A DNA stretch of 64,000 bases from an uncultured Cryomorphaceae bacterium. GTDB taxonomy: Bacteria; Bacteroidota; Bacteroidia; Flavobacteriales; UBA7430. The DNA is taken from positions 5,531 through 69,530 of the forward strand of contig CACDER010000001.1 of NCBI GenBank assembly GCA_902551855.1. Direction: 5' to 3'. Of the stretch, positions 1 to 64,000 are shown in pieces. The position numbers and the translations under genes were made by a program. The notes beneath the pieces are model-generated. The model made no database searches, was not told the origin of the DNA, and saw only the letters and a list, made by a program, of their open reading frames with translations. Each line of letters begins with the position of its first letter. Positions within the stretch are counted from its first letter, which is position 1.

Positions 1-2
1 CA

Positions 3-143
3 ACTGAAATTATAAATAAATTGAGTCATTTTATTGATGGAAGGGGTGGAGGTCAAAATTTCTATGCATCTGCAGGTGGAAATAAGTTAGATGGAATAAA
101 TAAAGCTTTATCTGAGGCAAGAAAAATATTATTAACAAATTAA
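3..143 (+). CDS. alaS: alanine--tRNA ligase, C-terminal fragment (5' part lies outside the window)
   Basis: Frame 3 is open from the window edge to TAA at 141-143. The tail HFIDGRGGGQNFYASAGGNKLDGINKAL matches the Gly-rich GGGG...A.AGG motif of the AlaRS C-terminal domain. Confidence 0.6.
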   Translation, partial: TEIINKLSHFIDGRGGGQNFYASAGGNKLDGINKALSEARKILLTN

Positions 144-1363
144 ATATTTTTCATTAGTAATTCTTTAATTTCATTGGAACTTGGTCTTGGAGCATTGTTT
201 GATATTATTTTGCCTTCTTTTGAAATTAATATAAATCTGGGTATACTAAAAATAGCATAGTAATCTGTTATTTCACTCCATCCATTTGCCCAAAGTTGAA
301 TTCCACCGAGTTTTTTTTTGATAACCATACTAGTCCAATCCTCCTTATTTTCGTCAACTGAAATACTTAGAAAGGTTAAATTTTCATCTTTAAAATCATT
401 TTCTAATTTTTTAAGTGAGGGAATTTCTTTTTTACATGGACCACACCATGATGCCCAAACATCGATATAAACTAATTCTCCTTTAAAGTCTGATAGTGAT
501 ATTAAATTGTTATTTATATCAGGATAAGTGAAATCAATAAAATCTTCTCCTTCCTTAGGTATACCTTCAAGTTGAACTTTTCTCTCTTTCCAAGAGGATA
601 AGTATTTGTTAATCTCACTAATTTTAGAATTTATAAATTCATAGTCTTTAATATCCTCTAGATAAGAATTTAATGTTAAAAAATAATTATTGGTAAATTC
701 ATTAAAATTTTTTAAATCAAGACTATATAATGAATCGAATATATTAATATTACTTTTAAAATTGTATTCGTTTAGAAGAAATTTTTTTTGTTCAAATGGT
801 AAATTAGAAATTTCTTTTTGTTTATTTAAGTAATAATCTAACAGTTCATTTATAGATGTTTCTTCTTTTAAAATAAAATCTTCATTATTAACGGAATTTA
901 GTTTTTTTCTTAACAATTTTCTAAACTTGTTTGTGGATTCAATATATTTAATGGAATCTTGAAGGAAATAATTTTCATTATAAAAATTATAATTTTCAAT
1001 TAATAAATATTTTTCACAAAGAAAGTTTGAAGCTTCACTTCCAGAATAAGAAATAGATTCGTCAAATTCATTAGTATTAAGTCGTAATTTAATATTATCA
1101 TTTGGATTTATAAACATTTTTGAAGATTCATTTCCATGTAATACATTAAAGTATGAGGGTGTATCTATATTAAAAGATAATTGAAAGTATCCTTTACTAT
1201 CAATTGATGTTTTAAAAGTGATTTCTTCTTTTAAATCAATAGATGAAAATGAAATTATATCTTCTTTAGGATTTGAAATATTTCCCGAAATTTTAGTTTT
1301 ATTTGTATTTAAACAAGAACTAACAAGAAAAATAATTAGGCAGGGAATATATTTATATTTCAT
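140..1363 (-). CDS. TlpA-like thiol:disulfide oxidoreductase lipoprotein (thioredoxin fold)
   Basis: 407-aa ORF with a signal/lipobox-like N-terminus (LIIFLVSSC). C-terminal thioredoxin domain has the WASWCGPC active site. The N-terminal beta-rich module resembles Bacteroidota TlpA-like proteins. Confidence 0.85.
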   Translation of the reverse strand: MKYKYIPCLIIFLVSSCLNTNKTKISGNISNPKEDIISFSSIDLKEEITFKTSIDSKGYFQLSFNIDTPSYFNVLHGNESSKMFINPNDNIKLRLNTNEFDESISYSGSEASNFLCEKYLLIENYNFYNENYFLQDSIKYIESTNKFRKLLRKKLNSVNNEDFILKEETSINELLDYYLNKQKEISNLPFEQKKFLLNEYNFKSNINIFDSLYSLDLKNFNEFTNNYFLTLNSYLEDIKDYEFINSKISEINKYLSSWKERKVQLEGIPKEGEDFIDFTYPDINNNLISLSDFKGELVYIDVWASWCGPCKKEIPSLKKLENDFKDENLTFLSISVDENKEDWTSMVIKKKLGGIQLWANGWSEITDYYAIFSIPRFILISKEGKIISNNAPRPSSNEIKELLMKNI

Positions 1364-1374
1364 AATTAATTAAA

Positions 1375-1611
1375 TTACACTAATTTATTTTTTTTTAAGA
1401 TATTAAATGCGATTTTAAAATCACTAATATTCACAAAAATTTTTTTTTTATAGTTTGAGGAAATCCATCCAGCATTAATACTGTTTTCATAATCACTGTT
1501 TATAGTAAATTTAATTTTATTAATTGTCATTAGATGTGAAACATAATTAATGTCAGCTATTGATCCTTCATATAAAAATTTTAATTTAATCCTTGTCATA
1601 AACATCTTCAA
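1375..1611 (-). CDS. small conserved hypothetical protein (DUF2007-like, from recalled pattern only)
   Basis: 78-aa ORF abutting hutU. Its alternating beta-alpha pattern (YEGSIADINYVSHLM...INAGW...ISDFKIAFNILKK) resembles small DUF2007 proteins. The start codon is uncertain (three Met in the first 5 codons). Confidence 0.3.
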   Translation of the reverse strand: MKMFMTRIKLKFLYEGSIADINYVSHLMTINKIKFTINSDYENSINAGWISSNYKKKIFVNISDFKIAFNILKKNKLV

Positions 1612-3601
1612 TTAAGCTTTCGTCTGCTATATTAGGTATAGTAATTTTGAGTTTTTTATTCATCTTCATTGCTCTTTTGATTGCAAAAATTGCTTCTTTA
1701 TTTCTAGCCCAATTTCTCCTTGCTATACCATTATTTACATCCCAAAATAACATTGAACTTAATTTTAAATCTGCTTTTTTTGAACCATCTAAAACTAATC
1801 CAAAGCCACCATTAATTACTTCTCCCCAACCAACTCCACCACCGTTGTGAATTGAAACCCATGTTGCACCTCTAAAACTATCTCCAATTACATTTTGAAT
1901 AGCCATGTCAGCAGTAAATTTGGATCCATCATAAATATTAGAAGTTTCTCGATATGGAGAATCAGTTCCTGAAACATCATGGTGATCTCTACCAAGAATT
2001 ACTGGACCAATAATTTTTTTTGAAATAGCATAATTGAATGCTTTAGCAATTTTTATCCTAGTTTCAGAATCAGCATACAAAATTCTTGATTGACACCCTA
2101 CTACTAAGTTATTTTTTTTTGCTTCTTTAATCCAAGTTATATTATCAGATAATTGTTTTTTAATTTCATTTGGAGATTTGGAGTATATTTCTTGAAGTAT
2201 TTTTAAAGCTATCTCATCAGTTTTTTCTAAGTCAGATATTTTATTGGTTGCACATATCCATCTAAAAGGACCAAAACCATAGTCAAAACAAATTGGTCCG
2301 ATTATGTCTTGTATGTAGGATGGATAAATAAAATCTTTTCCATTCTTGCTCAATAGATTTCCGCCTGCTCTGGATGCTTCTAGTAAGAATGCATTTCCAT
2401 AGTCAAAAAAATAAGTTCCTTTTTTACAGTGATCATTAATTAATTTAGAATGTTTAATTAATGTTTGTTTAACTAATTTTTTAAATTTTGATGGATTTTT
2501 AGAAATAAGTTTTTTGGCATTTTCAAAACTAATTCCAACAGGATAGTATCCCCCTGACCATGGATTATGCAAGGATGTTTGATCTGATCCTATATCAACA
2601 AATATATTTTTTTCTAAAAATTTTCCCCACACATCAACTATATTTCCATGATAAGCAATTGAAACAACTTCCTTATTTTTTTTTGCCTCTATAACTCTTT
2701 TTGAAAGCAAATTTAAATCATTAAATATTTCATCTACCCAACCTTGTGAATGTCTGATTTTTATCGCTTTTAAATTTACCTCTGCAATTACAGATATACA
2801 TTTGACAATATTCCCAGCTTTAGGTTGAGCCCCACTCATGCCCCCTAGACCAGAAGATAAAAATAATTTTCCTTGTAAGTTTTCATTATTCTTTGAAATT
2901 TTTCTACCAACATTTAATAGGGTTAATGTAGTTCCATGAACAATTCCCTGAGGACCTATATACATGAATGAACCAGCAGTCATTTGACCAAATTGACTAA
3001 CTCCTAATGCATTAAATTTTTCAAGATGATTAGTTTTAGAGTAATTTGGTATTACCATACCGTTAGTTACAACAACCCTGGGAGAATTTTCATGAGAAGG
3101 AAAAAGACCAATTGGATGACCAGAGTATATACATAATGTTTGTGAGTCATCCATTTCTGATAGATATTTCATACAAAGTCTGTATTGAGCCCAATTTTGA
3201 AATACCGACCCATTTCCACCATAAGTAATTAATTCCTCTGGGTGCTGAGCAACCAAATTATCAAGATTATTTTGAATCATTAACATTATAGCTTTTGCTT
3301 GAATACTTTTGCCAGGGTAGTCATTGATATTTCTTGATACTATTTTGTGAGTTGGTTTATATCTATACATGTAAATTCTTCCATATGTTGATAATTCATA
3401 CTTAAAATCCAAGGAAAGTTCTTTGTGATGTTTTCTTGGAAAATATCTTAATGCATTTTTAAGTGCTAATCTTTTTTCAGATAAATTTAAAATATCTTTC
3501 CTCTTTGGAGCATGATTAAGATTTTCATCTAATTTTTTTTTCGGTGGAATCTTATTTGGAATTCCTTCTTTTATTTCTTCTTGAAATTTTATTATTTCCA
3601 T
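1586..3601 (-). CDS. hutU: urocanate hydratase (long Bacteroidota form)
   Basis: 671-aa ORF with urocanase hallmarks: LALKNALRYF, GGNGSVFQNW, MTAGSFMYIGPQGIVHGT, GLGGMSGAQPKA, LHNPWSGGYYP, GRDHHDVSGTDSPYRETSN. Confidence 0.9.
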   Translation of the reverse strand: MEIIKFQEEIKEGIPNKIPPKKKLDENLNHAPKRKDILNLSEKRLALKNALRYFPRKHHKELSLDFKYELSTYGRIYMYRYKPTHKIVSRNINDYPGKSIQAKAIMLMIQNNLDNLVAQHPEELITYGGNGSVFQNWAQYRLCMKYLSEMDDSQTLCIYSGHPIGLFPSHENSPRVVVTNGMVIPNYSKTNHLEKFNALGVSQFGQMTAGSFMYIGPQGIVHGTTLTLLNVGRKISKNNENLQGKLFLSSGLGGMSGAQPKAGNIVKCISVIAEVNLKAIKIRHSQGWVDEIFNDLNLLSKRVIEAKKNKEVVSIAYHGNIVDVWGKFLEKNIFVDIGSDQTSLHNPWSGGYYPVGISFENAKKLISKNPSKFKKLVKQTLIKHSKLINDHCKKGTYFFDYGNAFLLEASRAGGNLLSKNGKDFIYPSYIQDIIGPICFDYGFGPFRWICATNKISDLEKTDEIALKILQEIYSKSPNEIKKQLSDNITWIKEAKKNNLVVGCQSRILYADSETRIKIAKAFNYAISKKIIGPVILGRDHHDVSGTDSPYRETSNIYDGSKFTADMAIQNVIGDSFRGATWVSIHNGGGVGWGEVINGGFGLVLDGSKKADLKLSSMLFWDVNNGIARRNWARNKEAIFAIKRAMKMNKKLKITIPNIADESLIEDVYDKD

Positions 3602-3767
3602 TTAGTATATTTTTTTTATGTTTGTAAGGGCAATGTTTACAGTAGTTTTGACAACAATATCCTCTTTTGAGATGATATGTTTCAGTAAAAATTAAATATC
3701 CTTCACTTGAATAATAGTATTCATTTGATTTCAATTTATTTATATTTGAAAAATCATTTTTATTCAT
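3552..3767 (-). CDS. small Cys-rich protein, DUF5522-like
   Basis: 71-aa ORF. The motif YLIFTETYHLKRGYCCQNYCKHCPY matches the recalled DUF5522 pattern (FTE.YHL.RG.CC...C.HCPY). Its basic tail overlaps the hutU start out of frame. Confidence 0.45.
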   Translation of the reverse strand: MNKNDFSNINKLKSNEYYYSSEGYLIFTETYHLKRGYCCQNYCKHCPYKHKKNILNGNNKISRRNKRRNSK

Positions 3768-3805
3768 TTATGCAAATTTACAATTTTCAATTTTATATTT
3801 AAACT

Positions 3806-4705
3806 ATGAATTTGCCAAATAATGCTCCTCTTGAAGAAATTTATTTACAAAATGACTTTAAATCTGGAGTTAGACTATTTTTAAAAAGAGAAGATAAAAT
3901 ACATCCTATTATTAGTGGAAATAAGTGGAGAAAATTGTATTACAACATAAAATTTGCAAAAAAAAATAAAATAAATTCAATTGTTACAATGGGAGGTGCA
4001 TTTTCAAATCATATTGCTGCTACGGCCTATGCTGGTAGAATTTTTGGATTTGACACAATAGGTTATATTAGAGGAGATGAATTAAAAAAATTAAATTCTA
4101 CTTTAAGTTTTGCAAAATTAAATGGAATGAAATTTAAATTTGTAAGTAGAAGTTTATACAAGACTGGTTTTTTTTTAGAAAAGTATAAAAATAAAAAAAA
4201 ATACAAAGATTATATGATAATTCCTGAAGGTGGTTCAAATCAAATGGGAATAGATGGCTGTAAGGAAATTTATAATGACATTAAAATTGATTTTGATTAT
4301 ATATGTTGTTCAGTTGGTACTGGAGGAACTCTATCGGGTATTGCAAGTAAATTAAAAAAAAATCAGTATGCTTTTGGCTTTAGCTCATTAAAAGGAGCTA
4401 ATTATTTAAACGATGTAGTGAGAGGATATACCAAGAACAATAATTGGAAACTTATTATGAATTACCATTTTGGAGGATATGCAAAAATAAATGATGAATT
4501 GATTGATTTCATTAATTTTTTTAAAGAGAAATATAATATTCAACTTGACCCAATATATACGGGTAAACTAATTTTTGGAATTTTTGATTTGATAAAAAAA
4601 AATTTTTTTAAAAAAAAATCAACTATAATAGCCGTTCATTCAGGAGGAATTCAAGGCATAAATGGGATAAATGATAAACTTAAGAATAATAAAATTATAA
4701 TTTAA
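3806..4705 (+). CDS. PLP-dependent enzyme of the ACC deaminase / D-cysteine desulfhydrase family
   Basis: 299-aa ORF. SGNKWRKL carries the PLP-lysine motif. Also GGAFSNHIAATA, EGGSN and the glycine loop CSVGTGGTLSGI, all typical of the fold-type II PLP family. Confidence 0.75.
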   Translation: MNLPNNAPLEEIYLQNDFKSGVRLFLKREDKIHPIISGNKWRKLYYNIKFAKKNKINSIVTMGGAFSNHIAATAYAGRIFGFDTIGYIRGDELKKLNSTLSFAKLNGMKFKFVSRSLYKTGFFLEKYKNKKKYKDYMIIPEGGSNQMGIDGCKEIYNDIKIDFDYICCSVGTGGTLSGIASKLKKNQYAFGFSSLKGANYLNDVVRGYTKNNNWKLIMNYHFGGYAKINDELIDFINFFKEKYNIQLDPIYTGKLIFGIFDLIKKNFFKKKSTIIAVHSGGIQGINGINDKLKNNKIII

Positions 4706-5583
4706 TGAGATTTTTAGTAATAATATTTTTTTCTTTCACTTTTGAAGCTTACTCTCAAAATAATTTAACTGAAGAATACATAAAGAATTATTATAAAATT
4801 GCAATTTCTGAGATGCATCTTCATGGAATCCCCGCAAGCATAACTTTAGCTCAAGGTATTTTAGAGTCAGGTAATGGTAAATCACACTTAGCACAAAAGT
4901 CAAATAATCACTTTGGAATTAAATGCCATAAAAATTGGAAAGGCAAAAAAGTCTTTCATGATGATGATGAAAAAAAAGAATGTTTTAGAAAGTATAAAAA
5001 TCCAAATGAGTCTTTCAAAGATCATTCTTTATTTTTAAAAGAAAGAGATAGATATTCATTCTTATTTAGATATAAAACATCAGATTATAAATCTTGGTCA
5101 AAAGGACTGAAAAAAGCGGGATATGCCACTAATCCTAATTATGCAAATAAATTAATTGATTTGATTGAGAAATATAATTTACATGTGTATGATGTCTCCA
5201 ATAAAAATGGTAAACGAAAAATTGACAAAAATATAGGTAAGAATAATAGAGAAATACTAAAAAGCAATAATAATGTGAAATATGTTCTATCTAAAAAAAA
5301 TGATACTTATGATTTAATAGCCCATCAAAACAGACTATGGCTATGGCAAATATTAGATTTTAATGATAAAACTAAAGATGAAAATATAGAAGTTGGAGAA
5401 ATTGTTTTCTTAGAGCCCAAAAGAAATAAAGGTAAATTAAAAGAATATAAAGTTAAAAAAGGTGATACAATTTATTCAATTTCCCAAAATAATGGTATTA
5501 AATTGAGCAAACTAAAAAAAATAAACAATATTGATGAAAAGTTTATTATAAAAACAAATCAAATAATATATTTGAGAAAGTGA
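4705..5583 (+). CDS. secreted peptidoglycan hydrolase: glucosaminidase domain plus C-terminal LysM
   Basis: Signal peptide followed by GIPASITLAQGILESGNGKSHLAQKSNNHFGIKC and GYATNPNYANKLIDLIEKY (mannosyl-glycoprotein endo-beta-N-acetylglucosaminidase family). C-terminal LysM: YKVKKGDTIYSISQNNGIKLSKLKKINNI. Confidence 0.8.
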   Translation: MRFLVIIFFSFTFEAYSQNNLTEEYIKNYYKIAISEMHLHGIPASITLAQGILESGNGKSHLAQKSNNHFGIKCHKNWKGKKVFHDDDEKKECFRKYKNPNESFKDHSLFLKERDRYSFLFRYKTSDYKSWSKGLKKAGYATNPNYANKLIDLIEKYNLHVYDVSNKNGKRKIDKNIGKNNREILKSNNNVKYVLSKKNDTYDLIAHQNRLWLWQILDFNDKTKDENIEVGEIVFLEPKRNKGKLKEYKVKKGDTIYSISQNNGIKLSKLKKINNIDEKFIIKTNQIIYLRK

Positions 5584-5595
5584 TTTAGAATTCAT

Positions 5596-6171
5596 CTAAT
5601 ATAAGTTAAAACTTATTCTATGATATTTAGATACTCCAATTTTTTTGATTTGATTTTTGTGATGTTTTGTTGGATATCCTTTATTTTTATTCCACAAATA
5701 TTTTGGATATTCTAAATGTAATTTTTCCATAATTTTATCTCTGTATACTTTTGCAATTATTGATGCCGAAGCAATACTCAAATATTCGTTATCTCCCCTA
5801 ATAATACAATGATGTTCAATATTTTTATATTTTAAAAATTTATTACCATCAACTAGTATTGAATTAAAATTAGTTTCAGTTTTATTTAATGCTCTATGAA
5901 TTGCTAAAAATGAGGCATTAAGAATATTAATTTTATCAATTTCGTGGTTTTCAACTATACCGTATGTATATTCCAATGCATTATTTTGAATTAGTAAATT
6001 CAATTTATTTCTTAATCTTTCGTTAAGTTTTTTTGAATCTTTTATCTCTTTATTTTTAAAATTTTTAGGTAAGATTACTGCTGCTGCTACAACAGGTCCT
6101 GATAGACATCCCCTTCCAACTTCATCGCAACCAATTTCAATATTATTTGATGAAAAATATGATTTTAGCAT
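5596..6171 (-). CDS. rnhB: ribonuclease HII
   Basis: 191 aa, with the IGCDEVGRGCLSGPVVAAAV catalytic motif, plus DSKKL and ASIIAKVYRD. Confidence 0.9.
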   Translation of the reverse strand: MLKSYFSSNNIEIGCDEVGRGCLSGPVVAAAVILPKNFKNKEIKDSKKLNERLRNKLNLLIQNNALEYTYGIVENHEIDKINILNASFLAIHRALNKTETNFNSILVDGNKFLKYKNIEHHCIIRGDNEYLSIASASIIAKVYRDKIMEKLHLEYPKYLWNKNKGYPTKHHKNQIKKIGVSKYHRISFNLY

Positions 6172-7286
6172 TTTAATAATTCTAAAATTTTTGAAACAAT
6201 AAGTTTTGAAGGATCATCCCAATTATATTTCTTACTTTGTTCAATCCCCATTTGAGATAAAAATTTTCTATGATTTATATCTTTTTTTATTTTCATCATT
6301 TGATTTGAGATTTCTTTTAAATTAAACGGATTTACTAGAACAGCAGCTTTCTGAGTGATTTCAGGAATTACGGTCTGATTTGATGCAATTACAGGACATC
6401 CACACTTCATTGCTTCAATAATTGGAATTCCAAATCCTTCAAAATATGATAAAAAGCAAAAAGCTAATGCGGATGAGTATATATTAACAAGTTCAAAATT
6501 ATTTTTTTCCCCAAGAAAAATAATATCATCTTTATAATTAGAACTTTTATAGCTTTTATTTATTTTCGAATCCCAGTACATTATTCTTCCAACTATAATT
6601 AGTTTTGTTTTACAATTAGACGAATTTTTGAATAAATTGAAAGCTAAAATTAAATTATTTAAATTTTTTCTCGGATTGATCGATCCAACAAATAGAAAAT
6701 AGTCTTCGTTATTAGAGTATTTTTTTTTTGTTTTTATAGAAGATTTTAAGGGTTTATAAATTTTATTTATTCCATTGTATGCATACGAAATTTTATCTTC
6801 ATTTATATTATATTTTGATATGATATCTTTTTTTGAAAAATTTGAAACAGTTATTATTTTACTGGAATTATGTGCATACTTTTTAAAAAAAAATCTGTAA
6901 TAAATACTGTGAAAAAATTTAGTATCACGTGGAAAATATTCAAAGTTAATGTCATGAATAACAGTAATTGAAGGAATTTTTAATTTATGTGGCATCATTC
7001 CCTCTGGTGACAAAAATAAATCAGCTTTAATTTTTTTTAAAACTTTAGGTAATAATATTTCAAACCAAATAAACCATAAGATTGGATGTCTAGCAGATGG
7101 CCTCAATACAATTGGTATTATATTTTTTTCAAAAATAAATTCACCAGGATAATCTCTATCAAAAATGAAATAAAAGTTATAATTAGGTAGCATTTTTGTT
7201 ATTCTTGCAAGTGTTTCAAAAGTATAGGTACCTATACCTTCAAGTCTATTTTTGATTAAAAGACGGGTATTTACTGCAATATTCAT
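6165..7286 (-). CDS. glycosyltransferase, GT4 (GT-B fold) family
   Basis: 373 aa. C-terminal EGFGIPIIEAMKCGCPVIAS (E-x7-E region) and FLFVGSINPRKN are typical of group 1 / GT4 transferases. Confidence 0.8.
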   Translation of the reverse strand: MNIAVNTRLLIKNRLEGIGTYTFETLARITKMLPNYNFYFIFDRDYPGEFIFEKNIIPIVLRPSARHPILWFIWFEILLPKVLKKIKADLFLSPEGMMPHKLKIPSITVIHDINFEYFPRDTKFFHSIYYRFFFKKYAHNSSKIITVSNFSKKDIISKYNINEDKISYAYNGINKIYKPLKSSIKTKKKYSNNEDYFLFVGSINPRKNLNNLILAFNLFKNSSNCKTKLIIVGRIMYWDSKINKSYKSSNYKDDIIFLGEKNNFELVNIYSSALAFCFLSYFEGFGIPIIEAMKCGCPVIASNQTVIPEITQKAAVLVNPFNLKEISNQMMKIKKDINHRKFLSQMGIEQSKKYNWDDPSKLIVSKILELLKC

Positions 7287-7337
7287 TTAGATATTTGTAT
7301 TATTACAATTTAAAATTAATGATATTTATTTTTTTAA

Positions 7338-8702
7338 TTGATGTTTAAGCTTGTTAATTTTATTTTAAACTGTAAACTACAAAATAAATCAGATATTGAA
7401 TTTAAAAATCTTATAATTAATAGTGGATTTGTTTTTCTATTTAGATTGTTAGGTTTAATATTTGGATTTATACTAACTTTTTTAATAACTAAATTTTATG
7501 GTACAGAAATTTTAGGCATATATACTTTATCTTTTACCATGTTAACCGTTGTTGCAGTTTTATCCAGACTAGGTCTGGATGAGGCTTTAGTAAAGATTGT
7601 ATCTGGCCTGATGATTTCTGGTAAAAAGAGAGAAGTTTATTCAACATATAAATTTTGTTTTCAAACTACATTTATTACTGCAGTTATTTTGACTATTATT
7701 TTTTATTTAAGTTCAAATTTTTTTTCAAATTTATTTGATAATAAAAAATTAGATTCTGCTTTGAAAATCATTTCCCTTTCAATAGTACCATATGCACTGT
7801 TAAAAATAAATTCTGATCTTTTTAAGGGTATGAAAGAAACTAAGTATTTCTCATATTTCCAGACTGGATCAGTATTTTTACTAATATCAATATTTATAAT
7901 TTTATTTAGAATTTTAACTTTGTCCTCTAATGTTCTTTTTATTTCCATTATAGTATCATCAATTTTTATATTAATTATTTCAATTCTTATTGTAAATAAA
8001 TTTTTTAATGAACCTATTAAAAGAGATTTTAATATCTCTAAAATTAATTTATTAAAACTTTCAATACCAATGATGGTAACAAGTTCAATGTTTATGGTTT
8101 TAAGTTGGACAGATAATTTATTACTAGGTTTTTTTTTAAAGGAGCAAAATGTTGGAATATATTTTGTCACTTATAAAATTTCACTAATTATCAGTTTTGG
8201 TTTATTTGCAGTTAATTCAGTTATTTCTCCGAAATTTTCAGAATCTTATCATAAAAATGATCTGATGCAATTAAAAAAAACAGCCATTTATTCAGCAAAA
8301 TTAAATTTTTATTTGGGGCTAATTTTAACAACTTTTTTATTTTTTTGTATAAAATTTATTTTATCAATATATGGAGAAGAATTTAAAATTGCTTACAGAA
8401 CTTTTTATATATTAATTATTGGTCAATTATTCAATACTATATGTGGTTCAGTTTTGAATCTTTTAAATATGACAGGTAAGGAAATACTTGTCAGTTTAAT
8501 TATTTTGTCAGCTGCTATTTTAAATTTTACTTTGAATTACTATTTAATTCCAATAATGGAGAGTTCACAGTATTTTATTGGAATTGAAGGAGCAGCACTT
8601 TCAAGTACAATTTGTTTAGTATATTGGAACGTATTGGGATTATTCTTTGTTAAAAAATATTATGGTTTTCTAATGATACCCTTTTTAAATAAATTAAAAT
8701 AA
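7338..8702 (+). CDS. polysaccharide flippase (Wzx-like, MOP/MATE-type superfamily)
   Basis: 454 aa, about 12 predicted TM helices, highly hydrophobic. Located in the glycan locus, with its stop overlapping the sulfotransferase start (TAATG). Confidence 0.7.
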   Translation: MMFKLVNFILNCKLQNKSDIEFKNLIINSGFVFLFRLLGLIFGFILTFLITKFYGTEILGIYTLSFTMLTVVAVLSRLGLDEALVKIVSGLMISGKKREVYSTYKFCFQTTFITAVILTIIFYLSSNFFSNLFDNKKLDSALKIISLSIVPYALLKINSDLFKGMKETKYFSYFQTGSVFLLISIFIILFRILTLSSNVLFISIIVSSIFILIISILIVNKFFNEPIKRDFNISKINLLKLSIPMMVTSSMFMVLSWTDNLLLGFFLKEQNVGIYFVTYKISLIISFGLFAVNSVISPKFSESYHKNDLMQLKKTAIYSAKLNFYLGLILTTFLFFCIKFILSIYGEEFKIAYRTFYILIIGQLFNTICGSVLNLLNMTGKEILVSLIILSAAILNFTLNYYLIPIMESSQYFIGIEGAALSSTICLVYWNVLGLFFVKKYYGFLMIPFLNKLK

Positions 8703-9595
8703 TGGATAAGATTATCAATTTTATTGGAGTTGGGGCTGTTAAGTCTGGCACATCTTGGTTAAGTAATATTTTAGATCAACATCCAGAGATTGAATTTTCG
8801 ACTAGAAAAGAAATTTCTTATTTCAACAAGTATGATTTTAAAGGTGTAAAAAATATTTCTTATAATTTTCCTTTAAATTTTTATTTTAAATTCTGGAGTG
8901 ATAAAAAAAAAATAAAAGGTGAATTTTCTCCTCAATATTTATTTGATTCTCATGCTCCAAGTAAAATAAAAAGTACATTTCCAGATGTGAAAATACTTAT
9001 TATTCTTAGGAATCCTATTGAAGTACTCTATTCTCATTATCATTATGAAAAATATTTTAATCAAACTATACCAGAGAAAATGTCATTCAAAGAATCAATA
9101 AAAAAATATAAATTTCTTGTAAATTCAGTTAAATTTTCTAAACAAATAAAGAGATATCAAAATTTATTTGATAAATCCCAAATCAAAATTTATATTTTTG
9201 AGGAGGCAATAATGAATCCCAGAGAATTTAGCAAGAAATTATACATGGACTTAGGTTTAATCAACGTCGATTTTTTACCTAATTTTAAAGTAATAAATAA
9301 GAGTAAAAAAGTAAGATTTAAATTTATTAATAAGTTTTTTAATATTTTATCAGCAATTAAAAATATTTTGACAAGAAGTAATAGTAATTTTTTTATCAAT
9401 TTCATGAAATCTAAGTTATATTTATATATAGTAAGATTTAGAGATAAAATACTAACTATAAATGTGGTTAATAATAAAAAGGATACTTTATCTGAGAATA
9501 ATATAAATTTTATTGAAAATTATTTAAAAAATGAAATTTTAGAAATAGAAAAACTTTTGGGGAAGGATTTGACAATATGGAGAAAATATGACTAG
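8702..9595 (+). CDS. PAPS-dependent sulfotransferase family protein
   Basis: 297 aa. Has the 5'-phosphosulfate-binding loop GVGAVKSGTSWL (K-x-G-T-S/T-W) and the 3'-phosphate motif ILRNPIEVLYSHY (R-x-P-x-x-x-x-x-S). No TM segment. Confidence 0.75.
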   Translation: MDKIINFIGVGAVKSGTSWLSNILDQHPEIEFSTRKEISYFNKYDFKGVKNISYNFPLNFYFKFWSDKKKIKGEFSPQYLFDSHAPSKIKSTFPDVKILIILRNPIEVLYSHYHYEKYFNQTIPEKMSFKESIKKYKFLVNSVKFSKQIKRYQNLFDKSQIKIYIFEEAIMNPREFSKKLYMDLGLINVDFLPNFKVINKSKKVRFKFINKFFNILSAIKNILTRSNSNFFINFMKSKLYLYIVRFRDKILTINVVNNKKDTLSENNINFIENYLKNEILEIEKLLGKDLTIWRKYD

Positions 9596-9632
9596 ATTTA
9601 CAATCAGAATACAAATTGGTAAAAGTTAATAT

Positions 9633-10625
9633 ATGGACACGATTTCAGTTTTAAAAATAATTATTAAAAATAAAGGAAAACTTTTGGTCATTATGATATT
9701 AACAGCAATTATGGCCTCTATTTTTTCTTCTCAGACCTTCATAGAACCTAAGTTTAATTCTTTTTCCATAATATATCCCACAACAACTAATTCAATATAT
9801 CAAGCACTATTAGTTGAAAATAATCCGTACAAAAAGGATTTTATGGAATTTGGTGAAGAACTCGAATCAGAAAGATTACTTCAAATTTTAAACTCAAATA
9901 GAGTAAAAAATAAAATAATAGAGGAATTTAGTTTATATGATCATTACGAAATTGATGAAGATGGGAAGTATTCAAAAACGTGGATGGATAACGCATTTAA
10001 GGAAAATTTTTCTTTTAAAAAAACTAATCTAATGTCAATAAAAGTTGAAGTTACTGATAAAGATCCAGTTGTTGCAGCTAATATGGCTAATAGAGTTGTG
10101 GACGTTATAGATATTGTTGTAAAAGATATCAAGAAAGAGAGGGCTGAACAATCCATTAGTATATTAAATAGGAGGGAAAGCGAACTTACGATCAGACTTT
10201 TTGAAATAAATGATTCATTAGTTGAATTTGCTAATTTTGGTATTTTAGATGTCCCATTACAAATAGAAAGATTAACTGAATATTATGCTAAATCTCTTTT
10301 AAATGGTAATCAATCTGGTATAAAATTAATTAAAAGCGAGATGAATAACCTATCAAAATATGGAAGTTCACAAATTCGTTTGCTATATGATCAGGAATTA
10401 GTTCAAGAAAAATTAGATTTAATAAAGCTAGAAAAGGAAAATATTAAATTAGAAATGGATGCAGATTTTACAAATAGATTTATAATTGATAGAGCAGAAC
10501 CATCAGATAAAAAGTCTTATCCAGTCAGATGGTTAATTGTATTATTATCACTAATATCTAGTCTATTTATGTCATTAGTTATATTATTTATTAACGAAAA
10601 ATCAACATTTAGTTATTTTGATTAA
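9633..10625 (+). CDS. Wzz-like polysaccharide chain-length determinant (no kinase domain)
   Basis: 330 aa. An N-terminal TM (LLVIMILTAIMASIF) and a C-terminal TM (WLIVLLSLISSLFMSLVILFI) flank a helical, coiled-coil-like periplasmic region. A Pro motif (EPSDKKSYP) sits just before TM2. Confidence 0.55.
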   Translation: MDTISVLKIIIKNKGKLLVIMILTAIMASIFSSQTFIEPKFNSFSIIYPTTTNSIYQALLVENNPYKKDFMEFGEELESERLLQILNSNRVKNKIIEEFSLYDHYEIDEDGKYSKTWMDNAFKENFSFKKTNLMSIKVEVTDKDPVVAANMANRVVDVIDIVVKDIKKERAEQSISILNRRESELTIRLFEINDSLVEFANFGILDVPLQIERLTEYYAKSLLNGNQSGIKLIKSEMNNLSKYGSSQIRLLYDQELVQEKLDLIKLEKENIKLEMDADFTNRFIIDRAEPSDKKSYPVRWLIVLLSLISSLFMSLVILFINEKSTFSYFD

Positions 10626-12045
10626 AGAAAAATTCTTTAGGTATATATTTTTTTTTGTATTTTCTGTTTATTTATTGTTTAATATCAATTTTTTAATCAA
10701 GGATAATTATTTTTTTATTGCACTTCCTTTTTTAATAATTTTAACTTTTATATCAATTATAAGATTAGATCTTTTAATATTAATCATTTCATTTTTCACT
10801 CCTCTTTCTATAAGTTTAAAAGAAATTGGATTTTTTACCTCGCTTGGAATAGATATGGCGATACCCACAGAACCAATATTATTTATTCTTTTATTTATTA
10901 TTTTTTTAAAAATAATAGATAACTATTTGGAATTTCAAATTTTATTTAGTCATAATATAACTAAGTTAATAGTAGTTTATTTAATTTGGATTTTTATAAC
11001 ATCAATAAAAAGTTCGATTCCTTTTGTTTCATTTAAAGTTTTAATTACTAGATTGTGGTATATATTAACTTTTTATGTCCTAGCATCTCAAATTTTTAAA
11101 AAACAATTTTATAGATTATTATTCATAAAGTCTTATATAATTGGTCTTGTAATTGTATGCTTGTTTACTCTATACAATCATTATCATTATAATTTTTCAC
11201 AAGAAAGTGCACATTGGGTAATGTCTCCCTTTTTTAAAGATCATACATCATATGGTATGAGTTTAGCTTTATTTTTACCACTGACTTTTTATATTTTTTA
11301 TTACGAAAAAAAATTGATAAACAGGGTATTCTATGGAATAATATTATTCATCTTTATAGTAAGCTTTATTTTATCTTATACAAGAGCAGCGTGGATAAGT
11401 ATTTTTATGTCTTTAATTTTTTATTCAGTTGTAAAATTAAAAATTAAATTTAAATATATAACTGTATTTACTTTGGTAATATTTTTGTTGGGATATGTTT
11501 TTAGTGAAAATATTTTAAAATTCCTTGAAAATAATACTCAAGACTCCTCCGATAGTTTTCTCATGCATATTAAATCAATATCAAATATTACCTCAGATGC
11601 ATCTAACCTGGAGAGAATTAATAGATGGAAGAGTGCAATTAAATTATTTTTAGAAAGACCTCATTTTGGTTGGGGAATAGGTACATATCAATTTAATTAT
11701 TCTTCTTATCAGAATTTTTATGATAAAACTATTATTAGCACAAATTTTGGTGACAAAGGTAATGCACACAGTGAATATCTGAGTATTTTATCCGAGACTG
11801 GTTGGTTTGGATTATTTTCTTTTTTGATTTTATTGATTCATATTTTTTACTCATTAATAAATTTAATTTCAGGTCTTAATTTAAAAAAAGAAAAAAATTT
11901 TATATTATCAATTTTTTTGAGTTTAATAACATTCTTTATTCACTCCTTTTTGAATAATTTTTTAGATATGGATAAAGCTTCAGTTCCAATTTGGGCTTTA
12001 ATTTCAATGGTTGTAATGATTGACAAAAAGAAAATTATGATTTAA
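10618..12045 (+). CDS. O-antigen ligase / polymerase family membrane protein (Wzy_C-type)
   Basis: 475 aa with at least 10 TM helices. Motifs YTRAAWISIFMSL and GWGIGTYQF...GNAHSEYLSILSETGWFG are typical of the family. TTG start overlaps the Wzz-like stop. Confidence 0.7.
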   Translation: MIKEKFFRYIFFFVFSVYLLFNINFLIKDNYFFIALPFLIILTFISIIRLDLLILIISFFTPLSISLKEIGFFTSLGIDMAIPTEPILFILLFIIFLKIIDNYLEFQILFSHNITKLIVVYLIWIFITSIKSSIPFVSFKVLITRLWYILTFYVLASQIFKKQFYRLLFIKSYIIGLVIVCLFTLYNHYHYNFSQESAHWVMSPFFKDHTSYGMSLALFLPLTFYIFYYEKKLINRVFYGIILFIFIVSFILSYTRAAWISIFMSLIFYSVVKLKIKFKYITVFTLVIFLLGYVFSENILKFLENNTQDSSDSFLMHIKSISNITSDASNLERINRWKSAIKLFLERPHFGWGIGTYQFNYSSYQNFYDKTIISTNFGDKGNAHSEYLSILSETGWFGLFSFLILLIHIFYSLINLISGLNLKKEKNFILSIFLSLITFFIHSFLNNFLDMDKASVPIWALISMVVMIDKKKIMI

Positions 12046-12601
12046 TTCTTTCAATGTAATGCCCTTTAATTGTATCTATTTTCACTTCATCTCCTTCATT
12101 TATGAATAGAGGGACATTAACTTCAGCATTAGTCTCTAGAATAGCTGATTTTGTAGCATTTGTAGCAGTATTTCCCCTTTCACCTGGTTCAGTATATTTA
12201 ATTTTTAAAATAACAGATGATGGTAAATCACAACTTAAGGGAGTTTCATTCTCAGTATCAAATAGAATATCAACTATTTCTCCCTCTTTCATGAATTTAT
12301 AACTTGACACAATATTTTTATTTAAAAATATTTGTTCATAGGTTTTTGTATCCATGAAATGAAATCCATCGTCTTCCATATACAAATATTGGTATTTTCT
12401 AGATTCAACCCTAACAATATCAATTTTAGAACCTGAGGGAAAAGTATTATCTAAAACCTTACCGTTTGTAAGACTTTTGATTTTGGTTCTTACAAAAGCA
12501 GGGCCTTTCCCAGGTTTAACATGAAGGAAATCAATTATTTTAAATAAGTCATTGTTGTGTTTAATACATAATCCATTTTTTATGTCTGAAGTAGAAGCCA
12601 T
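12035..12601 (-). CDS. efp: translation elongation factor P
   Basis: 188 aa with the VKPGKGPAFVRTKIKS loop and full-length EF-P pattern. Confidence 0.95.
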   Translation of the reverse strand: MASTSDIKNGLCIKHNNDLFKIIDFLHVKPGKGPAFVRTKIKSLTNGKVLDNTFPSGSKIDIVRVESRKYQYLYMEDDGFHFMDTKTYEQIFLNKNIVSSYKFMKEGEIVDILFDTENETPLSCDLPSSVILKIKYTEPGERGNTATNATKSAILETNAEVNVPLFINEGDEVKIDTIKGHYIERIKS

Positions 12602-12612
12602 ATTTTATTTTT

Positions 12613-13218
12613 TTAATTATTAATTTCGACTATATTATAATTTTGTATTTTGAGTTTTATATTACTAAATTTTGTTTCTTCATTAATAAAATTAGATGCA
12701 ACAATTATTAGTCTATCATTTTTATAATTATTAATTAAATTTTGAAACCACTTTATATTATCCATATCTAAATTAGAGCAAGGTTCATCAAGTAAAATTA
12801 CTTTAGAATCAAATAATATTGCAAGAGCTAATTTAATTTTTTGTTTTATACCAGAGGAAAAAAATTTAATTTTTTTAAACTTATCTATTTCAATTATTTC
12901 CTCAAATTTCTTTTCATCAAAATTATTTATAAATCTTGAAAATACTCTTTTAAATTTTAAAAGCTCATTTAAGTTCATTTCTTCAATTAAATTTGAATAT
13001 GGAGCAGCGAATGTTATTGAATTTTTGGAATTATTGTAAATAATTTTTCCTTTATTTGGACTAATATAACCTGATATTAGTTTGAGGAAAGTAGATTTTC
13101 CTGAACTATTATTTCCATTAATTGAATATATGTTTTCAGGATAAAAAACTAAATTTAGGTCCTTAAATATGAAATTATCATTATATTTTTTATAAATATT
13201 AAATAACTTTATTTTCAT
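12613..13218 (-). CDS. short orphan ABC-type ATPase with degenerate motifs
   Basis: 201 aa. Walker A (GNNSSGKST) and Walker B (VILLDEP) are present. The signature motif is FSSGIKQK rather than LSGGQ. There is no Gln where the Q-loop is expected and no His anywhere in the protein. Overlaps lpxA by 4 nt. Confidence 0.7.
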   Translation of the reverse strand: MKIKLFNIYKKYNDNFIFKDLNLVFYPENIYSINGNNSSGKSTFLKLISGYISPNKGKIIYNNSKNSITFAAPYSNLIEEMNLNELLKFKRVFSRFINNFDEKKFEEIIEIDKFKKIKFFSSGIKQKIKLALAILFDSKVILLDEPCSNLDMDNIKWFQNLINNYKNDRLIIVASNFINEETKFSNIKLKIQNYNIVEINN

Positions 13219-13994
13219 ATTTTAATACTTTTAACAATACCTCTATTTGAAGATCTTATAAAATCAATAATCAAATTTGAAAATTTCGATTTATTTAGAT
13301 TTGAATTAACATATTTAATTGCTTGAGAGGTGTTTAAATTTGATTGATATATTATTCTGTATATATTTTTAATTTCATTTATATTGTCATTATTAAATCC
13401 TCTTCTTTTTAATCCTATGTTATTTATACCCGTATATCTAAGTGGTTCATGGGCAACTTTTATAAATGGAGGAACATCTTTTCTGACTAAGGATCCTCCT
13501 GATATCATACTATGAGATCCTATTTTTACAAACTGGTGAATTGCTGACAATCCCCCAATAATTCCAAAATCATTAATTATTACATGACCTCCCATAGCTA
13601 CTCCATTGGCTACAACACAATTATTTCCTATGATACAATCATGAGCAATATGAGAATAAGCCATTAACAAACAATTATTTCCGATAATGGTTTTACCCAG
13701 AGCCTTTGTACCCCTATTAATTGTAACACATTCTCTTATTATCGTATTATTTCCAATTATAACAATACTATCCTCTCCTTCAAATTTTAAGTCTTGAGGA
13801 ATACCTGATATTACAGATCCAGGAAATATCTTACAATTATTTCCAATTCTTGCCCCATTCATAATAGTAACATTTGGTCCAATCCAGGTATTATCTCCAA
13901 TAACCACGTCACCATATATTTTTGTAAATGATTCAACAATTACATTTTTGCCAATTTTTGAATTGGGATTTATTGAATTTAAATTATTATTCAT
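13215..13994 (-). CDS. lpxA: acyl-ACP--UDP-N-acetylglucosamine O-acyltransferase
   Basis: 259 aa. Left-handed beta-helix hexapeptide repeats followed by a C-terminal helical domain (GLKRRGF...I). Lies in the lpxD-lpxC/fabZ-lpxA order. Confidence 0.9.
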   Translation of the reverse strand: MNNNLNSINPNSKIGKNVIVESFTKIYGDVVIGDNTWIGPNVTIMNGARIGNNCKIFPGSVISGIPQDLKFEGEDSIVIIGNNTIIRECVTINRGTKALGKTIIGNNCLLMAYSHIAHDCIIGNNCVVANGVAMGGHVIINDFGIIGGLSAIHQFVKIGSHSMISGGSLVRKDVPPFIKVAHEPLRYTGINNIGLKRRGFNNDNINEIKNIYRIIYQSNLNTSQAIKYVNSNLNKSKFSNLIIDFIRSSNRGIVKSIKI

Positions 13995-13998
13995 TAAA

Positions 13999-15399
13999 CT
14001 AATTAATTTTTTTTATTTGGGCCATTAATTCACCTTCTATGACAAGCTTATCTTCAACATAACCTTGTCCAAACATGTGGCAAATACCTCTTCTTATTGG
14101 TGAAATTAGCTCTAAATTAAAAATTATAGTATCACCAGGGACAACAAGTTGTTTAAATTTCACTTTATCAATTTTCATGAAATAAGTGAGATAATTTTCT
14201 GGGTCAGGGACAGAACTTAAAACTAAAATACCACCTACTTGAGCCATAGCTTCAATTTGAATAACTCCCGGTAATACTGGTTTTTTAGGGAAATGTCCCA
14301 TAAAAAATTGTTCATTCATAGTGACATTTTTTAATCCTACTACTTTTGATTTACTAATTGAAAGAATTTTATCAATAAACAAAAAAGGTGGTCTATGAGG
14401 AAGAATTTCCATAATTTTATTTATATCCATAATTGGATTATCAATTGAGTTTTTTTTATCCATATTTTCATTCATTTTTTTATGTAAAATTTTTGTAAAT
14501 TTTGTATTCATATAGTGTCCAGGCTTATATGCAATGACTTTACCAATTAAAGGTCTTCCGAGTAGATAAAGATCGCCAATCAAATCAAGTAATTTATGTC
14601 TACATGCCTCATCATCATAGTAAAGCACATCAATATTATTTAAATATCCTTTGTTAGAAATTGTAATATTTTTAATTCCAAAATATTTTTTAAGTTTTAA
14701 CATATCTGTTTTTGATACATTGTCATCAAGGAAAACTATGGCATTTTTTAAAGATCCCCCTTTAATTAAACCTTTGGATAATAAAGGTTTAATTTCATGA
14801 AAAAAACAAAATGTTCTTGCATTTGCAAATCGATTTTTAAATTCATCTAGACTATTAAGCTCAACTCTTTCTTTATTTAATGATTTTGATTCGTAATCAA
14901 TTGAAACATCAATAGAAAATTTATTAGAGGGAATGATTTCAATTTTTGAACCATTTTTTGGGTCTTCTAAAAGAACTTTGTCTTCAACTTTAAAATAATT
15001 TCTTATTGATTTTTGTTTACTTAAACCAATTGATTCAAATTTTCTTATATATTCAATAGAACTACCATCTAATATTGGTAATTCTTCTGAATCAATTTCA
15101 ATTATTAAATTATCAATTTTTAATCCACAACAAGCTGCGAGTAAATGTTCTACAGTTTTAATTTTAATATTATTTTTTTCAAGTGATGTATTTCGTTCAG
15201 TTTTATATAAATTATCTATTTGAGCTTTAACAATAGGTTTATGAATTAGATCAATTCGCTTGAATAAAATTCCTGAATTTTCTTCAGCAGGTTTAAAAAT
15301 TAAATTTACCTCTCTACCTGAATGAAGTCCAATTCCATGTATATTGAAACTAGAATTAATAGTATGTTGGTAATCCATTATTAAATATTTTTTTTTCAA
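13999..15399 (-). CDS. lpxC/fabZ: bifunctional UDP-3-O-acyl-GlcNAc deacetylase / 3-hydroxyacyl-ACP dehydratase
   Basis: 466 aa. The N-terminal LpxC part has GIGLHSG, TVEHLLAA, HKLLDLIGDL and PGH. The C-terminal FabZ hotdog has LPHRPPFLFID, FFMGHFP..PVLPGV and EAMAQ. The fusion is typical of Bacteroidota. An alternative start at 15378 (MDYQ) is possible. Confidence 0.95.
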   Translation of the reverse strand: MKKKYLIMDYQHTINSSFNIHGIGLHSGREVNLIFKPAEENSGILFKRIDLIHKPIVKAQIDNLYKTERNTSLEKNNIKIKTVEHLLAACCGLKIDNLIIEIDSEELPILDGSSIEYIRKFESIGLSKQKSIRNYFKVEDKVLLEDPKNGSKIEIIPSNKFSIDVSIDYESKSLNKERVELNSLDEFKNRFANARTFCFFHEIKPLLSKGLIKGGSLKNAIVFLDDNVSKTDMLKLKKYFGIKNITISNKGYLNNIDVLYYDDEACRHKLLDLIGDLYLLGRPLIGKVIAYKPGHYMNTKFTKILHKKMNENMDKKNSIDNPIMDINKIMEILPHRPPFLFIDKILSISKSKVVGLKNVTMNEQFFMGHFPKKPVLPGVIQIEAMAQVGGILVLSSVPDPENYLTYFMKIDKVKFKQLVVPGDTIIFNLELISPIRRGICHMFGQGYVEDKLVIEGELMAQIKKIN

Positions 15400-16399
15400 G
15401 CTCTTTTATTCTATTTATCCAGAGAGGAAATTTTTTAAATAGTATATATGATCTTTGAAATTCTTTGATGTTAAACGCAATTGGACCTTGAATAATAGTT
15501 CCAACTTTTTTTATACTTTTTCCAACTCCAGAATTCCCCGAAATTATTGTTTTATTTGCTATGAATAAATGATCTGCGATTGCAACTTTACCGCCTATCA
15601 TACAATTACTGCCAATTTTAGTTGAACCGGCAATGCCCGAATTTCCAGCTATTACTGTATTTTCTCCAATATGAACATTATGTCCAATTTGAATCAAATT
15701 ATCTAACTTAACACCTTTTTCAATAATAGTTGAACCAAAAGTTCCTCTGTCGATACAAGTATTAGAACCAATTTCGACATTGCTTTTAATATGTACATTT
15801 CCAATTTGTGGTATTTTTTTAAAAATATGCTTTTCATTTTTCGTGAAACCAAAACCATCAGACCCAATTATTGAACCACTATGGATAATACAGTTATCCT
15901 CAATTATTGAATTGTCATAAATTTTTGCGCCAGGATAAATAATACAGTTTTTTCCAATTTTAGTATTTTCTCCAATGAAACAATTAGAATTTATTTGGCT
16001 GTTTTCACCAATTTTTACATTTTTTTCAATATTAGTGAAATTTCCAACATAGATATTTTTTCCTAAAATTGATGAATTCTCTATGTGTGCAAACTTCTCA
16101 ATTCCAATTTTAATTTGTTTTTTAAAAATTACATTAATTAAATTAATTAAAGATAATTGAGAATTTTTAACTAAAATGATATTTGTATTTAATTTTTTAT
16201 CAGGAAATATTTTATTATCTATTATGAATGCAGAAGATTTTGATTCAATTATATATTTCAAATATTTTTTCTCTGAAACAAAAGATAATGAATTTTCACA
16301 ACTATTCTGAATCGAGCATATTTTATTGATAACAAGGTCAGGGTCTCCAATTAAATTCCCATTTATTAATTTAGAAATTTCTTTTAATGTTATTTTCAT
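15356..16399 (-). CDS. lpxD: UDP-3-O-acylglucosamine N-acyltransferase
   Basis: 347 aa. N-terminal LpxD-type domain followed by long hexapeptide-repeat beta-helix. Positioned upstream of lpxC/fabZ. Confidence 0.9.
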   Translation of the reverse strand: MKITLKEISKLINGNLIGDPDLVINKICSIQNSCENSLSFVSEKKYLKYIIESKSSAFIIDNKIFPDKKLNTNIILVKNSQLSLINLINVIFKKQIKIGIEKFAHIENSSILGKNIYVGNFTNIEKNVKIGENSQINSNCFIGENTKIGKNCIIYPGAKIYDNSIIEDNCIIHSGSIIGSDGFGFTKNEKHIFKKIPQIGNVHIKSNVEIGSNTCIDRGTFGSTIIEKGVKLDNLIQIGHNVHIGENTVIAGNSGIAGSTKIGSNCMIGGKVAIADHLFIANKTIISGNSGVGKSIKKVGTIIQGPIAFNIKEFQRSYILFKKFPLWINRIKELEKKIFNNGLPTYY

Positions 16400-16420
16400 T
16401 TTAGCTAAAATACAAATTTT

Positions 16421-17662
16421 CTATTCCAAAATATCACTAGGGTAACAAAGAAAATATTTGGAGCTCAAATTATATTGTTTCGAAAGGTTTAAGTATCTAT
16501 TTTCTGTCTTAAAATCAACTATAGTATTATTTTTTAATTTTAATAATATTGGATTATCATTATCATATATCTCGTTGACTATTTTTTTTTGAAATATGAA
16601 ATATTTTAACTCATATTTTGATAATTTATGTTTCTTTATTAATCTGTTTTCAATTAGGTTGATGTATTCTGATTTAAATTTATCATTTTGAATTTCTATT
16701 TTAAGTAAATTTCTATTTATTAACATTCTACATAAATATGATAATATTTTTTCTGATTTTAAAGACCATTCTTTTATTGCATTAAAGATATCATAATCAT
16801 CTAAAGTACAGAATAGGTTTAAAATTTTATCATTTTTTTCAAAATCTAAAATATCAAAGTCTTTTTTAAGAAACTTATCTAAAGTACTTGAACTTTTCAG
16901 TTTATAACCATTTTTAATTAACTCTTTTGCTCTATTTAAAATATTTAGCAGGGTAAATTCAGCTGAAATTACAGTTTTATGAAGATATACTTGCCAGTAC
17001 ATGAATTGTCTAGCAAGTAAAAATTTTTCAATTGAGTATGCTGCCTTATGATCCATAACCAATTTATCTTTATTTAAATCTAACATATCGATTATTCTGT
17101 AAGAATTTATCCTACCCTCTGTCACTCCAGTGAAATAACTATCTCTTTGTAAGTAGTCTAACCTATCAATATCAATTTGAGAAGAGATTAATTGGAAGAA
17201 AAATTTTCTTTTATAATTATTATTAAAAATATCAATTGCTAATGATAATCTTCCTTTAAATTCAATATTCAATTTATTCATTATTATTTTGGAAATTTTT
17301 TCGTGAGACAAATTGTTTACAAGAGTTTTTTCAAGAGCATGAGAAAAAGGTCCGTGGCCAATATCATGAAGTAGGATTGCTAGTAAAACTGCATCTTTCT
17401 CTTCATTAGAAATTTTGAAACCTTTATTTTGAATAGTCTTTATAGCAATATGCATTAAATGCATTGATCCAATTGCATGATGAAATCTTGTATGGTGAGC
17501 TCCAGGATATACTAAATAAGTCAAACCTAATTGACTTATTCTTCTCAATCTTTGAAAATATGGATGTTCAATTACTTTGTATATTAGCTCATTAGGTATA
17601 GATATGAATCCATGAACAGGGTCATTTATAATTTTTTTAGTTTTATTGCTCAAAAATTTCAA
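16421..17662 (-). CDS. HD-domain phosphohydrolase (dNTP triphosphohydrolase-like, COG1078 type)
   Basis: 413 aa with HTRFHHAIGSMHL, LLHDIGHGPFSH and DRLDYLQRDS motifs. Confidence 0.8.
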   Translation of the reverse strand: MKFLSNKTKKIINDPVHGFISIPNELIYKVIEHPYFQRLRRISQLGLTYLVYPGAHHTRFHHAIGSMHLMHIAIKTIQNKGFKISNEEKDAVLLAILLHDIGHGPFSHALEKTLVNNLSHEKISKIIMNKLNIEFKGRLSLAIDIFNNNYKRKFFFQLISSQIDIDRLDYLQRDSYFTGVTEGRINSYRIIDMLDLNKDKLVMDHKAAYSIEKFLLARQFMYWQVYLHKTVISAEFTLLNILNRAKELIKNGYKLKSSSTLDKFLKKDFDILDFEKNDKILNLFCTLDDYDIFNAIKEWSLKSEKILSYLCRMLINRNLLKIEIQNDKFKSEYINLIENRLIKKHKLSKYELKYFIFQKKIVNEIYDNDNPILLKLKNNTIVDFKTENRYLNLSKQYNLSSKYFLCYPSDILE

Positions 17663-17711
17663 TTTTAATTAAATTTAAATATTATATATTAGACTAATGT
17701 AAAAAATATCT

Positions 17712-19268
17712 ATGGAAAAAGTAAAAATACTTTGGATAGATGATGAAATCAAATTGTTAAAACCTCATATTTTATTTTTAGAAAGTAAGGGATACAAAAT
17801 TTTTACTATTAATAATGGGAATGATGCGATAGATTTTATTAAAAAAACAAAAACAGATATTATTTTCCTAGACGAAAATATGCCAGGATTATCAGGTCTA
17901 GACACTTTATCAATTATTTCTAAAATCACTAGCACTCCAGTAATAATGATAACAAAAAGTGAAGAAGAGCATATAATGGAGGAAGCAATTGGTTCCAAAA
18001 TATCTGATTATTTAATCAAACCTTTAAATCCTTACCAAATCCTTTTGTCACTCAAAAAAAATCTAGAAATTAAAAGATTAGTTAATAATAAAGTTATTTC
18101 AGATTATCAAAAAGAGTTTCAAAAGATATCATCATTGATTTCTGGAGCTAATGTATTCAGTGATTGGGTAGAGATTTACAAGAAAATTACTTTTTGGGAA
18201 TTGGAATTAGATAAAATTTCTTCTGATGATATGAATGAAATAATTGAAATGCAAAAAAATGAAGCTAATAATTTATTTTTTAAATTTATAAGATCGAATT
18301 ATCAAAAATTATTAAATGAAAAATTTATTAAAGATGATATTTGTTTTTCTCAAAATCTCCTAAAAGAGAAAGTTTTTCCTTTTTTATCTGAAACTTCAAA
18401 TAACTTTTGTATTCTAATTGATAACTTAAGATTTGATCAATGGAAAGTGCTTCAACCTTATTTTGAGGAGTTTTTTAATATTGAAAATGAATCAATTTTT
18501 TCCAGTATTCTTCCTACTGCGACCCAATATTCAAGAAACTCCATTTTTTCTGGTTTACTTCCAGTTGAAATAAAAAAAATATTTGCTAATTATTGGAAAG
18601 GTGAAAATGAAACAGGTGGAAAAAATTTATTTGAAGAAGAATTCCTAAAAAATTTAATACTCAAATCTGATGTCAAAAATAAAAAATTTAATTATTTTAA
18701 AATTCTAAATAGCAATGAAGGATGGAAATTGAATGAAAAGTTTAACTCAATCAAAAATATTGATATTAACTTTATTGTCTACAATTTTGTTGATATGTTA
18801 TCACATGCCAAAACTGGAATTAATATGATCAAAGAATTAACTCCAAATGATAAATCCTACCGACACTTGACTAAAACCTGGTTTCAAAATTCTTCTTTAT
18901 ACAAAATGTTGGGTTTAATATCAGAATCTAAATCAAAATTATTTTTGTTTACTGACCATGGGACAATTAATGTCAAGTATCCTTCAAAGTTAATAGGAGA
19001 TAAAAATACTTCGACAAATTTAAGATATAAGACTGGTAGAAAATTAAAGTTTAATTTCAAAGATGTTATGGAAATTGATAATCCAAATCAAATAGGATTA
19101 AACTTAGAAAGCTTAAGTAGTAATTTTATTTTTGCTAAACCAAATATTTATTTTACATACCCAAATAACTATAATAAGTTTGTTAATTATTTTAAAGATA
19201 CATATCAACATGGTGGTATTTCAATGGAAGAAATGTTGTGTCCAATAATTAGATTATCTCCTAAATAG
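17712..19268 (+). CDS. porX: PorX-type response regulator (receiver plus PglZ/alkaline-phosphatase-like domain)
   Basis: 518 aa. The receiver has the acidic pocket WIDDE, the phospho-Asp context IIFLDENMPGLSG, and ITKS / LIKP. The PglZ-like domain has LIDNLRFDQW and FTDHGT. Architecture and length match PorX of T9SS-bearing Bacteroidota. Confidence 0.8.
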   Translation: MEKVKILWIDDEIKLLKPHILFLESKGYKIFTINNGNDAIDFIKKTKTDIIFLDENMPGLSGLDTLSIISKITSTPVIMITKSEEEHIMEEAIGSKISDYLIKPLNPYQILLSLKKNLEIKRLVNNKVISDYQKEFQKISSLISGANVFSDWVEIYKKITFWELELDKISSDDMNEIIEMQKNEANNLFFKFIRSNYQKLLNEKFIKDDICFSQNLLKEKVFPFLSETSNNFCILIDNLRFDQWKVLQPYFEEFFNIENESIFSSILPTATQYSRNSIFSGLLPVEIKKIFANYWKGENETGGKNLFEEEFLKNLILKSDVKNKKFNYFKILNSNEGWKLNEKFNSIKNIDINFIVYNFVDMLSHAKTGINMIKELTPNDKSYRHLTKTWFQNSSLYKMLGLISESKSKLFLFTDHGTINVKYPSKLIGDKNTSTNLRYKTGRKLKFNFKDVMEIDNPNQIGLNLESLSSNFIFAKPNIYFTYPNNYNKFVNYFKDTYQHGGISMEEMLCPIIRLSPK

Positions 19269-19269
19269 T

Positions 19270-19689
19270 ATGAAATACATTACAAATTCTGAAAAAGATT
19301 TAGATAATTTAGTAAAATATATTTTTAGGAAATTCTCAATAAAAATATTCATGATTTACGGTGATGTCGGCGCAGGTAAAACAACCCTGGTTAAAAATTT
19401 ATGTAAATTTCTTGGATTTCACGATAATGTATTTAGTCCGTCATTTTCCTTAGTTAACGAATATATATTACCTAATAGTATTAAAATTTTTCATTTTGAT
19501 TTTTACAGAATTAATTATGAAATTGAAGCTTTAGATATTGGTTACGAGGAATATTTATATTCAAACAATTATTGTTTCGTTGAATGGCCAGATAGGATTC
19601 CGAATTTACTACCTTTAAATTATTTAAAAATTGATATTATTGTCAAAGAAAACAAGAGAAATTATTTAATAGAATTAATACAGCTATGA
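19270..19689 (+). CDS. tsaE: tRNA t6A37 biosynthesis ATPase TsaE
   Basis: 139 aa with the P-loop GDVGAGKTT, then SPSFSLVNEY, HFDFYR and VEWP motifs. Confidence 0.85.
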   Translation: MKYITNSEKDLDNLVKYIFRKFSIKIFMIYGDVGAGKTTLVKNLCKFLGFHDNVFSPSFSLVNEYILPNSIKIFHFDFYRINYEIEALDIGYEEYLYSNNYCFVEWPDRIPNLLPLNYLKIDIIVKENKRNYLIELIQL

Positions 19690-20894
19690 AATCTAACATA
19701 CTAAATTTTTTACATGATGATTTAATTCTTCCTCAACCTGAAGTTTTGGAATTATCAAATAAAAATAAATCTTTATTTATTGGAATTCCAAGAGAAATCG
19801 CTCTTCAAGAAAAAAGAGTTCCATTAGTACCTGAAACCGTTGGTCTTCTTGTAAATAATGGTCATAAAATATACATAGAGTCTAAAGCAGGAGAACAAAG
19901 TTCTTTCTCAGATATTGAGTATAGTGAAGCAGGTGCAAAAGTTTGTAAAAATGTCAATGAAATTTATGAAGCAGATATCATTCTTAAAGTTGCCCCACCA
20001 ACAATTAATGAATTAGATTTATTAAAAAAAGGACAATGCTTAATTTCTGCATTACAATTAAATACTCAAAAAAAAGAATATTTTAAAAAACTTATTGATA
20101 AGAAAGTAACTGCTGTTGGTTTTGAATATATAAGAGATAAAATTAATTCTTATCCTATTGTTAAATCAATGAGTGAAATTGCTGGAACTTCTTCTATTTT
20201 GATTGCTGCTGAATTACTAACTTCTACTTCTGGTGGAAGAGGAGTTTTGATGGGAGGAATAGCTGGTGTTAATCCAGTACAGATAGTTATAATTGGATCA
20301 GGAACAGTTGCTGAATACGCAGCAAGGTCAGGAGTTTCACTTGGCGCGTCTGTTAAAGTTTTTGGTAATTCTATCTCAAGATTAAGAAGAATTCAAAATG
20401 ATTTAAGTCTATCTGTATCTACGTCTATTATGCAGCCTAAAGTTCTTGAAAAATTTATCAAAAGAGCTGATGTAGTAATTGGGGCTTTAAGGTCAAAATT
20501 TGGAAGAACACCATGTATTATATCAGAGGAAATGGTAAAAAAAATGAAACCAAGGTCAGTTATTGTTGACGTCAGTATTGATCAAGGAGGATGTTTTGAA
20601 ACTTCAAAATTAACTTCTCACGAATCACCAACTTTTATTAAACATGATGTAGTCCACTATTGTGTACCAAATATTGCATCTAGAAGTTCTAAAACTGCGT
20701 CTTTTTCTTTGAGTAATATTCTAGCACCATTATTATTAAAAGTTGGTGAAGGAGGAGGGGTTAAAGGAATTTTGTTAAGAAATCAAAATATAAGATTTGG
20801 AGTTTATGTATATAATGGTACTCTAACGAGTAAAGGAATTTCTTCTTGGTTTGATTTGCCGTCTAAAGATATTAATTTGTTATTAGGTTTATAA
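19686..20894 (+). CDS. ald: alanine dehydrogenase family protein (AlaDH/PNT N- and C-domains)
   Basis: 402 aa. IGIPREIALQEKRVPLVPE...KAGEQSSFSDIEYSEAGAKV forms the AlaDH/PNT N-domain. Rossmann loop is IIGSGTVAEYAA. Substrate specificity is not provable from sequence alone. Confidence 0.7.
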   Translation: MKSNILNFLHDDLILPQPEVLELSNKNKSLFIGIPREIALQEKRVPLVPETVGLLVNNGHKIYIESKAGEQSSFSDIEYSEAGAKVCKNVNEIYEADIILKVAPPTINELDLLKKGQCLISALQLNTQKKEYFKKLIDKKVTAVGFEYIRDKINSYPIVKSMSEIAGTSSILIAAELLTSTSGGRGVLMGGIAGVNPVQIVIIGSGTVAEYAARSGVSLGASVKVFGNSISRLRRIQNDLSLSVSTSIMQPKVLEKFIKRADVVIGALRSKFGRTPCIISEEMVKKMKPRSVIVDVSIDQGGCFETSKLTSHESPTFIKHDVVHYCVPNIASRSSKTASFSLSNILAPLLLKVGEGGGVKGILLRNQNIRFGVYVYNGTLTSKGISSWFDLPSKDINLLLGL

Positions 20895-20903
20895 TTTTAA
20901 ATT

Positions 20904-21272
20904 TTGTTTAGAAGACTATTATTTTATTGTTTTGGGATTTGTTTTGGAATTTTAATAACATTTTTTCTATTCCATGACAGAAAATTAGACTTTGCATATT
21001 TTCCAAATGCCAGAACATTGAAATATTTAAGAAATCAAAAATTATTATTTTCAAATACATCATTACGTCAACTTGACTGTATGAATAAAGATACATTAGA
21101 GTTTAAAAATTTTTTTATAAATGATAAGTTGAAAATTAATTTTAGTTTGAGTAAGTATGGTGATAATAAAAAAGTTTATCAAATAAGTTCAAAAAGTTAT
21201 CCTGATTTTTTAATTCAAGATACTATCAATGGTATAAAACTTATAAGAATTAAAATTGATTATTGTGAATAG
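20904..21272 (+). CDS. small membrane-anchored hypothetical protein (DUF4258-like, from recalled pattern only)
   Basis: 122 aa with a TTG start. One N-terminal TM helix (LLFYCFGICFGILITFFLF) and a soluble domain of about 95 aa (AYFPNARTLKYLRNQKL...). Confidence 0.4.
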   Translation: MFRRLLFYCFGICFGILITFFLFHDRKLDFAYFPNARTLKYLRNQKLLFSNTSLRQLDCMNKDTLEFKNFFINDKLKINFSLSKYGDNKKVYQISSKSYPDFLIQDTINGIKLIRIKIDYCE

Positions 21273-22429
21273 TATTTTCTTCTTTTGAGTTCTCTTTTAA
21301 TTAATTTAATCTCTCTTCCTAATTGTCCTTTTACTGATGAGTTTTCCTCGATTCTTCTAGTTAAATATGGGAGAACTTCATTTACAGGGCCATATGGAAC
21401 ATATTTAACAACATTATAATTTAATTTTGATAAGTTAAACGAAATGTTGTCACTCATACCAAGTAATTGAGAAAAATAAATTTTTGAGTTATTTTTTTTT
21501 ATATTCAATTTTTCCATTGATAGCATTAAAATTTTAGTACTAGTTTCGTTATGAGAACCAAGACACAAAGAGAAAAACGAAATATTTTCACAAATAAATT
21601 TAATTGCCTGATTAAAATCGTTATCACAATTAATTTTAGTTAGGTGGATGGGAGATTTATAATTATGTTTAATTGCTCTATCATTTTCTTTTTCAAGATA
21701 AGCTCCTCTTACTAGTTTTATACCTATCTGAATATCATTTTTTTTACAAATTTTTAAAAGATATTTGAGGTAATGAATTCGATCATGTCTATACATTTGA
21801 ATAGTTGTAAATATAATAGTATTAATGTCATTATACTTTAATATCATTTTTTCTATTATTGAATCAATTTCATTTTGGTACCATGATTCTTCTGCATCAA
21901 TCATGACAGGAACTTTTAATAACTTTGCATCAATTAGAATTTTGTTAAGAATATTTAGAGAATAATCAAAGTCATTTTTTTCATAGTTATTTAATTCTAA
22001 TTTAGAACTCTTTTTTTTTAATATATTTTTATTAAAAATACTGGTTAACTTCAAAACAACAAAAGGAATATTTTTATTTTCACTTGATAACTTTATATTT
22101 TTAAGTGTTTCATTTAAAGTCAATTTAAAATCTTTTTTATTTGATTTTCCTTCTATAGAGTAGTCAAGTATAGTCTTAATATTAAATTTTGATAGGACTT
22201 TAATTTTTTTTTGACATTCCTTAGCTGATTCTCCACCACAAAATTGATCAAATATTGTAATTTTTATTAACCATCCAATAGGAATTTTTAATAAAAATGC
22301 TAATTGAATAAAAAATAATCCTATTTTAGTTAATCTATGATAGCTAATTAGAAGAAATAAAAAATAGGCTTTCTTTAATTTAAAATTATTTAAATGTCTA
22401 AAGGCTATCTCAGTATTTTTGAATTCCAT
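21260..22429 (-). CDS. proline dehydrogenase family protein
   Basis: 389 aa. Motifs QFCGGES, TILDYSIEG, IDAEESWYQ, TIQMYRHDR, KLVRGAYLEKE, LGSHNE, QLLGMSD and YVPYGP...LPYLTRRIEENSS match the monofunctional PutA-type proline dehydrogenase of Flavobacteriia. Confidence 0.85.
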   Translation of the reverse strand: MEFKNTEIAFRHLNNFKLKKAYFLFLLISYHRLTKIGLFFIQLAFLLKIPIGWLIKITIFDQFCGGESAKECQKKIKVLSKFNIKTILDYSIEGKSNKKDFKLTLNETLKNIKLSSENKNIPFVVLKLTSIFNKNILKKKSSKLELNNYEKNDFDYSLNILNKILIDAKLLKVPVMIDAEESWYQNEIDSIIEKMILKYNDINTIIFTTIQMYRHDRIHYLKYLLKICKKNDIQIGIKLVRGAYLEKENDRAIKHNYKSPIHLTKINCDNDFNQAIKFICENISFFSLCLGSHNETSTKILMLSMEKLNIKKNNSKIYFSQLLGMSDNISFNLSKLNYNVVKYVPYGPVNEVLPYLTRRIEENSSVKGQLGREIKLIKRELKRRKYYSQ

Positions 22430-22457
22430 ATGTTAAAATTATATTAAAATTTTAAGA

Positions 22458-23534
22458 ATGAAAAATTATAAATTAAAAACAAAAAAATATATGATAAATG
22501 TAGGTAATGGAAATATTTTAGAATTCAATAATTTTATAGAAAAATGTATTTTTAATAAAACAAATATAATAATCTTATGTGATAATATAACTCATGAAAA
22601 ATGTTTGCCATATATCTTAAATCTAAATCCCCTTTTAAAAAAATATCCCGTCATCACAATACAAAGCGGAGAAAATAGTAAAACTCTGCAATCATGTGAA
22701 TATATATTTAGTAAACTTTTAGAAATGAATATTGATAAAAATTCAATATTAATTAATTTAGGAGGAGGAATGATTTGTGATATTGGAGGTCTAGTTGCAT
22801 CATTGTACAGAAGAGGAATAAACTTTATAAATATTCCTACATCATTTTTGTCTATGGTTGATTCGTCATTAGGAGGAAAACTAGGAGTAAATTTAAATAA
22901 TTTCAAAAATCAAATAGGCTTATTTAATTTACCTAAAATTGTTTTTATAGATATCCATTTTTTAAAAACTTTAGGTAAAAGACAATTTAAAAATGGTATG
23001 ATAGAAATTTTCAAACATGGATTAATATTTGATGTAATTCTTTGGAGAAAGTTATTAGATTTTAAATTTAAAAATGAAAATTTTATTCTGGATATAATTA
23101 AAAAATCGATTTCTATAAAAAATTCAATTATAGAAAAAGATTTCAGAGATGAAAATATCAGAAAAATTTTAAATTTTGGTCATACTGTTGGACATGCACT
23201 TGAAAGTATTGCTCTAGTTAAAAAAAAAGATTTACTTCACGGCGAAGCAATAGCAATAGGAATTCTTGTCGAAGTTTCACTATCACATCTTTATAATAAT
23301 TTAAGTAAAAAAGAAACTTTAATTATTTTTAAAACTATAAAATCTTTATTTAAAATATTTAAAATTAAAAATATTAAAGAATTATATTTTTGGATGAAAA
23401 AAGATAAAAAAAATTTTGATAAAAGAATTAATTTCACTTTAATTAGTTGTATTGGAAATGCTCAAATTGATAATTTTTTTAATTTTGATCAAATAAAAAA
23501 TGGAATTGAATACTATAATAAAAATTTGAATTGA
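22458..23534 (+). CDS. aroB: 3-dehydroquinate synthase
   Basis: 358 aa with GGGMICDIGGLVAS, PTSFLSMVDSSLGGK, NFGHTVGHALE and HGEAIAIG motifs. Confidence 0.85.
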   Translation: MKNYKLKTKKYMINVGNGNILEFNNFIEKCIFNKTNIIILCDNITHEKCLPYILNLNPLLKKYPVITIQSGENSKTLQSCEYIFSKLLEMNIDKNSILINLGGGMICDIGGLVASLYRRGINFINIPTSFLSMVDSSLGGKLGVNLNNFKNQIGLFNLPKIVFIDIHFLKTLGKRQFKNGMIEIFKHGLIFDVILWRKLLDFKFKNENFILDIIKKSISIKNSIIEKDFRDENIRKILNFGHTVGHALESIALVKKKDLLHGEAIAIGILVEVSLSHLYNNLSKKETLIIFKTIKSLFKIFKIKNIKELYFWMKKDKKNFDKRINFTLISCIGNAQIDNFFNFDQIKNGIEYYNKNLN

Positions 23535-24766
23535 ATTATAAAATAACATCTATATCTAAAAAATTATTTGCTGAAATTTCAATTGACTCATCAAAAAGTA
23601 TCTCAAATAGAATAATTATAACAAGGGCATTAGAAAAAAAAAAATTAAATTTTAAAGGAATTTCAAGTTCAAGTGATACTAAAATTTTAATTGAATCAAT
23701 AAATAATAAGTCTAAAATAATAAACCTCAATAATGCAGGAGGTCCTATGAGATTTTTAACTGCATTTTTTTCATTATGTGGAGCTAAAAAGATTTTAACA
23801 GGTAACCATATAATGAAAAAAAGACCAATTAAAGATTTAGTTAAAAGTATAAATTATATAGGGGGAAATATAAGTTATATTGAAAAATACGGATTTCCTC
23901 CAATCTACATTGATGGTGGTAATTTAGTGGGAGGTAATATTAATATTGATGGGAATATTTCTAGTCAATTTATTTCTGCTATCCTATTAATAGCTCCATA
24001 TACCCCAAAAGGAATTATATTAAATATTAAAAATCATTTAGTTTCTAAATCATATGTAGAAATGACTATTAATATGATGAAAAGTGACGGTATAGACATT
24101 ATCAAAAAAAATAAAATTATTGATATTAAACCAGGGAGATATTTGAGTAAACTTAAAAAAATAGAACCTGATTGGTCTTCTATTTCTTATTTATATGAAA
24201 TTGCAGCATTAAGCGAATCTTGTGAAATACAAATTTTAAACATAAGTTCTATTTCAATTCAAGGAGATATAATTATCAAAGATATTTTTAAAAATTTTGG
24301 AGTAAAAACTATTTTCTCAAAAGGAAAGAATATGAAAATTTTTAAATTAAAAAATTATATAAAACCAAGCTTTTTTAAGTTTAATTGTAGAAGATTCCCT
24401 GATATTGCTTTAACAATAATTACTACTTGTTTTGGTTTATCAATTGATTGTAAAATTAATGGATTAGAGACATTGATTTATAAAGAATCAAATCGGTTAT
24501 TGGCTATTAAAAATGAATTGCAAAAATGTGGTGCACAAATAAATATCATAAATCAATCTGAGATTGAACTTAAGTGCAAAAAATTAGACCTTAAAAAAAA
24601 TGTTAATTTTAAGTCTTATGATGATCATAGAATAATAATGAGTCTTGCACCCCTTGCCTTACGTTTTAAATCAGTATCTATAAATAATATTGAAAATACA
24701 GAGAAATCATATCCAAATTTTTGGACTGATTTAAAAAAATTATCTTTTAATTTAAAAAAAATATAA
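23531..24766 (+). CDS. aroA: 3-phosphoshikimate 1-carboxyvinyltransferase (EPSP synthase)
   Basis: 411 aa. TTG start overlaps the aroB TGA (TTGA). Motifs SKSISNR, NAGGPMRFLTA, SSQFISAILL, KESNR and DHRIIMSLAPLAL. Confidence 0.85.
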   Translation: MNYKITSISKKLFAEISIDSSKSISNRIIITRALEKKKLNFKGISSSSDTKILIESINNKSKIINLNNAGGPMRFLTAFFSLCGAKKILTGNHIMKKRPIKDLVKSINYIGGNISYIEKYGFPPIYIDGGNLVGGNINIDGNISSQFISAILLIAPYTPKGIILNIKNHLVSKSYVEMTINMMKSDGIDIIKKNKIIDIKPGRYLSKLKKIEPDWSSISYLYEIAALSESCEIQILNISSISIQGDIIIKDIFKNFGVKTIFSKGKNMKIFKLKNYIKPSFFKFNCRRFPDIALTIITTCFGLSIDCKINGLETLIYKESNRLLAIKNELQKCGAQINIINQSEIELKCKKLDLKKNVNFKSYDDHRIIMSLAPLALRFKSVSINNIENTEKSYPNFWTDLKKLSFNLKKI

Positions 24767-24772
24767 CTTAAT

Positions 24773-25330
24773 ATGAGCATTAATGAAATTTTAACAGTAA
24801 GTTTAACGCTTTTTGCAATTATCGATATTTTGGGATCTATTCCTATAATTATTTCATTGAGATCAAAAATTGGCAATATAGAGTCAGGTAAAGCTACTCT
24901 TGCATCTGGTTTAATAATGATAATCTTCTTATTTTTAGGAGAAAAAATACTTCATATAATTGGGATAGATATATCATCCTTTGCAATTGCTGGTGCGATA
25001 GTGATTTTTCTTTTAGCTATTGAAATGATTTTAAACATAGAATTATTTAAATCTGACAAGAATGATCAATCAGGTAGCATAATTCCAATTGCTTTCCCAT
25101 TGATTTCAGGATCAGGTACGTTGACAACAATTATATCTTTAAGATCAACATATTCAATCGAAATTATTTGTATAGGAATCATAATAAATTTATTTTTTGT
25201 TTATTTAGTTTTGAAATCTACAATTAAAATTGAAAAGTTTTTAGGGCAAGGAGGAATTAATGTTTTAAGAAGGGTTTTTGGGATTATTTTGATGGCAATC
25301 TCAATTAAATTAATTCAAATTCATTTATAA
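24773..25330 (+). CDS. MarC family (UPF0056) integral membrane protein
   Basis: 185 aa with 6 TM helices. The FAIIDILGSIPI and PLISGSGTLTT motifs are typical of MarC/UPF0056. Confidence 0.8.
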   Translation: MSINEILTVSLTLFAIIDILGSIPIIISLRSKIGNIESGKATLASGLIMIIFLFLGEKILHIIGIDISSFAIAGAIVIFLLAIEMILNIELFKSDKNDQSGSIIPIAFPLISGSGTLTTIISLRSTYSIEIICIGIIINLFFVYLVLKSTIKIEKFLGQGGINVLRRVFGIILMAISIKLIQIHL

Positions 25331-26458
25331 TTAAAAATTATATTGAATTCTAGTAAATACAGATTTAGTAATATTTTCTGATTTATTAAATACTTTAAGC
25401 CATATATTTTGACTAATTATCATTAAATCAATTTTATTTGATATTGAATAAGTCAATTGAGGACTCAAAAAGATAAAATTTAATTTTTGATCATGGATTA
25501 TGAAAAATCCAATTTGAGCTAAGTCAGTCACAGATTTATTAATTTGATAAGAGAAGTTATATTTAAAAGGCATTGGAGATTTTGCTGACACATTTAAATT
25601 AAATAAATTAAATGAATTAAACTCTGAATAACCAGAATTATAAAGACATCCTAAATTTAAATATAAATTATTTTTAAAAACATAATCTAGGAAAATACTT
25701 CCTACTAATAAGTTATTTTCTGTTGATAATTTTGTTTTGAAAAAAGAAAATTCTCCTTTAAACCCTAATTTAAAAATTTGTCCAGACCATCCTAATCCAA
25801 ATATGTCATCATCTGTATTATCTGCATACAAAAATTGATAATCATATTTAAAGTAATTTAATTTCAATAAAAATGCTTTTATTTTTTCATTAATTACATA
25901 TTCAAATGAATTAAAATTATTTAAATAATATTGAATTCTTATTGCATCATTTCCGGGTCTTTCTATATAATCAAAATCAAAAATATTTAGTTGATTGAAT
26001 AAATCATGAGAATTCCAGAAGTTTTGAATCCCCCAATTGATTCTTTGCTTTCCCATACATATATTTAGTTTATTTTTATCAAATTCAAAATAAATTCTAT
26101 CAATTTGGTTCAAAAGAGCAAATTTTTCTTTTGAGGAAGAAATTGTATTAGGCAAATTAATATTTTGATTTCTAAAATTAAATAAATTTTTTTCCCATTG
26201 AAAGCCTCTAATAAATCTATTTCTAATACCTATTACTGATTTAAAATAATTTCCGTAATATATTTTAGCATTATATCTAAATTGAATTTGATTATCAAAC
26301 CAATAATTTTTATTAAATGTTAAAATATTAAAGTCAGAGTTTATTAAACTGTAAGAGTTGAGATTACTTAAATAATAATCATCAGTATATTCTATTTGAG
26401 ATAAACATATTGATGGAGTTAATGATATTAATATACAAAGTCTGCTAATTTTTTTCAT
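25331..26458 (-). CDS. predicted outer-membrane beta-barrel protein, last gene of the Lol-like ABC operon
   Basis: 375 aa with a signal peptide. Rich in alternating aromatic/polar short strands (Y/F/N/G) and ends ...FTRIQYNF with a C-terminal Phe. Its start overlaps the ATPase stop by 14 nt. No family recognised. Confidence 0.5.
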   Translation of the reverse strand: MKKISRLCILISLTPSICLSQIEYTDDYYLSNLNSYSLINSDFNILTFNKNYWFDNQIQFRYNAKIYYGNYFKSVIGIRNRFIRGFQWEKNLFNFRNQNINLPNTISSSKEKFALLNQIDRIYFEFDKNKLNICMGKQRINWGIQNFWNSHDLFNQLNIFDFDYIERPGNDAIRIQYYLNNFNSFEYVINEKIKAFLLKLNYFKYDYQFLYADNTDDDIFGLGWSGQIFKLGFKGEFSFFKTKLSTENNLLVGSIFLDYVFKNNLYLNLGCLYNSGYSEFNSFNLFNLNVSAKSPMPFKYNFSYQINKSVTDLAQIGFFIIHDQKLNFIFLSPQLTYSISNKIDLMIISQNIWLKVFNKSENITKSVFTRIQYNF

Positions 26459-27128
26459 CTGAAATTATTTTCCCATCTTCAATCGTAATAATTCTTTTAG
26501 CCCTATTTATAACTCTTTGATCATGAGTTGAAAATAAGAAAGTAATATTTTGTTCTTTATTCATTTTTGCCATCAGATCTAATAATTTATTAGTAGATTT
26601 TGAATCTAAATTTGCTGTTGGTTCGTCAGCTAGAATAAATGATGGTTTAGATGCTAAAGCTCTTGCCACAGCAACTCGTTGTTGTTGTCCACCTGATAAT
26701 TGATTTGGTCTAGAATTAATTTTATTTTCTAATCCAACATACTTTAGTAATTCTATGCTTCTTTCTTTTCTTGTTAAGTGATTAATTCCTTGAAGTAACA
26801 TTATGAATTCTACATTTTCAATTGCAGTTAAAACAGGAATTAGATTATATGCTTGGAAAATAAATCCAATATTATTGAGGCGAAAATCAATTAATTCATT
26901 TTCATTCAAATTATTGAGTTTTACATTATTGATAATAACCTCACCTGATGTCAACTTATCTAGTCCTCCAATCATATTTAAAAGAGTAGTTTTTCCTGAC
27001 CCTGAAGGGCCAACAATTGCCGAAAATTCCCCCTTTTCAATATCCAAATTTATTTCATCAATTGCTTTAAAAGATAAATTACTTGAGTTGTATATTTTAA
27101 CTAAGTTTTTTGCAGAAATTATCTTCAT
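26445..27128 (-). CDS. ABC transporter ATP-binding protein, MacB/LolD type
   Basis: 227 aa. Walker A GPSGSGKTT, Q-loop FIFQAYNL, signature LSGGQQQRVAVARAL, Walker B ILADEPTANLD, H-loop STHD. Confidence 0.9.
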   Translation of the reverse strand: MKIISAKNLVKIYNSSNLSFKAIDEINLDIEKGEFSAIVGPSGSGKTTLLNMIGGLDKLTSGEVIINNVKLNNLNENELIDFRLNNIGFIFQAYNLIPVLTAIENVEFIMLLQGINHLTRKERSIELLKYVGLENKINSRPNQLSGGQQQRVAVARALASKPSFILADEPTANLDSKSTNKLLDLMAKMNKEQNITFLFSTHDQRVINRAKRIITIEDGKIISDEKN

Positions 27129-27129
27129 T

Positions 27130-28347
27130 TTATATAGTTTTGATTGCTTCAGTTGGTTTTAATTTAAGTGCCTTTTTTGAAGGAAATATTGATGAAAATA
27201 AAGTAAATACTAATACTAATAATGTTATATAAATGTAATAATTATCATCAATTTTTGGATAAATTGTGCTTGATAATCCAACCGACTCAAGTCCATTTTT
27301 AAATATAGATAAATTTATTCCATTTTTAGACGTCAAATATATGGTTACATAGGCTAGTATCATTCCAAAAGGTCCCCCTATGAGTGATAATATGAATGTT
27401 TCATACAAAATTAAAGTAAAAATTTTAAATTTGTTCATACCAATAGCCATAAGCATACCTAATTCTCTTCTTCTTTCAAAAACAGCCATTAGCATGGTAT
27501 TTATAATTCCAAAAATTAATGCTAACATTATAATTACCATAATGAGAAATAACCAAGTTTCCATAACTTGATCAGCGTAAGCAAGTTCTGGTGCTAGGTT
27601 TTTCCAATTTTCAATTAAATACTCATTTAAGTTTATTTTTAGTTTATTTTCAATAAGATTAAGTTCATTAATATCAGTTAGTAAAATTGCAATTTCATGA
27701 AAACTATTATCATTTGAAATTCTTTGAAAGTCTTCACTTAACAGGAAAATATTTTGTTCATCATATTTAGTATATTGAGTTTTAAAAATACCACAAATTC
27801 TAAATGCACCAGATATAATTTCATTATTGGAATTTTGAAATGTGACTACCACTTTTGACTTTAACTTTACATTTAATCTTTTTGCTAGAGCATCTCCAAT
27901 TAAAACACTGTTTTTTTTCTTTTTTTCAAAGAAATCTCCCTCGATTACTTTTTTACTTATACTAGTTACCAGACTTTCTTTTCTTGGCTCAATACCTATT
28001 ATTTTTACTCCATTACTGTTGATTGTTGAACTTATCATACCTAGAGATAAAGTTCTTTTACAAAATGATTTTATTTGTTTAATCTCATTAACAAATTTTA
28101 CAATCTTATCGTGCTCTTTCAAATTAAATTTGTTATTATAATCTTTTTTAAATTTTGGGTTGTGTATTTGTAAGTGAGAGATTGAGCTGTTAATTGTATC
28201 AGATGTCCTTTGATAGTTAATTCCATAACAAAATGCAATTACAAACAAGCCAGCCCATATACCTAAAGCTATTGAAAAAATAACTACAGATGACCTCAAA
28301 GGAGTTCTCCAAATATTAAGAAAGGCTATTTTAATTATAGTAAACAT
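27130..28347 (-). CDS. ABC transporter permease, FtsX/MacB (type VII) family
   Basis: 405 aa. Layout is TM1, a periplasmic domain of about 220 aa, then TM2-4. The N-terminus IAFLNIWRTPLRS is typical of LolC/E-MacB permeases. Confidence 0.85.
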   Translation of the reverse strand: MFTIIKIAFLNIWRTPLRSSVVIFSIALGIWAGLFVIAFCYGINYQRTSDTINSSISHLQIHNPKFKKDYNNKFNLKEHDKIVKFVNEIKQIKSFCKRTLSLGMISSTINSNGVKIIGIEPRKESLVTSISKKVIEGDFFEKKKKNSVLIGDALAKRLNVKLKSKVVVTFQNSNNEIISGAFRICGIFKTQYTKYDEQNIFLLSEDFQRISNDNSFHEIAILLTDINELNLIENKLKINLNEYLIENWKNLAPELAYADQVMETWLFLIMVIIMLALIFGIINTMLMAVFERRRELGMLMAIGMNKFKIFTLILYETFILSLIGGPFGMILAYVTIYLTSKNGINLSIFKNGLESVGLSSTIYPKIDDNYYIYITLLVLVFTLFSSIFPSKKALKLKPTEAIKTI

Positions 28348-29567
28348 TATATTTTGAGTCCTTTGATTGGTTTTAAGAAAAATATTTTTGTGGATGGATA
28401 AAAGCTACACACTAAAACAATTATTGTAATAATTAAAACATGATTTAAAGCAATATTTAGATCTAACGAAGCAGGGATTATAGGTTCAAACCCATATTCT
28501 TCAATTGCAGAAGCAGCTTTCCCACCTATCCTGTAAGGAAAATAATAAAAGTAATATCTAACAGGCGTTACTAATATTAATCCAATAATTGAGGAAAAAA
28601 AACTCATTAACAAGCATTCTAAAATAACAACTACTACTAGTTTAATTTTATGCATTCCAATAGATATAAGTATTGAAAATTCTTTTATTCTTTCAGTTGT
28701 CATCATAAGTATAGTCCCGAAAATACCAAATGATAAAATCATATATAATATTCCTAGGATTACTAAACCTCCTGCACTATCTGCTTGAATAGTTTGAACT
28801 AACTCAGGAAGAAGATTTTTCCAATTCATTACAACTAAATCTTCATCAAGATTTGATTTTAAAATTTCTATTGTTTTTTCAACTTTAGACTTGTTTTTAA
28901 TATCTATTACCAAAGATGTATTTCTATTTTCTGCATCATATAGAGTCTGAGCAGATTTAATTGGCATAATTATTAGTCTCTCATTTATATCTGGTACAGG
29001 GAATTTAATTATACCTTCTATTTTAAAAATACCACTTGCACTTGAACCATGAAATCCTTGACCAAGAAGAACTATACTGTCATTACATCTAAGATTATAA
29101 TATTCTGATAAACCATCACTAATTAATATGTTTGAGCTAGAATTTTCGGGTATTGAACCTTTAACTATTTTAGAGTTTAAATTCATGAATAAATTTTCTT
29201 TTTCAAGATTTGCTCCTATCACAATTGTTCCCCTTGTTAAGTTGTTTGCAGCACTTAAAGCAAAACTTTCAAACCTTTCGTTAAATGATGATACATTATA
29301 TGAATTGCTTAATTTTTTTTGAAGATTCATATCTACCGCAAAACTATTATCAATAGTTCTCTCATTCCAGTAATCTTTATTTTGGATTTGAATATATCCA
29401 CTGTACATGCCAACCATATTTTCTACCATCTTATCATATACACCAATTTGTAATGATCGGGCAAAAATTGAAAAAAAAACAGCACAAATCATTGATGAAA
29501 TAGTTATAATACTTCTTTGTTTATTTCTCCAAATATTTCGCCAAGCAAGATTTAAATATAGTTTCAT
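28347..29567 (-). CDS. ABC transporter permease, FtsX/MacB (type VII) family (paralogue of 27130..28347)
   Basis: 406 aa with the same TM1 / periplasmic domain / TM2-4 layout. N-terminus LAWRNIWRNKQRS. Shares 1-nt start/stop overlaps with both neighbours. Confidence 0.85.
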   Translation of the reverse strand: MKLYLNLAWRNIWRNKQRSIITISSMICAVFFSIFARSLQIGVYDKMVENMVGMYSGYIQIQNKDYWNERTIDNSFAVDMNLQKKLSNSYNVSSFNERFESFALSAANNLTRGTIVIGANLEKENLFMNLNSKIVKGSIPENSSSNILISDGLSEYYNLRCNDSIVLLGQGFHGSSASGIFKIEGIIKFPVPDINERLIIMPIKSAQTLYDAENRNTSLVIDIKNKSKVEKTIEILKSNLDEDLVVMNWKNLLPELVQTIQADSAGGLVILGILYMILSFGIFGTILMMTTERIKEFSILISIGMHKIKLVVVVILECLLMSFFSSIIGLILVTPVRYYFYYFPYRIGGKAASAIEEYGFEPIIPASLDLNIALNHVLIITIIVLVCSFYPSTKIFFLKPIKGLKI

Positions 29568-30304
29568 TATTTAATTCTTTTCATATTTTGTTTGCTAAAA
29601 AAGTTAGAATTTATATTGATATTAAAATCAATATTATTATAAATTAATGTGGTTTTAGAATCAGGATTTTCATAAATTGGAATGACAGTTATTTTTGAAG
29701 GAAGTTTTTTATTATTAAATAATTTAATTTCTGATAATTTCATGATATTTATAAGTTCACCTTCTTCATCATAAAATTCACTTCTTCTTTGAAAATAAAA
29801 ACTTTTGTCAATGAAGGTTATTATTTTACCCCAAACAACAGGGGCATCATCTTTAGGGATTAATTTGATTTTGAAACATGAACTATTATCAATCAAGGTA
29901 TCGCCTAACAAAAAGTGAGAATAATCATCAAGAATAGAGGATTCTCTAATCAAATCATCATTTGTGAAGTCTGATCCCATCCAAGATTGCATCATCATTG
30001 ATGGAGGCAGTTTAATGATTCTCTCAATTTTAGGCTGCCAATTCCAAATTTCATTCTCCTTTTTTAAAAAGACTGTTCCTCTATCTCTTGAGGGGGCAGT
30101 AATTAAAATTAAAGAATAATTTGTTCCAAGACTCCATGCTTTCAAACTCATTTTTCTTTCCCACTTTGGTCTATTAATTGTAATCGAAATGTCAACTTTT
30201 TGACTATTACCAATAGTATAATTCTGGGATTTTTCAATAATTTCATATGCATTTTGAGCATTTAAGTCAAAACTTAAAAATATTAGAATTATAATTTTTT
30301 TCAT
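29567..30304 (-). CDS. secreted LolA-like 'outer-membrane lipoprotein-sorting' family protein
   Basis: Start set at the internal MKKIIILIFLSFDLNAQ signal peptide, because the 19 upstream codons of the ORF track overlap the preceding gene. The WMGSDFTNDDL motif and the size (245 aa) match the recalled LolA_like family. No lipobox Cys. Confidence 0.65.
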   Translation of the reverse strand: MKKIIILIFLSFDLNAQNAYEIIEKSQNYTIGNSQKVDISITINRPKWERKMSLKAWSLGTNYSLILITAPSRDRGTVFLKKENEIWNWQPKIERIIKLPPSMMMQSWMGSDFTNDDLIRESSILDDYSHFLLGDTLIDNSSCFKIKLIPKDDAPVVWGKIITFIDKSFYFQRRSEFYDEEGELINIMKLSEIKLFNNKKLPSKITVIPIYENPDSKTTLIYNNIDFNININSNFFSKQNMKRIK

Positions 30305-30305
30305 T

Positions 30306-30770
30306 TTAATATTTAATTCCAATTTTATCATAAATAAATGAAAGTAACCAGGCTGGACCAATCATTAAAAAAAAAATATCTTCAAGAAAAGATGGTTTTT
30401 TCCCCTCTATTTTATGTCCAATTAATTGAAAAATCCATGAAAATACAAATATTAACACTGGTAAAATTTCAAAATTTACATTGCTAATGGAATAAATTAT
30501 GTAATAATTAAGAATTGAAAAGATGAACATCCCAATTGCAATTTGTATTGAATAATACAAATAAAATATAATACCAAATAAAATAATAATAAATGCTAGG
30601 TTACATAAATAACTTGGTATTAGTGAACTTAAAAATGTTAATTTTATAAAATAAGTTAACCAGATTATTGAAAAGAAAATTAAAGGAACACAAAGCCAAT
30701 GAATTAACTTATTTATAAAATTTTGATGGCTTTCACCATATATTTCAAAGTAAGTTTTGATACTGGACAT
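30306..30770 (-). CDS. DUF962 / Mpo1-like membrane protein
   Basis: 154 aa with 4 TM helices. The N-terminal HQNFINKLIHWLCVPLIFFS motif and the later GHKIEGKKPSF motif are typical of DUF962. Confidence 0.65.
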   Translation of the reverse strand: MSSIKTYFEIYGESHQNFINKLIHWLCVPLIFFSIIWLTYFIKLTFLSSLIPSYLCNLAFIIILFGIIFYLYYSIQIAIGMFIFSILNYYIIYSISNVNFEILPVLIFVFSWIFQLIGHKIEGKKPSFLEDIFFLMIGPAWLLSFIYDKIGIKY

Positions 30771-31283
30771 TTATGATGTTCTAAAGTTAAATTTATGTTC
30801 TGATAGATCACTATTTGCTTTTAAAATTTTGTCTTTTAAAGACATTTTATATCCAATTAGTTTTTTCATTACCTCTTTATCCCCAGTTCCAATTATTTGC
30901 GTTGCTAAAATAGCAGCATTTTGAGAAGCATCTAAACCAACAGTTGCAACTGGAATTCCAGGGGGCATTTGTAATATTGATAGTATTGAATCCCATCCAT
31001 CAATTGAGATTGAGGATCTGCACGGTACACCAATTATTGGTAAATGAGTAAATGCAGCCATCACTCCTGGTAGGTGAGCTGCACCTCCGGCACCAGCTAT
31101 AATAACTTTTATTTCAGTTTCTAATAATTTTTGTGCATACTCTTCTACTTGTTTAGGAGTTCTGTGAGCAGATAATGCATTGACTTCAAATGGAATTTCT
31201 AGATTATCAAGAAATTTTGCTGCTTTACTCATAACTGGCCAGTCTGATGTACTGCCCATAATAATACTAACTAATGGTTTCAT
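30771..31283 (-). CDS. purE: 5-(carboxyamino)imidazole ribonucleotide mutase
   Basis: 170 aa with IIMGSTSDWPVM, SAHRTP and AGAGGAAHLPGV motifs. Confidence 0.95.
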   Translation of the reverse strand: MKPLVSIIMGSTSDWPVMSKAAKFLDNLEIPFEVNALSAHRTPKQVEEYAQKLLETEIKVIIAGAGGAAHLPGVMAAFTHLPIIGVPCRSSISIDGWDSILSILQMPPGIPVATVGLDASQNAAILATQIIGTGDKEVMKKLIGYKMSLKDKILKANSDLSEHKFNFRTS

Positions 31284-31298
31284 GGTTCATTTTTTTTA

Positions 31299-31306
31299 CA
31301 AAAATA
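31299..31306 (-). promoter_or_regulatory. candidate -7 promoter box (TATTTTTG) for purE and the downstream co-directional string
   Basis: The minus strand reads TATTTTTG 15 nt upstream of the purE ATG (31283), in the 118-nt divergent purE/adk region. Confidence 0.3.
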
Positions 31307-31401
31307 TAACTTTAAGAATAATTATAAAACTAATTGCATACAGATTATTTTTTTTAGAATTGATTTTTTATTTAATTAGTATAAAATTCATCAAAAATAT
31401 T

Positions 31402-31980
31402 ATGATTAATATAATTTTATTTGGTCCACCTGGATCTGGCAAAGGAACTCAGTCATTAAAAATTTCAAAAAAGTATAATTTATCTCATTTATCTACTGGA
31501 GATATTTTTAGAACTAATATCAAAAATAAAACTAATTTAGGGAAAAAAGCAATTTTTTATATTAACAAAGGGAACTTAGTTCCAGATGATATAACTCTTG
31601 CTATGTTAAAAAATGAATTCAACTCTTTTAAAAATACAAATGGATTTATTTTTGATGGTTTCCCAAGAACTATTTTTCAGGCAAATAACTTAGATGAATT
31701 TTTAAAAAGTAAAAATACTAATATATCTTCTGTCATATCCTTAGAAGTTGATGAAATAGAGTTGACTAGAAGACTTTTATTAAGGGGAGTCAATAGTAAA
31801 AGAAATGATGATATAGATAAAAATGTAATAAAAAATAGAATTGAGGTTTATAAAAAAGAAACATTTGTTTTAAAAAATTATTATGAATCCAAAGAAATTT
31901 TATCTGAAGTTAATGGCATAGGTTCTATTGATGAAATTTTTAAAAATATATCTGATAAATTAGATTTAATACTAGAGTGA
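31402..31980 (+). CDS. adk: adenylate kinase (short, LID-less form)
   Basis: Start set at [18 protein letters not shown] (31402). The upstream part of the 31180 ORF overlaps purE and the intergenic region. Motifs STGDIFR and DGFPRT. Confidence 0.95.
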
Positions 31981-32975
31981 AATCAAAATTATCAAATTTT
32001 ATAGATTATGTAAAAATTTATTGTAAATCTGGGAAAGGTGGTTCTGGATCATCTCACCTTCATAGATCTAGACTAACTTCAAAAGGTGGACCAGATGGAG
32101 GAGATGGAGGTAGAGGAGGGAATATTTACTTACAAGGTAATAACCAAATGTGGACTTTACTTCATTTAAAATATACCAAACATATTAAAGCTGGAAATGG
32201 TGGTGATGGTTCTTCAAATAATTCATCTGGTATTAATGGAAAAGATATTTATATTGATGTTCCATTAGGCACTGTTGCAAGGGATGCTCAATCTAAAAAA
32301 ATTATATTCGAAATTACTTCTCATAAAGAAAAAAAAATTTTGAGAAAAGGAGGTCTAGGTGGAAGAGGAAATACATGGTTTAAAAATTCTATTAGGCAAA
32401 CTCCTAGGTATGCTCAATCTGGAATTTCAGGTGATGAGGGGTGGAATATTCTTGAACTTAAGGTTTTAGCAGATGTAGGTTTAGTAGGTTATCCAAATTC
32501 TGGTAAGTCAACACTATTATCAGTATTAACTGCAGCTAAACCTAAAATTGGAGATTATCCGTTTACTACTTTAGTTCCAAATCTAGGTATAGTATCTTAT
32601 AGAGATAACAAATCTTTTGTAATGGCAGATATTCCAGGAATAATCAAAGGAGCATCAGATGGAAAAGGTTTAGGATTTAGATTTTTAAGACATATTGAAA
32701 GAAATTCAATTTTATTATTTATTATTTCTTCAGATTCAAATGATATTAATAAGGAATTTAAAATACTAATAAATGAATTAAAACAATATAATAATGAGTT
32801 ATTAGATAAAGAAATAATTTTGGGAATTTCAAAATCAGATTTATTAGATAGAAAATTGATTCAAGAAGTTGAAAATAATTTATCAAAAAATATTAATTAT
32901 GTATTTTTCTCATCAATTACGAATTCAGGTTTAATGGATTTGAAAGATCAAATATGGAAAAAATTAAATGATTGA
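31977..32975 (+). CDS. obg: GTPase Obg/CgtA
   Basis: 332 aa. GTG start overlaps the adk TGA. Has the Gly-rich Obg fold ([11 protein letters not shown]) and the G motifs [13 protein letters not shown] and SKSD. Confidence 0.95.
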
Positions 32976-33525
32976 AAGTATAATAAATTTTGATAAGAAT
33001 CTTTTAATCAAACTAAATAATTTAGGAACCGAAAAATTTGATTCTATTTGGATATTTTTAACTTCCACCAAAGCCTCAATTCCCCTTGTTATTTTAATAT
33101 TATATCTAACTTATAAGAAATACAACAATAAGTCTTATCAGATATTATTATTATTTTTATCTTGCATTTGTTTAAGTGATATAATTTCAGTTAACTGTTT
33201 TAAAAATGTTTTTATGAGATATCGACCTTGTTACGACCCAGAAATTGAAAATCTGGTAAGAGTAGTCAAAAATAAAGGTGGATTATATGGATTCGTGTCT
33301 TCTCATGCAACTATTTTTTTTTCAGTGATAACAATTTTTAGATTATTATTTCCTGAAAATAAAATAACTTTAATTATTTTAACTATGTGGACTTTAATAG
33401 TATGTTACAGCAGGATTTATTTAGGTAAACATTTCCCTTTAGACATAATTTTTGGGTGGCTTATCGGTTTTTTAATTGCATCAACAACTTATTATTTATA
33501 TAAGATTATTATAAAAATAAAATGA
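32968..33525 (+). CDS. PAP2-family lipid phosphatase
   Basis: 185 aa membrane protein carrying the three PAP2 motifs: [12 protein letters not shown] and [12 protein letters not shown]. Confidence 0.75.
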
Positions 33526-33884
33526 AGATACTTTTAGTTTTTTTAGGTGGTGGATTTGGAAGTGTATTAAGATATTTATTTTCGATTATTTCTTCTAATT
33601 TCATTCATTATTATCAACCTGTTTCAACTCTTCTATCCAATATATTAAGTACACTAATATTTGGTTTATTTGTATTTATATTAGACAGTAAAATAATAAT
33701 TTCAGAGGAACTAAAATTATTTTTTTTATTTGGATTTTGCGGAGGATTTAGTACTTTTTCAACTTTCAGTTTTGAAACTTTTAATTTATTCAAACAAGGT
33801 TATATTTTTCTTTCAATATCCAATATTTTTTTTAGTATAACATCTTGTATTATAATATTATATATTCTTAATAAATATCATTAA
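33522..33884 (+). CDS. crcB: fluoride channel CrcB/FluC
   Basis: 120 aa with 4 TM helices. Motifs GGGFGSVLRY and GFCGGFSTFSTFS. The ATGA start overlaps the PAP2 stop. Confidence 0.85.
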   Translation: MKILLVFLGGGFGSVLRYLFSIISSNFIHYYQPVSTLLSNILSTLIFGLFVFILDSKIIISEELKLFFLFGFCGGFSTFSTFSFETFNLFKQGYIFLSISNIFFSITSCIIILYILNKYH

Positions 33885-33885
33885 A

Positions 33886-35508
33886 ATGAAAAGACTACTT
33901 TATTTATTGATTCTGATTAATACATATCTATTTTCTGAGGAGAACAAACCAAAATTAATTATAGGTTTAATTGTAGATCAGATGAGATATGATTACATAA
34001 ATAGATTTTGGGATGATTTTTCAGATGGAGGATTTAAAAAAATTAAATTAAGTGGTTTTAATTGTAAAAATGCCTCCTTCAGATTTATACCTACTTACAC
34101 TGGTCCTGGACACGCAACTATTTTCACTGGAACTAATCCAAAAAATCATGGAATAATTGCAAATAATTGGTATGAAAGGGATTCTAATGATTATATTTAT
34201 TGTGTTGGAGATGATCAATTCAAAACCATAGGATCTGATAATAATTCAGGAAAAAAGTCACCAAGAAAGATGTTGACTTCTACTTTTGGAGACGAATTGA
34301 GGTTGTCATCTATGTTTAGATCAAAGGTGATTGGTATATCTTTAAAGGATAGAGCAGCAATTTTAACAGCTGGACATACTGCTAACTATGCACTTTGGTT
34401 GGATTCAGAGTCTGGTAATTTTGTAACAAGTTCTTATTATACATCTAAACTTCCTGTTTGGTTAGAAAATTTTAATAATGAAAATTATTGTAAAAAATAT
34501 TTAGATAAAAAATGGAATTTATTATTAAATCCAAAAAAATATGATGAAAGTTTGAATGATAACAGTTCATATGAACAACCATTTAAAGGTGAAAAAAATC
34601 CAAGATTCCCCTATGATTTAAAAAAAATATCTCAAGAAAATGGACTGGCTACGATAAAATATACACCCTATGGAAATTCATTAATATTTGACTTGGCAAA
34701 AAAGGTAATAAAAGAGGAAGATTTAGGTAATGATGATTTTACAGATTTATTATCCATAAGTTTATCTTCCACAGATTATATTGGACACAAGTTTGGCGTT
34801 GATTCAAAAGAAATACACGATACTTATTTAAGGTTAGATAAAGATTTAGATTTATTTCTTGTTTATTTGGACGAAATTTTAGGTATTGAAAATATTTTAA
34901 TTTTTTTAACTTCTGATCATGGTGCAGTTAGGTCTCCATCATACCTGAATGATAGGAAAGTACCTTCTGGATATTTCAATGCTGACAAACCAATTAATGA
35001 TTTAAAAGAATATTTGAATAATATTTATGGTTTTGGAAATTGGATCAAAACTTATGGAAATACCCAAATATATTTGAATAGAGATTTAATTTTTGAAAAT
35101 TTTTTAGATTTATCAAAAATTCAAACTCAATGTTCTAATTTTTTGATTAAGTATGATGGTATTAAAAATGTTATATCTGCAGACGTTATAATTAACAATG
35201 AATTCTCTGAAGGAAATTATAGATCTATTCAACAAGGTTATAACCATAAAAGATCAGGTGATATATTGCTGATTTTAGAGCCCGGTTGGATAGAATATGA
35301 AAAATTAGGAACGACTCATGGTTCAGGATATAGTTATGACCAACATGTCCCATTAATCTGGTATGGGTGGGATGTAAAACCTGGAATATCATCTGATCAA
35401 ATTAGTATTAGTGATATTGCACCAACATTATCAAATATACTTGAAATATCATTTCCAAATGGAACGTCTGGAAATAATAAAATTATCAATATTCCTTTTA
35501 GCGAATAA
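33886..35508 (+). CDS. pafA: alkaline phosphatase / nucleotide pyrophosphatase family, PafA-like
   Basis: 540 aa with a signal peptide. Motifs VDQMRYDY, PTYTGPGHATIFTG (Thr nucleophile context), DYIGHKFG, TSDHG and GTTHGSGYSYDQHVP. Confidence 0.7.
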   Translation: MKRLLYLLILINTYLFSEENKPKLIIGLIVDQMRYDYINRFWDDFSDGGFKKIKLSGFNCKNASFRFIPTYTGPGHATIFTGTNPKNHGIIANNWYERDSNDYIYCVGDDQFKTIGSDNNSGKKSPRKMLTSTFGDELRLSSMFRSKVIGISLKDRAAILTAGHTANYALWLDSESGNFVTSSYYTSKLPVWLENFNNENYCKKYLDKKWNLLLNPKKYDESLNDNSSYEQPFKGEKNPRFPYDLKKISQENGLATIKYTPYGNSLIFDLAKKVIKEEDLGNDDFTDLLSISLSSTDYIGHKFGVDSKEIHDTYLRLDKDLDLFLVYLDEILGIENILIFLTSDHGAVRSPSYLNDRKVPSGYFNADKPINDLKEYLNNIYGFGNWIKTYGNTQIYLNRDLIFENFLDLSKIQTQCSNFLIKYDGIKNVISADVIINNEFSEGNYRSIQQGYNHKRSGDILLILEPGWIEYEKLGTTHGSGYSYDQHVPLIWYGWDVKPGISSDQISISDIAPTLSNILEISFPNGTSGNNKIINIPFSE

Positions 35509-37927
35509 GATAAACCGCTCCATTTTCAGTAAATTTTTTATTAGTTACAGTTGTAAAATTTATTAAGTAGTTGTATGTGTCACTTTTACATTGAATTCCA
35601 TTTCTGTTTTTACCATCCCATCTTGGATTAACTCCATCTTTATCAAAAATTAGCTTACCCCATCTATCAAATATTCTAAGTTGATAATTTTGAATTCCAA
35701 TACAAATTGGTGCAAAAAAATCGTTTTTATTATCATTATTTGGAGTGAAAGAATTAGGCATGAATAAATTATATCCAAAAGAAATATTTATTTTTTTTGA
35801 AATTGAATCTATACATTGATACTCCGAATTTATTGCATACTGAGTAATCTCTATTTCACCAGTTATATCTGGAGTATAAGATGGATTTTCTTCATTCAAA
35901 GTTAAACCTGAGTTGAAGATATAAAATATTGAATCTGAATTTTCTGATTGATTTTCAATTTCTACTGAGACATCAAGAATAAAATCATCTGAATTAAAAG
36001 CAAAATTTGCAATGGGTTTTGGTTGAATTTCAATGTAATTTTCAAAAAAATAAGATTCTGAACATGAAGTACTTAAATCAATAATATTTAAATTTAAATC
36101 GTATTGACCCTCAAAAAATAATATTTCATTGTAATTAAAATTACTAGTCTGACCATTCCCAAAATTCCATTCAAAATTATATTGATTTGAATCTAAATTT
36201 GAACTAATATTAACAATTTGAGGAGAACATCCATATTGATTTGTTAAATTCATTTCAAAGTCTATGGCATCAATAATTTTAATTGAATCAGTTGTATTTC
36301 CTTCACATCCACTGTTGGATATTACAAGTGAAATTATGTGATATCCTTCTGTTAAAAACTGGATATTTGAAGGGTTTTGATCAATTGATTCAAATGTATT
36401 GGAATTATTACCAAAATTCCACAAAAATTCTGAGTTTTCCTCAAAAGTCCCAGATGCTTGAAAGTTAAATGTATTATTTTCAAGGCACTGTATATCATCA
36501 TTTAAAAAAGTGATTTCAGGTAAAATATTATCATTAAAGATGTTAATATTCCCAGTGTGAGTCTCATCGCAACCATTGTATTGTATATTATATGATACTT
36601 CAAAATTTCCAATTCCATCAAATAGTATGTTTGTTGGGTTTACTATTTCTGAATATTGTGGTGAAGCATTGGGTCCAAAATTCCAAATGACATCAGCACC
36701 TGCTGGAGTAATTCCTAGAGCAGTAAAATCAAATAAATTATTACCATCACACTGAGGTGGTGGATCATTAAAAAACGCTGATAGTTCAGTATATAAAGGA
36801 AATGAAATACTATTAGTGTCAGCACATATTGTATTTGGATTTGCAATTAATGTCACATTATATATTCCAGTATCTGGATAAGTGAAACTTGGTTCAAATA
36901 ATTCTGATATATTATTTTCATATCCAAAATCCCAAAGGTATGTTTCTGCATTATAACTATCATTTTCAAAATCTACAGTTAGAGAATTACAATACCAATT
37001 ATTGAGTGGGAAGGAGGCAGTTGTTACATTACAATCCACAACCAAAAATCTAAAATCTCTAATTACTTGATTTAAGAAAATCCCATTTCTAAATTCGCTT
37101 ACCTTTATCCCAATTATGTATAGACCAATCTGATTTGGAGTGCCAGTTATTATTCCAGTTTCAGAATTAATTGAAATAATAGGATCACTATCAATTGGGT
37201 AATTTTCACTGTAACCATCATTCCATGGTATGATATTGAATGGAGGAGGACTTGTTTCAGTGGGATTCATATCATTAGCACCATTTAAAGGTGTTGTGAA
37301 TTCATATACAAGTTCATCACCGTCAATATCTGTGGCTGAATGATTAATGTTAATTTCATCACCTAAACAAAGAGCCAGAGGAGGATAATTAATAAAGTTT
37401 GCACTGCTATTATTATTTAAATTTCCTCCAGGAATATTTACATAAAAAGTAGAACCGAAATCTTCAGGATTTTCAATATTTATAACTGATGGATTTCTAC
37501 AACATCTTTGGTAAGCTATTGTGTATCCTTCATTAGAATTAGGTAGAAAAATATCGAAACTATAAGTCCCCCTTTCTACACATAGATCAGTTGGAAGTTC
37601 TAAACAATCATTACCAACCGTTTCGTTACCTAAATTTATAATATTGGGATTTGATATATCAACTATATCATATATAGAATTATCACCATTGTAAATTGTT
37701 ACTTCTCCAAATGGGTCAAAACTTGTTCCAGAAGTATTGGATGGGCCACAATCAATGTATATTACAAGATTAATTTGGTAAATATTATTTCCTAAATAAT
37801 TGTATGTCATTTCACCTCCAATTAGATGAGTAGCATTTAATTTTAGTGAATTTAAAATTATAAAACTTATACATAAAAGCTTTTTCAAAATATATTTAGT
37901 TTTTAATATTATTATTTTTTTTGACAA
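35498..37927 (-). CDS. T9SS type B (gliding-motility-associated) C-terminal-domain cargo protein with PKD-like repeats
   Basis: 809 aa with a signal peptide. N-terminal THLIGGEMTY module, then four W-x-F-G PKD-like repeats (LWDFGYEN, IWNFGPNA, LWNFGNNS, EWNFGNGQ). C-terminus PNSFTPNNDNKNDFF...RIFDRWGKLIF...WDGKNRNG...GAVYLIR matches the type B sorting domain. Confidence 0.8.
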   Translation of the reverse strand: MSKKIIILKTKYILKKLLCISFIILNSLKLNATHLIGGEMTYNYLGNNIYQINLVIYIDCGPSNTSGTSFDPFGEVTIYNGDNSIYDIVDISNPNIINLGNETVGNDCLELPTDLCVERGTYSFDIFLPNSNEGYTIAYQRCCRNPSVINIENPEDFGSTFYVNIPGGNLNNNSSANFINYPPLALCLGDEININHSATDIDGDELVYEFTTPLNGANDMNPTETSPPPFNIIPWNDGYSENYPIDSDPIISINSETGIITGTPNQIGLYIIGIKVSEFRNGIFLNQVIRDFRFLVVDCNVTTASFPLNNWYCNSLTVDFENDSYNAETYLWDFGYENNISELFEPSFTYPDTGIYNVTLIANPNTICADTNSISFPLYTELSAFFNDPPPQCDGNNLFDFTALGITPAGADVIWNFGPNASPQYSEIVNPTNILFDGIGNFEVSYNIQYNGCDETHTGNINIFNDNILPEITFLNDDIQCLENNTFNFQASGTFEENSEFLWNFGNNSNTFESIDQNPSNIQFLTEGYHIISLVISNSGCEGNTTDSIKIIDAIDFEMNLTNQYGCSPQIVNISSNLDSNQYNFEWNFGNGQTSNFNYNEILFFEGQYDLNLNIIDLSTSCSESYFFENYIEIQPKPIANFAFNSDDFILDVSVEIENQSENSDSIFYIFNSGLTLNEENPSYTPDITGEIEITQYAINSEYQCIDSISKKINISFGYNLFMPNSFTPNNDNKNDFFAPICIGIQNYQLRIFDRWGKLIFDKDGVNPRWDGKNRNGIQCKSDTYNYLINFTTVTNKKFTENGAVYLIR

Positions 37928-38553
37928 ATTAAAATACCATCTCTAATTGGAAGCATTATATTTTCCACTCTTGGATCATTATTTACTTTTTCAGTAAATT
38001 TTTTCAACTCTATTGTAATCTTATCATTTGAGTTAATTTTTTTAATTACTTTTCCTGACCAAAGGAGATTATCAGCGATGATAAGACCTTTTGGATTTAA
38101 TTTATCAATTGTTAAATCAAAATATTTTGAGTAATTTATTTTATCTGCATCAATAAAAACTATATCAAAAAGATAGTCTAATTTAGGAATTACTTTTGTA
38201 GCATCTCCGAAAATTGGTATGATTTTTTTCAATAATTTTAGTTTTGACAAGTTATCTTTAATGAAATATTGCAACTCTTCGTTTATTTCAATTGTGACAA
38301 GTTTTCCATCTGGCTCTAAACCTTCTGATAAACAAACTGCCGAATAGCCAGTATATGTCCCAATATCTAATATATATTTTGGAGAAACTATTTTACTAAT
38401 TAAAGATAATAATCTGCCTTGTAATTTACCAGATATCATCCTTGGATTTAATATTCTTGTATGAGTTAAATGCTCTAATCTATCCAATTCTTTTGATGGG
38501 TTTGTTGTAAATTTATTACAATATTCATCTAATTCTTTTGAAATAAAATTCAT
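37912..38553 (-). CDS. class I SAM-dependent O-methyltransferase (caffeoyl-CoA OMT / TrmR-like family)
   Basis: 213 aa. SAM-binding motif ILDIGTYTGYSA, then FIDADK and DNLLWSG. Confidence 0.8.
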   Translation of the reverse strand: MNFISKELDEYCNKFTTNPSKELDRLEHLTHTRILNPRMISGKLQGRLLSLISKIVSPKYILDIGTYTGYSAVCLSEGLEPDGKLVTIEINEELQYFIKDNLSKLKLLKKIIPIFGDATKVIPKLDYLFDIVFIDADKINYSKYFDLTIDKLNPKGLIIADNLLWSGKVIKKINSNDKITIELKKFTEKVNNDPRVENIMLPIRDGILICQKK

Positions 38554-39783
38554 TTATTTAGTAGATTTTATTATGATAGTAGTTAATTTATTAATATCAA
38601 AAACTTCTTGTGCTAAACATTGTATTTCGTCAGCTGAAATTTTTGAAATTTTATATTTGATTTGCTCTAATGTTTCAACCCTATTGTTAAGAATCATATT
38701 TTTTGCATTACTTTGCATCACATTTGATTTATTTTCGTTGAAAATTGCTAGTTGACCGTATAGTTGATTCCTTGCGGTATTAATTTGTTTTGGTCCCAGT
38801 TTAATTTTTTTCATCTTAATTAATTCACGTTTAATTAAATTTAAAATTTTGTTTAAATATTTGGATTCTGAAGTGAAATATATTCCCCATATACCATAAT
38901 CAGAATATGAATTAAAAAAAGATTCAATATTATACGTAAATCCAAATTTTTCTCTAACTAATAAATTCAATCTTGAATTAATATTTGGCCCACCAAGTAT
39001 ATTATTTAAAAGATTAAAAGTAAGATTATTTTTATTAAAAATATTGGGAGCTATGTTACCAATTATACAATGATTCTGTAATATATTTTTTTTTAAAGTA
39101 ATTTTTTTTGGGATATATTTATATTTTTTCAGTCTAAAATGATTTCTTTTATTTATAGGTACTTTCCCTAGGTATTTTTTTGAAATTTCAACGATCTTTT
39201 TTGGAGATATGTTCCCAACTGAGCTTAAAATTATTTCATTAGTATTATAATTTTTTCTTATAAAGTTTGATATTGTAGCTTTATTAAAATTTTTTATTAA
39301 GTTTTCATTACCCAAAATATTTTGACCTAAGGGGTGATTTTTAAATACAGCATTTTCAAACTCATCAAAAATCATCTCTGAAGGACTGTCTTTGTATGAA
39401 TTTATTTCATCTTCAATTACAATTTTTTCTTTTTCAATCTCTTTTTTTGGAAATGTTGAATTGAATACCATATCTGATAAAATTTCAATTGTTCTATCAT
39501 AATAATCCTTTAAGAAAGTTGCATATATAAAGGTTTCTTCCTTAGCAGTATAAGCATCAATTTCCCCCCCAATTTCTTCCAATCTATTAACAACATAAAA
39601 AGCATTTCTTTTGCTAGTTCCCTTAAATAAGTTATGTTCAATGAAGTGAGAAAGTCCAAGTTCATTTTCTAATTCGTCTCTTGAACCAGAATTTATCATA
39701 ATTCCACAGTATGAAACATCACTTTTAATTTCTTGGTGAATAATTCGTATTTTATTTGACAATTTAAATGTGAAAGCTTTCAT
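38554..39783 (-). CDS. M16 (pitrilysin/insulinase) family zinc peptidase
   Basis: 409 aa. Inverted zinc motif HFIEH within GLSHFIEHNLFKGT, with a downstream Glu region (EIGGEIDAYT). No signal peptide is evident. Confidence 0.85.
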   Translation of the reverse strand: MKAFTFKLSNKIRIIHQEIKSDVSYCGIMINSGSRDELENELGLSHFIEHNLFKGTSKRNAFYVVNRLEEIGGEIDAYTAKEETFIYATFLKDYYDRTIEILSDMVFNSTFPKKEIEKEKIVIEDEINSYKDSPSEMIFDEFENAVFKNHPLGQNILGNENLIKNFNKATISNFIRKNYNTNEIILSSVGNISPKKIVEISKKYLGKVPINKRNHFRLKKYKYIPKKITLKKNILQNHCIIGNIAPNIFNKNNLTFNLLNNILGGPNINSRLNLLVREKFGFTYNIESFFNSYSDYGIWGIYFTSESKYLNKILNLIKRELIKMKKIKLGPKQINTARNQLYGQLAIFNENKSNVMQSNAKNMILNNRVETLEQIKYKISKISADEIQCLAQEVFDINKLTTIIIKSTK

Positions 39784-39851
39784 ATATACAAATATACATA
39801 CTTATTCAGCTAATTAATTTTTAAAAATCATATTTAATTAATCTTATACTT

Positions 39852-39859
39852 TATCTTTG
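39852..39859 (+). promoter_or_regulatory. candidate -7 promoter box (TATCTTTG) for the zinc metalloprotease gene
   Basis: Exact TAnnTTTG match 15 nt upstream of ATG 39875, in the 91-nt divergent intergenic region. Confidence 0.35.
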
Positions 39860-39874
39860 TAAAAAAAATAAATT

Positions 39875-42424
39875 ATGAATTTAATTAAATCACTTTTATT
39901 TGGTTTATTCATTTTTTCTCAATTCACATTGAACTCTCAGGTTTTAAAAAAAAATAAATCTAAAGTTGATGAGAAAATAACCAAAGAAAAGAAAGAAAAA
40001 GATGGTTTTAAAGAAAAAATTAAAGATCTAAAAAAAATAGAGGGGTTATTTAATCTATACAAAGATGAAGAAAAAGGTGATTTATTTATTGAAATAAATG
40101 AGAATCATTTGGATAATGAATTTATTCATTTCAGTTATATAGAAAATGGAATATCTGATTTAGGATACAATAAAGGTAGTTATAGAGGATCCAAAATATT
40201 CAAAATAAAAAAATATTTTAATAAGGTAGAGTTTATTCATCAAAATTCAAGATATTATTATGATGAATCCCATCCAATTTCAAAAAATTCTGATGCAAAT
40301 ATTAATTTTCCAATTATAGCAAGTGAAATTATTTTAGTATCTAATAATGACAGCTCGAAATTTTTACTTGATGCTGGTAAATTATTTTTAAAGGAAAATT
40401 TTAAACAAATTAAAAGGTCAAATCGACCTGGATATAAAGGTTTTTCTCTAGGAAGATTAAATAAAACTAAAACAAAATTTAGGACTATAAAAAATTATCC
40501 TGAAAATACAGATTTAATTATTAATTATTCTTATGATGATTTACTTCCAAAGTATTACGGTAGTTCTTCTGTTACAGATTCTAGGTTTGTTAATATTTTA
40601 GTTCAGCATACTCTAATGAAGTTGCCAGAAAATAATTATCAAACTCGATTTTATGATTCAAGAGTTGGTTTTTTTTCAACTCAAATTAATGATATGATAT
40701 CAAAAAATTCAAATAATCAAATTGATTTAATTAACAGGTGGCATTTAGTTAAAAAAAACCCAAAATTAGAAATTTCGGAACCAATAACTCCTATTATTTT
40801 TTGGATTGAAAACACTACCCCTCACGAATTTAGAGATATAATTAAAGAAGCAGTTGAATCTTGGAATTTGCCTTTTGAAAAAGCTGGATTTAAAAATGCT
40901 ATTAGAGTAAAAATTCAACCTGATAACGCGAAATGGGACGCTGGAGATATAAGATATAATGTATTGAGGTGGACTTCATCGCCTTCGCCACCTTTTGGTG
41001 GATACGGCCCCAGCTTTACAAATCCTAGAACTGGTCAAATTCTCGGAGCAGATATAATGTTAGAATGGGTTTATTTTACCAATAGAATACTGTATGAAAA
41101 TATTTATACTAGTTCTGATATAAAATCTGATGATTATGTAATTAATGATATAATCTCAAACGACCTTTCAGATGATTTAAATATTTGTAAAAATTCAATA
41201 TTTAGTCATCAAAATAATATGTTTGGATTGATTAATTTAAAAACTTTAAAATATCCTGAAATTTTAAGAAAAGATTTAATTAGACAGTCTCTAAAAAGAC
41301 TTGTTTTACATGAAGTGGGTCATACTTTAGGTCTTACTCATAATTTTAAAGGTTCAACTTTACTCTCATATGATGAGATACAGAATAAAGATATTACTTA
41401 TGAAAAAGGGTTGTGTAGTTCAATCATGGAATACCCTTCAATTAATATTACATTAGACCCAGATAATCAAGGTTTATTCTATGATACTATACCTGGAGTA
41501 TATGATAGTTGGGCTATTCAATATGGTTATTCACAAATAAATCAAGTTGAATTAAATAAAATATTAGATAAAAGTACTGATCCAGAATTATCTTACGCAA
41601 ACGATGCAGATGACATGAGATCAACTGGAAAGGGTTCTGATCCAGATGCAATGGTTAACGATTTAACTTCCGATCAAGTTTTATATTCGACTGATAGAAT
41701 AAAATTAATCAATAGGTTATTAAATAATTATTCAAATTATATAGAAGATGGAATGAATTATGAAGAATTATTAAATGCATTCAATATTTTAATGAAAGAG
41801 TACTCTACATCATTGAAAATTATATCCAGACAAATAGGAGGTGTAAAAATTGACAACTCAAAAATTAATCAAAATTCAAGTAATTTGCCTTTTACTCCTG
41901 TAAAGTATGATTTACAGAAAGAAGCTTTTAGTGCTATATCTGAGTTTGGTTTTTCACCAAAAGCGTTTCAGTATAGTCAAAATATGTATAGAATACTAAG
42001 AAAACAAAGAAGGGGATTTAGTACTAACTCAGATCCAAAAATTCATGAAAAAGTTTTATCGATTCAAAGAAGTATTCTAAATCAATTATTAAATTATACA
42101 GTAATTAGAAGAATAGTAAATTCTTCTTTGTATGGAAATAGTTATTCAATTTCTGAATATTTTAATGATCTAACAAATTCAATTTTCCTTGAAGATATCA
42201 ATTCTAAAATAAATAGTTTTAGACAAAATCTTCAATATGAATACTTAAAAAACTTAATAAGAATCTCAAAAATTACCAGTTCAAATTCAAAAATCAAGAC
42301 AAATGTTTACTATCAGTTGAAATTGATTTTAGATTTAATTAATGACTCAAAAACTAATGATATTGACTCAAAAATTCACTTGGATTATCTAAAATTTAAT
42401 ATTGAAAAAGCGTTGGATAAATAA
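39875..42424 (+). CDS. secreted zinc-dependent metalloprotease (DUF5117/DUF4953-type)
   Basis: 849 aa with a signal peptide. Has the HEVGHTLGLTHNF zinc site followed by SIMEYPS, and a large N-terminal beta-rich region typical of this Bacteroidota family. Confidence 0.8.
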   Translation: MNLIKSLLFGLFIFSQFTLNSQVLKKNKSKVDEKITKEKKEKDGFKEKIKDLKKIEGLFNLYKDEEKGDLFIEINENHLDNEFIHFSYIENGISDLGYNKGSYRGSKIFKIKKYFNKVEFIHQNSRYYYDESHPISKNSDANINFPIIASEIILVSNNDSSKFLLDAGKLFLKENFKQIKRSNRPGYKGFSLGRLNKTKTKFRTIKNYPENTDLIINYSYDDLLPKYYGSSSVTDSRFVNILVQHTLMKLPENNYQTRFYDSRVGFFSTQINDMISKNSNNQIDLINRWHLVKKNPKLEISEPITPIIFWIENTTPHEFRDIIKEAVESWNLPFEKAGFKNAIRVKIQPDNAKWDAGDIRYNVLRWTSSPSPPFGGYGPSFTNPRTGQILGADIMLEWVYFTNRILYENIYTSSDIKSDDYVINDIISNDLSDDLNICKNSIFSHQNNMFGLINLKTLKYPEILRKDLIRQSLKRLVLHEVGHTLGLTHNFKGSTLLSYDEIQNKDITYEKGLCSSIMEYPSINITLDPDNQGLFYDTIPGVYDSWAIQYGYSQINQVELNKILDKSTDPELSYANDADDMRSTGKGSDPDAMVNDLTSDQVLYSTDRIKLINRLLNNYSNYIEDGMNYEELLNAFNILMKEYSTSLKIISRQIGGVKIDNSKINQNSSNLPFTPVKYDLQKEAFSAISEFGFSPKAFQYSQNMYRILRKQRRGFSTNSDPKIHEKVLSIQRSILNQLLNYTVIRRIVNSSLYGNSYSISEYFNDLTNSIFLEDINSKINSFRQNLQYEYLKNLIRISKITSSNSKIKTNVYYQLKLILDLINDSKTNDIDSKIHLDYLKFNIEKALDK

Positions 42425-42428
42425 ATTT

Positions 42429-44210
42429 TTAGAAACAATAACTTTCTTCTTGAATTATTTTCTTTGCAATTTTTCTCCTATTTTCTTTGATATTTACTGG
42501 ATTTGATTTTGTAAATCTTTTTAATCCCAACATTAAAATTTTCAATTCATCGTTCTCTGATATAGAGTATATACACTCTTTTGCATTTGATTGGATATAA
42601 TCGATACTAGTTTGAGTAAAGTTTACCGTCATTAAAATATTTTCATTACATAAATCTACACCAAGTTTACTAGAAAGTTTTTCAGTTTTAAGAATTACAG
42701 ACTCTAAAACATAAACTTGAATAATCATATTAGCCAAATTTATCATTATCTCTTGTTCTTCAGCAATTTTTTTTCCAAATTTTTCAACTGATTTTCCTGC
42801 AATTAGTAAAGTTAGTTTTTTTAGATTTTTTAAAATCTTTTTTTCATTTGTTAAGATTGAGTCTCCCTCATTTTTATATTCAGGAACACTCATAAGTTCA
42901 GATAAAATCGACTTAACTGATCCAATCAAGTTTAATTCATTATTCATTGATTTTTTCAATAACATTTTAACTATTAATAGTCTATTTATTTCGTTAGTTC
43001 CTTCATATATTCTTGAAATCCTTGCATCTCTGTAAAACGCTTCAACTTCTGATTCAGCTGAATATCCCATTCCTCCGTGGATTTGTAAGGCTTCATCTGA
43101 AACATAAGCTATGACTTCTGAACTAAATACCTTATTAATTGCACATTCAATAGCATACTCTTCAGCACCTTTAAGTTTTGCTTGCTGATCATTATGTCCA
43201 TTTTTAATAAGTCGACTAATATGATTTTCAATATCTTGTCCAGCTCTGTAATTTGCTGCATCTGAAACATAAGTTTTAGTAGTCATTTCGGCAAGTTTAT
43301 GTTGAATAGCTCCAAATTTTGAAATTTTTTGGTTAAATTGTTTTCTTTCATTGGCATATTTAACTGCGTATTCGATTGCTTTTTTTGAGGCTCCAGTCAC
43401 TGCAACTCCAAGTTTTATTCTACCGACATTTAATGCATTCATTGCAATTTTAAAACCTTCACCTCTTTTTCCTAACATTGAAGTAATAGGAATTTTCATT
43501 TTATTATAGAATACTTGTCTAGTAGACGAAGATCTTAAGCCAAGTTTTTTTTCTTCAGGATTAAGGGTTAGTCCACTGACTTTATTTTTTTCAAATAAGA
43601 AAGCTGTTAAATTTTTATCATTTTCAATCCTTGCAAAAACTATGAATACATGAGCAAAACCGGCATTTGAAATCCAAATCTTTTGACCAGTTATTTCATA
43701 GAATTTTTTGTCAGAAGTAATTTCTGCAACTGTTTTACCCGAATTTGCATCAGATCCAGCATTTGGCTCAGTTAAATTATAGCATGCAATCCATTCACCA
43801 GTTGCTATTTTTGGAAGATAATATTTTTTTTGATCTTCATTCCCATAAAGTAATATTGGTAAAGTTCCAATCCCAGTATGAGCTCCAAATGCGGTAGCAA
43901 CTGAGCCAGTTAAACTTGAAATTTCTTCACATATTAGCATACCAGTATTAAATCCCATTCCAAGTCCCCCATACTTTTCAGGTATATTAATCCCTAAAAG
44001 TCCGAGAGAACCAGCTTTTTTCATCGTTTCTTCAACAAGTGAATATTCTTTCTCTTCAAATTTCATTATTTTTGGTCTAATTTCTTTTTCATTAAAATCT
44101 TTAGTTGAGTTTAACATCATTTTTTGTTCTTCACTAAATTCTTCCCTTATGAATATTTCATTAGACTTAATCTCTTTTATAATGAATTCTCCACCTTTAA
44201 TATATTCCAT
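42429..44210 (-). CDS. fadE: acyl-CoA dehydrogenase (about 594-aa Bacillus FadE type)
   Basis: 593 aa. Motifs YNLTEPNAGSDA, ITGQKIWISN and QIHGGMGY...RDARISRIYEGTNEI, with a C-terminal extension. Confidence 0.85.
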   Translation of the reverse strand: MEYIKGGEFIIKEIKSNEIFIREEFSEEQKMMLNSTKDFNEKEIRPKIMKFEEKEYSLVEETMKKAGSLGLLGINIPEKYGGLGMGFNTGMLICEEISSLTGSVATAFGAHTGIGTLPILLYGNEDQKKYYLPKIATGEWIACYNLTEPNAGSDANSGKTVAEITSDKKFYEITGQKIWISNAGFAHVFIVFARIENDKNLTAFLFEKNKVSGLTLNPEEKKLGLRSSSTRQVFYNKMKIPITSMLGKRGEGFKIAMNALNVGRIKLGVAVTGASKKAIEYAVKYANERKQFNQKISKFGAIQHKLAEMTTKTYVSDAANYRAGQDIENHISRLIKNGHNDQQAKLKGAEEYAIECAINKVFSSEVIAYVSDEALQIHGGMGYSAESEVEAFYRDARISRIYEGTNEINRLLIVKMLLKKSMNNELNLIGSVKSILSELMSVPEYKNEGDSILTNEKKILKNLKKLTLLIAGKSVEKFGKKIAEEQEIMINLANMIIQVYVLESVILKTEKLSSKLGVDLCNENILMTVNFTQTSIDYIQSNAKECIYSISENDELKILMLGLKRFTKSNPVNIKENRRKIAKKIIQEESYCF

Positions 44211-44217
44211 AATTAAT

Positions 44218-45396
44218 TTAATTTAAAAGTTCATAGATCCCAGCTGCACCTTGTCCTGTTCCTACACACATTGTAACCATACCATATCTTAGTTTTCTTT
44301 TTCTCATTTCATCAAATAATTGAATCGATAATTTTGCTCCAGTACATCCAAGTGGGTGACCAAGTGAAATAGCTCCCCCATTTGGGTTAACTAAATCAGG
44401 ATTTAATCCTAATTCTCTTATCACAGCTATTGATTGAGATGCAAATGCTTCATTAAGTTCAATCAGTTCAATTTGATTTAATTTTAAATTAGCTTTTTTC
44501 AATGCATTAGGGACAGCATAAACTGGTCCCATACCCATAATTTTTGGATCTAGACCAGATACATGATAACTTAACAACCTTGCTATAGGCTTTATTTTTA
44601 ATTTTTTCAGCATTTTTTCTGATACTATCAATAAAAAAGCGGCACCATCAGAAGTTTGAGAAGAGTTCCCTGCTGTTACAGTTCCATTTGCTGCAAATAC
44701 AGGTTTAAGTTTTGACAAAACATCTATATTTGTGTCTCTTCTGGGGCCTTCGTCAGTTCTAACTAAATAGGATCTATTTTTCATTTTTTCATTAGAATCA
44801 AGATGTGATTCATTTATCTCAATTGGAACTATTTGATCAAGAAAACTTCCGTTATCAATTGCCTTAATTGCTTTAACATGAGAATTAAGTGCAAATAAAT
44901 CTTGATCTTCTCTCGATATATTATATTTTCTAGCTACTTCCTCAGCAGTATTTCCCATACTCCAATACCAACTTGGATTTGATTTTGAAATATCAGTATT
45001 TGGAACAATTCTCCATCCCCCAAATGGAATAGGAGACATTGATTCAACACCCCCTGCTATAATACAATCTGCCACTCCTGAAATAATTTTTGAGCAAGCA
45101 ATTGAAATAGATTCAATTCCTGAAGAACAGAACCTGTTAATTGTCATCCCAGGAACTTTATCAGTTTTTAGTCCCATTAATGATATTATCCTTGCTATAT
45201 TTAATCCTTGTTCAGCTTCAGGTGTAGCATTTCCAACAATTAGATCATCAATCATTTCTTCATTTAACTCTGGTGTATTTTTAATTAAATGTTTGATAAC
45301 CTGGGCTGATAGCTCATCTGGTCTTATAAACCTGAACATACCTCTATGAGACTTCCCTACTGCAGATCTGTAACCTTTGATAATATATGCATTCAT
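44218..45396 (-). CDS. fadA: acetyl-CoA C-acyltransferase (3-ketoacyl-CoA thiolase)
   Basis: 392 aa. Active-site contexts NRFCSSGIESI, NEAFASQ, GHPLGCTGAK and CVGTGQGAA. Confidence 0.9.
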   Translation of the reverse strand: MNAYIIKGYRSAVGKSHRGMFRFIRPDELSAQVIKHLIKNTPELNEEMIDDLIVGNATPEAEQGLNIARIISLMGLKTDKVPGMTINRFCSSGIESISIACSKIISGVADCIIAGGVESMSPIPFGGWRIVPNTDISKSNPSWYWSMGNTAEEVARKYNISREDQDLFALNSHVKAIKAIDNGSFLDQIVPIEINESHLDSNEKMKNRSYLVRTDEGPRRDTNIDVLSKLKPVFAANGTVTAGNSSQTSDGAAFLLIVSEKMLKKLKIKPIARLLSYHVSGLDPKIMGMGPVYAVPNALKKANLKLNQIELIELNEAFASQSIAVIRELGLNPDLVNPNGGAISLGHPLGCTGAKLSIQLFDEMRKRKLRYGMVTMCVGTGQGAAGIYELLN

Positions 45397-45405
45397 AATA
45401 TTAGT

Positions 45406-47820
45406 TTAGTTTCTTAATGGTTTACCTTTTTTTAGCATATATTCAATTCTTTCAAGAGTCTTTTTTTCTCCACATAAAGATAAAAATGCTTCTCTTTCAA
45501 GATCAAGTAGATATTGTTCACTCACTAAAGTTGGGTAAGATAAATCTCCGCCAGCAATAACATATGCTAATTTTTCAGATATTAATTTTTCATGTTTAGT
45601 TATATAATTTGAGTGATACATTGAATCAGCACCAATTAGAAAACTTCCTAAAATTTCTTTCCCTAAAACTTTAATATTTTTTTCTTTTAATGGAGCTTTA
45701 TATCCTCTGGAATAGAGAGATAACGCTGACATTTTTGCATCATATATCAATTCTTTTTTATTAAATGTAATTGAATCCATATTTTTTCTTAAAAGTCCTA
45801 AATTAAATGCATCATGAGCAGAAGTTGAGACTTTTGCCATTCCAATATTTAAAAAATAATTTTTAATAACAGGATTCATTATTCCTCCAGAATTAAAATC
45901 ATTAGATGCTCTCATAGCCATTTCTTTACTTCCACCTCCACCAGGAATCAATCCAACTCCCATTTCTACTAAACCTATATAACTTTCTACAAATGCTTGA
46001 GTTATATCTGAATGAAGTGCAATTTCACATCCACCCCCCAGAGCCATTCCTTGGGTAGCTGAAACAACTGGTATATTGGAGTATCTGATATTTTGAGTTG
46101 TATTTTGAAATAATTTAATTGCCAAGTCAAGTTCTTCAAATTCTTGTTCAACAGCTAACATGAAAATCATAGCAAGATTAGCTCCAACAGAAAAATTTGT
46201 TGCTTGATTGGCAATTACAAGACCTTTGTAGTTTTTTTCAGCAAGATCAATACCATAATTTATAGCATTTAATGATCCACTTCCAATAGAATTCATTTTG
46301 GAATTAAATTCTAAGTTTATAATTTCATCTCCAATATCGATTATTGAAGCATCATTATTTTTCCAAATAAGATTATCTTTTTTTAGATAGCGTAAGTTGA
46401 AGTTTTTTGATTGATTGGGGGCTAGAATAAAGTTATCAGTTTTTAAGTCATAATATTTATTTTTTCCATTTTCATAAATGTAAAATGATTTATTACCAGA
46501 ATCAATCAATTTTTTAACCCATTTTGCTGGTTGATATCCGTTTTTAATTGCTGAATCATATCCAACTTTAACTCCTAAAATATCCCAAATTTCAAAAGGG
46601 CCTAGTTCCCAACCAAATCCAGATTTCATTGCGTTATCAATCGAGACAAAATTATCTGAAATTTCAGGAACTCTATTTGAAACATATGAAAATAATGAAG
46701 AAAAAATATCTTTGTAAAAAAGTCCAATTTCATCACTGCAATTAAATAAATATTTAATCCTAGAATTTAAATCATTAATTTGTTTGGCATCCCTGATTAT
46801 AGAGTGATTTATTTTTTCTTGTTTTCTATATTCAAACGTTTTTAAATCTAAATAAAGAATTTCAGATTTACCTTCTGAGTCATTTACTTTTTTATAAAAT
46901 CCTTGTCTTGTTTTATCACCTAGCCAATGGTTATTTATAATTTTTTTTATAAAATTAGGGGGATTAAAAAAATCATTAAATTCATCATTTTTACAATTTT
47001 CAAATAATCCTTTTGCAACATGATTTAAAACATCTATTCCGACTACGTCACAAGTTCTGAAAGTTGCAGATTTAGGTCTTCCGATTAGCTTACCTGTTAA
47101 AATATCAATGAATTTTATTGAAAAATTATATTTTGAAATTAATTTAAATAAAACTAAAATAGATGCTACTCCAATCCTATTTGCAATAAATGCTGGGGAA
47201 TCCTTACATAATATTGTATCTTTACCTATGACATCTTTACCAAATTTCATCATAAAATTTGTTACATGTTGTCCAGTAAAATTGGTTGGAATTATTTCCA
47301 ATAATTCTAGGTATCTAGGTGGGTTAAAAAAATGAGTTCCTAAAAAATGTAATTTAAAATTTTCATTTTTATTTTCTATCATTTTAATTATTGGGATTCC
47401 TGATGTATTACTTGAAACAATACTATTAGGCTTTCTATGCTTTTCAACCTCATTGAAAATTTTTAATTTTATCTCAATTTTTTCAACAACAACCTCAATA
47501 ATCCAATCTGCATCCTTAATTTTAGAAAAATCATCTATAAAATTTCCTGTTTCAATTCTATTTGAAAATTTATTGTCATAGAAGGATTTTGGTTTTGATT
47601 TGAGACATTGTCTAAGTGAATCATTTACTATTTTATTTCTTATTTTTTTATCGTTTAATGTCAAGCCTAATTTTCTTTCTTTTTCACTTATTTCATTTGG
47701 TATTATATCTAACAGAATTACATTTAGACCAACATTAGCTAGCTGAGCAGCAATTCTTGACCCCATTATCCCTGATCCTAAAACTGCTACTTTATTAATT
47801 TTATAATCTTTCATCATCAT
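45406..47820 (-). CDS. fadN: bifunctional 3-hydroxyacyl-CoA dehydrogenase / enoyl-CoA hydratase (dehydrogenase N-terminal, FadN-like order)
   Basis: 804 aa. N-terminal Rossmann VAVLGSGIMGSRIA plus HFFNPP. C-terminal crotonase-like ATQGMALGGGCEIALHSD. Confidence 0.9.
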   Translation of the reverse strand: MMMKDYKINKVAVLGSGIMGSRIAAQLANVGLNVILLDIIPNEISEKERKLGLTLNDKKIRNKIVNDSLRQCLKSKPKSFYDNKFSNRIETGNFIDDFSKIKDADWIIEVVVEKIEIKLKIFNEVEKHRKPNSIVSSNTSGIPIIKMIENKNENFKLHFLGTHFFNPPRYLELLEIIPTNFTGQHVTNFMMKFGKDVIGKDTILCKDSPAFIANRIGVASILVLFKLISKYNFSIKFIDILTGKLIGRPKSATFRTCDVVGIDVLNHVAKGLFENCKNDEFNDFFNPPNFIKKIINNHWLGDKTRQGFYKKVNDSEGKSEILYLDLKTFEYRKQEKINHSIIRDAKQINDLNSRIKYLFNCSDEIGLFYKDIFSSLFSYVSNRVPEISDNFVSIDNAMKSGFGWELGPFEIWDILGVKVGYDSAIKNGYQPAKWVKKLIDSGNKSFYIYENGKNKYYDLKTDNFILAPNQSKNFNLRYLKKDNLIWKNNDASIIDIGDEIINLEFNSKMNSIGSGSLNAINYGIDLAEKNYKGLVIANQATNFSVGANLAMIFMLAVEQEFEELDLAIKLFQNTTQNIRYSNIPVVSATQGMALGGGCEIALHSDITQAFVESYIGLVEMGVGLIPGGGGSKEMAMRASNDFNSGGIMNPVIKNYFLNIGMAKVSTSAHDAFNLGLLRKNMDSITFNKKELIYDAKMSALSLYSRGYKAPLKEKNIKVLGKEILGSFLIGADSMYHSNYITKHEKLISEKLAYVIAGGDLSYPTLVSEQYLLDLEREAFLSLCGEKKTLERIEYMLKKGKPLRN

Positions 47821-48244
47821 TAATTATATTAATTGTTCTATCTATTGTATCCATTACTTTATAAAAAGATTTTAGATCTTCTTTGGGAACGTTATTGAAA
47901 ATTGTCTCATTAAATTTTTTAACGTACTTAGAAGCTATTTTTCTGAATTCTATTCCCTTTTTAGTTAAAAAAATTTTAACTTTTCTTTTATCATTACTGT
48001 ATTGATTTTTAACAATTAAATCTTGTTCTAGCATATTTTTTAATGTTCTGGTTAAACTTCTGGATTCCATTCCCATTTTTGGTCCAAGTTCAGTTGAGAA
48101 AGTACCATTTTTATCAATATTTAATAAGGCATAACCAATAGAATTTGAAGAATTAAATTTTTTTGCATGACAATTATATGCTCTTGACAGAGAATGCCAT
48201 GACCACCTTATCCTAAAGTCAATTAATTGTTTTTTAGTAACCAT
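47801..48244 (-). CDS. MarR-family transcriptional regulator heading the fadN-fadA-fadE unit
   Basis: 147 aa. Winged-HTH pattern (LGPKMGMESRSLTRTLKNMLEQDLIVKNQYSNDKRKVKIFLTKKG). Overlaps the fadN start by 20 nt. Confidence 0.8.
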   Translation of the reverse strand: MVTKKQLIDFRIRWSWHSLSRAYNCHAKKFNSSNSIGYALLNIDKNGTFSTELGPKMGMESRSLTRTLKNMLEQDLIVKNQYSNDKRKVKIFLTKKGIEFRKIASKYVKKFNETIFNNVPKEDLKSFYKVMDTIDRTINIINDDERL

Positions 48245-48291
48245 AACTTACAATTTTTATAAAATTACAAAAATAAGTTATGCAAGCATAA
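48242..48291 (-). promoter_or_regulatory. nested dyad symmetries (candidate MarR operator or start-codon hairpin) upstream of and overlapping the marR start
   Basis: A perfect 9-bp inverted repeat: CATAACTTA (48242-48250, includes the marR ATG on the minus strand) and TAAGTTATG (48274-48282), with a 23-nt spacer. A second palindrome, TTATGC-AA-GCATAA, lies at 48278-48291. Confidence 0.45.
48268..48275 (-). promoter_or_regulatory. candidate Bacteroidota -7 promoter box (TATTTTTG) for marR-fadNAE
   Basis: The minus strand reads TATTTTTG (fits TAnnTTTG) 23 nt upstream of the marR ATG. It overlaps the distal arm of the 9-bp inverted repeat. Confidence 0.35.
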
Positions 48292-48303
48292 TATTTTAAA
48301 TAT

Positions 48304-50076
48304 TTATTTCTTTTTATAGATGTATGAATAATCTTCAGAATATTTTGAAATTATAATTTTTCTCTTGAGTTTCATTGTTGCTGTTAATTCCCCTGTTTCA
48401 ACAGACCATGAAGAATTCATTAATTTAAATTTTTTTATTCTTTTGTAAGAGGCAAATCTGGAATTTAAATCATCTATATCAGTTTGAAAGGCATTCATTA
48501 TTAAATTATTTGAATTTAAATCATTTACTTTCGATAAGTCTATGTTATTTGCTTCACACCAGGTATTTAAAAAATTAAAATCAGGAACAATGAATGCTCC
48601 AGGCATTTTTTCTCCTTCGCCAATTACCATTATTTGTTCTATGAATTTTGATTCTTTAAAAACATTTTCCATTACCTGAGGCTCAATATATAGTCCTCCT
48701 GAAGTTTTAAAAATTTCTTTTTTTCGGTCAGTAATTTTCAAGAAATTATCCTCGATCATCGTCCCAACATCTCCAGTTGAAAACCATCCATCTTTATCTA
48801 AAACCTGAGAGGTGAGTTCTGGTTTATTAAAGTACCCCATCATTACATTATGTCCTTTGCATAAAATTTCACCTTCATTACTAAATTTTACTTTTATACC
48901 AGGCATGATTTTACCGACACTACCATAACATTTTCCCCTACCCTTAATTGTATTTGCCGAAATAACAGGAGATGTTTCTGATAGACCATAGCCTTCGTAA
49001 ACTGGTATATTTGCAGCAGTAAAAACTTTGGCTAACCTTGTTTGAAGAGCTGCTGCTCCAGAGAAAACATATCTGAGATTACCTCCTAAAGCTTCTCTCC
49101 ACTTTTTAAAAATTAATTTATTGGCAATTTTTAATTTAAATTCGTACCAAAATCCATTTTTACCATAAAGCTCATGTTGAAGTCCTAAATTTACAGCCCA
49201 AAAGAATAGTTTTTTCTTAAAGCCGGTTAAATCTTCGCCTTTAGCTATAATTTTATCATATAATTTTTCAAGTAATCTAGGAACTGTACACATTATTGAA
49301 GGTGATATTTCTTTAAGATTATCTCCAAGTTTATCAATACTTTCAGCATAATAAATAGAAACACCATTTAATATGTAATAGTATTCTACAACCCTCTCAA
49401 AAACATGACATAAGGGAAGAAAGCTGATTGCTCTATCACTACTGTACAATGGTAAATATTCTCTTAAACCATAGAATTGACCAAAGAGGTTATCGTGAGA
49501 TAACATCACACCCTTGGGATTACCTGTGGTCCCTGAAGTATAGATTAAAGTAAATAAATCTGACGATTTGATTTGTTCTTGATTTTTTTTCATTTGATCA
49601 TACTTGGGATTTTTTTCTCCAATCTCTAATATTTCTCTCCAGTTTCGGCAATTATCTATTTGATCAAAAGAAAAAATATGCTCTAAAGTATCTATTTTTT
49701 CAACTAAATGGTTAATTTTATTGTAAATTTCTAATGAACCTGCAAAAACTACTTTTGAACCAGCATCTCTGATTATGTACTCGTAATCTTTTGATGTTAT
49801 ATTTGGATATATAGGGGCATTAACGCCTCCGATTTTACTAATTCCCATATCAACAATACTCCACTCAACTCTATTTGATGATATGATAGAAAGTTTATCA
49901 CCTTTGTTAATACCAAGATTAATTAAACCATATGATATTAGATTTGATAAATTATTATATTCTGTGGCGGAATATTTCTTCCAAATTCCATTTTCTTTTC
50001 CTGATATTAAATCTTTTTTGTTAAAATTATTTAGTGAGAATTCACATATTTCAAAAATTTTAGTTGGTTTATCCAT
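48304..50076 (-). CDS. fadD: long-chain-fatty-acid--CoA ligase (AMP-forming)
   Basis: 590 aa. AMP-binding motifs YTSGTTGNPKGVMLSH, YEGYGLSE, TGDVG and GLYIEPQ. Confidence 0.85.
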   Translation of the reverse strand: MDKPTKIFEICEFSLNNFNKKDLISGKENGIWKKYSATEYNNLSNLISYGLINLGINKGDKLSIISSNRVEWSIVDMGISKIGGVNAPIYPNITSKDYEYIIRDAGSKVVFAGSLEIYNKINHLVEKIDTLEHIFSFDQIDNCRNWREILEIGEKNPKYDQMKKNQEQIKSSDLFTLIYTSGTTGNPKGVMLSHDNLFGQFYGLREYLPLYSSDRAISFLPLCHVFERVVEYYYILNGVSIYYAESIDKLGDNLKEISPSIMCTVPRLLEKLYDKIIAKGEDLTGFKKKLFFWAVNLGLQHELYGKNGFWYEFKLKIANKLIFKKWREALGGNLRYVFSGAAALQTRLAKVFTAANIPVYEGYGLSETSPVISANTIKGRGKCYGSVGKIMPGIKVKFSNEGEILCKGHNVMMGYFNKPELTSQVLDKDGWFSTGDVGTMIEDNFLKITDRKKEIFKTSGGLYIEPQVMENVFKESKFIEQIMVIGEGEKMPGAFIVPDFNFLNTWCEANNIDLSKVNDLNSNNLIMNAFQTDIDDLNSRFASYKRIKKFKLMNSSWSVETGELTATMKLKRKIIISKYSEDYSYIYKKK

Positions 50077-50152
50077 TTATATTTTTTTAAATTTCGATTA
50101 ATATAATAAATTTAATAAAATAATTTTTTGGCACTGTAAAAATAATTTTAAA

Positions 50153-52246
50153 ATGTTAGATACTAAAATTGAATTTTTAAAAGAAATTTCCTCTGAAAAA
50201 GCAAAAATATTGAAAAGTGAACTAAATATCTGTACTTTAAAGGATGCATTTGAATATTATCCTTTCAGATATTTAAGCAAAGAAAATTATCAAAAAATCT
50301 CTCAAATTGATAGTTGTGATATTGAGGTTCAGATAATTGGAAAAATTATAAGTTTAGAAGAAAAAGGATCAGGAAAGAAAACTAGACTGAGTGCAGTATT
50401 AAAAGATGATTCATCATTAATTGAGCTAATATGGTTTAATAAAATATCTTGGGTAAAAAAAATAATTAAATTAAATGAAAAAGTTATAGTTTATGGAAAA
50501 CCTAATTTTTTTAAGGGTTCATATAGTATTTCCCATCCCGAGATAGAGGTATTTAATTTTTCAAATCAAAAGTTGAATTTTTCAATGCAAGGAGTATATT
50601 CCTCAAATGAAAAATTAAGATCAAGATATTTAAATTCAAGAGGCATATACAAAATTATTAATAAACTAATAAATTCTTACTCAATGTATATTGATGAAAC
50701 ATTATCAAATGAAATCCTCAAAAATTTAAAGTTAATATCAAAAAAAGATGCAATAATAAACATCCACTCACCTAAGTCAAAATTATTATTAAAACATGCA
50801 AAAAGAAGATTGAAATTTGAAGAATTTTTTTTTATTCAACTATCTGCTTTGATAAAAAAGAAATTTACTCAAAAAAAATTAAAATCTTATAAATTCAAAA
50901 AAATAGGTTATTTTTTTAATAATTTTTTTGAAAAAAAACTTGAATTTGAGTTAACCAATGCTCAAAAAAAAGTTATTAAACAAATTAGAAAAGATTTAAA
51001 TTCTGGTAAACAAATGAATAGATTACTTCAAGGTGATGTTGGAAGTGGTAAAACCATTATTGCCATTATGTCTATGCTAATTGCTAAAGATAATGGTTTT
51101 CAATCATGTTTTATTGCTCCAACAGAAATTTTAGCAAATCAACATTTTAATCAAGTTAATACGATTTTATCAAGTATTGGTATTAAAGTTAACTTATTAA
51201 CTGGTTCAACAAAGTTTAGTATGAGAAAAAAATTATTTAATGAATTGATTGATGGAAAAATTGATATTTTGATTGGAACTCATGCTATTTTTGAGGAAAA
51301 TGTTAAATTTAAAAATCTAGGGATTTCAATTATTGACGAGCAACATAGGTTTGGAGTATCCCAAAGATCTAAAATGTGGAGTAAAAATATAAATCCTCCT
51401 CATATTTTGGTTATGACTGCAACTCCAATACCGAGGACATTGGCTATGACATTATATGGAGATCTAGATTTGTCTATTATTGATGAACTCCCACCAGGTA
51501 GAAAACCAATTTCAACTTTGCATAAATTTGATAGTAATAGATTAGCAGTATTTGAATTTATAAAAAAAGAAATTAGTAAAGGGAGACAAATATATATAGT
51601 TTATCCTCTTATTGAAGAGAGTAAGGTATTAGATTATAAAGATTTAATGGATGGATATGAAAGTATTTGTCGCCACTTTTTAAAACCAGATTATCAGATT
51701 TCAATATTACATGGAAAAATGAAATCTAAAGATAAAGAATATGAAATGGAAAGATTTATTAAAGGAAATACAAATATTATGATTGCTACTACAGTAATTG
51801 AGGTTGGAGTAAATATTCCTAATGCTTCAGTTATGATTATTGAAAGTGCTGAAAGATTTGGTTTATCTCAACTTCACCAGTTAAGGGGTAGAGTTGGAAG
51901 AGGTGTGGATAAATCTTACTGTATACTTATGAGTTCTAATAAATTGAGTAATGATGCAAAATTTAGACTATCTACCATGGTTAAGACTCAAAATGGTTTT
52001 GAAATTGCTGATGCTGATCTTAAATTAAGAGGGCCTGGAGATCTTATGGGGACAAAGCAGAGTGGGGATCTTAATCTAAAGATAGGAGATTTGTCAAGTG
52101 ATTTTAACATAATTAAATATGCCAGGTATGAAGCAAAGAAAATTATTAAAAATGATCCAAAAATTAGCCATATTGCAAACAAATTAATTTTGAGAGAATA
52201 CAAAAAAAATTATTCTGATAAAATTTATTGGAGTAAGATTAGTTAA
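50153..52246 (+). CDS. recG: ATP-dependent DNA helicase RecG
   Basis: 697 aa. N-terminal wedge/OB region, then helicase motifs GDVGSGKT, DEQHRFG, TATPIPRT and QLRGRVGRG. Confidence 0.95.
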   Translation: MLDTKIEFLKEISSEKAKILKSELNICTLKDAFEYYPFRYLSKENYQKISQIDSCDIEVQIIGKIISLEEKGSGKKTRLSAVLKDDSSLIELIWFNKISWVKKIIKLNEKVIVYGKPNFFKGSYSISHPEIEVFNFSNQKLNFSMQGVYSSNEKLRSRYLNSRGIYKIINKLINSYSMYIDETLSNEILKNLKLISKKDAIINIHSPKSKLLLKHAKRRLKFEEFFFIQLSALIKKKFTQKKLKSYKFKKIGYFFNNFFEKKLEFELTNAQKKVIKQIRKDLNSGKQMNRLLQGDVGSGKTIIAIMSMLIAKDNGFQSCFIAPTEILANQHFNQVNTILSSIGIKVNLLTGSTKFSMRKKLFNELIDGKIDILIGTHAIFEENVKFKNLGISIIDEQHRFGVSQRSKMWSKNINPPHILVMTATPIPRTLAMTLYGDLDLSIIDELPPGRKPISTLHKFDSNRLAVFEFIKKEISKGRQIYIVYPLIEESKVLDYKDLMDGYESICRHFLKPDYQISILHGKMKSKDKEYEMERFIKGNTNIMIATTVIEVGVNIPNASVMIIESAERFGLSQLHQLRGRVGRGVDKSYCILMSSNKLSNDAKFRLSTMVKTQNGFEIADADLKLRGPGDLMGTKQSGDLNLKIGDLSSDFNIIKYARYEAKKIIKNDPKISHIANKLILREYKKNYSDKIYWSKIS

Positions 52247-52282
52247 TAAATTAATTTTTTGTTTCACTAAGATTTTTGTTTG

Positions 52283-52290
52283 TACTTTTG
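52283..52290 (+). promoter_or_regulatory. candidate -7 promoter box (TACTTTTG) for maeB
   Basis: Exact TAnnTTTG match 16 nt upstream of ATG 52307. A TTG at 52259-52261 gives a 21-nt spacer, consistent with a -33 element. Confidence 0.35.
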
Positions 52291-52306
52291 GAATTAAATA
52301 TATTAA

Positions 52307-54574
52307 ATGAAAAAAATTAAAAAGCAAGAAGCCCTAGATTTTCACTCTGAAGGACGACCAGGAAAGATTCAGGTTGTTCCTACAAAAAAAACAAATTCAC
52401 AAAGAAACTTATCTTTAGCTTATTCACCAGGTGTTGCAGAACCTTGTATACGGATTTTTGAGAATAAAGATGATATTTATAAATATACTGCTAAAGGAAA
52501 TCTAGTTGCTGTAATAACTGATGGAAGTGCTGTACTTGGCCTTGGGAATATTGGACCTGAAGCTTCAAAGCCTGTCATGGAGGGTAAGGGATTATTATTT
52601 AAAATGTACGCAGATATCGATGTATTTGATCTTGAATTAAATACTTCTTCAGTAGATTCATTTGTTAGTACAGTTAAGTCTATATCCCCAACATTTGGAG
52701 GAATAAATTTAGAAGATATCAAGGCCCCTGAATGTTTTGAGATTGAAAAAAAACTTAAAAAATTCCTGGATATTCCTGTCATGCATGATGATCAACATGG
52801 AACTGCAATTATTTCTGGTGCAGCTCTCATAAATGCTTTAGAATTAGTAGAAAAGAATATCAAGGATGTCAAAATTGTAATTAATGGAGCAGGAGCCGCC
52901 TCAATATCATGCGCAAATATTTATCTTTCACTAGGAGCTAATTTAAAAAATATAATAATGCTTGATAGTAAAGGTGTGATTAGAAAAAATAGAAGGTTCC
53001 TAGAAACTTATAAAAGTAAATTTGCTACAAAATTGAAAATAGATACTCTCGAAGAAGCTATTCTAGAGTCAGACGTTTTCATTGGACTTTCCAAAGGGAA
53101 TATTTTAACTGCAAAAATGATAAAATCCATGTCTAATAATCCAATAGTTTTTGCAATGGCTAATCCCGACCCTGAAATATCTTACTCTAAGGCTATTTTA
53201 GCTAGAAAAGATATTATTTTTGCTACCGGAAGGTCAGATTTTCCAAATCAAGTAAATAATGTTTTAGGATTTCCTTACATTTTTAGAGGTGCACTCGATG
53301 TTAGAGCAAAGTGTATAAATGAAGAAATGAAAATTGCTGCAGTTAGAGCAATTGCTCATTTGGCAAAAGAAAGCGTTCCCGAGGATGTAAAATTAAGTTA
53401 TGATAAAAAAAATTTATGTTTTAATAAAGATTACATCATTCCAAAACCAAACGACCCAAGATTAATATCAGAAATTTCTTCAGCAGTTGCAAAAGCAGCT
53501 ATTGATTCTGGTGTTGCAAGAAAAAATATTATAGATTGGGACAATTACAAACAGAGCCTGAATAATCGAATAGGTAATCAAAATAAATTAATTCAAAGAT
53601 TAACTAATATTGCAAAATCAAATTTTAAAAAAATAGTTTTTGCTGAAGCAGATCAATATAATGTTTTAAAAGCTGCATATAAAATAAAAGAAGAAAAAAT
53701 TGCAGAACCAATTTTACTTGGTCGTCAGAAAAAAATAATGAGTTTAATTGAAGAAAATTCTTTAGAATTTGGAAATGTAAATATAATAGACCCCAAGTCT
53801 GACGAATTACAAAGCAAAGTCAAATATTACGCCAATAAACTATGGAAAAAACGCTCTAGATCAGGTTTTACAGAATATAATTCAAGAAAATTAATGAGGG
53901 AAAGAAATTATTTTGCATCTATGATGGTTGAGTTAGGAGATGCTGATGCCATGATATCTGGTTTTACCAGAAATTACCCAGAAACTATCAAGCCTGCTCT
54001 TCAAATTGTTGGAACAAAGTATCACAATAAAAAAGTTGCAGGTTTATTTATTATTATGACAAATAGAGGACCATTATTTATTGCTGATACTACAATCAAT
54101 ATTAATCCTAATTCTGAGGAATTAGCTGATATAACAGAATTAGTAGCAGATGCTGTAGAGAAATTTGGAATAAAACCTGTTGTTGCAATGTTATCATATT
54201 CAAATTTTGGATCAACAAGAGATTCAAATTCACTTAAAGTAAAAAAAGCAGTAAGTATAATAAAAAATAGAAGATCTGATTTAATATTAGATGGGGAGAT
54301 TCAGGGAAATTTTGCTGTTAATAATAAATTATTGTTAGAAAAATTTCCTTTTTCTGAACTTATAGGTAAAAAAGTAAATGTTTTAATATTTCCAAATTTA
54401 GAATCTGGTAATATTAGTTATAAACTTTTACAAGAATTAGGTGGATTTGAAACAATAGGACCTATTTTAGTTGGTTTAAATAAGTCAATACATATTGTTC
54501 AACTTGGAGCAAGTGTTAAAGATATTTTTAATATTTCAATATTTGCATCAGTTGATGCTTTAAATAAAAATTAG
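52307..54574 (+). CDS. maeB: NADP-dependent malic enzyme with C-terminal phosphotransacetylase-like domain
   Basis: 755 aa. Motifs YSPGVA, VITDGSAVLGLGNIGP, DDQHGTA, NGAGAA and ANPDPE, followed by a PTA-like domain of about 330 aa. Confidence 0.95.
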   Translation: MKKIKKQEALDFHSEGRPGKIQVVPTKKTNSQRNLSLAYSPGVAEPCIRIFENKDDIYKYTAKGNLVAVITDGSAVLGLGNIGPEASKPVMEGKGLLFKMYADIDVFDLELNTSSVDSFVSTVKSISPTFGGINLEDIKAPECFEIEKKLKKFLDIPVMHDDQHGTAIISGAALINALELVEKNIKDVKIVINGAGAASISCANIYLSLGANLKNIIMLDSKGVIRKNRRFLETYKSKFATKLKIDTLEEAILESDVFIGLSKGNILTAKMIKSMSNNPIVFAMANPDPEISYSKAILARKDIIFATGRSDFPNQVNNVLGFPYIFRGALDVRAKCINEEMKIAAVRAIAHLAKESVPEDVKLSYDKKNLCFNKDYIIPKPNDPRLISEISSAVAKAAIDSGVARKNIIDWDNYKQSLNNRIGNQNKLIQRLTNIAKSNFKKIVFAEADQYNVLKAAYKIKEEKIAEPILLGRQKKIMSLIEENSLEFGNVNIIDPKSDELQSKVKYYANKLWKKRSRSGFTEYNSRKLMRERNYFASMMVELGDADAMISGFTRNYPETIKPALQIVGTKYHNKKVAGLFIIMTNRGPLFIADTTININPNSEELADITELVADAVEKFGIKPVVAMLSYSNFGSTRDSNSLKVKKAVSIIKNRRSDLILDGEIQGNFAVNNKLLLEKFPFSELIGKKVNVLIFPNLESGNISYKLLQELGGFETIGPILVGLNKSIHIVQLGASVKDIFNISIFASVDALNKN

Positions 54575-54576
54575 AT

Positions 54577-55158
54577 ATGATATCATATATTGAAGGTAAA
54601 ATTATAGAGTTAAACCCTGCATTTGTTGTTTTAGATTGCAATGGTATAGGGTACATGTTAAATATTTCAATTAATACATTTAATAAGCTCGAAGGGTTAG
54701 ATTCATGTAAATTGAAAACTCATCTGTCAATTAAAGAAGATTCTCATACATTATTCGGTTTTTTTGATGATTTTGAAAGAAAAATTTTCAGGTTATTAAT
54801 TTCTGTATCTGGAGTCGGTCCTTCCACAGCTAGAGTAATCCTATCATCAATGAATACCTCAATAATAAGGAATGCAATAATTAACGAAGATTCATTAAAA
54901 ATTAAATCTATTAAGGGAATTGGATTGAAAACTGCTCAAAGAATTATTTTAGATTTAAAAGATAAAATTATAAAACTTGATGAAAAAACTGAATTAAATT
55001 TAAATATAGACAATAGAAATAGAGAAGAAGCGTTATCAGCTTTAGAAGTTTTGGGGTTTTCCTCGAAAAATGTTCATAATTTGATAGATAGCCTTCTTGA
55101 CAAAAATCCTTCAATCAAACTTGAAGATCTAGTTAAAGAGGCTCTTAAGCAATTATAA
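54577..55158 (+). CDS. ruvA: Holliday junction branch-migration complex subunit RuvA
   Basis: 193 aa. MISYIEGKI...GIGYML OB domain, and HhH motifs SVSGVGPSTARVILS and IKGIGLKTAQRI. Confidence 0.95.
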   Translation: MISYIEGKIIELNPAFVVLDCNGIGYMLNISINTFNKLEGLDSCKLKTHLSIKEDSHTLFGFFDDFERKIFRLLISVSGVGPSTARVILSSMNTSIIRNAIINEDSLKIKSIKGIGLKTAQRIILDLKDKIIKLDEKTELNLNIDNRNREEALSALEVLGFSSKNVHNLIDSLLDKNPSIKLEDLVKEALKQL

Positions 55159-58100
55159 GTGTCTAAATATAAATATTTTATAAAATTAATTTTTTATTTG
55201 AGTTTTTTTTTATTGAGCAGTTATGCAAGATCACAAAATGACTCAATATTACCTTATCCTAATTTACTTTTTGATGACCCACAGAATTTTAATCAAAATA
55301 TCTTTTTTAACTCTGAAATAAGTCAGTACATTTTCCAAAATCAAATTGGTAATTTACAAATAAAAAGGCCCACTTATATGAGTAAATCAATCTATAATGA
55401 TTGGTTTTTTCAAAAGAAAATAAATGATTATTGGAAGAGTAGAATTAATTCTAAAAGGAATGCGACTTTATTAGGTTCTGACAAAGAATTTAGTGTAGGA
55501 GGAGAATCATTTAATAGAATTTTCGGGGGTAATACTGTAGATATTAGACCTCAAGGAGCAGCTGAATTAACTTTTTCTGGAAATTTTGATAAAACAAAAA
55601 ATCCAAATCTCACTGAAATCCAACAAAACAACGCAAATTTTAATTTTGATCAGAGTATACAAATGAATGTTATTGGAAAAATTGGAACTAAATTGACATT
55701 AAGAACTAATTACGATACTCAAAGTCAATTTGATTTTCAAAATCAAATGAAATTAGAATATACCGGTGATGAGGATCAAATTATAAAAAAAATTGAACTT
55801 GGAAATGTTAGTTTACCTCTCAGTGGTTCTTTGATATCTGGAACTCAGAGCTTATTTGGAATTAAAACACAATTTCAATTTGGTAGGGCAACTTTCACAG
55901 CAGTTTTTTCAGAGCAAAAATCAGAAACTAGTTCTATAAGTGTAAATGGTGGATCTCAAACGAATGATTTTGAAATGTTTGCAGATAACTATGAAGCTAA
56001 CAAACACTATTTCCTCTCTCAATATTTTTATGAAAACTATGATAATGCTTTATCTAATATGCCAATAGTTAATTCAAATGTTCAGATTACAAATATTGAA
56101 GTATGGGTGACCAATAGAAGTGGTTCAACACAGAATGTAAGAAACATTTTAGGTTTTCAAGACTTAGGTGAGAGTATTAACTCAGGATTTACATATAACA
56201 ACACTCTTAGTTCAAGTTCTCAACCATTAAGTGGATCAAATCCAGACAATAGAAATAATAATTTATTTCCTGAAGATTTAGTTAATGTATACCCTAATAT
56301 TAGAAATGTAAGTCAGATTAATTCAATTTTAGATGGAAATTTAGATCAAACTGTTGATTATGAAAAAATTGAGAATGCAAGAAAATTATCATCATCTGAA
56401 TATTCATTTGATCCAAGATTAGGATATATTTCGTTGAATCAAGCTCTAAATTCAGATGAAGTTCTTGCTGTTGCCTATCAATATACAATAAATGGTATTC
56501 CATACCAAGTTGGAGAGTTTTCAAATCAGCTTTCTTCACCTGATGTTTTAATACTAAAATTATTAAAAAGTACAATAATAGACATTAGTCTTCCAATGTG
56601 GAAATTACAAATGAAAAATGTTTATTCATTAGGAGCATATCAAGTAAATCAGGAAGATTTTAATCTACAAATACTCTACCAAGACGATGATTCAGGTATT
56701 CCTATTCAGTATATTCCCGAGGAGGGAATGAGCAATCAATTATTAATTCAAACACTTAATTTAGATAATTTAAACAGAAATAATGACCCTGGAGCAGATG
56801 GTATATTTGATTTTATTCCAAATTTAACTATTCGGACTTCCAATGGAAGAGTATATATTCCAAGTGTAGAACCATTTGGAAATTATTTGAGAAGAAAGAT
56901 GATAAATTCTGGTTTATCTGAAGAAATTATTAATCAATATGTTTTTGATGCATTATATGATTCAACAAGAACTGCTGCATCTCAGGTTGCACAATTAAAT
57001 AAATTTATTATTAAAGGTACTTATAAATCATCTTCAGGATCAGATATATCATTGAATGCAATTTCTATTCCTAGAGGGTCTGTAACTGTAAGTATGGGTG
57101 GAACCTTATTGGAGGAGAATATTCATTACACAATTGATTATAATTTAGGAAGAGTAAAAATAATTGATGAGGGAATTCTTAGTTCAGGCCAACAAATTGA
57201 TATATCTATGGAAAATAATTCTGCTTATTCCTGGACAACTAAAAGATATATAGGTATTCATGGAGATTATGAGATTAATGAAGATTTATTATTTGGTGCA
57301 ACTTTACTAAACTTGTCAGAAAATGTTCAAACTCCAAAAATAAATATTGGAGAAGAACCAATTTCAAATACAATTTGGGGGTTAAATTTATCTTATAATG
57401 ATGATTCCAAATTATTAACTAAAATTGTTGATAAATTACCATTCATAAATACGGATGAAAAATCTACTGTAACAATAACTGGTGAATTTGCAAAGTTTGT
57501 TCCTGGTCACCCTAAGTCAATAAATGTTGATCAAGCTGGTACTTCGTATATAGATGATTTTGAAAATAGTCAATCCCCAATAAGTTTGACATCACCCCAA
57601 GTGTGGAACATATCAAGTACTCCACAAGATTTGGATCTTTTTCCAGAATCATCTTTTAATAATGATTTAAGATATGGATATAATAGATCCAAGATTGCAT
57701 GGTATATTATTAATTCTGATCTTCAAAGAGAAACTGCTTATTCGCCTTCTCATATTTCTGATTCAGATAGAGAGGATCCATATGTGAGAGAAATTACAAT
57801 TAATGAAATATTCCCAGATAAAGATATTCCTCATGGGCAACCTCTTGTTTTGAGAACTTTTGATTTGGCATATTATCCTAGTGAAAGAGGTCCATATAAT
57901 TTTGATGTAGAGGGAGAGGTTGGTATTTCGGAGGGAATTGATGCAGACGGAAATTTAATTAATCCTTCGTCAAGGTGGGGAGGAATTACCAGAAAAATTG
58001 AAACTAATGATTTTGAAACAGCAAATATTGAATTTTTAGAATTTTGGATGATGGATCCATTTATAAATGAACCTAATTCTTCAGGAGGTGATTTTTACAT

Positions 58101-61100
58101 AAACCTCGGAAATGTTTCAGAAGATGTTCTTAAAGATTCAAGAAAAAGTTATGAAAATGGTTTACCAATTGATGGTAACGAAAACAATATTGACACAACA
58201 GTCTGGGGTAGGGTACCCACTGTTCAAGCTTTAGTAAATGCATTTAATGGAGGTGAAGCAGCGAGAGAAATTCAAGATGTTGGACTAGATGGTATGGATG
58301 ACCAAACAGAAAGAGATTTTAATCCAATAAATAATGACGAATCCTCAAATTACCTTAAAAGAATATCTAATTTGTATGGCGAAAGTTCAAATGCATATTT
58401 AAATGCCAATAGTGATCCAGGTGCTGATAATTATCATTTTTTCTATGGAAATGACTATGACTCCGAGGAAAAATCAATATTGGAAAGGTATAAACTTTAC
58501 AATGGTATAGATGGAAATTCACCTTCAGCATCAGGAAATGCTACTCAAACTGCATATACTCAGTTACCTGATGTTGAAGATATTAATAATGATTACACAC
58601 TAAATGAGTCAGAATCATTTTATCAATATAAAATAAGCTTAAGACCTGAGGATTTAAATGAAGTTGGAAAAAATTTTATAACCTCAATCAATGAAAATAC
58701 TGGTCCCAAAAATGATACAAGATGGATTCAATTTAAAGTTCCTATCAGATCCTATGATAAAAAAATTGGAACAATCCCTGATTTTAGAAGTGTTAGATTC
58801 ATGCGACTATTTGTTAAAAATTTTCAAGATGATGTCGTATTAAGATTTGCATCTTTGGATATGGTGAGAGGAGAGTGGAGAAAATATTTAAATAGTATTA
58901 TAGATCCAGGTGAACAAATCGAAAATGATCAAACCGCATTTGATATTTCAGTAGTAAATTTTGAAGAAAATGGAAAAAGAAATCCTATTCCTTATGTTTT
59001 ACCTCCAGGTATTCAAAGAGAACGAATTCTTGGGTCAACAGCTTTACAACAACAAAATGAACAATCACTTGCAATGAGAGTTTGCAATCTAGAAAATGGT
59101 GATGCACGTGGAACATTTAAAAATGTTAATATGGATATGAGAACTTACAATAAAATTAAGTTTTTTGTTCATGCTGAAGAATTGAATCCTGAAGACTTTA
59201 ATTTGCAAGACAACGATTTAACTGTATTTATTAGAATAGGTTCTGATTATAATTACAATTATTATGAGTATGAAGTTCCTTTAAAGATCTCTCAATGGGG
59301 AGCGTCTAGGACAAGAGATATTTGGCCTGAAGAAAATGAAATAGAAATTGATTTTAATAATTTAAGACTTGCAAAAAATACTAGAAATAATGAAATAAGA
59401 AATGGTAACCAAAATATTAGTTTTAATGATCCATATACATATCAAATTTCTAATTCAACTGATAAAATTACTATAATGGGTAATCCTAATATAGGAAACG
59501 TTAGAACAATAATGCTAGGTGTAAAAAATCCCATTAATGAAATTGATGATGATGGTATGAGTAAATGCGCTGAGATTTGGATTAATGAACTAAGATTAAC
59601 TGATTTTGATGAAAGAGGTGGATATGCTGCAAAAGGACAAATTAAAACTAAATTAGCTGATTTAGGTTCAATTAGTCTTGCTGGAAATTTAAGTACAGTT
59701 GGTTTTGGAAGTCTTGAACAAAGTGTAACAGAGAGAAGTAAAGAAGAAATGAGACAATATAATTTAACTTCAAATCTAGAATTAGGTAAGTTTTTTTCTC
59801 AAAATTCAAATATTAAGATACCTTTATTTATAGGAATATCTGAATCTGTAATTACCCCACAGTTTAATCCTTTGGATCCAGATATAGAATTGCAAGCTGT
59901 GCTTTCAGATGATAATCTGTCAGTATCAGAGAAAGATACTTTAAAAAAAATTGTAGAAAATTATACTTTAAGAAGATCATTAAATTTGACAAATATTAGA
60001 AAGGAAAAAAGATCTAGTAATAATTCAAGAAATAGTAAGTTCTCAAAATCAGATAGAGGTTCTGGAGAAAGGAAAAAAGAATCAAAAAGTAGGATATATA
60101 ATATAGAAAACTTTAGTTTAAGCTATTCCTATAATGAAGTTTTTAATAGAAATATTGATACTGAATTTAGCACTTTGAGGGAACATTCTGGTGGTATAGG
60201 ATATAATTTTAATAATTCTCCTAAGAATTATAAACCATTCAATAAAGTTAAATTTTTAAAGAAATCGAAGTATTTTAGGTTAATTAAAGATTTTAATTTT
60301 TATTTATTCCCAAGATCAATATCTGCAAGAACTGATTTTCATAGATCATTTTCTGAAGTAAAAATGAGAAATGTGGCCGCTCTAAATTCTACTGTCCCTC
60401 TCAATATTGTGGAACCTGATACGATGTATAATAAGTTATTTAACTTAACTCAAAATTATTCAGTAAAGTTTGACTTAACTAGAAGTATTAAACTGAATTT
60501 CTCTACTAATTCAAGATCAATTGTTGATGAACCTGAAGGTAGAATTGATTCATATGAAAAAAAAATAGCTTTAAGAGATAGTATTTTAAATTTTGGAAGA
60601 CCAACTAATTATAGACATCAGTTTGACATTAGATATTCATTACCAATAAATAAGATACCTATAACTGATTGGGTAAATTTAACACTAAATTATGATGGAA
60701 CATATGATTGGAATGCTGCATCAATAGCATTTTCTAATGATTCAATAAATCTTGGTAATACAATCCAAAATACAAATAAAAAGAGAATAAATGCTCAGTT
60801 TAATGTTAAATCTCTTTATAATAAGTTACCTTTTCTAAAAGAACTATTAAATAGTTCATCTTCTAATAATTCTTCAAACAGGGGAAGAATCACCCAATCC
60901 AGAGACAGGTCTGTAGTAAAAAGAATAGAGGAAGAGGAAGAAGAGGAGGAAGAGGAGGAAGAAGAAGATAATTTTAAGAAATACTCTAAAATTGTGTTTA
61001 ATTCTATTTTTAAAACTATCTTTTCAGTAAAAAATGTCAATTTTAGTTATGATGAGACAAATGGAACTATGATTCCAGGGTTTTTACCTTCTGTTGGACC

Positions 61101-62388
61101 TTTTGGAATGGAGAATGCTTTTTTTAGCAATCCTGCTCCAGGTTGGAAGTTTATTTTAGGTAGTCAAAGAGATTTAAGACCTGATTTAGCAAAAAATAAT
61201 TGGATCACAAAAGATACTTTACTTAATCAACAATATACCCAACAATTTACTTCAAGATTAAATTTAAGATCCACATTAGAACCAATAAATAAATTTAGAT
61301 TACAAATTACTGCACAGAGAAATCAAAATATAAATCAATCTGAGACATATAGAAATATTGGAAATGAACAAATCCCAGTTTTTCAATCATTAAATCAAAA
61401 TGAAACTGGAAGTTTTACAATGTCATTTTTAGCAATTAAAACTGCATTTAGACCAATGCAATTAAATTCTTCTAAAACATTTAATGATCTAAGAGCAATG
61501 AGATCTGTAATTGCAAATAGAGTTGCAAGACAATACAATCCTAATTATTTAGTTGAAAATTCTTATCCAGTTGGATTTGGATCTAGTTCACAAGAAATTT
61601 TAATTCCTGCGTTTATGGCAGCATATTCGGGAACAAATCCAAATAAACAAAATTTAAATAAATTTCCGTCTATTCCATATCCCAATTGGACTTTAAAATA
61701 TGATGGTTTAATTGATATTCCTTGGATAAAAAAAAGATTTAAAGCTTTTTCAATTTCTCATGGTTATTCGTCAACATTTTCAATTAATTCATATCAAACT
61801 AATTTATTTTTTGGATCACTACAAGAACCCTTTTCAGGAAGCACAGATAGTAATCCTGAAAATTTTGACTCAAATGGAAATTATTTATCTGAATTTCAAA
61901 TTCAAACAGTGAGTATTAGTGAACAATTCAATCCATTAATAAAAATTGATTTAACAATGAATAATAGCTTAACTACAAGGTTAGAATTTAGTAGAGATAG
62001 GCAAGTATCTTTGAGTTTAAATAATAATCAAATTCAAGAACAAATTGGAAAGACAATTAGTATTGGATTAGGTTATAGTATTGATGATTTTGAATTTAGT
62101 ATTGGAACTGCAAATGGTAATAAAACTTATTCTTCTAACTTAGATTTAAATTTGGATTTATCCCTAAGACAGTCATCCTCTGCAATAAGAAGTCTTGAGG
62201 AAAATACACATCAACCAATTAGTGGTAGTACAGATATAAATATTCAGTCAACAGCAGATTATGTTTTAAGTCAGAAAGTAAATCTTCAAATATTTTACAA
62301 TAGGATGGTGAAAAAATTTGAAGTAGCTAATTCTTTTGATACTTCAAACAGCAGCTTTGGAATTAAACTCAGATTTTCATTTGGATAA
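55159..62388 (+). CDS. sprA: T9SS outer-membrane translocon SprA (Sov)
   Basis: 2409-aa ORF with a GTG start immediately after the ruvA stop and a signal peptide. Size, ruvA-sprA synteny and giant beta-barrel-type composition ending ...GIKLRFSFG all match SprA of gliding Flavobacteriia. Confidence 0.9.
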   Translation: MSKYKYFIKLIFYLSFFLLSSYARSQNDSILPYPNLLFDDPQNFNQNIFFNSEISQYIFQNQIGNLQIKRPTYMSKSIYNDWFFQKKINDYWKSRINSKRNATLLGSDKEFSVGGESFNRIFGGNTVDIRPQGAAELTFSGNFDKTKNPNLTEIQQNNANFNFDQSIQMNVIGKIGTKLTLRTNYDTQSQFDFQNQMKLEYTGDEDQIIKKIELGNVSLPLSGSLISGTQSLFGIKTQFQFGRATFTAVFSEQKSETSSISVNGGSQTNDFEMFADNYEANKHYFLSQYFYENYDNALSNMPIVNSNVQITNIEVWVTNRSGSTQNVRNILGFQDLGESINSGFTYNNTLSSSSQPLSGSNPDNRNNNLFPEDLVNVYPNIRNVSQINSILDGNLDQTVDYEKIENARKLSSSEYSFDPRLGYISLNQALNSDEVLAVAYQYTINGIPYQVGEFSNQLSSPDVLILKLLKSTIIDISLPMWKLQMKNVYSLGAYQVNQEDFNLQILYQDDDSGIPIQYIPEEGMSNQLLIQTLNLDNLNRNNDPGADGIFDFIPNLTIRTSNGRVYIPSVEPFGNYLRRKMINSGLSEEIINQYVFDALYDSTRTAASQVAQLNKFIIKGTYKSSSGSDISLNAISIPRGSVTVSMGGTLLEENIHYTIDYNLGRVKIIDEGILSSGQQIDISMENNSAYSWTTKRYIGIHGDYEINEDLLFGATLLNLSENVQTPKINIGEEPISNTIWGLNLSYNDDSKLLTKIVDKLPFINTDEKSTVTITGEFAKFVPGHPKSINVDQAGTSYIDDFENSQSPISLTSPQVWNISSTPQDLDLFPESSFNNDLRYGYNRSKIAWYIINSDLQRETAYSPSHISDSDREDPYVREITINEIFPDKDIPHGQPLVLRTFDLAYYPSERGPYNFDVEGEVGISEGIDADGNLINPSSRWGGITRKIETNDFETANIEFLEFWMMDPFINEPNSSGGDFYINLGNVSEDVLKDSRKSYENGLPIDGNENNIDTTVWGRVPTVQALVNAFNGGEAAREIQDVGLDGMDDQTERDFNPINNDESSNYLKRISNLYGESSNAYLNANSDPGADNYHFFYGNDYDSEEKSILERYKLYNGIDGNSPSASGNATQTAYTQLPDVEDINNDYTLNESESFYQYKISLRPEDLNEVGKNFITSINENTGPKNDTRWIQFKVPIRSYDKKIGTIPDFRSVRFMRLFVKNFQDDVVLRFASLDMVRGEWRKYLNSIIDPGEQIENDQTAFDISVVNFEENGKRNPIPYVLPPGIQRERILGSTALQQQNEQSLAMRVCNLENGDARGTFKNVNMDMRTYNKIKFFVHAEELNPEDFNLQDNDLTVFIRIGSDYNYNYYEYEVPLKISQWGASRTRDIWPEENEIEIDFNNLRLAKNTRNNEIRNGNQNISFNDPYTYQISNSTDKITIMGNPNIGNVRTIMLGVKNPINEIDDDGMSKCAEIWINELRLTDFDERGGYAAKGQIKTKLADLGSISLAGNLSTVGFGSLEQSVTERSKEEMRQYNLTSNLELGKFFSQNSNIKIPLFIGISESVITPQFNPLDPDIELQAVLSDDNLSVSEKDTLKKIVENYTLRRSLNLTNIRKEKRSSNNSRNSKFSKSDRGSGERKKESKSRIYNIENFSLSYSYNEVFNRNIDTEFSTLREHSGGIGYNFNNSPKNYKPFNKVKFLKKSKYFRLIKDFNFYLFPRSISARTDFHRSFSEVKMRNVAALNSTVPLNIVEPDTMYNKLFNLTQNYSVKFDLTRSIKLNFSTNSRSIVDEPEGRIDSYEKKIALRDSILNFGRPTNYRHQFDIRYSLPINKIPITDWVNLTLNYDGTYDWNAASIAFSNDSINLGNTIQNTNKKRINAQFNVKSLYNKLPFLKELLNSSSSNNSSNRGRITQSRDRSVVKRIEEEEEEEEEEEEEDNFKKYSKIVFNSIFKTIFSVKNVNFSYDETNGTMIPGFLPSVGPFGMENAFFSNPAPGWKFILGSQRDLRPDLAKNNWITKDTLLNQQYTQQFTSRLNLRSTLEPINKFRLQITAQRNQNINQSETYRNIGNEQIPVFQSLNQNETGSFTMSFLAIKTAFRPMQLNSSKTFNDLRAMRSVIANRVARQYNPNYLVENSYPVGFGSSSQEILIPAFMAAYSGTNPNKQNLNKFPSIPYPNWTLKYDGLIDIPWIKKRFKAFSISHGYSSTFSINSYQTNLFFGSLQEPFSGSTDSNPENFDSNGNYLSEFQIQTVSISEQFNPLIKIDLTMNNSLTTRLEFSRDRQVSLSLNNNQIQEQIGKTISIGLGYSIDDFEFSIGTANGNKTYSSNLDLNLDLSLRQSSSAIRSLEENTHQPISGSTDINIQSTADYVLSQKVNLQIFYNRMVKKFEVANSFDTSNSSFGIKLRFSFG
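60928..60966 (+). repeat. run of 13 consecutive Glu codons (mixed GAG/GAA) inside sprA, within a 42-nt homopurine tract (60927-60968)
   Basis: Read directly: ata GAG GAA GAG GAA GAA GAG GAG GAA GAG GAG GAA GAA GAA gat. Confidence 0.95.
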
Positions 62389-62499
62389 TGATTCAAATAA
62401 ACATGCGTTTAAAAATTTGGATAATTATTAATCTTAGACTAAATTATTGTATATTTACCTTTCTTTTAAAAAAATATAAACAAATTAAATTTTTAGATC

Positions 62500-64000
62500 A
62501 TGATTAGGTTGCTTAAATTAACAGTTATTCTATATGCTTTTCCGCTTTTTTCTCAAACTTATTTTTCAGAAAATTTTGAATCTGGAAACTTAGATCAATG
62601 GACTACAGTTGACTCTGACGGAGATGGATACACTTGGGCAATAAATAACTATGGAGATGAACAAAATAATATTGTTATATCTCAGTCATGGACTAATGGT
62701 GTAATTTTATATCCTGATAATTGGTTAATTTCAATTCCTATTGATTTATCTTCTGCGGTTAGTCCAACTCTTTTTTGGAAAGTGAAAGCTCAAGATCAAG
62801 CATGGGCAAATGAAAACTATACAGTCTATGTTGCAGACTCAGATGATATTTCATCATTAGAATCGTCCCCTTTTACTTTCAATGAAGTTATTGGTACATC
62901 AAATGGTTATGTAAACAGAACTCTTGATTTATCAGATTTTGTAGGTCAAGAATCTGTTCACATTGCTTTTAGACATCATGATGTTTCAGATATGTTTGTT
63001 TTAAATGTTGATGAAATTAGCATCGTTAACTCCTCTGGTGATGCAGTATCACTTTCATCTCCAGAAAAATTAATGTTTAGTGAAAATGGTTCATATATTG
63101 ATAAGATTTATGGTGTTGTGACAAGTCCCAATGCTCAAGCTTCATTCGATTTTTCTGTTACTAGTTTTAGTAGCGAACCATTCTCAAATTACTCTTTTGA
63201 GTCCTCTATTGACGGTTCTTCTTCCACTTACAATAGTTCACAAACTCTCAATCAACTTGATTCAGAATCATTTACTGTCAATCTTGGACTTGGTGAACAC
63301 CAAGTCTCAGTTTCTTTAATTAATAGTTCAGGGGATGTTCTTTCTACAATATCTGAAACTATTACAGTATCTGAACCAACACCTAATTATGTCAAAAATG
63401 ATTCATATGGAAATAATCACAATTTACATTCATATATACAAAATGGAGATGTTGTAGTTTTAGATTTAATGGCTTCTTACTGTGGACCTTGCGAAACTTC
63501 AACACCTCATTTACAAAATTTATATGAATCTTATGGGGAAGGACAAAATGGTCTTCACATAATGGGAATTACAAGCTATTATGCTGATAATACAAACGCA
63601 ATAATGAATAGTCTTGGTTGGGGCGGATATTATCCATATTTTGCTTATGAAGATAAAAACTGGAACTTATTAACTCATTATGAGTCATTTACTGATGTAG
63701 GGGGATTACCTTCTTTTATGGTAATTTGTCCAAATCGTTCTAACCCTTCTTTTTCGACAGTAAGTTATACATCTGTTGGATGGCCCGCTGATCCTGCTGC
63801 TACATATGCAATTGATGAAATTGAAGATGCTGTATTGTCTTGCTCTAATAGCTCTATCAATTTATCAGCTGAAAAAATTGTTTCTGAATTAGATTACAAT
63901 ATTTATCCAAATCCCGCATCAAATTTTGTTAATATTGAATTTGAAAATAATTCATCAGAATCTACAGCTAAAGTTCAAGTTATAAATATTTTAGGTGAAA
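62500..64000 (+). CDS. T9SS type A cargo: choice-of-anchor-J-like domain, Ser-rich beta region, CGPC thioredoxin-fold domain and CTD (3' end outside the window)
   Basis: Not in the supplied ORF track because no stop falls in the window. I translated frame 1 from ATG 62500 to 64000 and found no stop. Signal peptide MIRLLKLTVILYAFPLFSQ. N-domain: FENFESGNLDQWTTVDSDGDGYTW, PDNWLISIPIDL, HIAFRHH. Thioredoxin part: VVVLDLMASYCGPCE (CGPC at 63481-63492)...GGLPSFMVI. Type A sorting domain begins at YPNPASNFVNIEF (63904 onward). Confidence 0.8.
   Translation, partial: MIRLLKLTVILYAFPLFSQTYFSENFESGNLDQWTTVDSDGDGYTWAINNYGDEQNNIVISQSWTNGVILYPDNWLISIPIDLSSAVSPTLFWKVKAQDQAWANENYTVYVADSDDISSLESSPFTFNEVIGTSNGYVNRTLDLSDFVGQESVHIAFRHHDVSDMFVLNVDEISIVNSSGDAVSLSSPEKLMFSENGSYIDKIYGVVTSPNAQASFDFSVTSFSSEPFSNYSFESSIDGSSSTYNSSQTLNQLDSESFTVNLGLGEHQVSVSLINSSGDVLSTISETITVSEPTPNYVKNDSYGNNHNLHSYIQNGDVVVLDLMASYCGPCETSTPHLQNLYESYGEGQNGLHIMGITSYYADNTNAIMNSLGWGGYYPYFAYEDKNWNLLTHYESFTDVGGLPSFMVICPNRSNPSFSTVSYTSVGWPADPAATYAIDEIEDAVLSCSNSSINLSAEKIVSELDYNIYPNPASNFVNIEFENNSSESTAKVQVINILGE

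Follow-up and report, generated by a model that had tools for sequence, protein, structure and literature searches.

Organization and conservation of the gene cluster

The window, a 64-kb stretch of DNA from a streamlined Tara Oceans genome of 25% GC, contains six contiguous minus-strand open reading frames (30770..25331) that encode, in this order, an Mpo1-like membrane protein, a LolA-superfamily carrier, two permeases, an ABC ATPase and a predicted outer-membrane β-barrel (Table 1). The junctions were read directly from the sequence. The Mpo1-like and carrier genes are separated by a 1-nt gap (TAA-A-ATG), the carrier and permease 1 genes and the two permease genes overlap by 1 nt each (TAATG), the permease 2 and ATPase genes are 1 nt apart, and the barrel start overlaps the ATPase stop by 14 nt, just as described in the first-pass annotation of this DNA. 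All six frames lie where that annotation had placed them, but the run with 0–1 nt junctions does not end at six genes: purE (30771-31283) abuts the Mpo1-like gene with a 0-nt gap, making seven contiguous genes. In gene calls, the 14-nt ATPase/barrel overlap recurs in loci L001, L003 (Echinicola) and L087 and measures 17 nt in L004; by a heuristic count, the two frames overlap in 24 of 61 loci, and most others are at most 30 nt apart. The 14-nt overlap suggests translational coupling of the ATPase and the barrel.

Table 1 Features of the cluster and the evidence for each.
Feature	Position	Strand	Evidence
Mpo1-like/DUF962 membrane protein, 154 aa	30306..30770	-	PF06127, E 2.7e-15
LolA-superfamily carrier, 245 aa, TP_0789-like/PF17131, predicted periplasmic	29567..30304	-	Profile and fold
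Carrier motif KLPPSMMMQSWMGSDFTNDDL, residues 98-118	29951..30013	-	Alignment and model
Permease 1, 406 aa, FtsX/MacB-type	28347..29567	-	FtsX PF02687
Permease 2, 405 aa, FtsX/MacB-type	27130..28347	-	FtsX and MacB_PCD
ABC ATPase, 227 aa, MacB/LolD/DevA type	26445..27128	-	ABC_tran E 5e-34
ATPase stop/barrel start overlap, 14 nt	26445..26458	-	Read from sequence
Outer-membrane β-barrel, 375 aa, predicted	25331..26458	-	AF2 model and Foldseek
Barrel motif GKQRINWG..WNSHDLFN..FDFDYIERPGNDA	25943..26053	-	Alignment and model

The order carrier–permease 1–permease 2–ATPase–barrel is colinear in 58 of the 63 loci with enough upstream sequence, which span Flavobacteriales, Cytophagales, Chitinophagales/Saprospiraceae and Bacteroidales. 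The module is phylum-wide in Bacteroidota, and the barrel is syntenic with the transporter in related genomes, as the first reading required. Five- or six-gene synteny had been envisaged; the conserved core consists of five genes, and the sixth, Mpo1-like gene is not part of it. Apart from the window's own scaffold, only L001 and L002, the closest marine relatives (~50% identical), have this gene next to the module; it is absent from Echinicola L003, the distant L004 and 80/80 genome loci. It is a lineage-specific neighbour outside the conserved unit, and the earlier suggestion that it hints at a lipid cargo falls for this reason.

A TetR_N regulator gene, overlooked in the first-pass annotation, lies directly upstream of the carrier gene on the same strand in 33 of the 63 loci. 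About half of the loci lack it, and none was found in the window, so its bearing on the cargo is indirect.

The permeases and the ATPase

The two permeases are paralogous (26% identity; BLASTP E 7e-39). An FtsX domain was called in both and MacB_PCD in permease 2 only. Both have the layout noticed earlier, with TM1, a periplasmic loop of ~220 residues and TM2–4; in permease 1, the TM segments lie near residues 18-36, 268-286, 310-328 and 372-390. Across related loci, the first permease always best matches permease 1 and the second permease 2, which argues that the heterodimer is ancient. The ATPase possesses the full set of canonical motifs attributed to it: Walker A, the Q-loop, the signature, the D-loop and the H-switch were located by regular expression, and Walker B (FILADEP), missed by the expression, was read by eye.

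The best PDB sequence matches of permease 2 are LolF and LolE (E ~1e-16 to 1e-15), followed by MacB and YtrF. Nevertheless, the transporter proteins miss all three NCBIfam Lol equivalog cut-offs: permeases 1 and 2 score 70.6 and 138.5 bits, respectively, against TIGR02212 lolCE (cut-off 362), and the ATPase scores 236.7 bits against LolD TIGR02211 (cut-off 307.75), with 230.0 bits for DevA and 211.7 for MacB. We count the second-best NCBIfam match of the ATPase, DevA, which powers a glycolipid exporter, as a hint to function.

The carrier

The carrier belongs to the LolA_like/TP_0789-like family PF17131 (E 3e-50; 170.8 bits, cut-off 30), and the domain search gave no match to PF03548 (LolA). 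Its type I signal peptide ends A|Q and lacks a lipobox, and the Q is conserved among homologues in a 24-sequence alignment. The start is ambiguous: the longest frame opens with TTG at 30361 (264 aa), the gene caller gives 254 aa, and homologues favour ATG at 30304 (245 aa). In Foldseek comparisons, the AF2 model (pLDDT 85.9) reaches TM-scores of 0.72-0.79 to NE2245 (3buu), P. gingivalis LolA3 (9tp6), a DUF1329 protein (4z48) and 3bk5, and only 0.40-0.56 to canonical LolA/LolB; the carrier-family profile matches 9tp6 (LolA3-PG) with E 6.5e-25. These results bear out the annotation of the secreted protein as LolA-like with a signal peptide devoid of a lipobox, and the profile and predicted fold place it on the TP_0789/"LolA3" branch, distinct from LolA.

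The carrier motif is invariant at 18 of its 21 positions among 24 sequences, and the string WMGSDFTNDDL, singled out in the first reading, falls within this invariant stretch. Residues 105-117 are the only low-confidence part of the model (pLDDT <50). Judging from secondary-structure strings and analogy with LolA3-PG rather than from 3D coordinates, the motif may form a flexible lid over a hydrophobic groove.

Because the Lol equivalog cut-offs are missed and the carrier falls on the TP_0789/LolA3 branch, the module is not canonical Lol. The Lol-like label given to it earlier holds for the combination of a type VII ABC extractor, a LolA-fold carrier and a barrel, but not at the level of the equivalogs. 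Two LolC/E-like paralogous permeases with one ATPase, as in E. coli, could instead represent the housekeeping LolCDE with its LolA and an unrelated porin alongside, and the window contains neither a further FtsX permease nor a second LolA-like gene. A 64-kb window is, however, too small for the absence of lol genes to tell much; the cut-offs are missed by wide margins, and the carrier is structurally nearer to LolA3/DUF1329 than to any LolA. Moreover, a barrel linked in 58/63 loci, often with overlapping frames, is no chance neighbour. Bacteroidota possess their own LolA1/LolB1 (PMC11885536, PMC13103446, PMC12889592), present in every species analysed (PMC11885536), and Flavobacterium, which carries the module, is among the genera that have them (PMC11885536). 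We consider the housekeeping reading highly improbable; the module appears to be paralogous to the housekeeping Lol pathway rather than to stand in for it.

The barrel

The 375-aa protein, annotated earlier as an outer-membrane barrel, is confidently modelled as one (AF2 pLDDT 87.8, pTM 0.80), and Foldseek matches it to outer-membrane barrels in the PDB with E down to 3e-11. The DSSP string of the model shows ~18 strands with short periplasmic turns, and the TM-scores are 0.57-0.59 to the 18-strand MOMP, OccK and AlgE and ~0.47 to 16-strand porins. The protein's type I signal peptide ends S|Q, and its C-terminal Phe is at least 90% conserved within the family.

Pfam gave no match for the window's own barrel, DUF1302 not being reached at E <= 1. 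DUF1302 is touched by 16 of 28 family members, and 3 exceed its gathering score, doing so on the invariant barrel motif. In an hhalign comparison, the barrel family aligned colinearly over 308 columns with a DUF1302 barrel encoded beside LolA3 (85.8% probability, E 5e-6). The homologues and this one profile comparison of moderate probability suggest that the barrel is a distant DUF1302 relative. The barrel motif (Table 1), which runs from the end of strand 5 through the long loop L3 into the beginning of strand 6, holds most of the invariant columns of the family and matches DUF1302 profile positions 154-233; residues 139-169 are non-strand in the AF2 model. From the secondary-structure strings and porin analogy, not from 3D coordinates, L3 may face the lumen and constrict or plug it.

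Relationship to carrier–barrel pairs in MMPL/RND clusters

In Bacteroides zoogleoformans and Porphyromonas macacae, the gene order is MMPL, LolA3 and, immediately after LolA3, a DUF1302 barrel of 411-420 aa; the P. macacae cluster also has a TetR gene. DUF1302 barrels pair with LolA-like DUF1329/LolA3 proteins in MMPL/RND clusters, which drive relatives of the pair in Bacteroidales and Proteobacteria, whereas here a distant DUF1302 relative is combined with a type VII ABC transporter. The carrier and barrel thus look like a portable outer-membrane-proximal pair, mounted here on a type VII ABC engine. The proposal that the barrel stands where Proteobacteria use LolB is a less close analogy than these pairs, and Bacteroidota have LolA1/LolB1 of their own.

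Analogues offer hints to function: DUF1302, DUF1329, BNR and RND genes cofit and have pleiotropic envelope phenotypes (bioRxiv 10.1101/072470), growth on monoterpenes requires AmeABCD (PMC6394551), and growth on fatty esters requires PP_0765/0766 (bioRxiv 10.1101/2020.07.04.188060). Our literature search found no paper describing an ABC-linked carrier–barrel module and no function assigned to close homologues of the cluster, which agrees with its initial description as uncharacterised. The outcomes on which the first reading could have failed (the barrel model, the synteny, the carrier fold and a function already assigned) thus all went its way.

Direction of transport and class of cargo

The Mla system comprises an outer-membrane barrel, a soluble lipid carrier and an inner-membrane ABC transporter. 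The layout of the module resembles it, so hydrophobic nutrients or membrane lipids might be salvaged inward, from the barrel through the carrier and ABC transporter to the inner membrane. Among the nearest barrel folds are OccK and OccAB, which are uptake channels with substrate specificity. To our knowledge, however, characterised type VII ABC transporters (MacB, LolCDE) do not import; they expel from the periplasmic side. The domain search found no MCE or MlaC-type component in the module. DUF1302/DUF1329 genes are needed on Tween 20, butyl stearate and monoterpenes (bioRxiv 10.1101/2020.07.04.188060; PMC6394551), which would suit uptake, yet AmeABCD was read as efflux by its authors (PMC6394551). 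Overall, import seems improbable.

We regard it as unlikely, if less so, that the module is a LolA1/LolB1-independent lipoprotein route, in which the LolCE-like heterodimer would extract a subset of lipoproteins, e.g. surface-destined ones, the LolA3-type carrier would ferry their acyl chains, and the barrel would insert or flip them at the outer membrane. Another lipoprotein route must exist, since an F. johnsoniae mutant from which the five LolA/LolB homologues have all been removed survives and keeps its surface lipoproteins exposed (PMC11885536). A preprint on Bacteroides LolB invokes a likely alternate system (PMC12889592), and for Borrelia a MacB-like transporter, a LolA-like protein and an Omp85 barrel were proposed computationally to form such a route (PMC13078400). 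The LolA-superfamily fold of the carrier, the lolCE and LolD families as best NCBIfam matches and the retention of a phylum-wide module in a streamlined genome would fit as well. By sequence, the closest characterised permeases are LolF and LolE, both of which extract lipoproteins, and this counts against the reading that we prefer. Conversely, the scores lie far under the Lol equivalog cut-offs; the Arg and Leu features of LolA/LolB are missing from the sister protein LolA3-PG, which does not bind LolB-PG either (PMC13103446); deletion of lolA3 in F. johnsoniae has no phenotype (PMC11885536); and relatives of the pair use MMPL/RND and are tied to terpene or ester growth and not to lipoproteins (PMC6394551; bioRxiv 10.1101/2020.07.04.188060). 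A TetR gene in half of the loci, moreover, typifies systems for the efflux or export of small molecules rather than housekeeping protein sorting. Because a ligand-sensing repressor of this type heads half of the operons, we favour a small hydrophobic or lipid cargo over bulk lipoprotein sorting.

Efflux pumps are often under the control of TetR-type regulators, and this linkage, together with the MacB_PCD and FtsX domains, could also indicate MacAB-TolC-like efflux of drugs, toxins or antimicrobial peptides, with the LolA-like protein and the barrel replacing the adaptor and TolC. Other MacB-type systems of Bacteroidota have adaptor and TolC genes (PMC12094164), and the module would be a variant architecture. 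No HlyD/MFP adaptor or TolC gene was found in the operon or its conserved flanks, however; a lipid-like cargo, not a continuous duct, is what one would expect of a soluble carrier whose hydrophobic groove is closed; and the strict phylum-wide conservation of the carrier and barrel motifs suggests one specific endogenous cargo. Such efflux, which we also think unlikely, overlaps with our preferred reading and differs from it solely in that the cargo would be xenobiotic, not endogenous.

A model of the module

Our preferred reading, to which we assign a probability of roughly 55%, is that this five-gene Bacteroidota envelope module carries a lipid or small hydrophobic cargo outward, apart from the housekeeping Lol pathway. 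We infer the direction, the cargo class and the physical hand-off as follows. The five genes would be co-translated. The heterodimer of MacB/LolCE-type permeases, with two copies of the separate ATPase, would use ATP-driven movement of the periplasmic domains to expel a cargo, hydrophobic or amphipathic in nature, that sits in the periplasm or on the outer face of the inner membrane. The soluble TP_0789/LolA3-branch carrier would take up this cargo, with the invariant flexible lid gating its hydrophobic groove, and would dock on the dedicated 18-strand DUF1302-type barrel, whose invariant L3-type loop may serve as passage or plug; there, the cargo would enter the outer membrane or cross it. 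Of the possible cargoes, a lipid or a small hydrophobic molecule is the most likely, ahead of bulk lipoproteins. If this reading is true, the module would constitute an uncharacterised outward route for greasy cargo, related to yet distinct from Lol.

Gene organization and genomic setting

All six minus-strand open reading frames (ORFs) proposed in the first-pass annotation are present in the window where it had placed them, and the junctions between them are as tight as it had described: neighboring genes are separated by 1-nt TAA-N-ATG gaps or share 1-nt TAATG overlaps, and the start of the barrel gene overlaps the stop of the ATPase gene by 14 nt. The purE gene adjoins the group with a 0-nt gap, so that seven genes run head to tail. 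At the other end, the barrel gene is convergent with a MarC-family gene; the two stops touch at 25330/25331, so that not a single base separates the genes, no hairpin resembling a terminator is present, and tRNA and Rfam scans of the 64-kb window gave no matches. Together, these observations indicate an extremely compact genome. A terminator search found none inside the gene cluster, and a sigma-70 promoter scan, which does not model Bacteroidota promoters, gave a count of 59, indistinguishable from 56.5 in shuffled sequences. The GC content of the window is ~25%, and ~21 kb around the module, the extent compared, is identical to a 125-kb Tara Oceans metagenome scaffold. Both features point to an uncultivated, streamlined marine flavobacterium, and not an endosymbiont, as the host.

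At the front of the transport operon, purE and the Mpo1-like/DUF962 gene are joined to it by 0–1 nt gaps, a head-to-tail arrangement limited to the window lineage and its ~50%-identical relatives. This unusual combination of a purine-biosynthesis gene, an orphan membrane-protein gene, and envelope-transport genes may be transcribed as a single unit. The start of the carrier gene is ambiguous: the longest ORF encodes 264 aa, the public gene call is 254 aa and overlaps the Mpo1-like gene, and the ATG that yields a 245-aa protein is favored by the homologs and by the signal peptide. The window also contains genes for the 2409-aa T9SS translocon SprA (SprA_N, E 1.5e-195) and for an 809-aa PKD/CHU_C type IX secretion substrate; thus, the streamlined organism keeps T9SS.

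Positions of the module genes, their neighbors, and related features in the window and in homologous loci
Feature	Sequence	Position	Strand	Remark
efp	window	12035-12601		
ABC ATPase, 201 aa	window	12613-13218	-	between efp and lpxA
lpxA	window	13215-13994		
MarC-family gene	window	24773-25330	+	convergent with barrel gene
Barrel	window	25331-26458	-	375 aa
Barrel N-terminus	window	26396-26458	-	
ATPase	window	26445-27128	-	
Permease 2	window	27130-28347	-	
Permease 1	window	28347-29567	-	
Carrier	window	29567-30304	-	start ATG 30304
Carrier, longest ORF	window	29567-30361	-	start TTG 30361
Carrier N-terminus	window	30254-30304	-	
Mpo1-like/DUF962 gene	window	30306-30770	-	
purE	window	30771-31283	-	
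PKD/CHU_C substrate	window	35498-37927	-	
SprA	window	55159-62388	+	
LolA3 locus	P. macacae L086	2883-12556		
Module with three permease genes	Saprospiraceae L011	5076-8966		
Peptidase_C25 gene	marine flavobacterial relative L001	11189-14539		
Peptidase_C25 gene	marine flavobacterial relative L002	6403-9753		
Peptidase_C25 gene	Echinicola L003	13139-16741		

The ABC transporter

The domain assignments made at first pass were backed by Pfam and NCBIfam, which identified Mpo1-like PF06127, PF17131, FtsX in both permeases, MacB_PCD in permease 2, and the ABC ATPase; the permease layout proposed there (TM1, a ~220-aa loop, TM2–4) was likewise recovered in both proteins by hydropathy. In Pfam, permease 2 matches PF12704 and PF02687, and both domains are found in both permeases of Echinicola. 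Permease 1 and permease 2 are 26% identical. A LolCDE-like architecture is thus present, with two paralogous 4-TM permeases, a large periplasmic domain, and a separate nucleotide-binding subunit. The closest characterized permeases in the PDB are LolF and LolE, and the best NCBIfam match is lolCE, at scores (70.6 and 138.5 bits) below the cut-off of this equivalog (TIGR02212, 362.45 bits). The best NCBIfam matches of the ATPase are LolD, DevA, and MacB (236.7, 230.0, and 211.7 bits, respectively), the first of which lies below the LolD equivalog cut-off (TIGR02211, 307.75 bits). In the related loci among the matches listed, the first permease is always closest to permease 1 and the second to permease 2, a constant pairing which indicates that the heterodimer is ancient.

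The periplasmic carrier

The sole Pfam match of the carrier is PF17131 (LolA_like, now TP_0789-like), which scores 170.8 bits against a gathering score of 30 and covers profile positions 2–184 of 184; the LolA model PF03548 is not matched. The structural model of the carrier (pLDDT 85.9) is predicted to adopt the LolA-superfamily fold, an open β-barrel with a hydrophobic cavity closed by helices. Foldseek aligned it at TM-scores of 0.72–0.79 to NE2245 (PDB: 3buu), LolA3 of Porphyromonas gingivalis (LolA3-PG; PDB: 9tp6), a DUF1329 protein (PDB: 4z48), and a Vibrio protein (PDB: 3bk5), but at only 0.40–0.56 to canonical LolA and LolB, though with a Foldseek probability of 1.0 to many of them. 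The carrier family profile matches 9tp6 with an E value of 6.5e-25. The only low-confidence stretch of the model, residues 105–117, lies inside the invariant KLPPSMMMQSWMGSDFTNDDL motif (residues 98–118), which aligns with FMGSDFTYDDM of LolA3-PG and may form a mobile lid.

The signal peptides of the carrier and the barrel are of type I and end in A/S|Q, with an invariant or nearly invariant Gln and no conserved Cys. Neither protein is a lipoprotein. Gln is the first residue after the predicted cleavage site in both proteins and in nearly all homologs, in keeping with the N-terminal pyroglutamate habit of Bacteroidota.

The outer-membrane barrel

The 375-aa barrel protein has no Pfam or NCBIfam family match of its own. 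Its structural model, built from a 28-sequence alignment (pLDDT 87.8, pTM 0.80), contains 18 strands by DSSP, with periplasmic turns of 2–5 residues and longer loops alternating on the opposite side. Foldseek searches of the PDB with this model returned outer-membrane barrels only, with E values down to 3e-11. The best folds are 18-stranded (Campylobacter MOMP, OccK7, OccAB4, and AlgE, at TM-scores of 0.57–0.59), and sixteen-strand porins score ~0.47. The protein thus combines the signal peptide, even strand number, short periplasmic turns, and C-terminal aromatic residue of an outer-membrane barrel. The signal peptide ends in ...LSQ|, with Q21 invariant, and the C-terminal F375 is at least 90% conserved. 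Invariant residues cluster in G136–D171 (GKQRINWG..WNSHDLFN..FDFDYIERPGNDA). In the model, this region runs from the last part of strand 5 through the third loop, 31 residues long, into the beginning of strand 6. The third loop would, like L3 of porins, face the lumen. Of 1.84 billion cluster representatives, 690 belong to the barrel family at E ≤ 1e-30 and 3,612 at E ≤ 1e-3.

Conservation of the module and its association with a TetR regulator

A scan of species-representative genomes confirmed at least 592 stretches as barrel relatives. All 80 loci among the matches listed belong to Bacteroidota (Flavobacteriales, Cytophagales, Chitinophagales/Saprospiraceae, and Bacteroidales). From these 80, the 63 loci that extend 5.2 kb or more upstream of the barrel were used to assess synteny, and the order carrier–permease 1–permease 2–ATPase–barrel is colinear in 58 of them. 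In gene calls, the 14-nt overlap between the ATPase and barrel genes is also seen in Echinicola and in a relative of 49% identity; in a third lineage the overlap measures 17 nt. A heuristic count found an overlap in 24/61 loci, with most of the remaining gene pairs lying within 30 nt of each other. Several Saprospiraceae loci depart from this arrangement: one carries a duplicated permease 1 and hence three permease genes (L011), another has ~5 kb between the barrel and the ATPase (L046), and three (L056, L060, and L063) have an orphan barrel with no transporter up to 10 kb upstream.

The flanking ORFs of 65 module loci were clustered in search of biosynthetic neighbors that might name the cargo. 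A single family recurs, a ~190-aa protein whose gene immediately precedes that of the carrier in the same orientation, at a median distance of 38 nt. The protein belongs to the TetR_N regulators (PF00440, E 6e-18) and occurs in 33 of the 63 loci whose upstream sequence is long enough. No cargo-naming biosynthetic neighbor is recurrent in the 65 loci, where the families ranking after TetR occur in at most 7. The regulator is absent from the window, and the streamlined genome has presumably lost it. The first-pass annotation had, speculatively, taken the Mpo1/DUF962 gene as a hint of lipid cargo, which the wider comparison does not bear out: outside the window's scaffold, the gene lies beside the module in just two marine flavobacterial relatives. 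It is a lineage-specific neighbor and, lacking conservation with the module, was rejected as a clue to the cargo.

In the marine flavobacterial relatives, the barrel gene is closely followed by a large convergent Peptidase_C25 (gingipain-family) gene that also encodes a T9SS sorting domain; a large convergent Peptidase_C25 gene lies at the corresponding place in Echinicola marina, and the window has MarC at this position. The adjacency could be chance or a conserved neighborhood.

Relationship to MMPL/RND-linked LolA3 and DUF1302 clusters

The LolA3-PG sequence was recovered from the PDB alignment and then used to find relatives. The locus of Bacteroides zoogleoformans has the order MMPL, LolA3, DUF1302 (420 aa). 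That of Porphyromonas macacae has, in order, TetR, MMPL, a 136-aa ORF, a SAM methyltransferase, LolA3, DUF1302 (411 aa), and then two ABC_membrane-type exporters, and hints that the cargo of the sister system may be a modified small molecule. The LolA3 loci L085 and L086, the latter from P. macacae, both encode MMPL, whereas the engine of the window module is an ABC heterodimer with its ATPase, without RND/MMPL.

The window barrel itself has no match to DUF1302 (PF06980) at E ≤ 1, but 16 of 28 family members match the model. Three homologs exceed its gathering score (27–29 versus 23.2 bits), over profile positions 154–233 of 541 only, and the DUF1302 matches of the barrel homologs all fall on the invariant motif. 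Aligned by hhalign, the window barrel family and the P. macacae DUF1302 barrel share 308 colinear columns (85.8% probability, E 5e-6), with GRQRINWG of the former on GRQLIIWG of the latter. The barrel gene shares an operon with the LolA-superfamily carrier gene in 58 of 63 module loci, and the same pairing is seen in the MMPL-linked clusters. The barrel/DUF1302 matches, the hhalign result, and the LolA3 loci thus indicate that the carrier and the barrel are a homologous pair common to ABC-driven and MMPL-driven clusters.

We compared the module with DUF1302–DUF1329 systems, some with a BNR protein, that are linked to RND/MMPL: AmeABCD of Castellaniella, PP_0765/0766 of P. putida, Sama_1588-1591, and P. 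gingivalis PG1178-PG1181, which includes LolA3. Like the module, these clusters place a LolA-superfamily periplasmic protein next to a DUF1302-type barrel, a pair homologous to that of the window, often have a TetR (P. macacae; PMC10434189), and are coupled to an inner-membrane transporter that probably acts on hydrophobic substrates. Their engine is a proton-motive MMPL/RND protein (COG1033), whereas that of the module is a type VII ABC heterodimer (the MacB/LolCDE type). The carriers are only ~21% identical. The proteobacterial DUF1302 and DUF1329 proteins are longer (~600 and ~450 aa, respectively; PMC6394551) than the barrel (375 aa) and carrier (245 aa) of the module, and the BNR/Ycf48-like protein that accompanies the proteobacterial clusters (bioRxiv 10.1101/072470) is found neither among the module genes nor among their recurrent neighbors. 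LolA3 (P. gingivalis PGN0947, 9tp6; F. johnsoniae Fjoh_0605) resembles the carrier more specifically, by Pfam family, TM-score (0.77–0.79), and the common [WF]MGSDFT.DD motif. LolA3-PG, which also matches DUF1329, differs in being encoded in an MMPL operon (PMC10434189) and not an ABC operon, and the carrier lacks the long, lysine-rich tail found at the C-terminus of Fjoh_0605 (PMC11885536).

Phenotypes have been reported for several of these relatives. P. gingivalis PG1175-PG1181 are induced 13- to 136-fold upon iron depletion and are among the most over-expressed genes under hemin limitation (PMC10434189, PMC10470040). AmeB (DUF1329) is required for monoterpene growth (PMC6394551) and PP_0765/0766 for fatty-ester growth (bioRxiv 10.1101/2020.07.04.188060). 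Proteobacterial DUF1302, DUF1329, BNR, and RND genes are cofit, with a proposed role in the export of a cell-wall component (bioRxiv 10.1101/072470).

Comparison with Lol and other three-tier systems

The module shares with E. coli LolCDE-LolA-LolB two ~400-aa paralogous 4-TM permeases, a separate ATPase, and a LolA-superfamily carrier with a type I signal peptide. It differs in its outer-membrane partner, an 18-strand integral barrel in place of the LolB lipoprotein, in its carrier, which belongs to PF17131 and is larger than LolA, and in the grouping of all five genes in one operon, often under TetR. Judged by its profile scores, with the equivalog cut-offs missed and a carrier outside PF03548, the module is not a canonical Lol system. 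A phmmer search for module paralogs found none in the window, whose 64 kb contain neither another FtsX permease nor another LolA-like gene. The 201-aa ABC ATPase encoded between lpxA and efp has no adjacent permease; it was rejected as a LolD candidate, its best NCBIfam matches being unrelated ABC families, none of which reaches its cut-off.

In Mla, an outer-membrane barrel complex (MlaA-OmpC/F), a soluble periplasmic lipid carrier (MlaC), and an inner-membrane ABC transporter (MlaFEDB) likewise form three tiers. The resemblance is one of architecture only, with no homologous component, and Pfam detected no MlaE, MCE, or MlaC-type domain in the six proteins. MacAB-TolC, which acts on periplasmic substrates by mechanotransmission, has the same MacB-type periplasmic core domain and FtsX transmembrane domain. 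Unlike MacAB-TolC, the module has an unfused ATPase, heterodimeric permeases, and no membrane-fusion adaptor or TolC; the operon and its recurrent neighbors include neither an HlyD/MFP nor a TolC/OEP gene. The Borrelia BBJ23-BBJ29 cluster, with a MacB-like ABC transporter, the LolA-like BBJ28, and the Omp85-family BBJ25, has also been proposed computationally to export a non-polar ligand (PMC13078400). This plasmid-borne spirochaete system differs in its permease homodimer, its TPR proteins, and its Omp85-family barrel, that of the module being DUF1302-type.

LolA1 and LolB1 homologs were found in all Bacteroidota species analyzed (PMC11885536), and a functional LolB has been demonstrated in Bacteroides and P. 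gingivalis (PMC11885536, PMC12889592, PMC13103446). Flavobacterium species carry the module, so that, inferring across species, it coexists with LolA1/LolB1 in the genus. Binding to LolB-PG is weak or absent for LolA3-PG, the carrier's closest relative of solved structure (PMC13103446), and deletion of lolA3 in F. johnsoniae had no phenotype. An alternative reading is that the module is a LolA1/LolB1-independent Bacteroidota route by which lipoproteins, above all those displayed on the surface, reach the outer membrane. In this scheme, the LolCE-like heterodimer would be the extractor and the LolA3-type carrier the shuttle, and the DUF1302-type barrel would serve as insertase or flippase. The kinship of the permeases with LolF and LolE speaks for such a route, as do the F. 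johnsoniae mutant without all five LolA/LolB homologs, which is viable and still exposes surface lipoproteins (PMC11885536), and the computational proposal that the Borrelia cluster, similar in logic, exports lipoproteins or non-polar ligands (PMC13078400). If true, it would explain both properties of that quintuple mutant (PMC11885536). We consider it improbable. The TetR control, the DevA-like score of the ATPase, and the phenotypes of the RND-linked relatives all speak for a cargo that is a lipid or small hydrophobic molecule, and less for bulk lipoproteins.

Discussion

The architecture of the module is solid, resting on observed components, folds, homologies, operon structure, and TetR linkage. 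For its mechanism, we draw on the established behavior of the type VII ABC transporters MacB and LolCDE. By analogy with these, the heterodimer would engage hydrophobic cargo at the periplasmic face of the inner membrane and expel it into the groove of the carrier, which would then hand it to the barrel.

Every part of the module already has a database label, and its overall working principle is familiar from Lol, MacAB, and the DUF1302/DUF1329 clusters. A literature search (TP0789, PF17131/LolA_like, LolA-like with MacB) found no study of the ABC-linked Bacteroidota module. No report was found in the searchable literature of the ABC-driven module itself, its phylum-wide five-gene synteny, its TetR association, or the homology of its barrel to DUF1302.

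The homology of the carrier and barrel to the DUF1329/LolA3 and DUF1302 pair unites several orphan systems, among them the operons of oral pathogens induced by iron limitation, the proteobacterial genes for growth on terpenes and esters, and the abundant Treponema TP0789, into one class. We propose to define this class by a soluble LolA-like carrier and a dedicated barrel, which can be plugged into an ABC or an MMPL/RND engine. This framing yields hypotheses on the TetR ligand, the carrier ligand, and the surfaces, indicated by the two invariant motifs, at which carrier and barrel would dock.

Bacteroidota dominate polysaccharide turnover in the gut and the sea, and they rely on an outer membrane rich in lipoproteins and unusual lipids. 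How these lipoproteins and lipids are delivered to the outer membrane is only partly known, and an alternative route has been called for (PMC11885536, PMC12889592). The three-tier module is retained even in a streamlined marine genome of 25% GC, and represents a widely conserved orphan envelope system that bears on this acknowledged gap in Bacteroidota envelope biogenesis.
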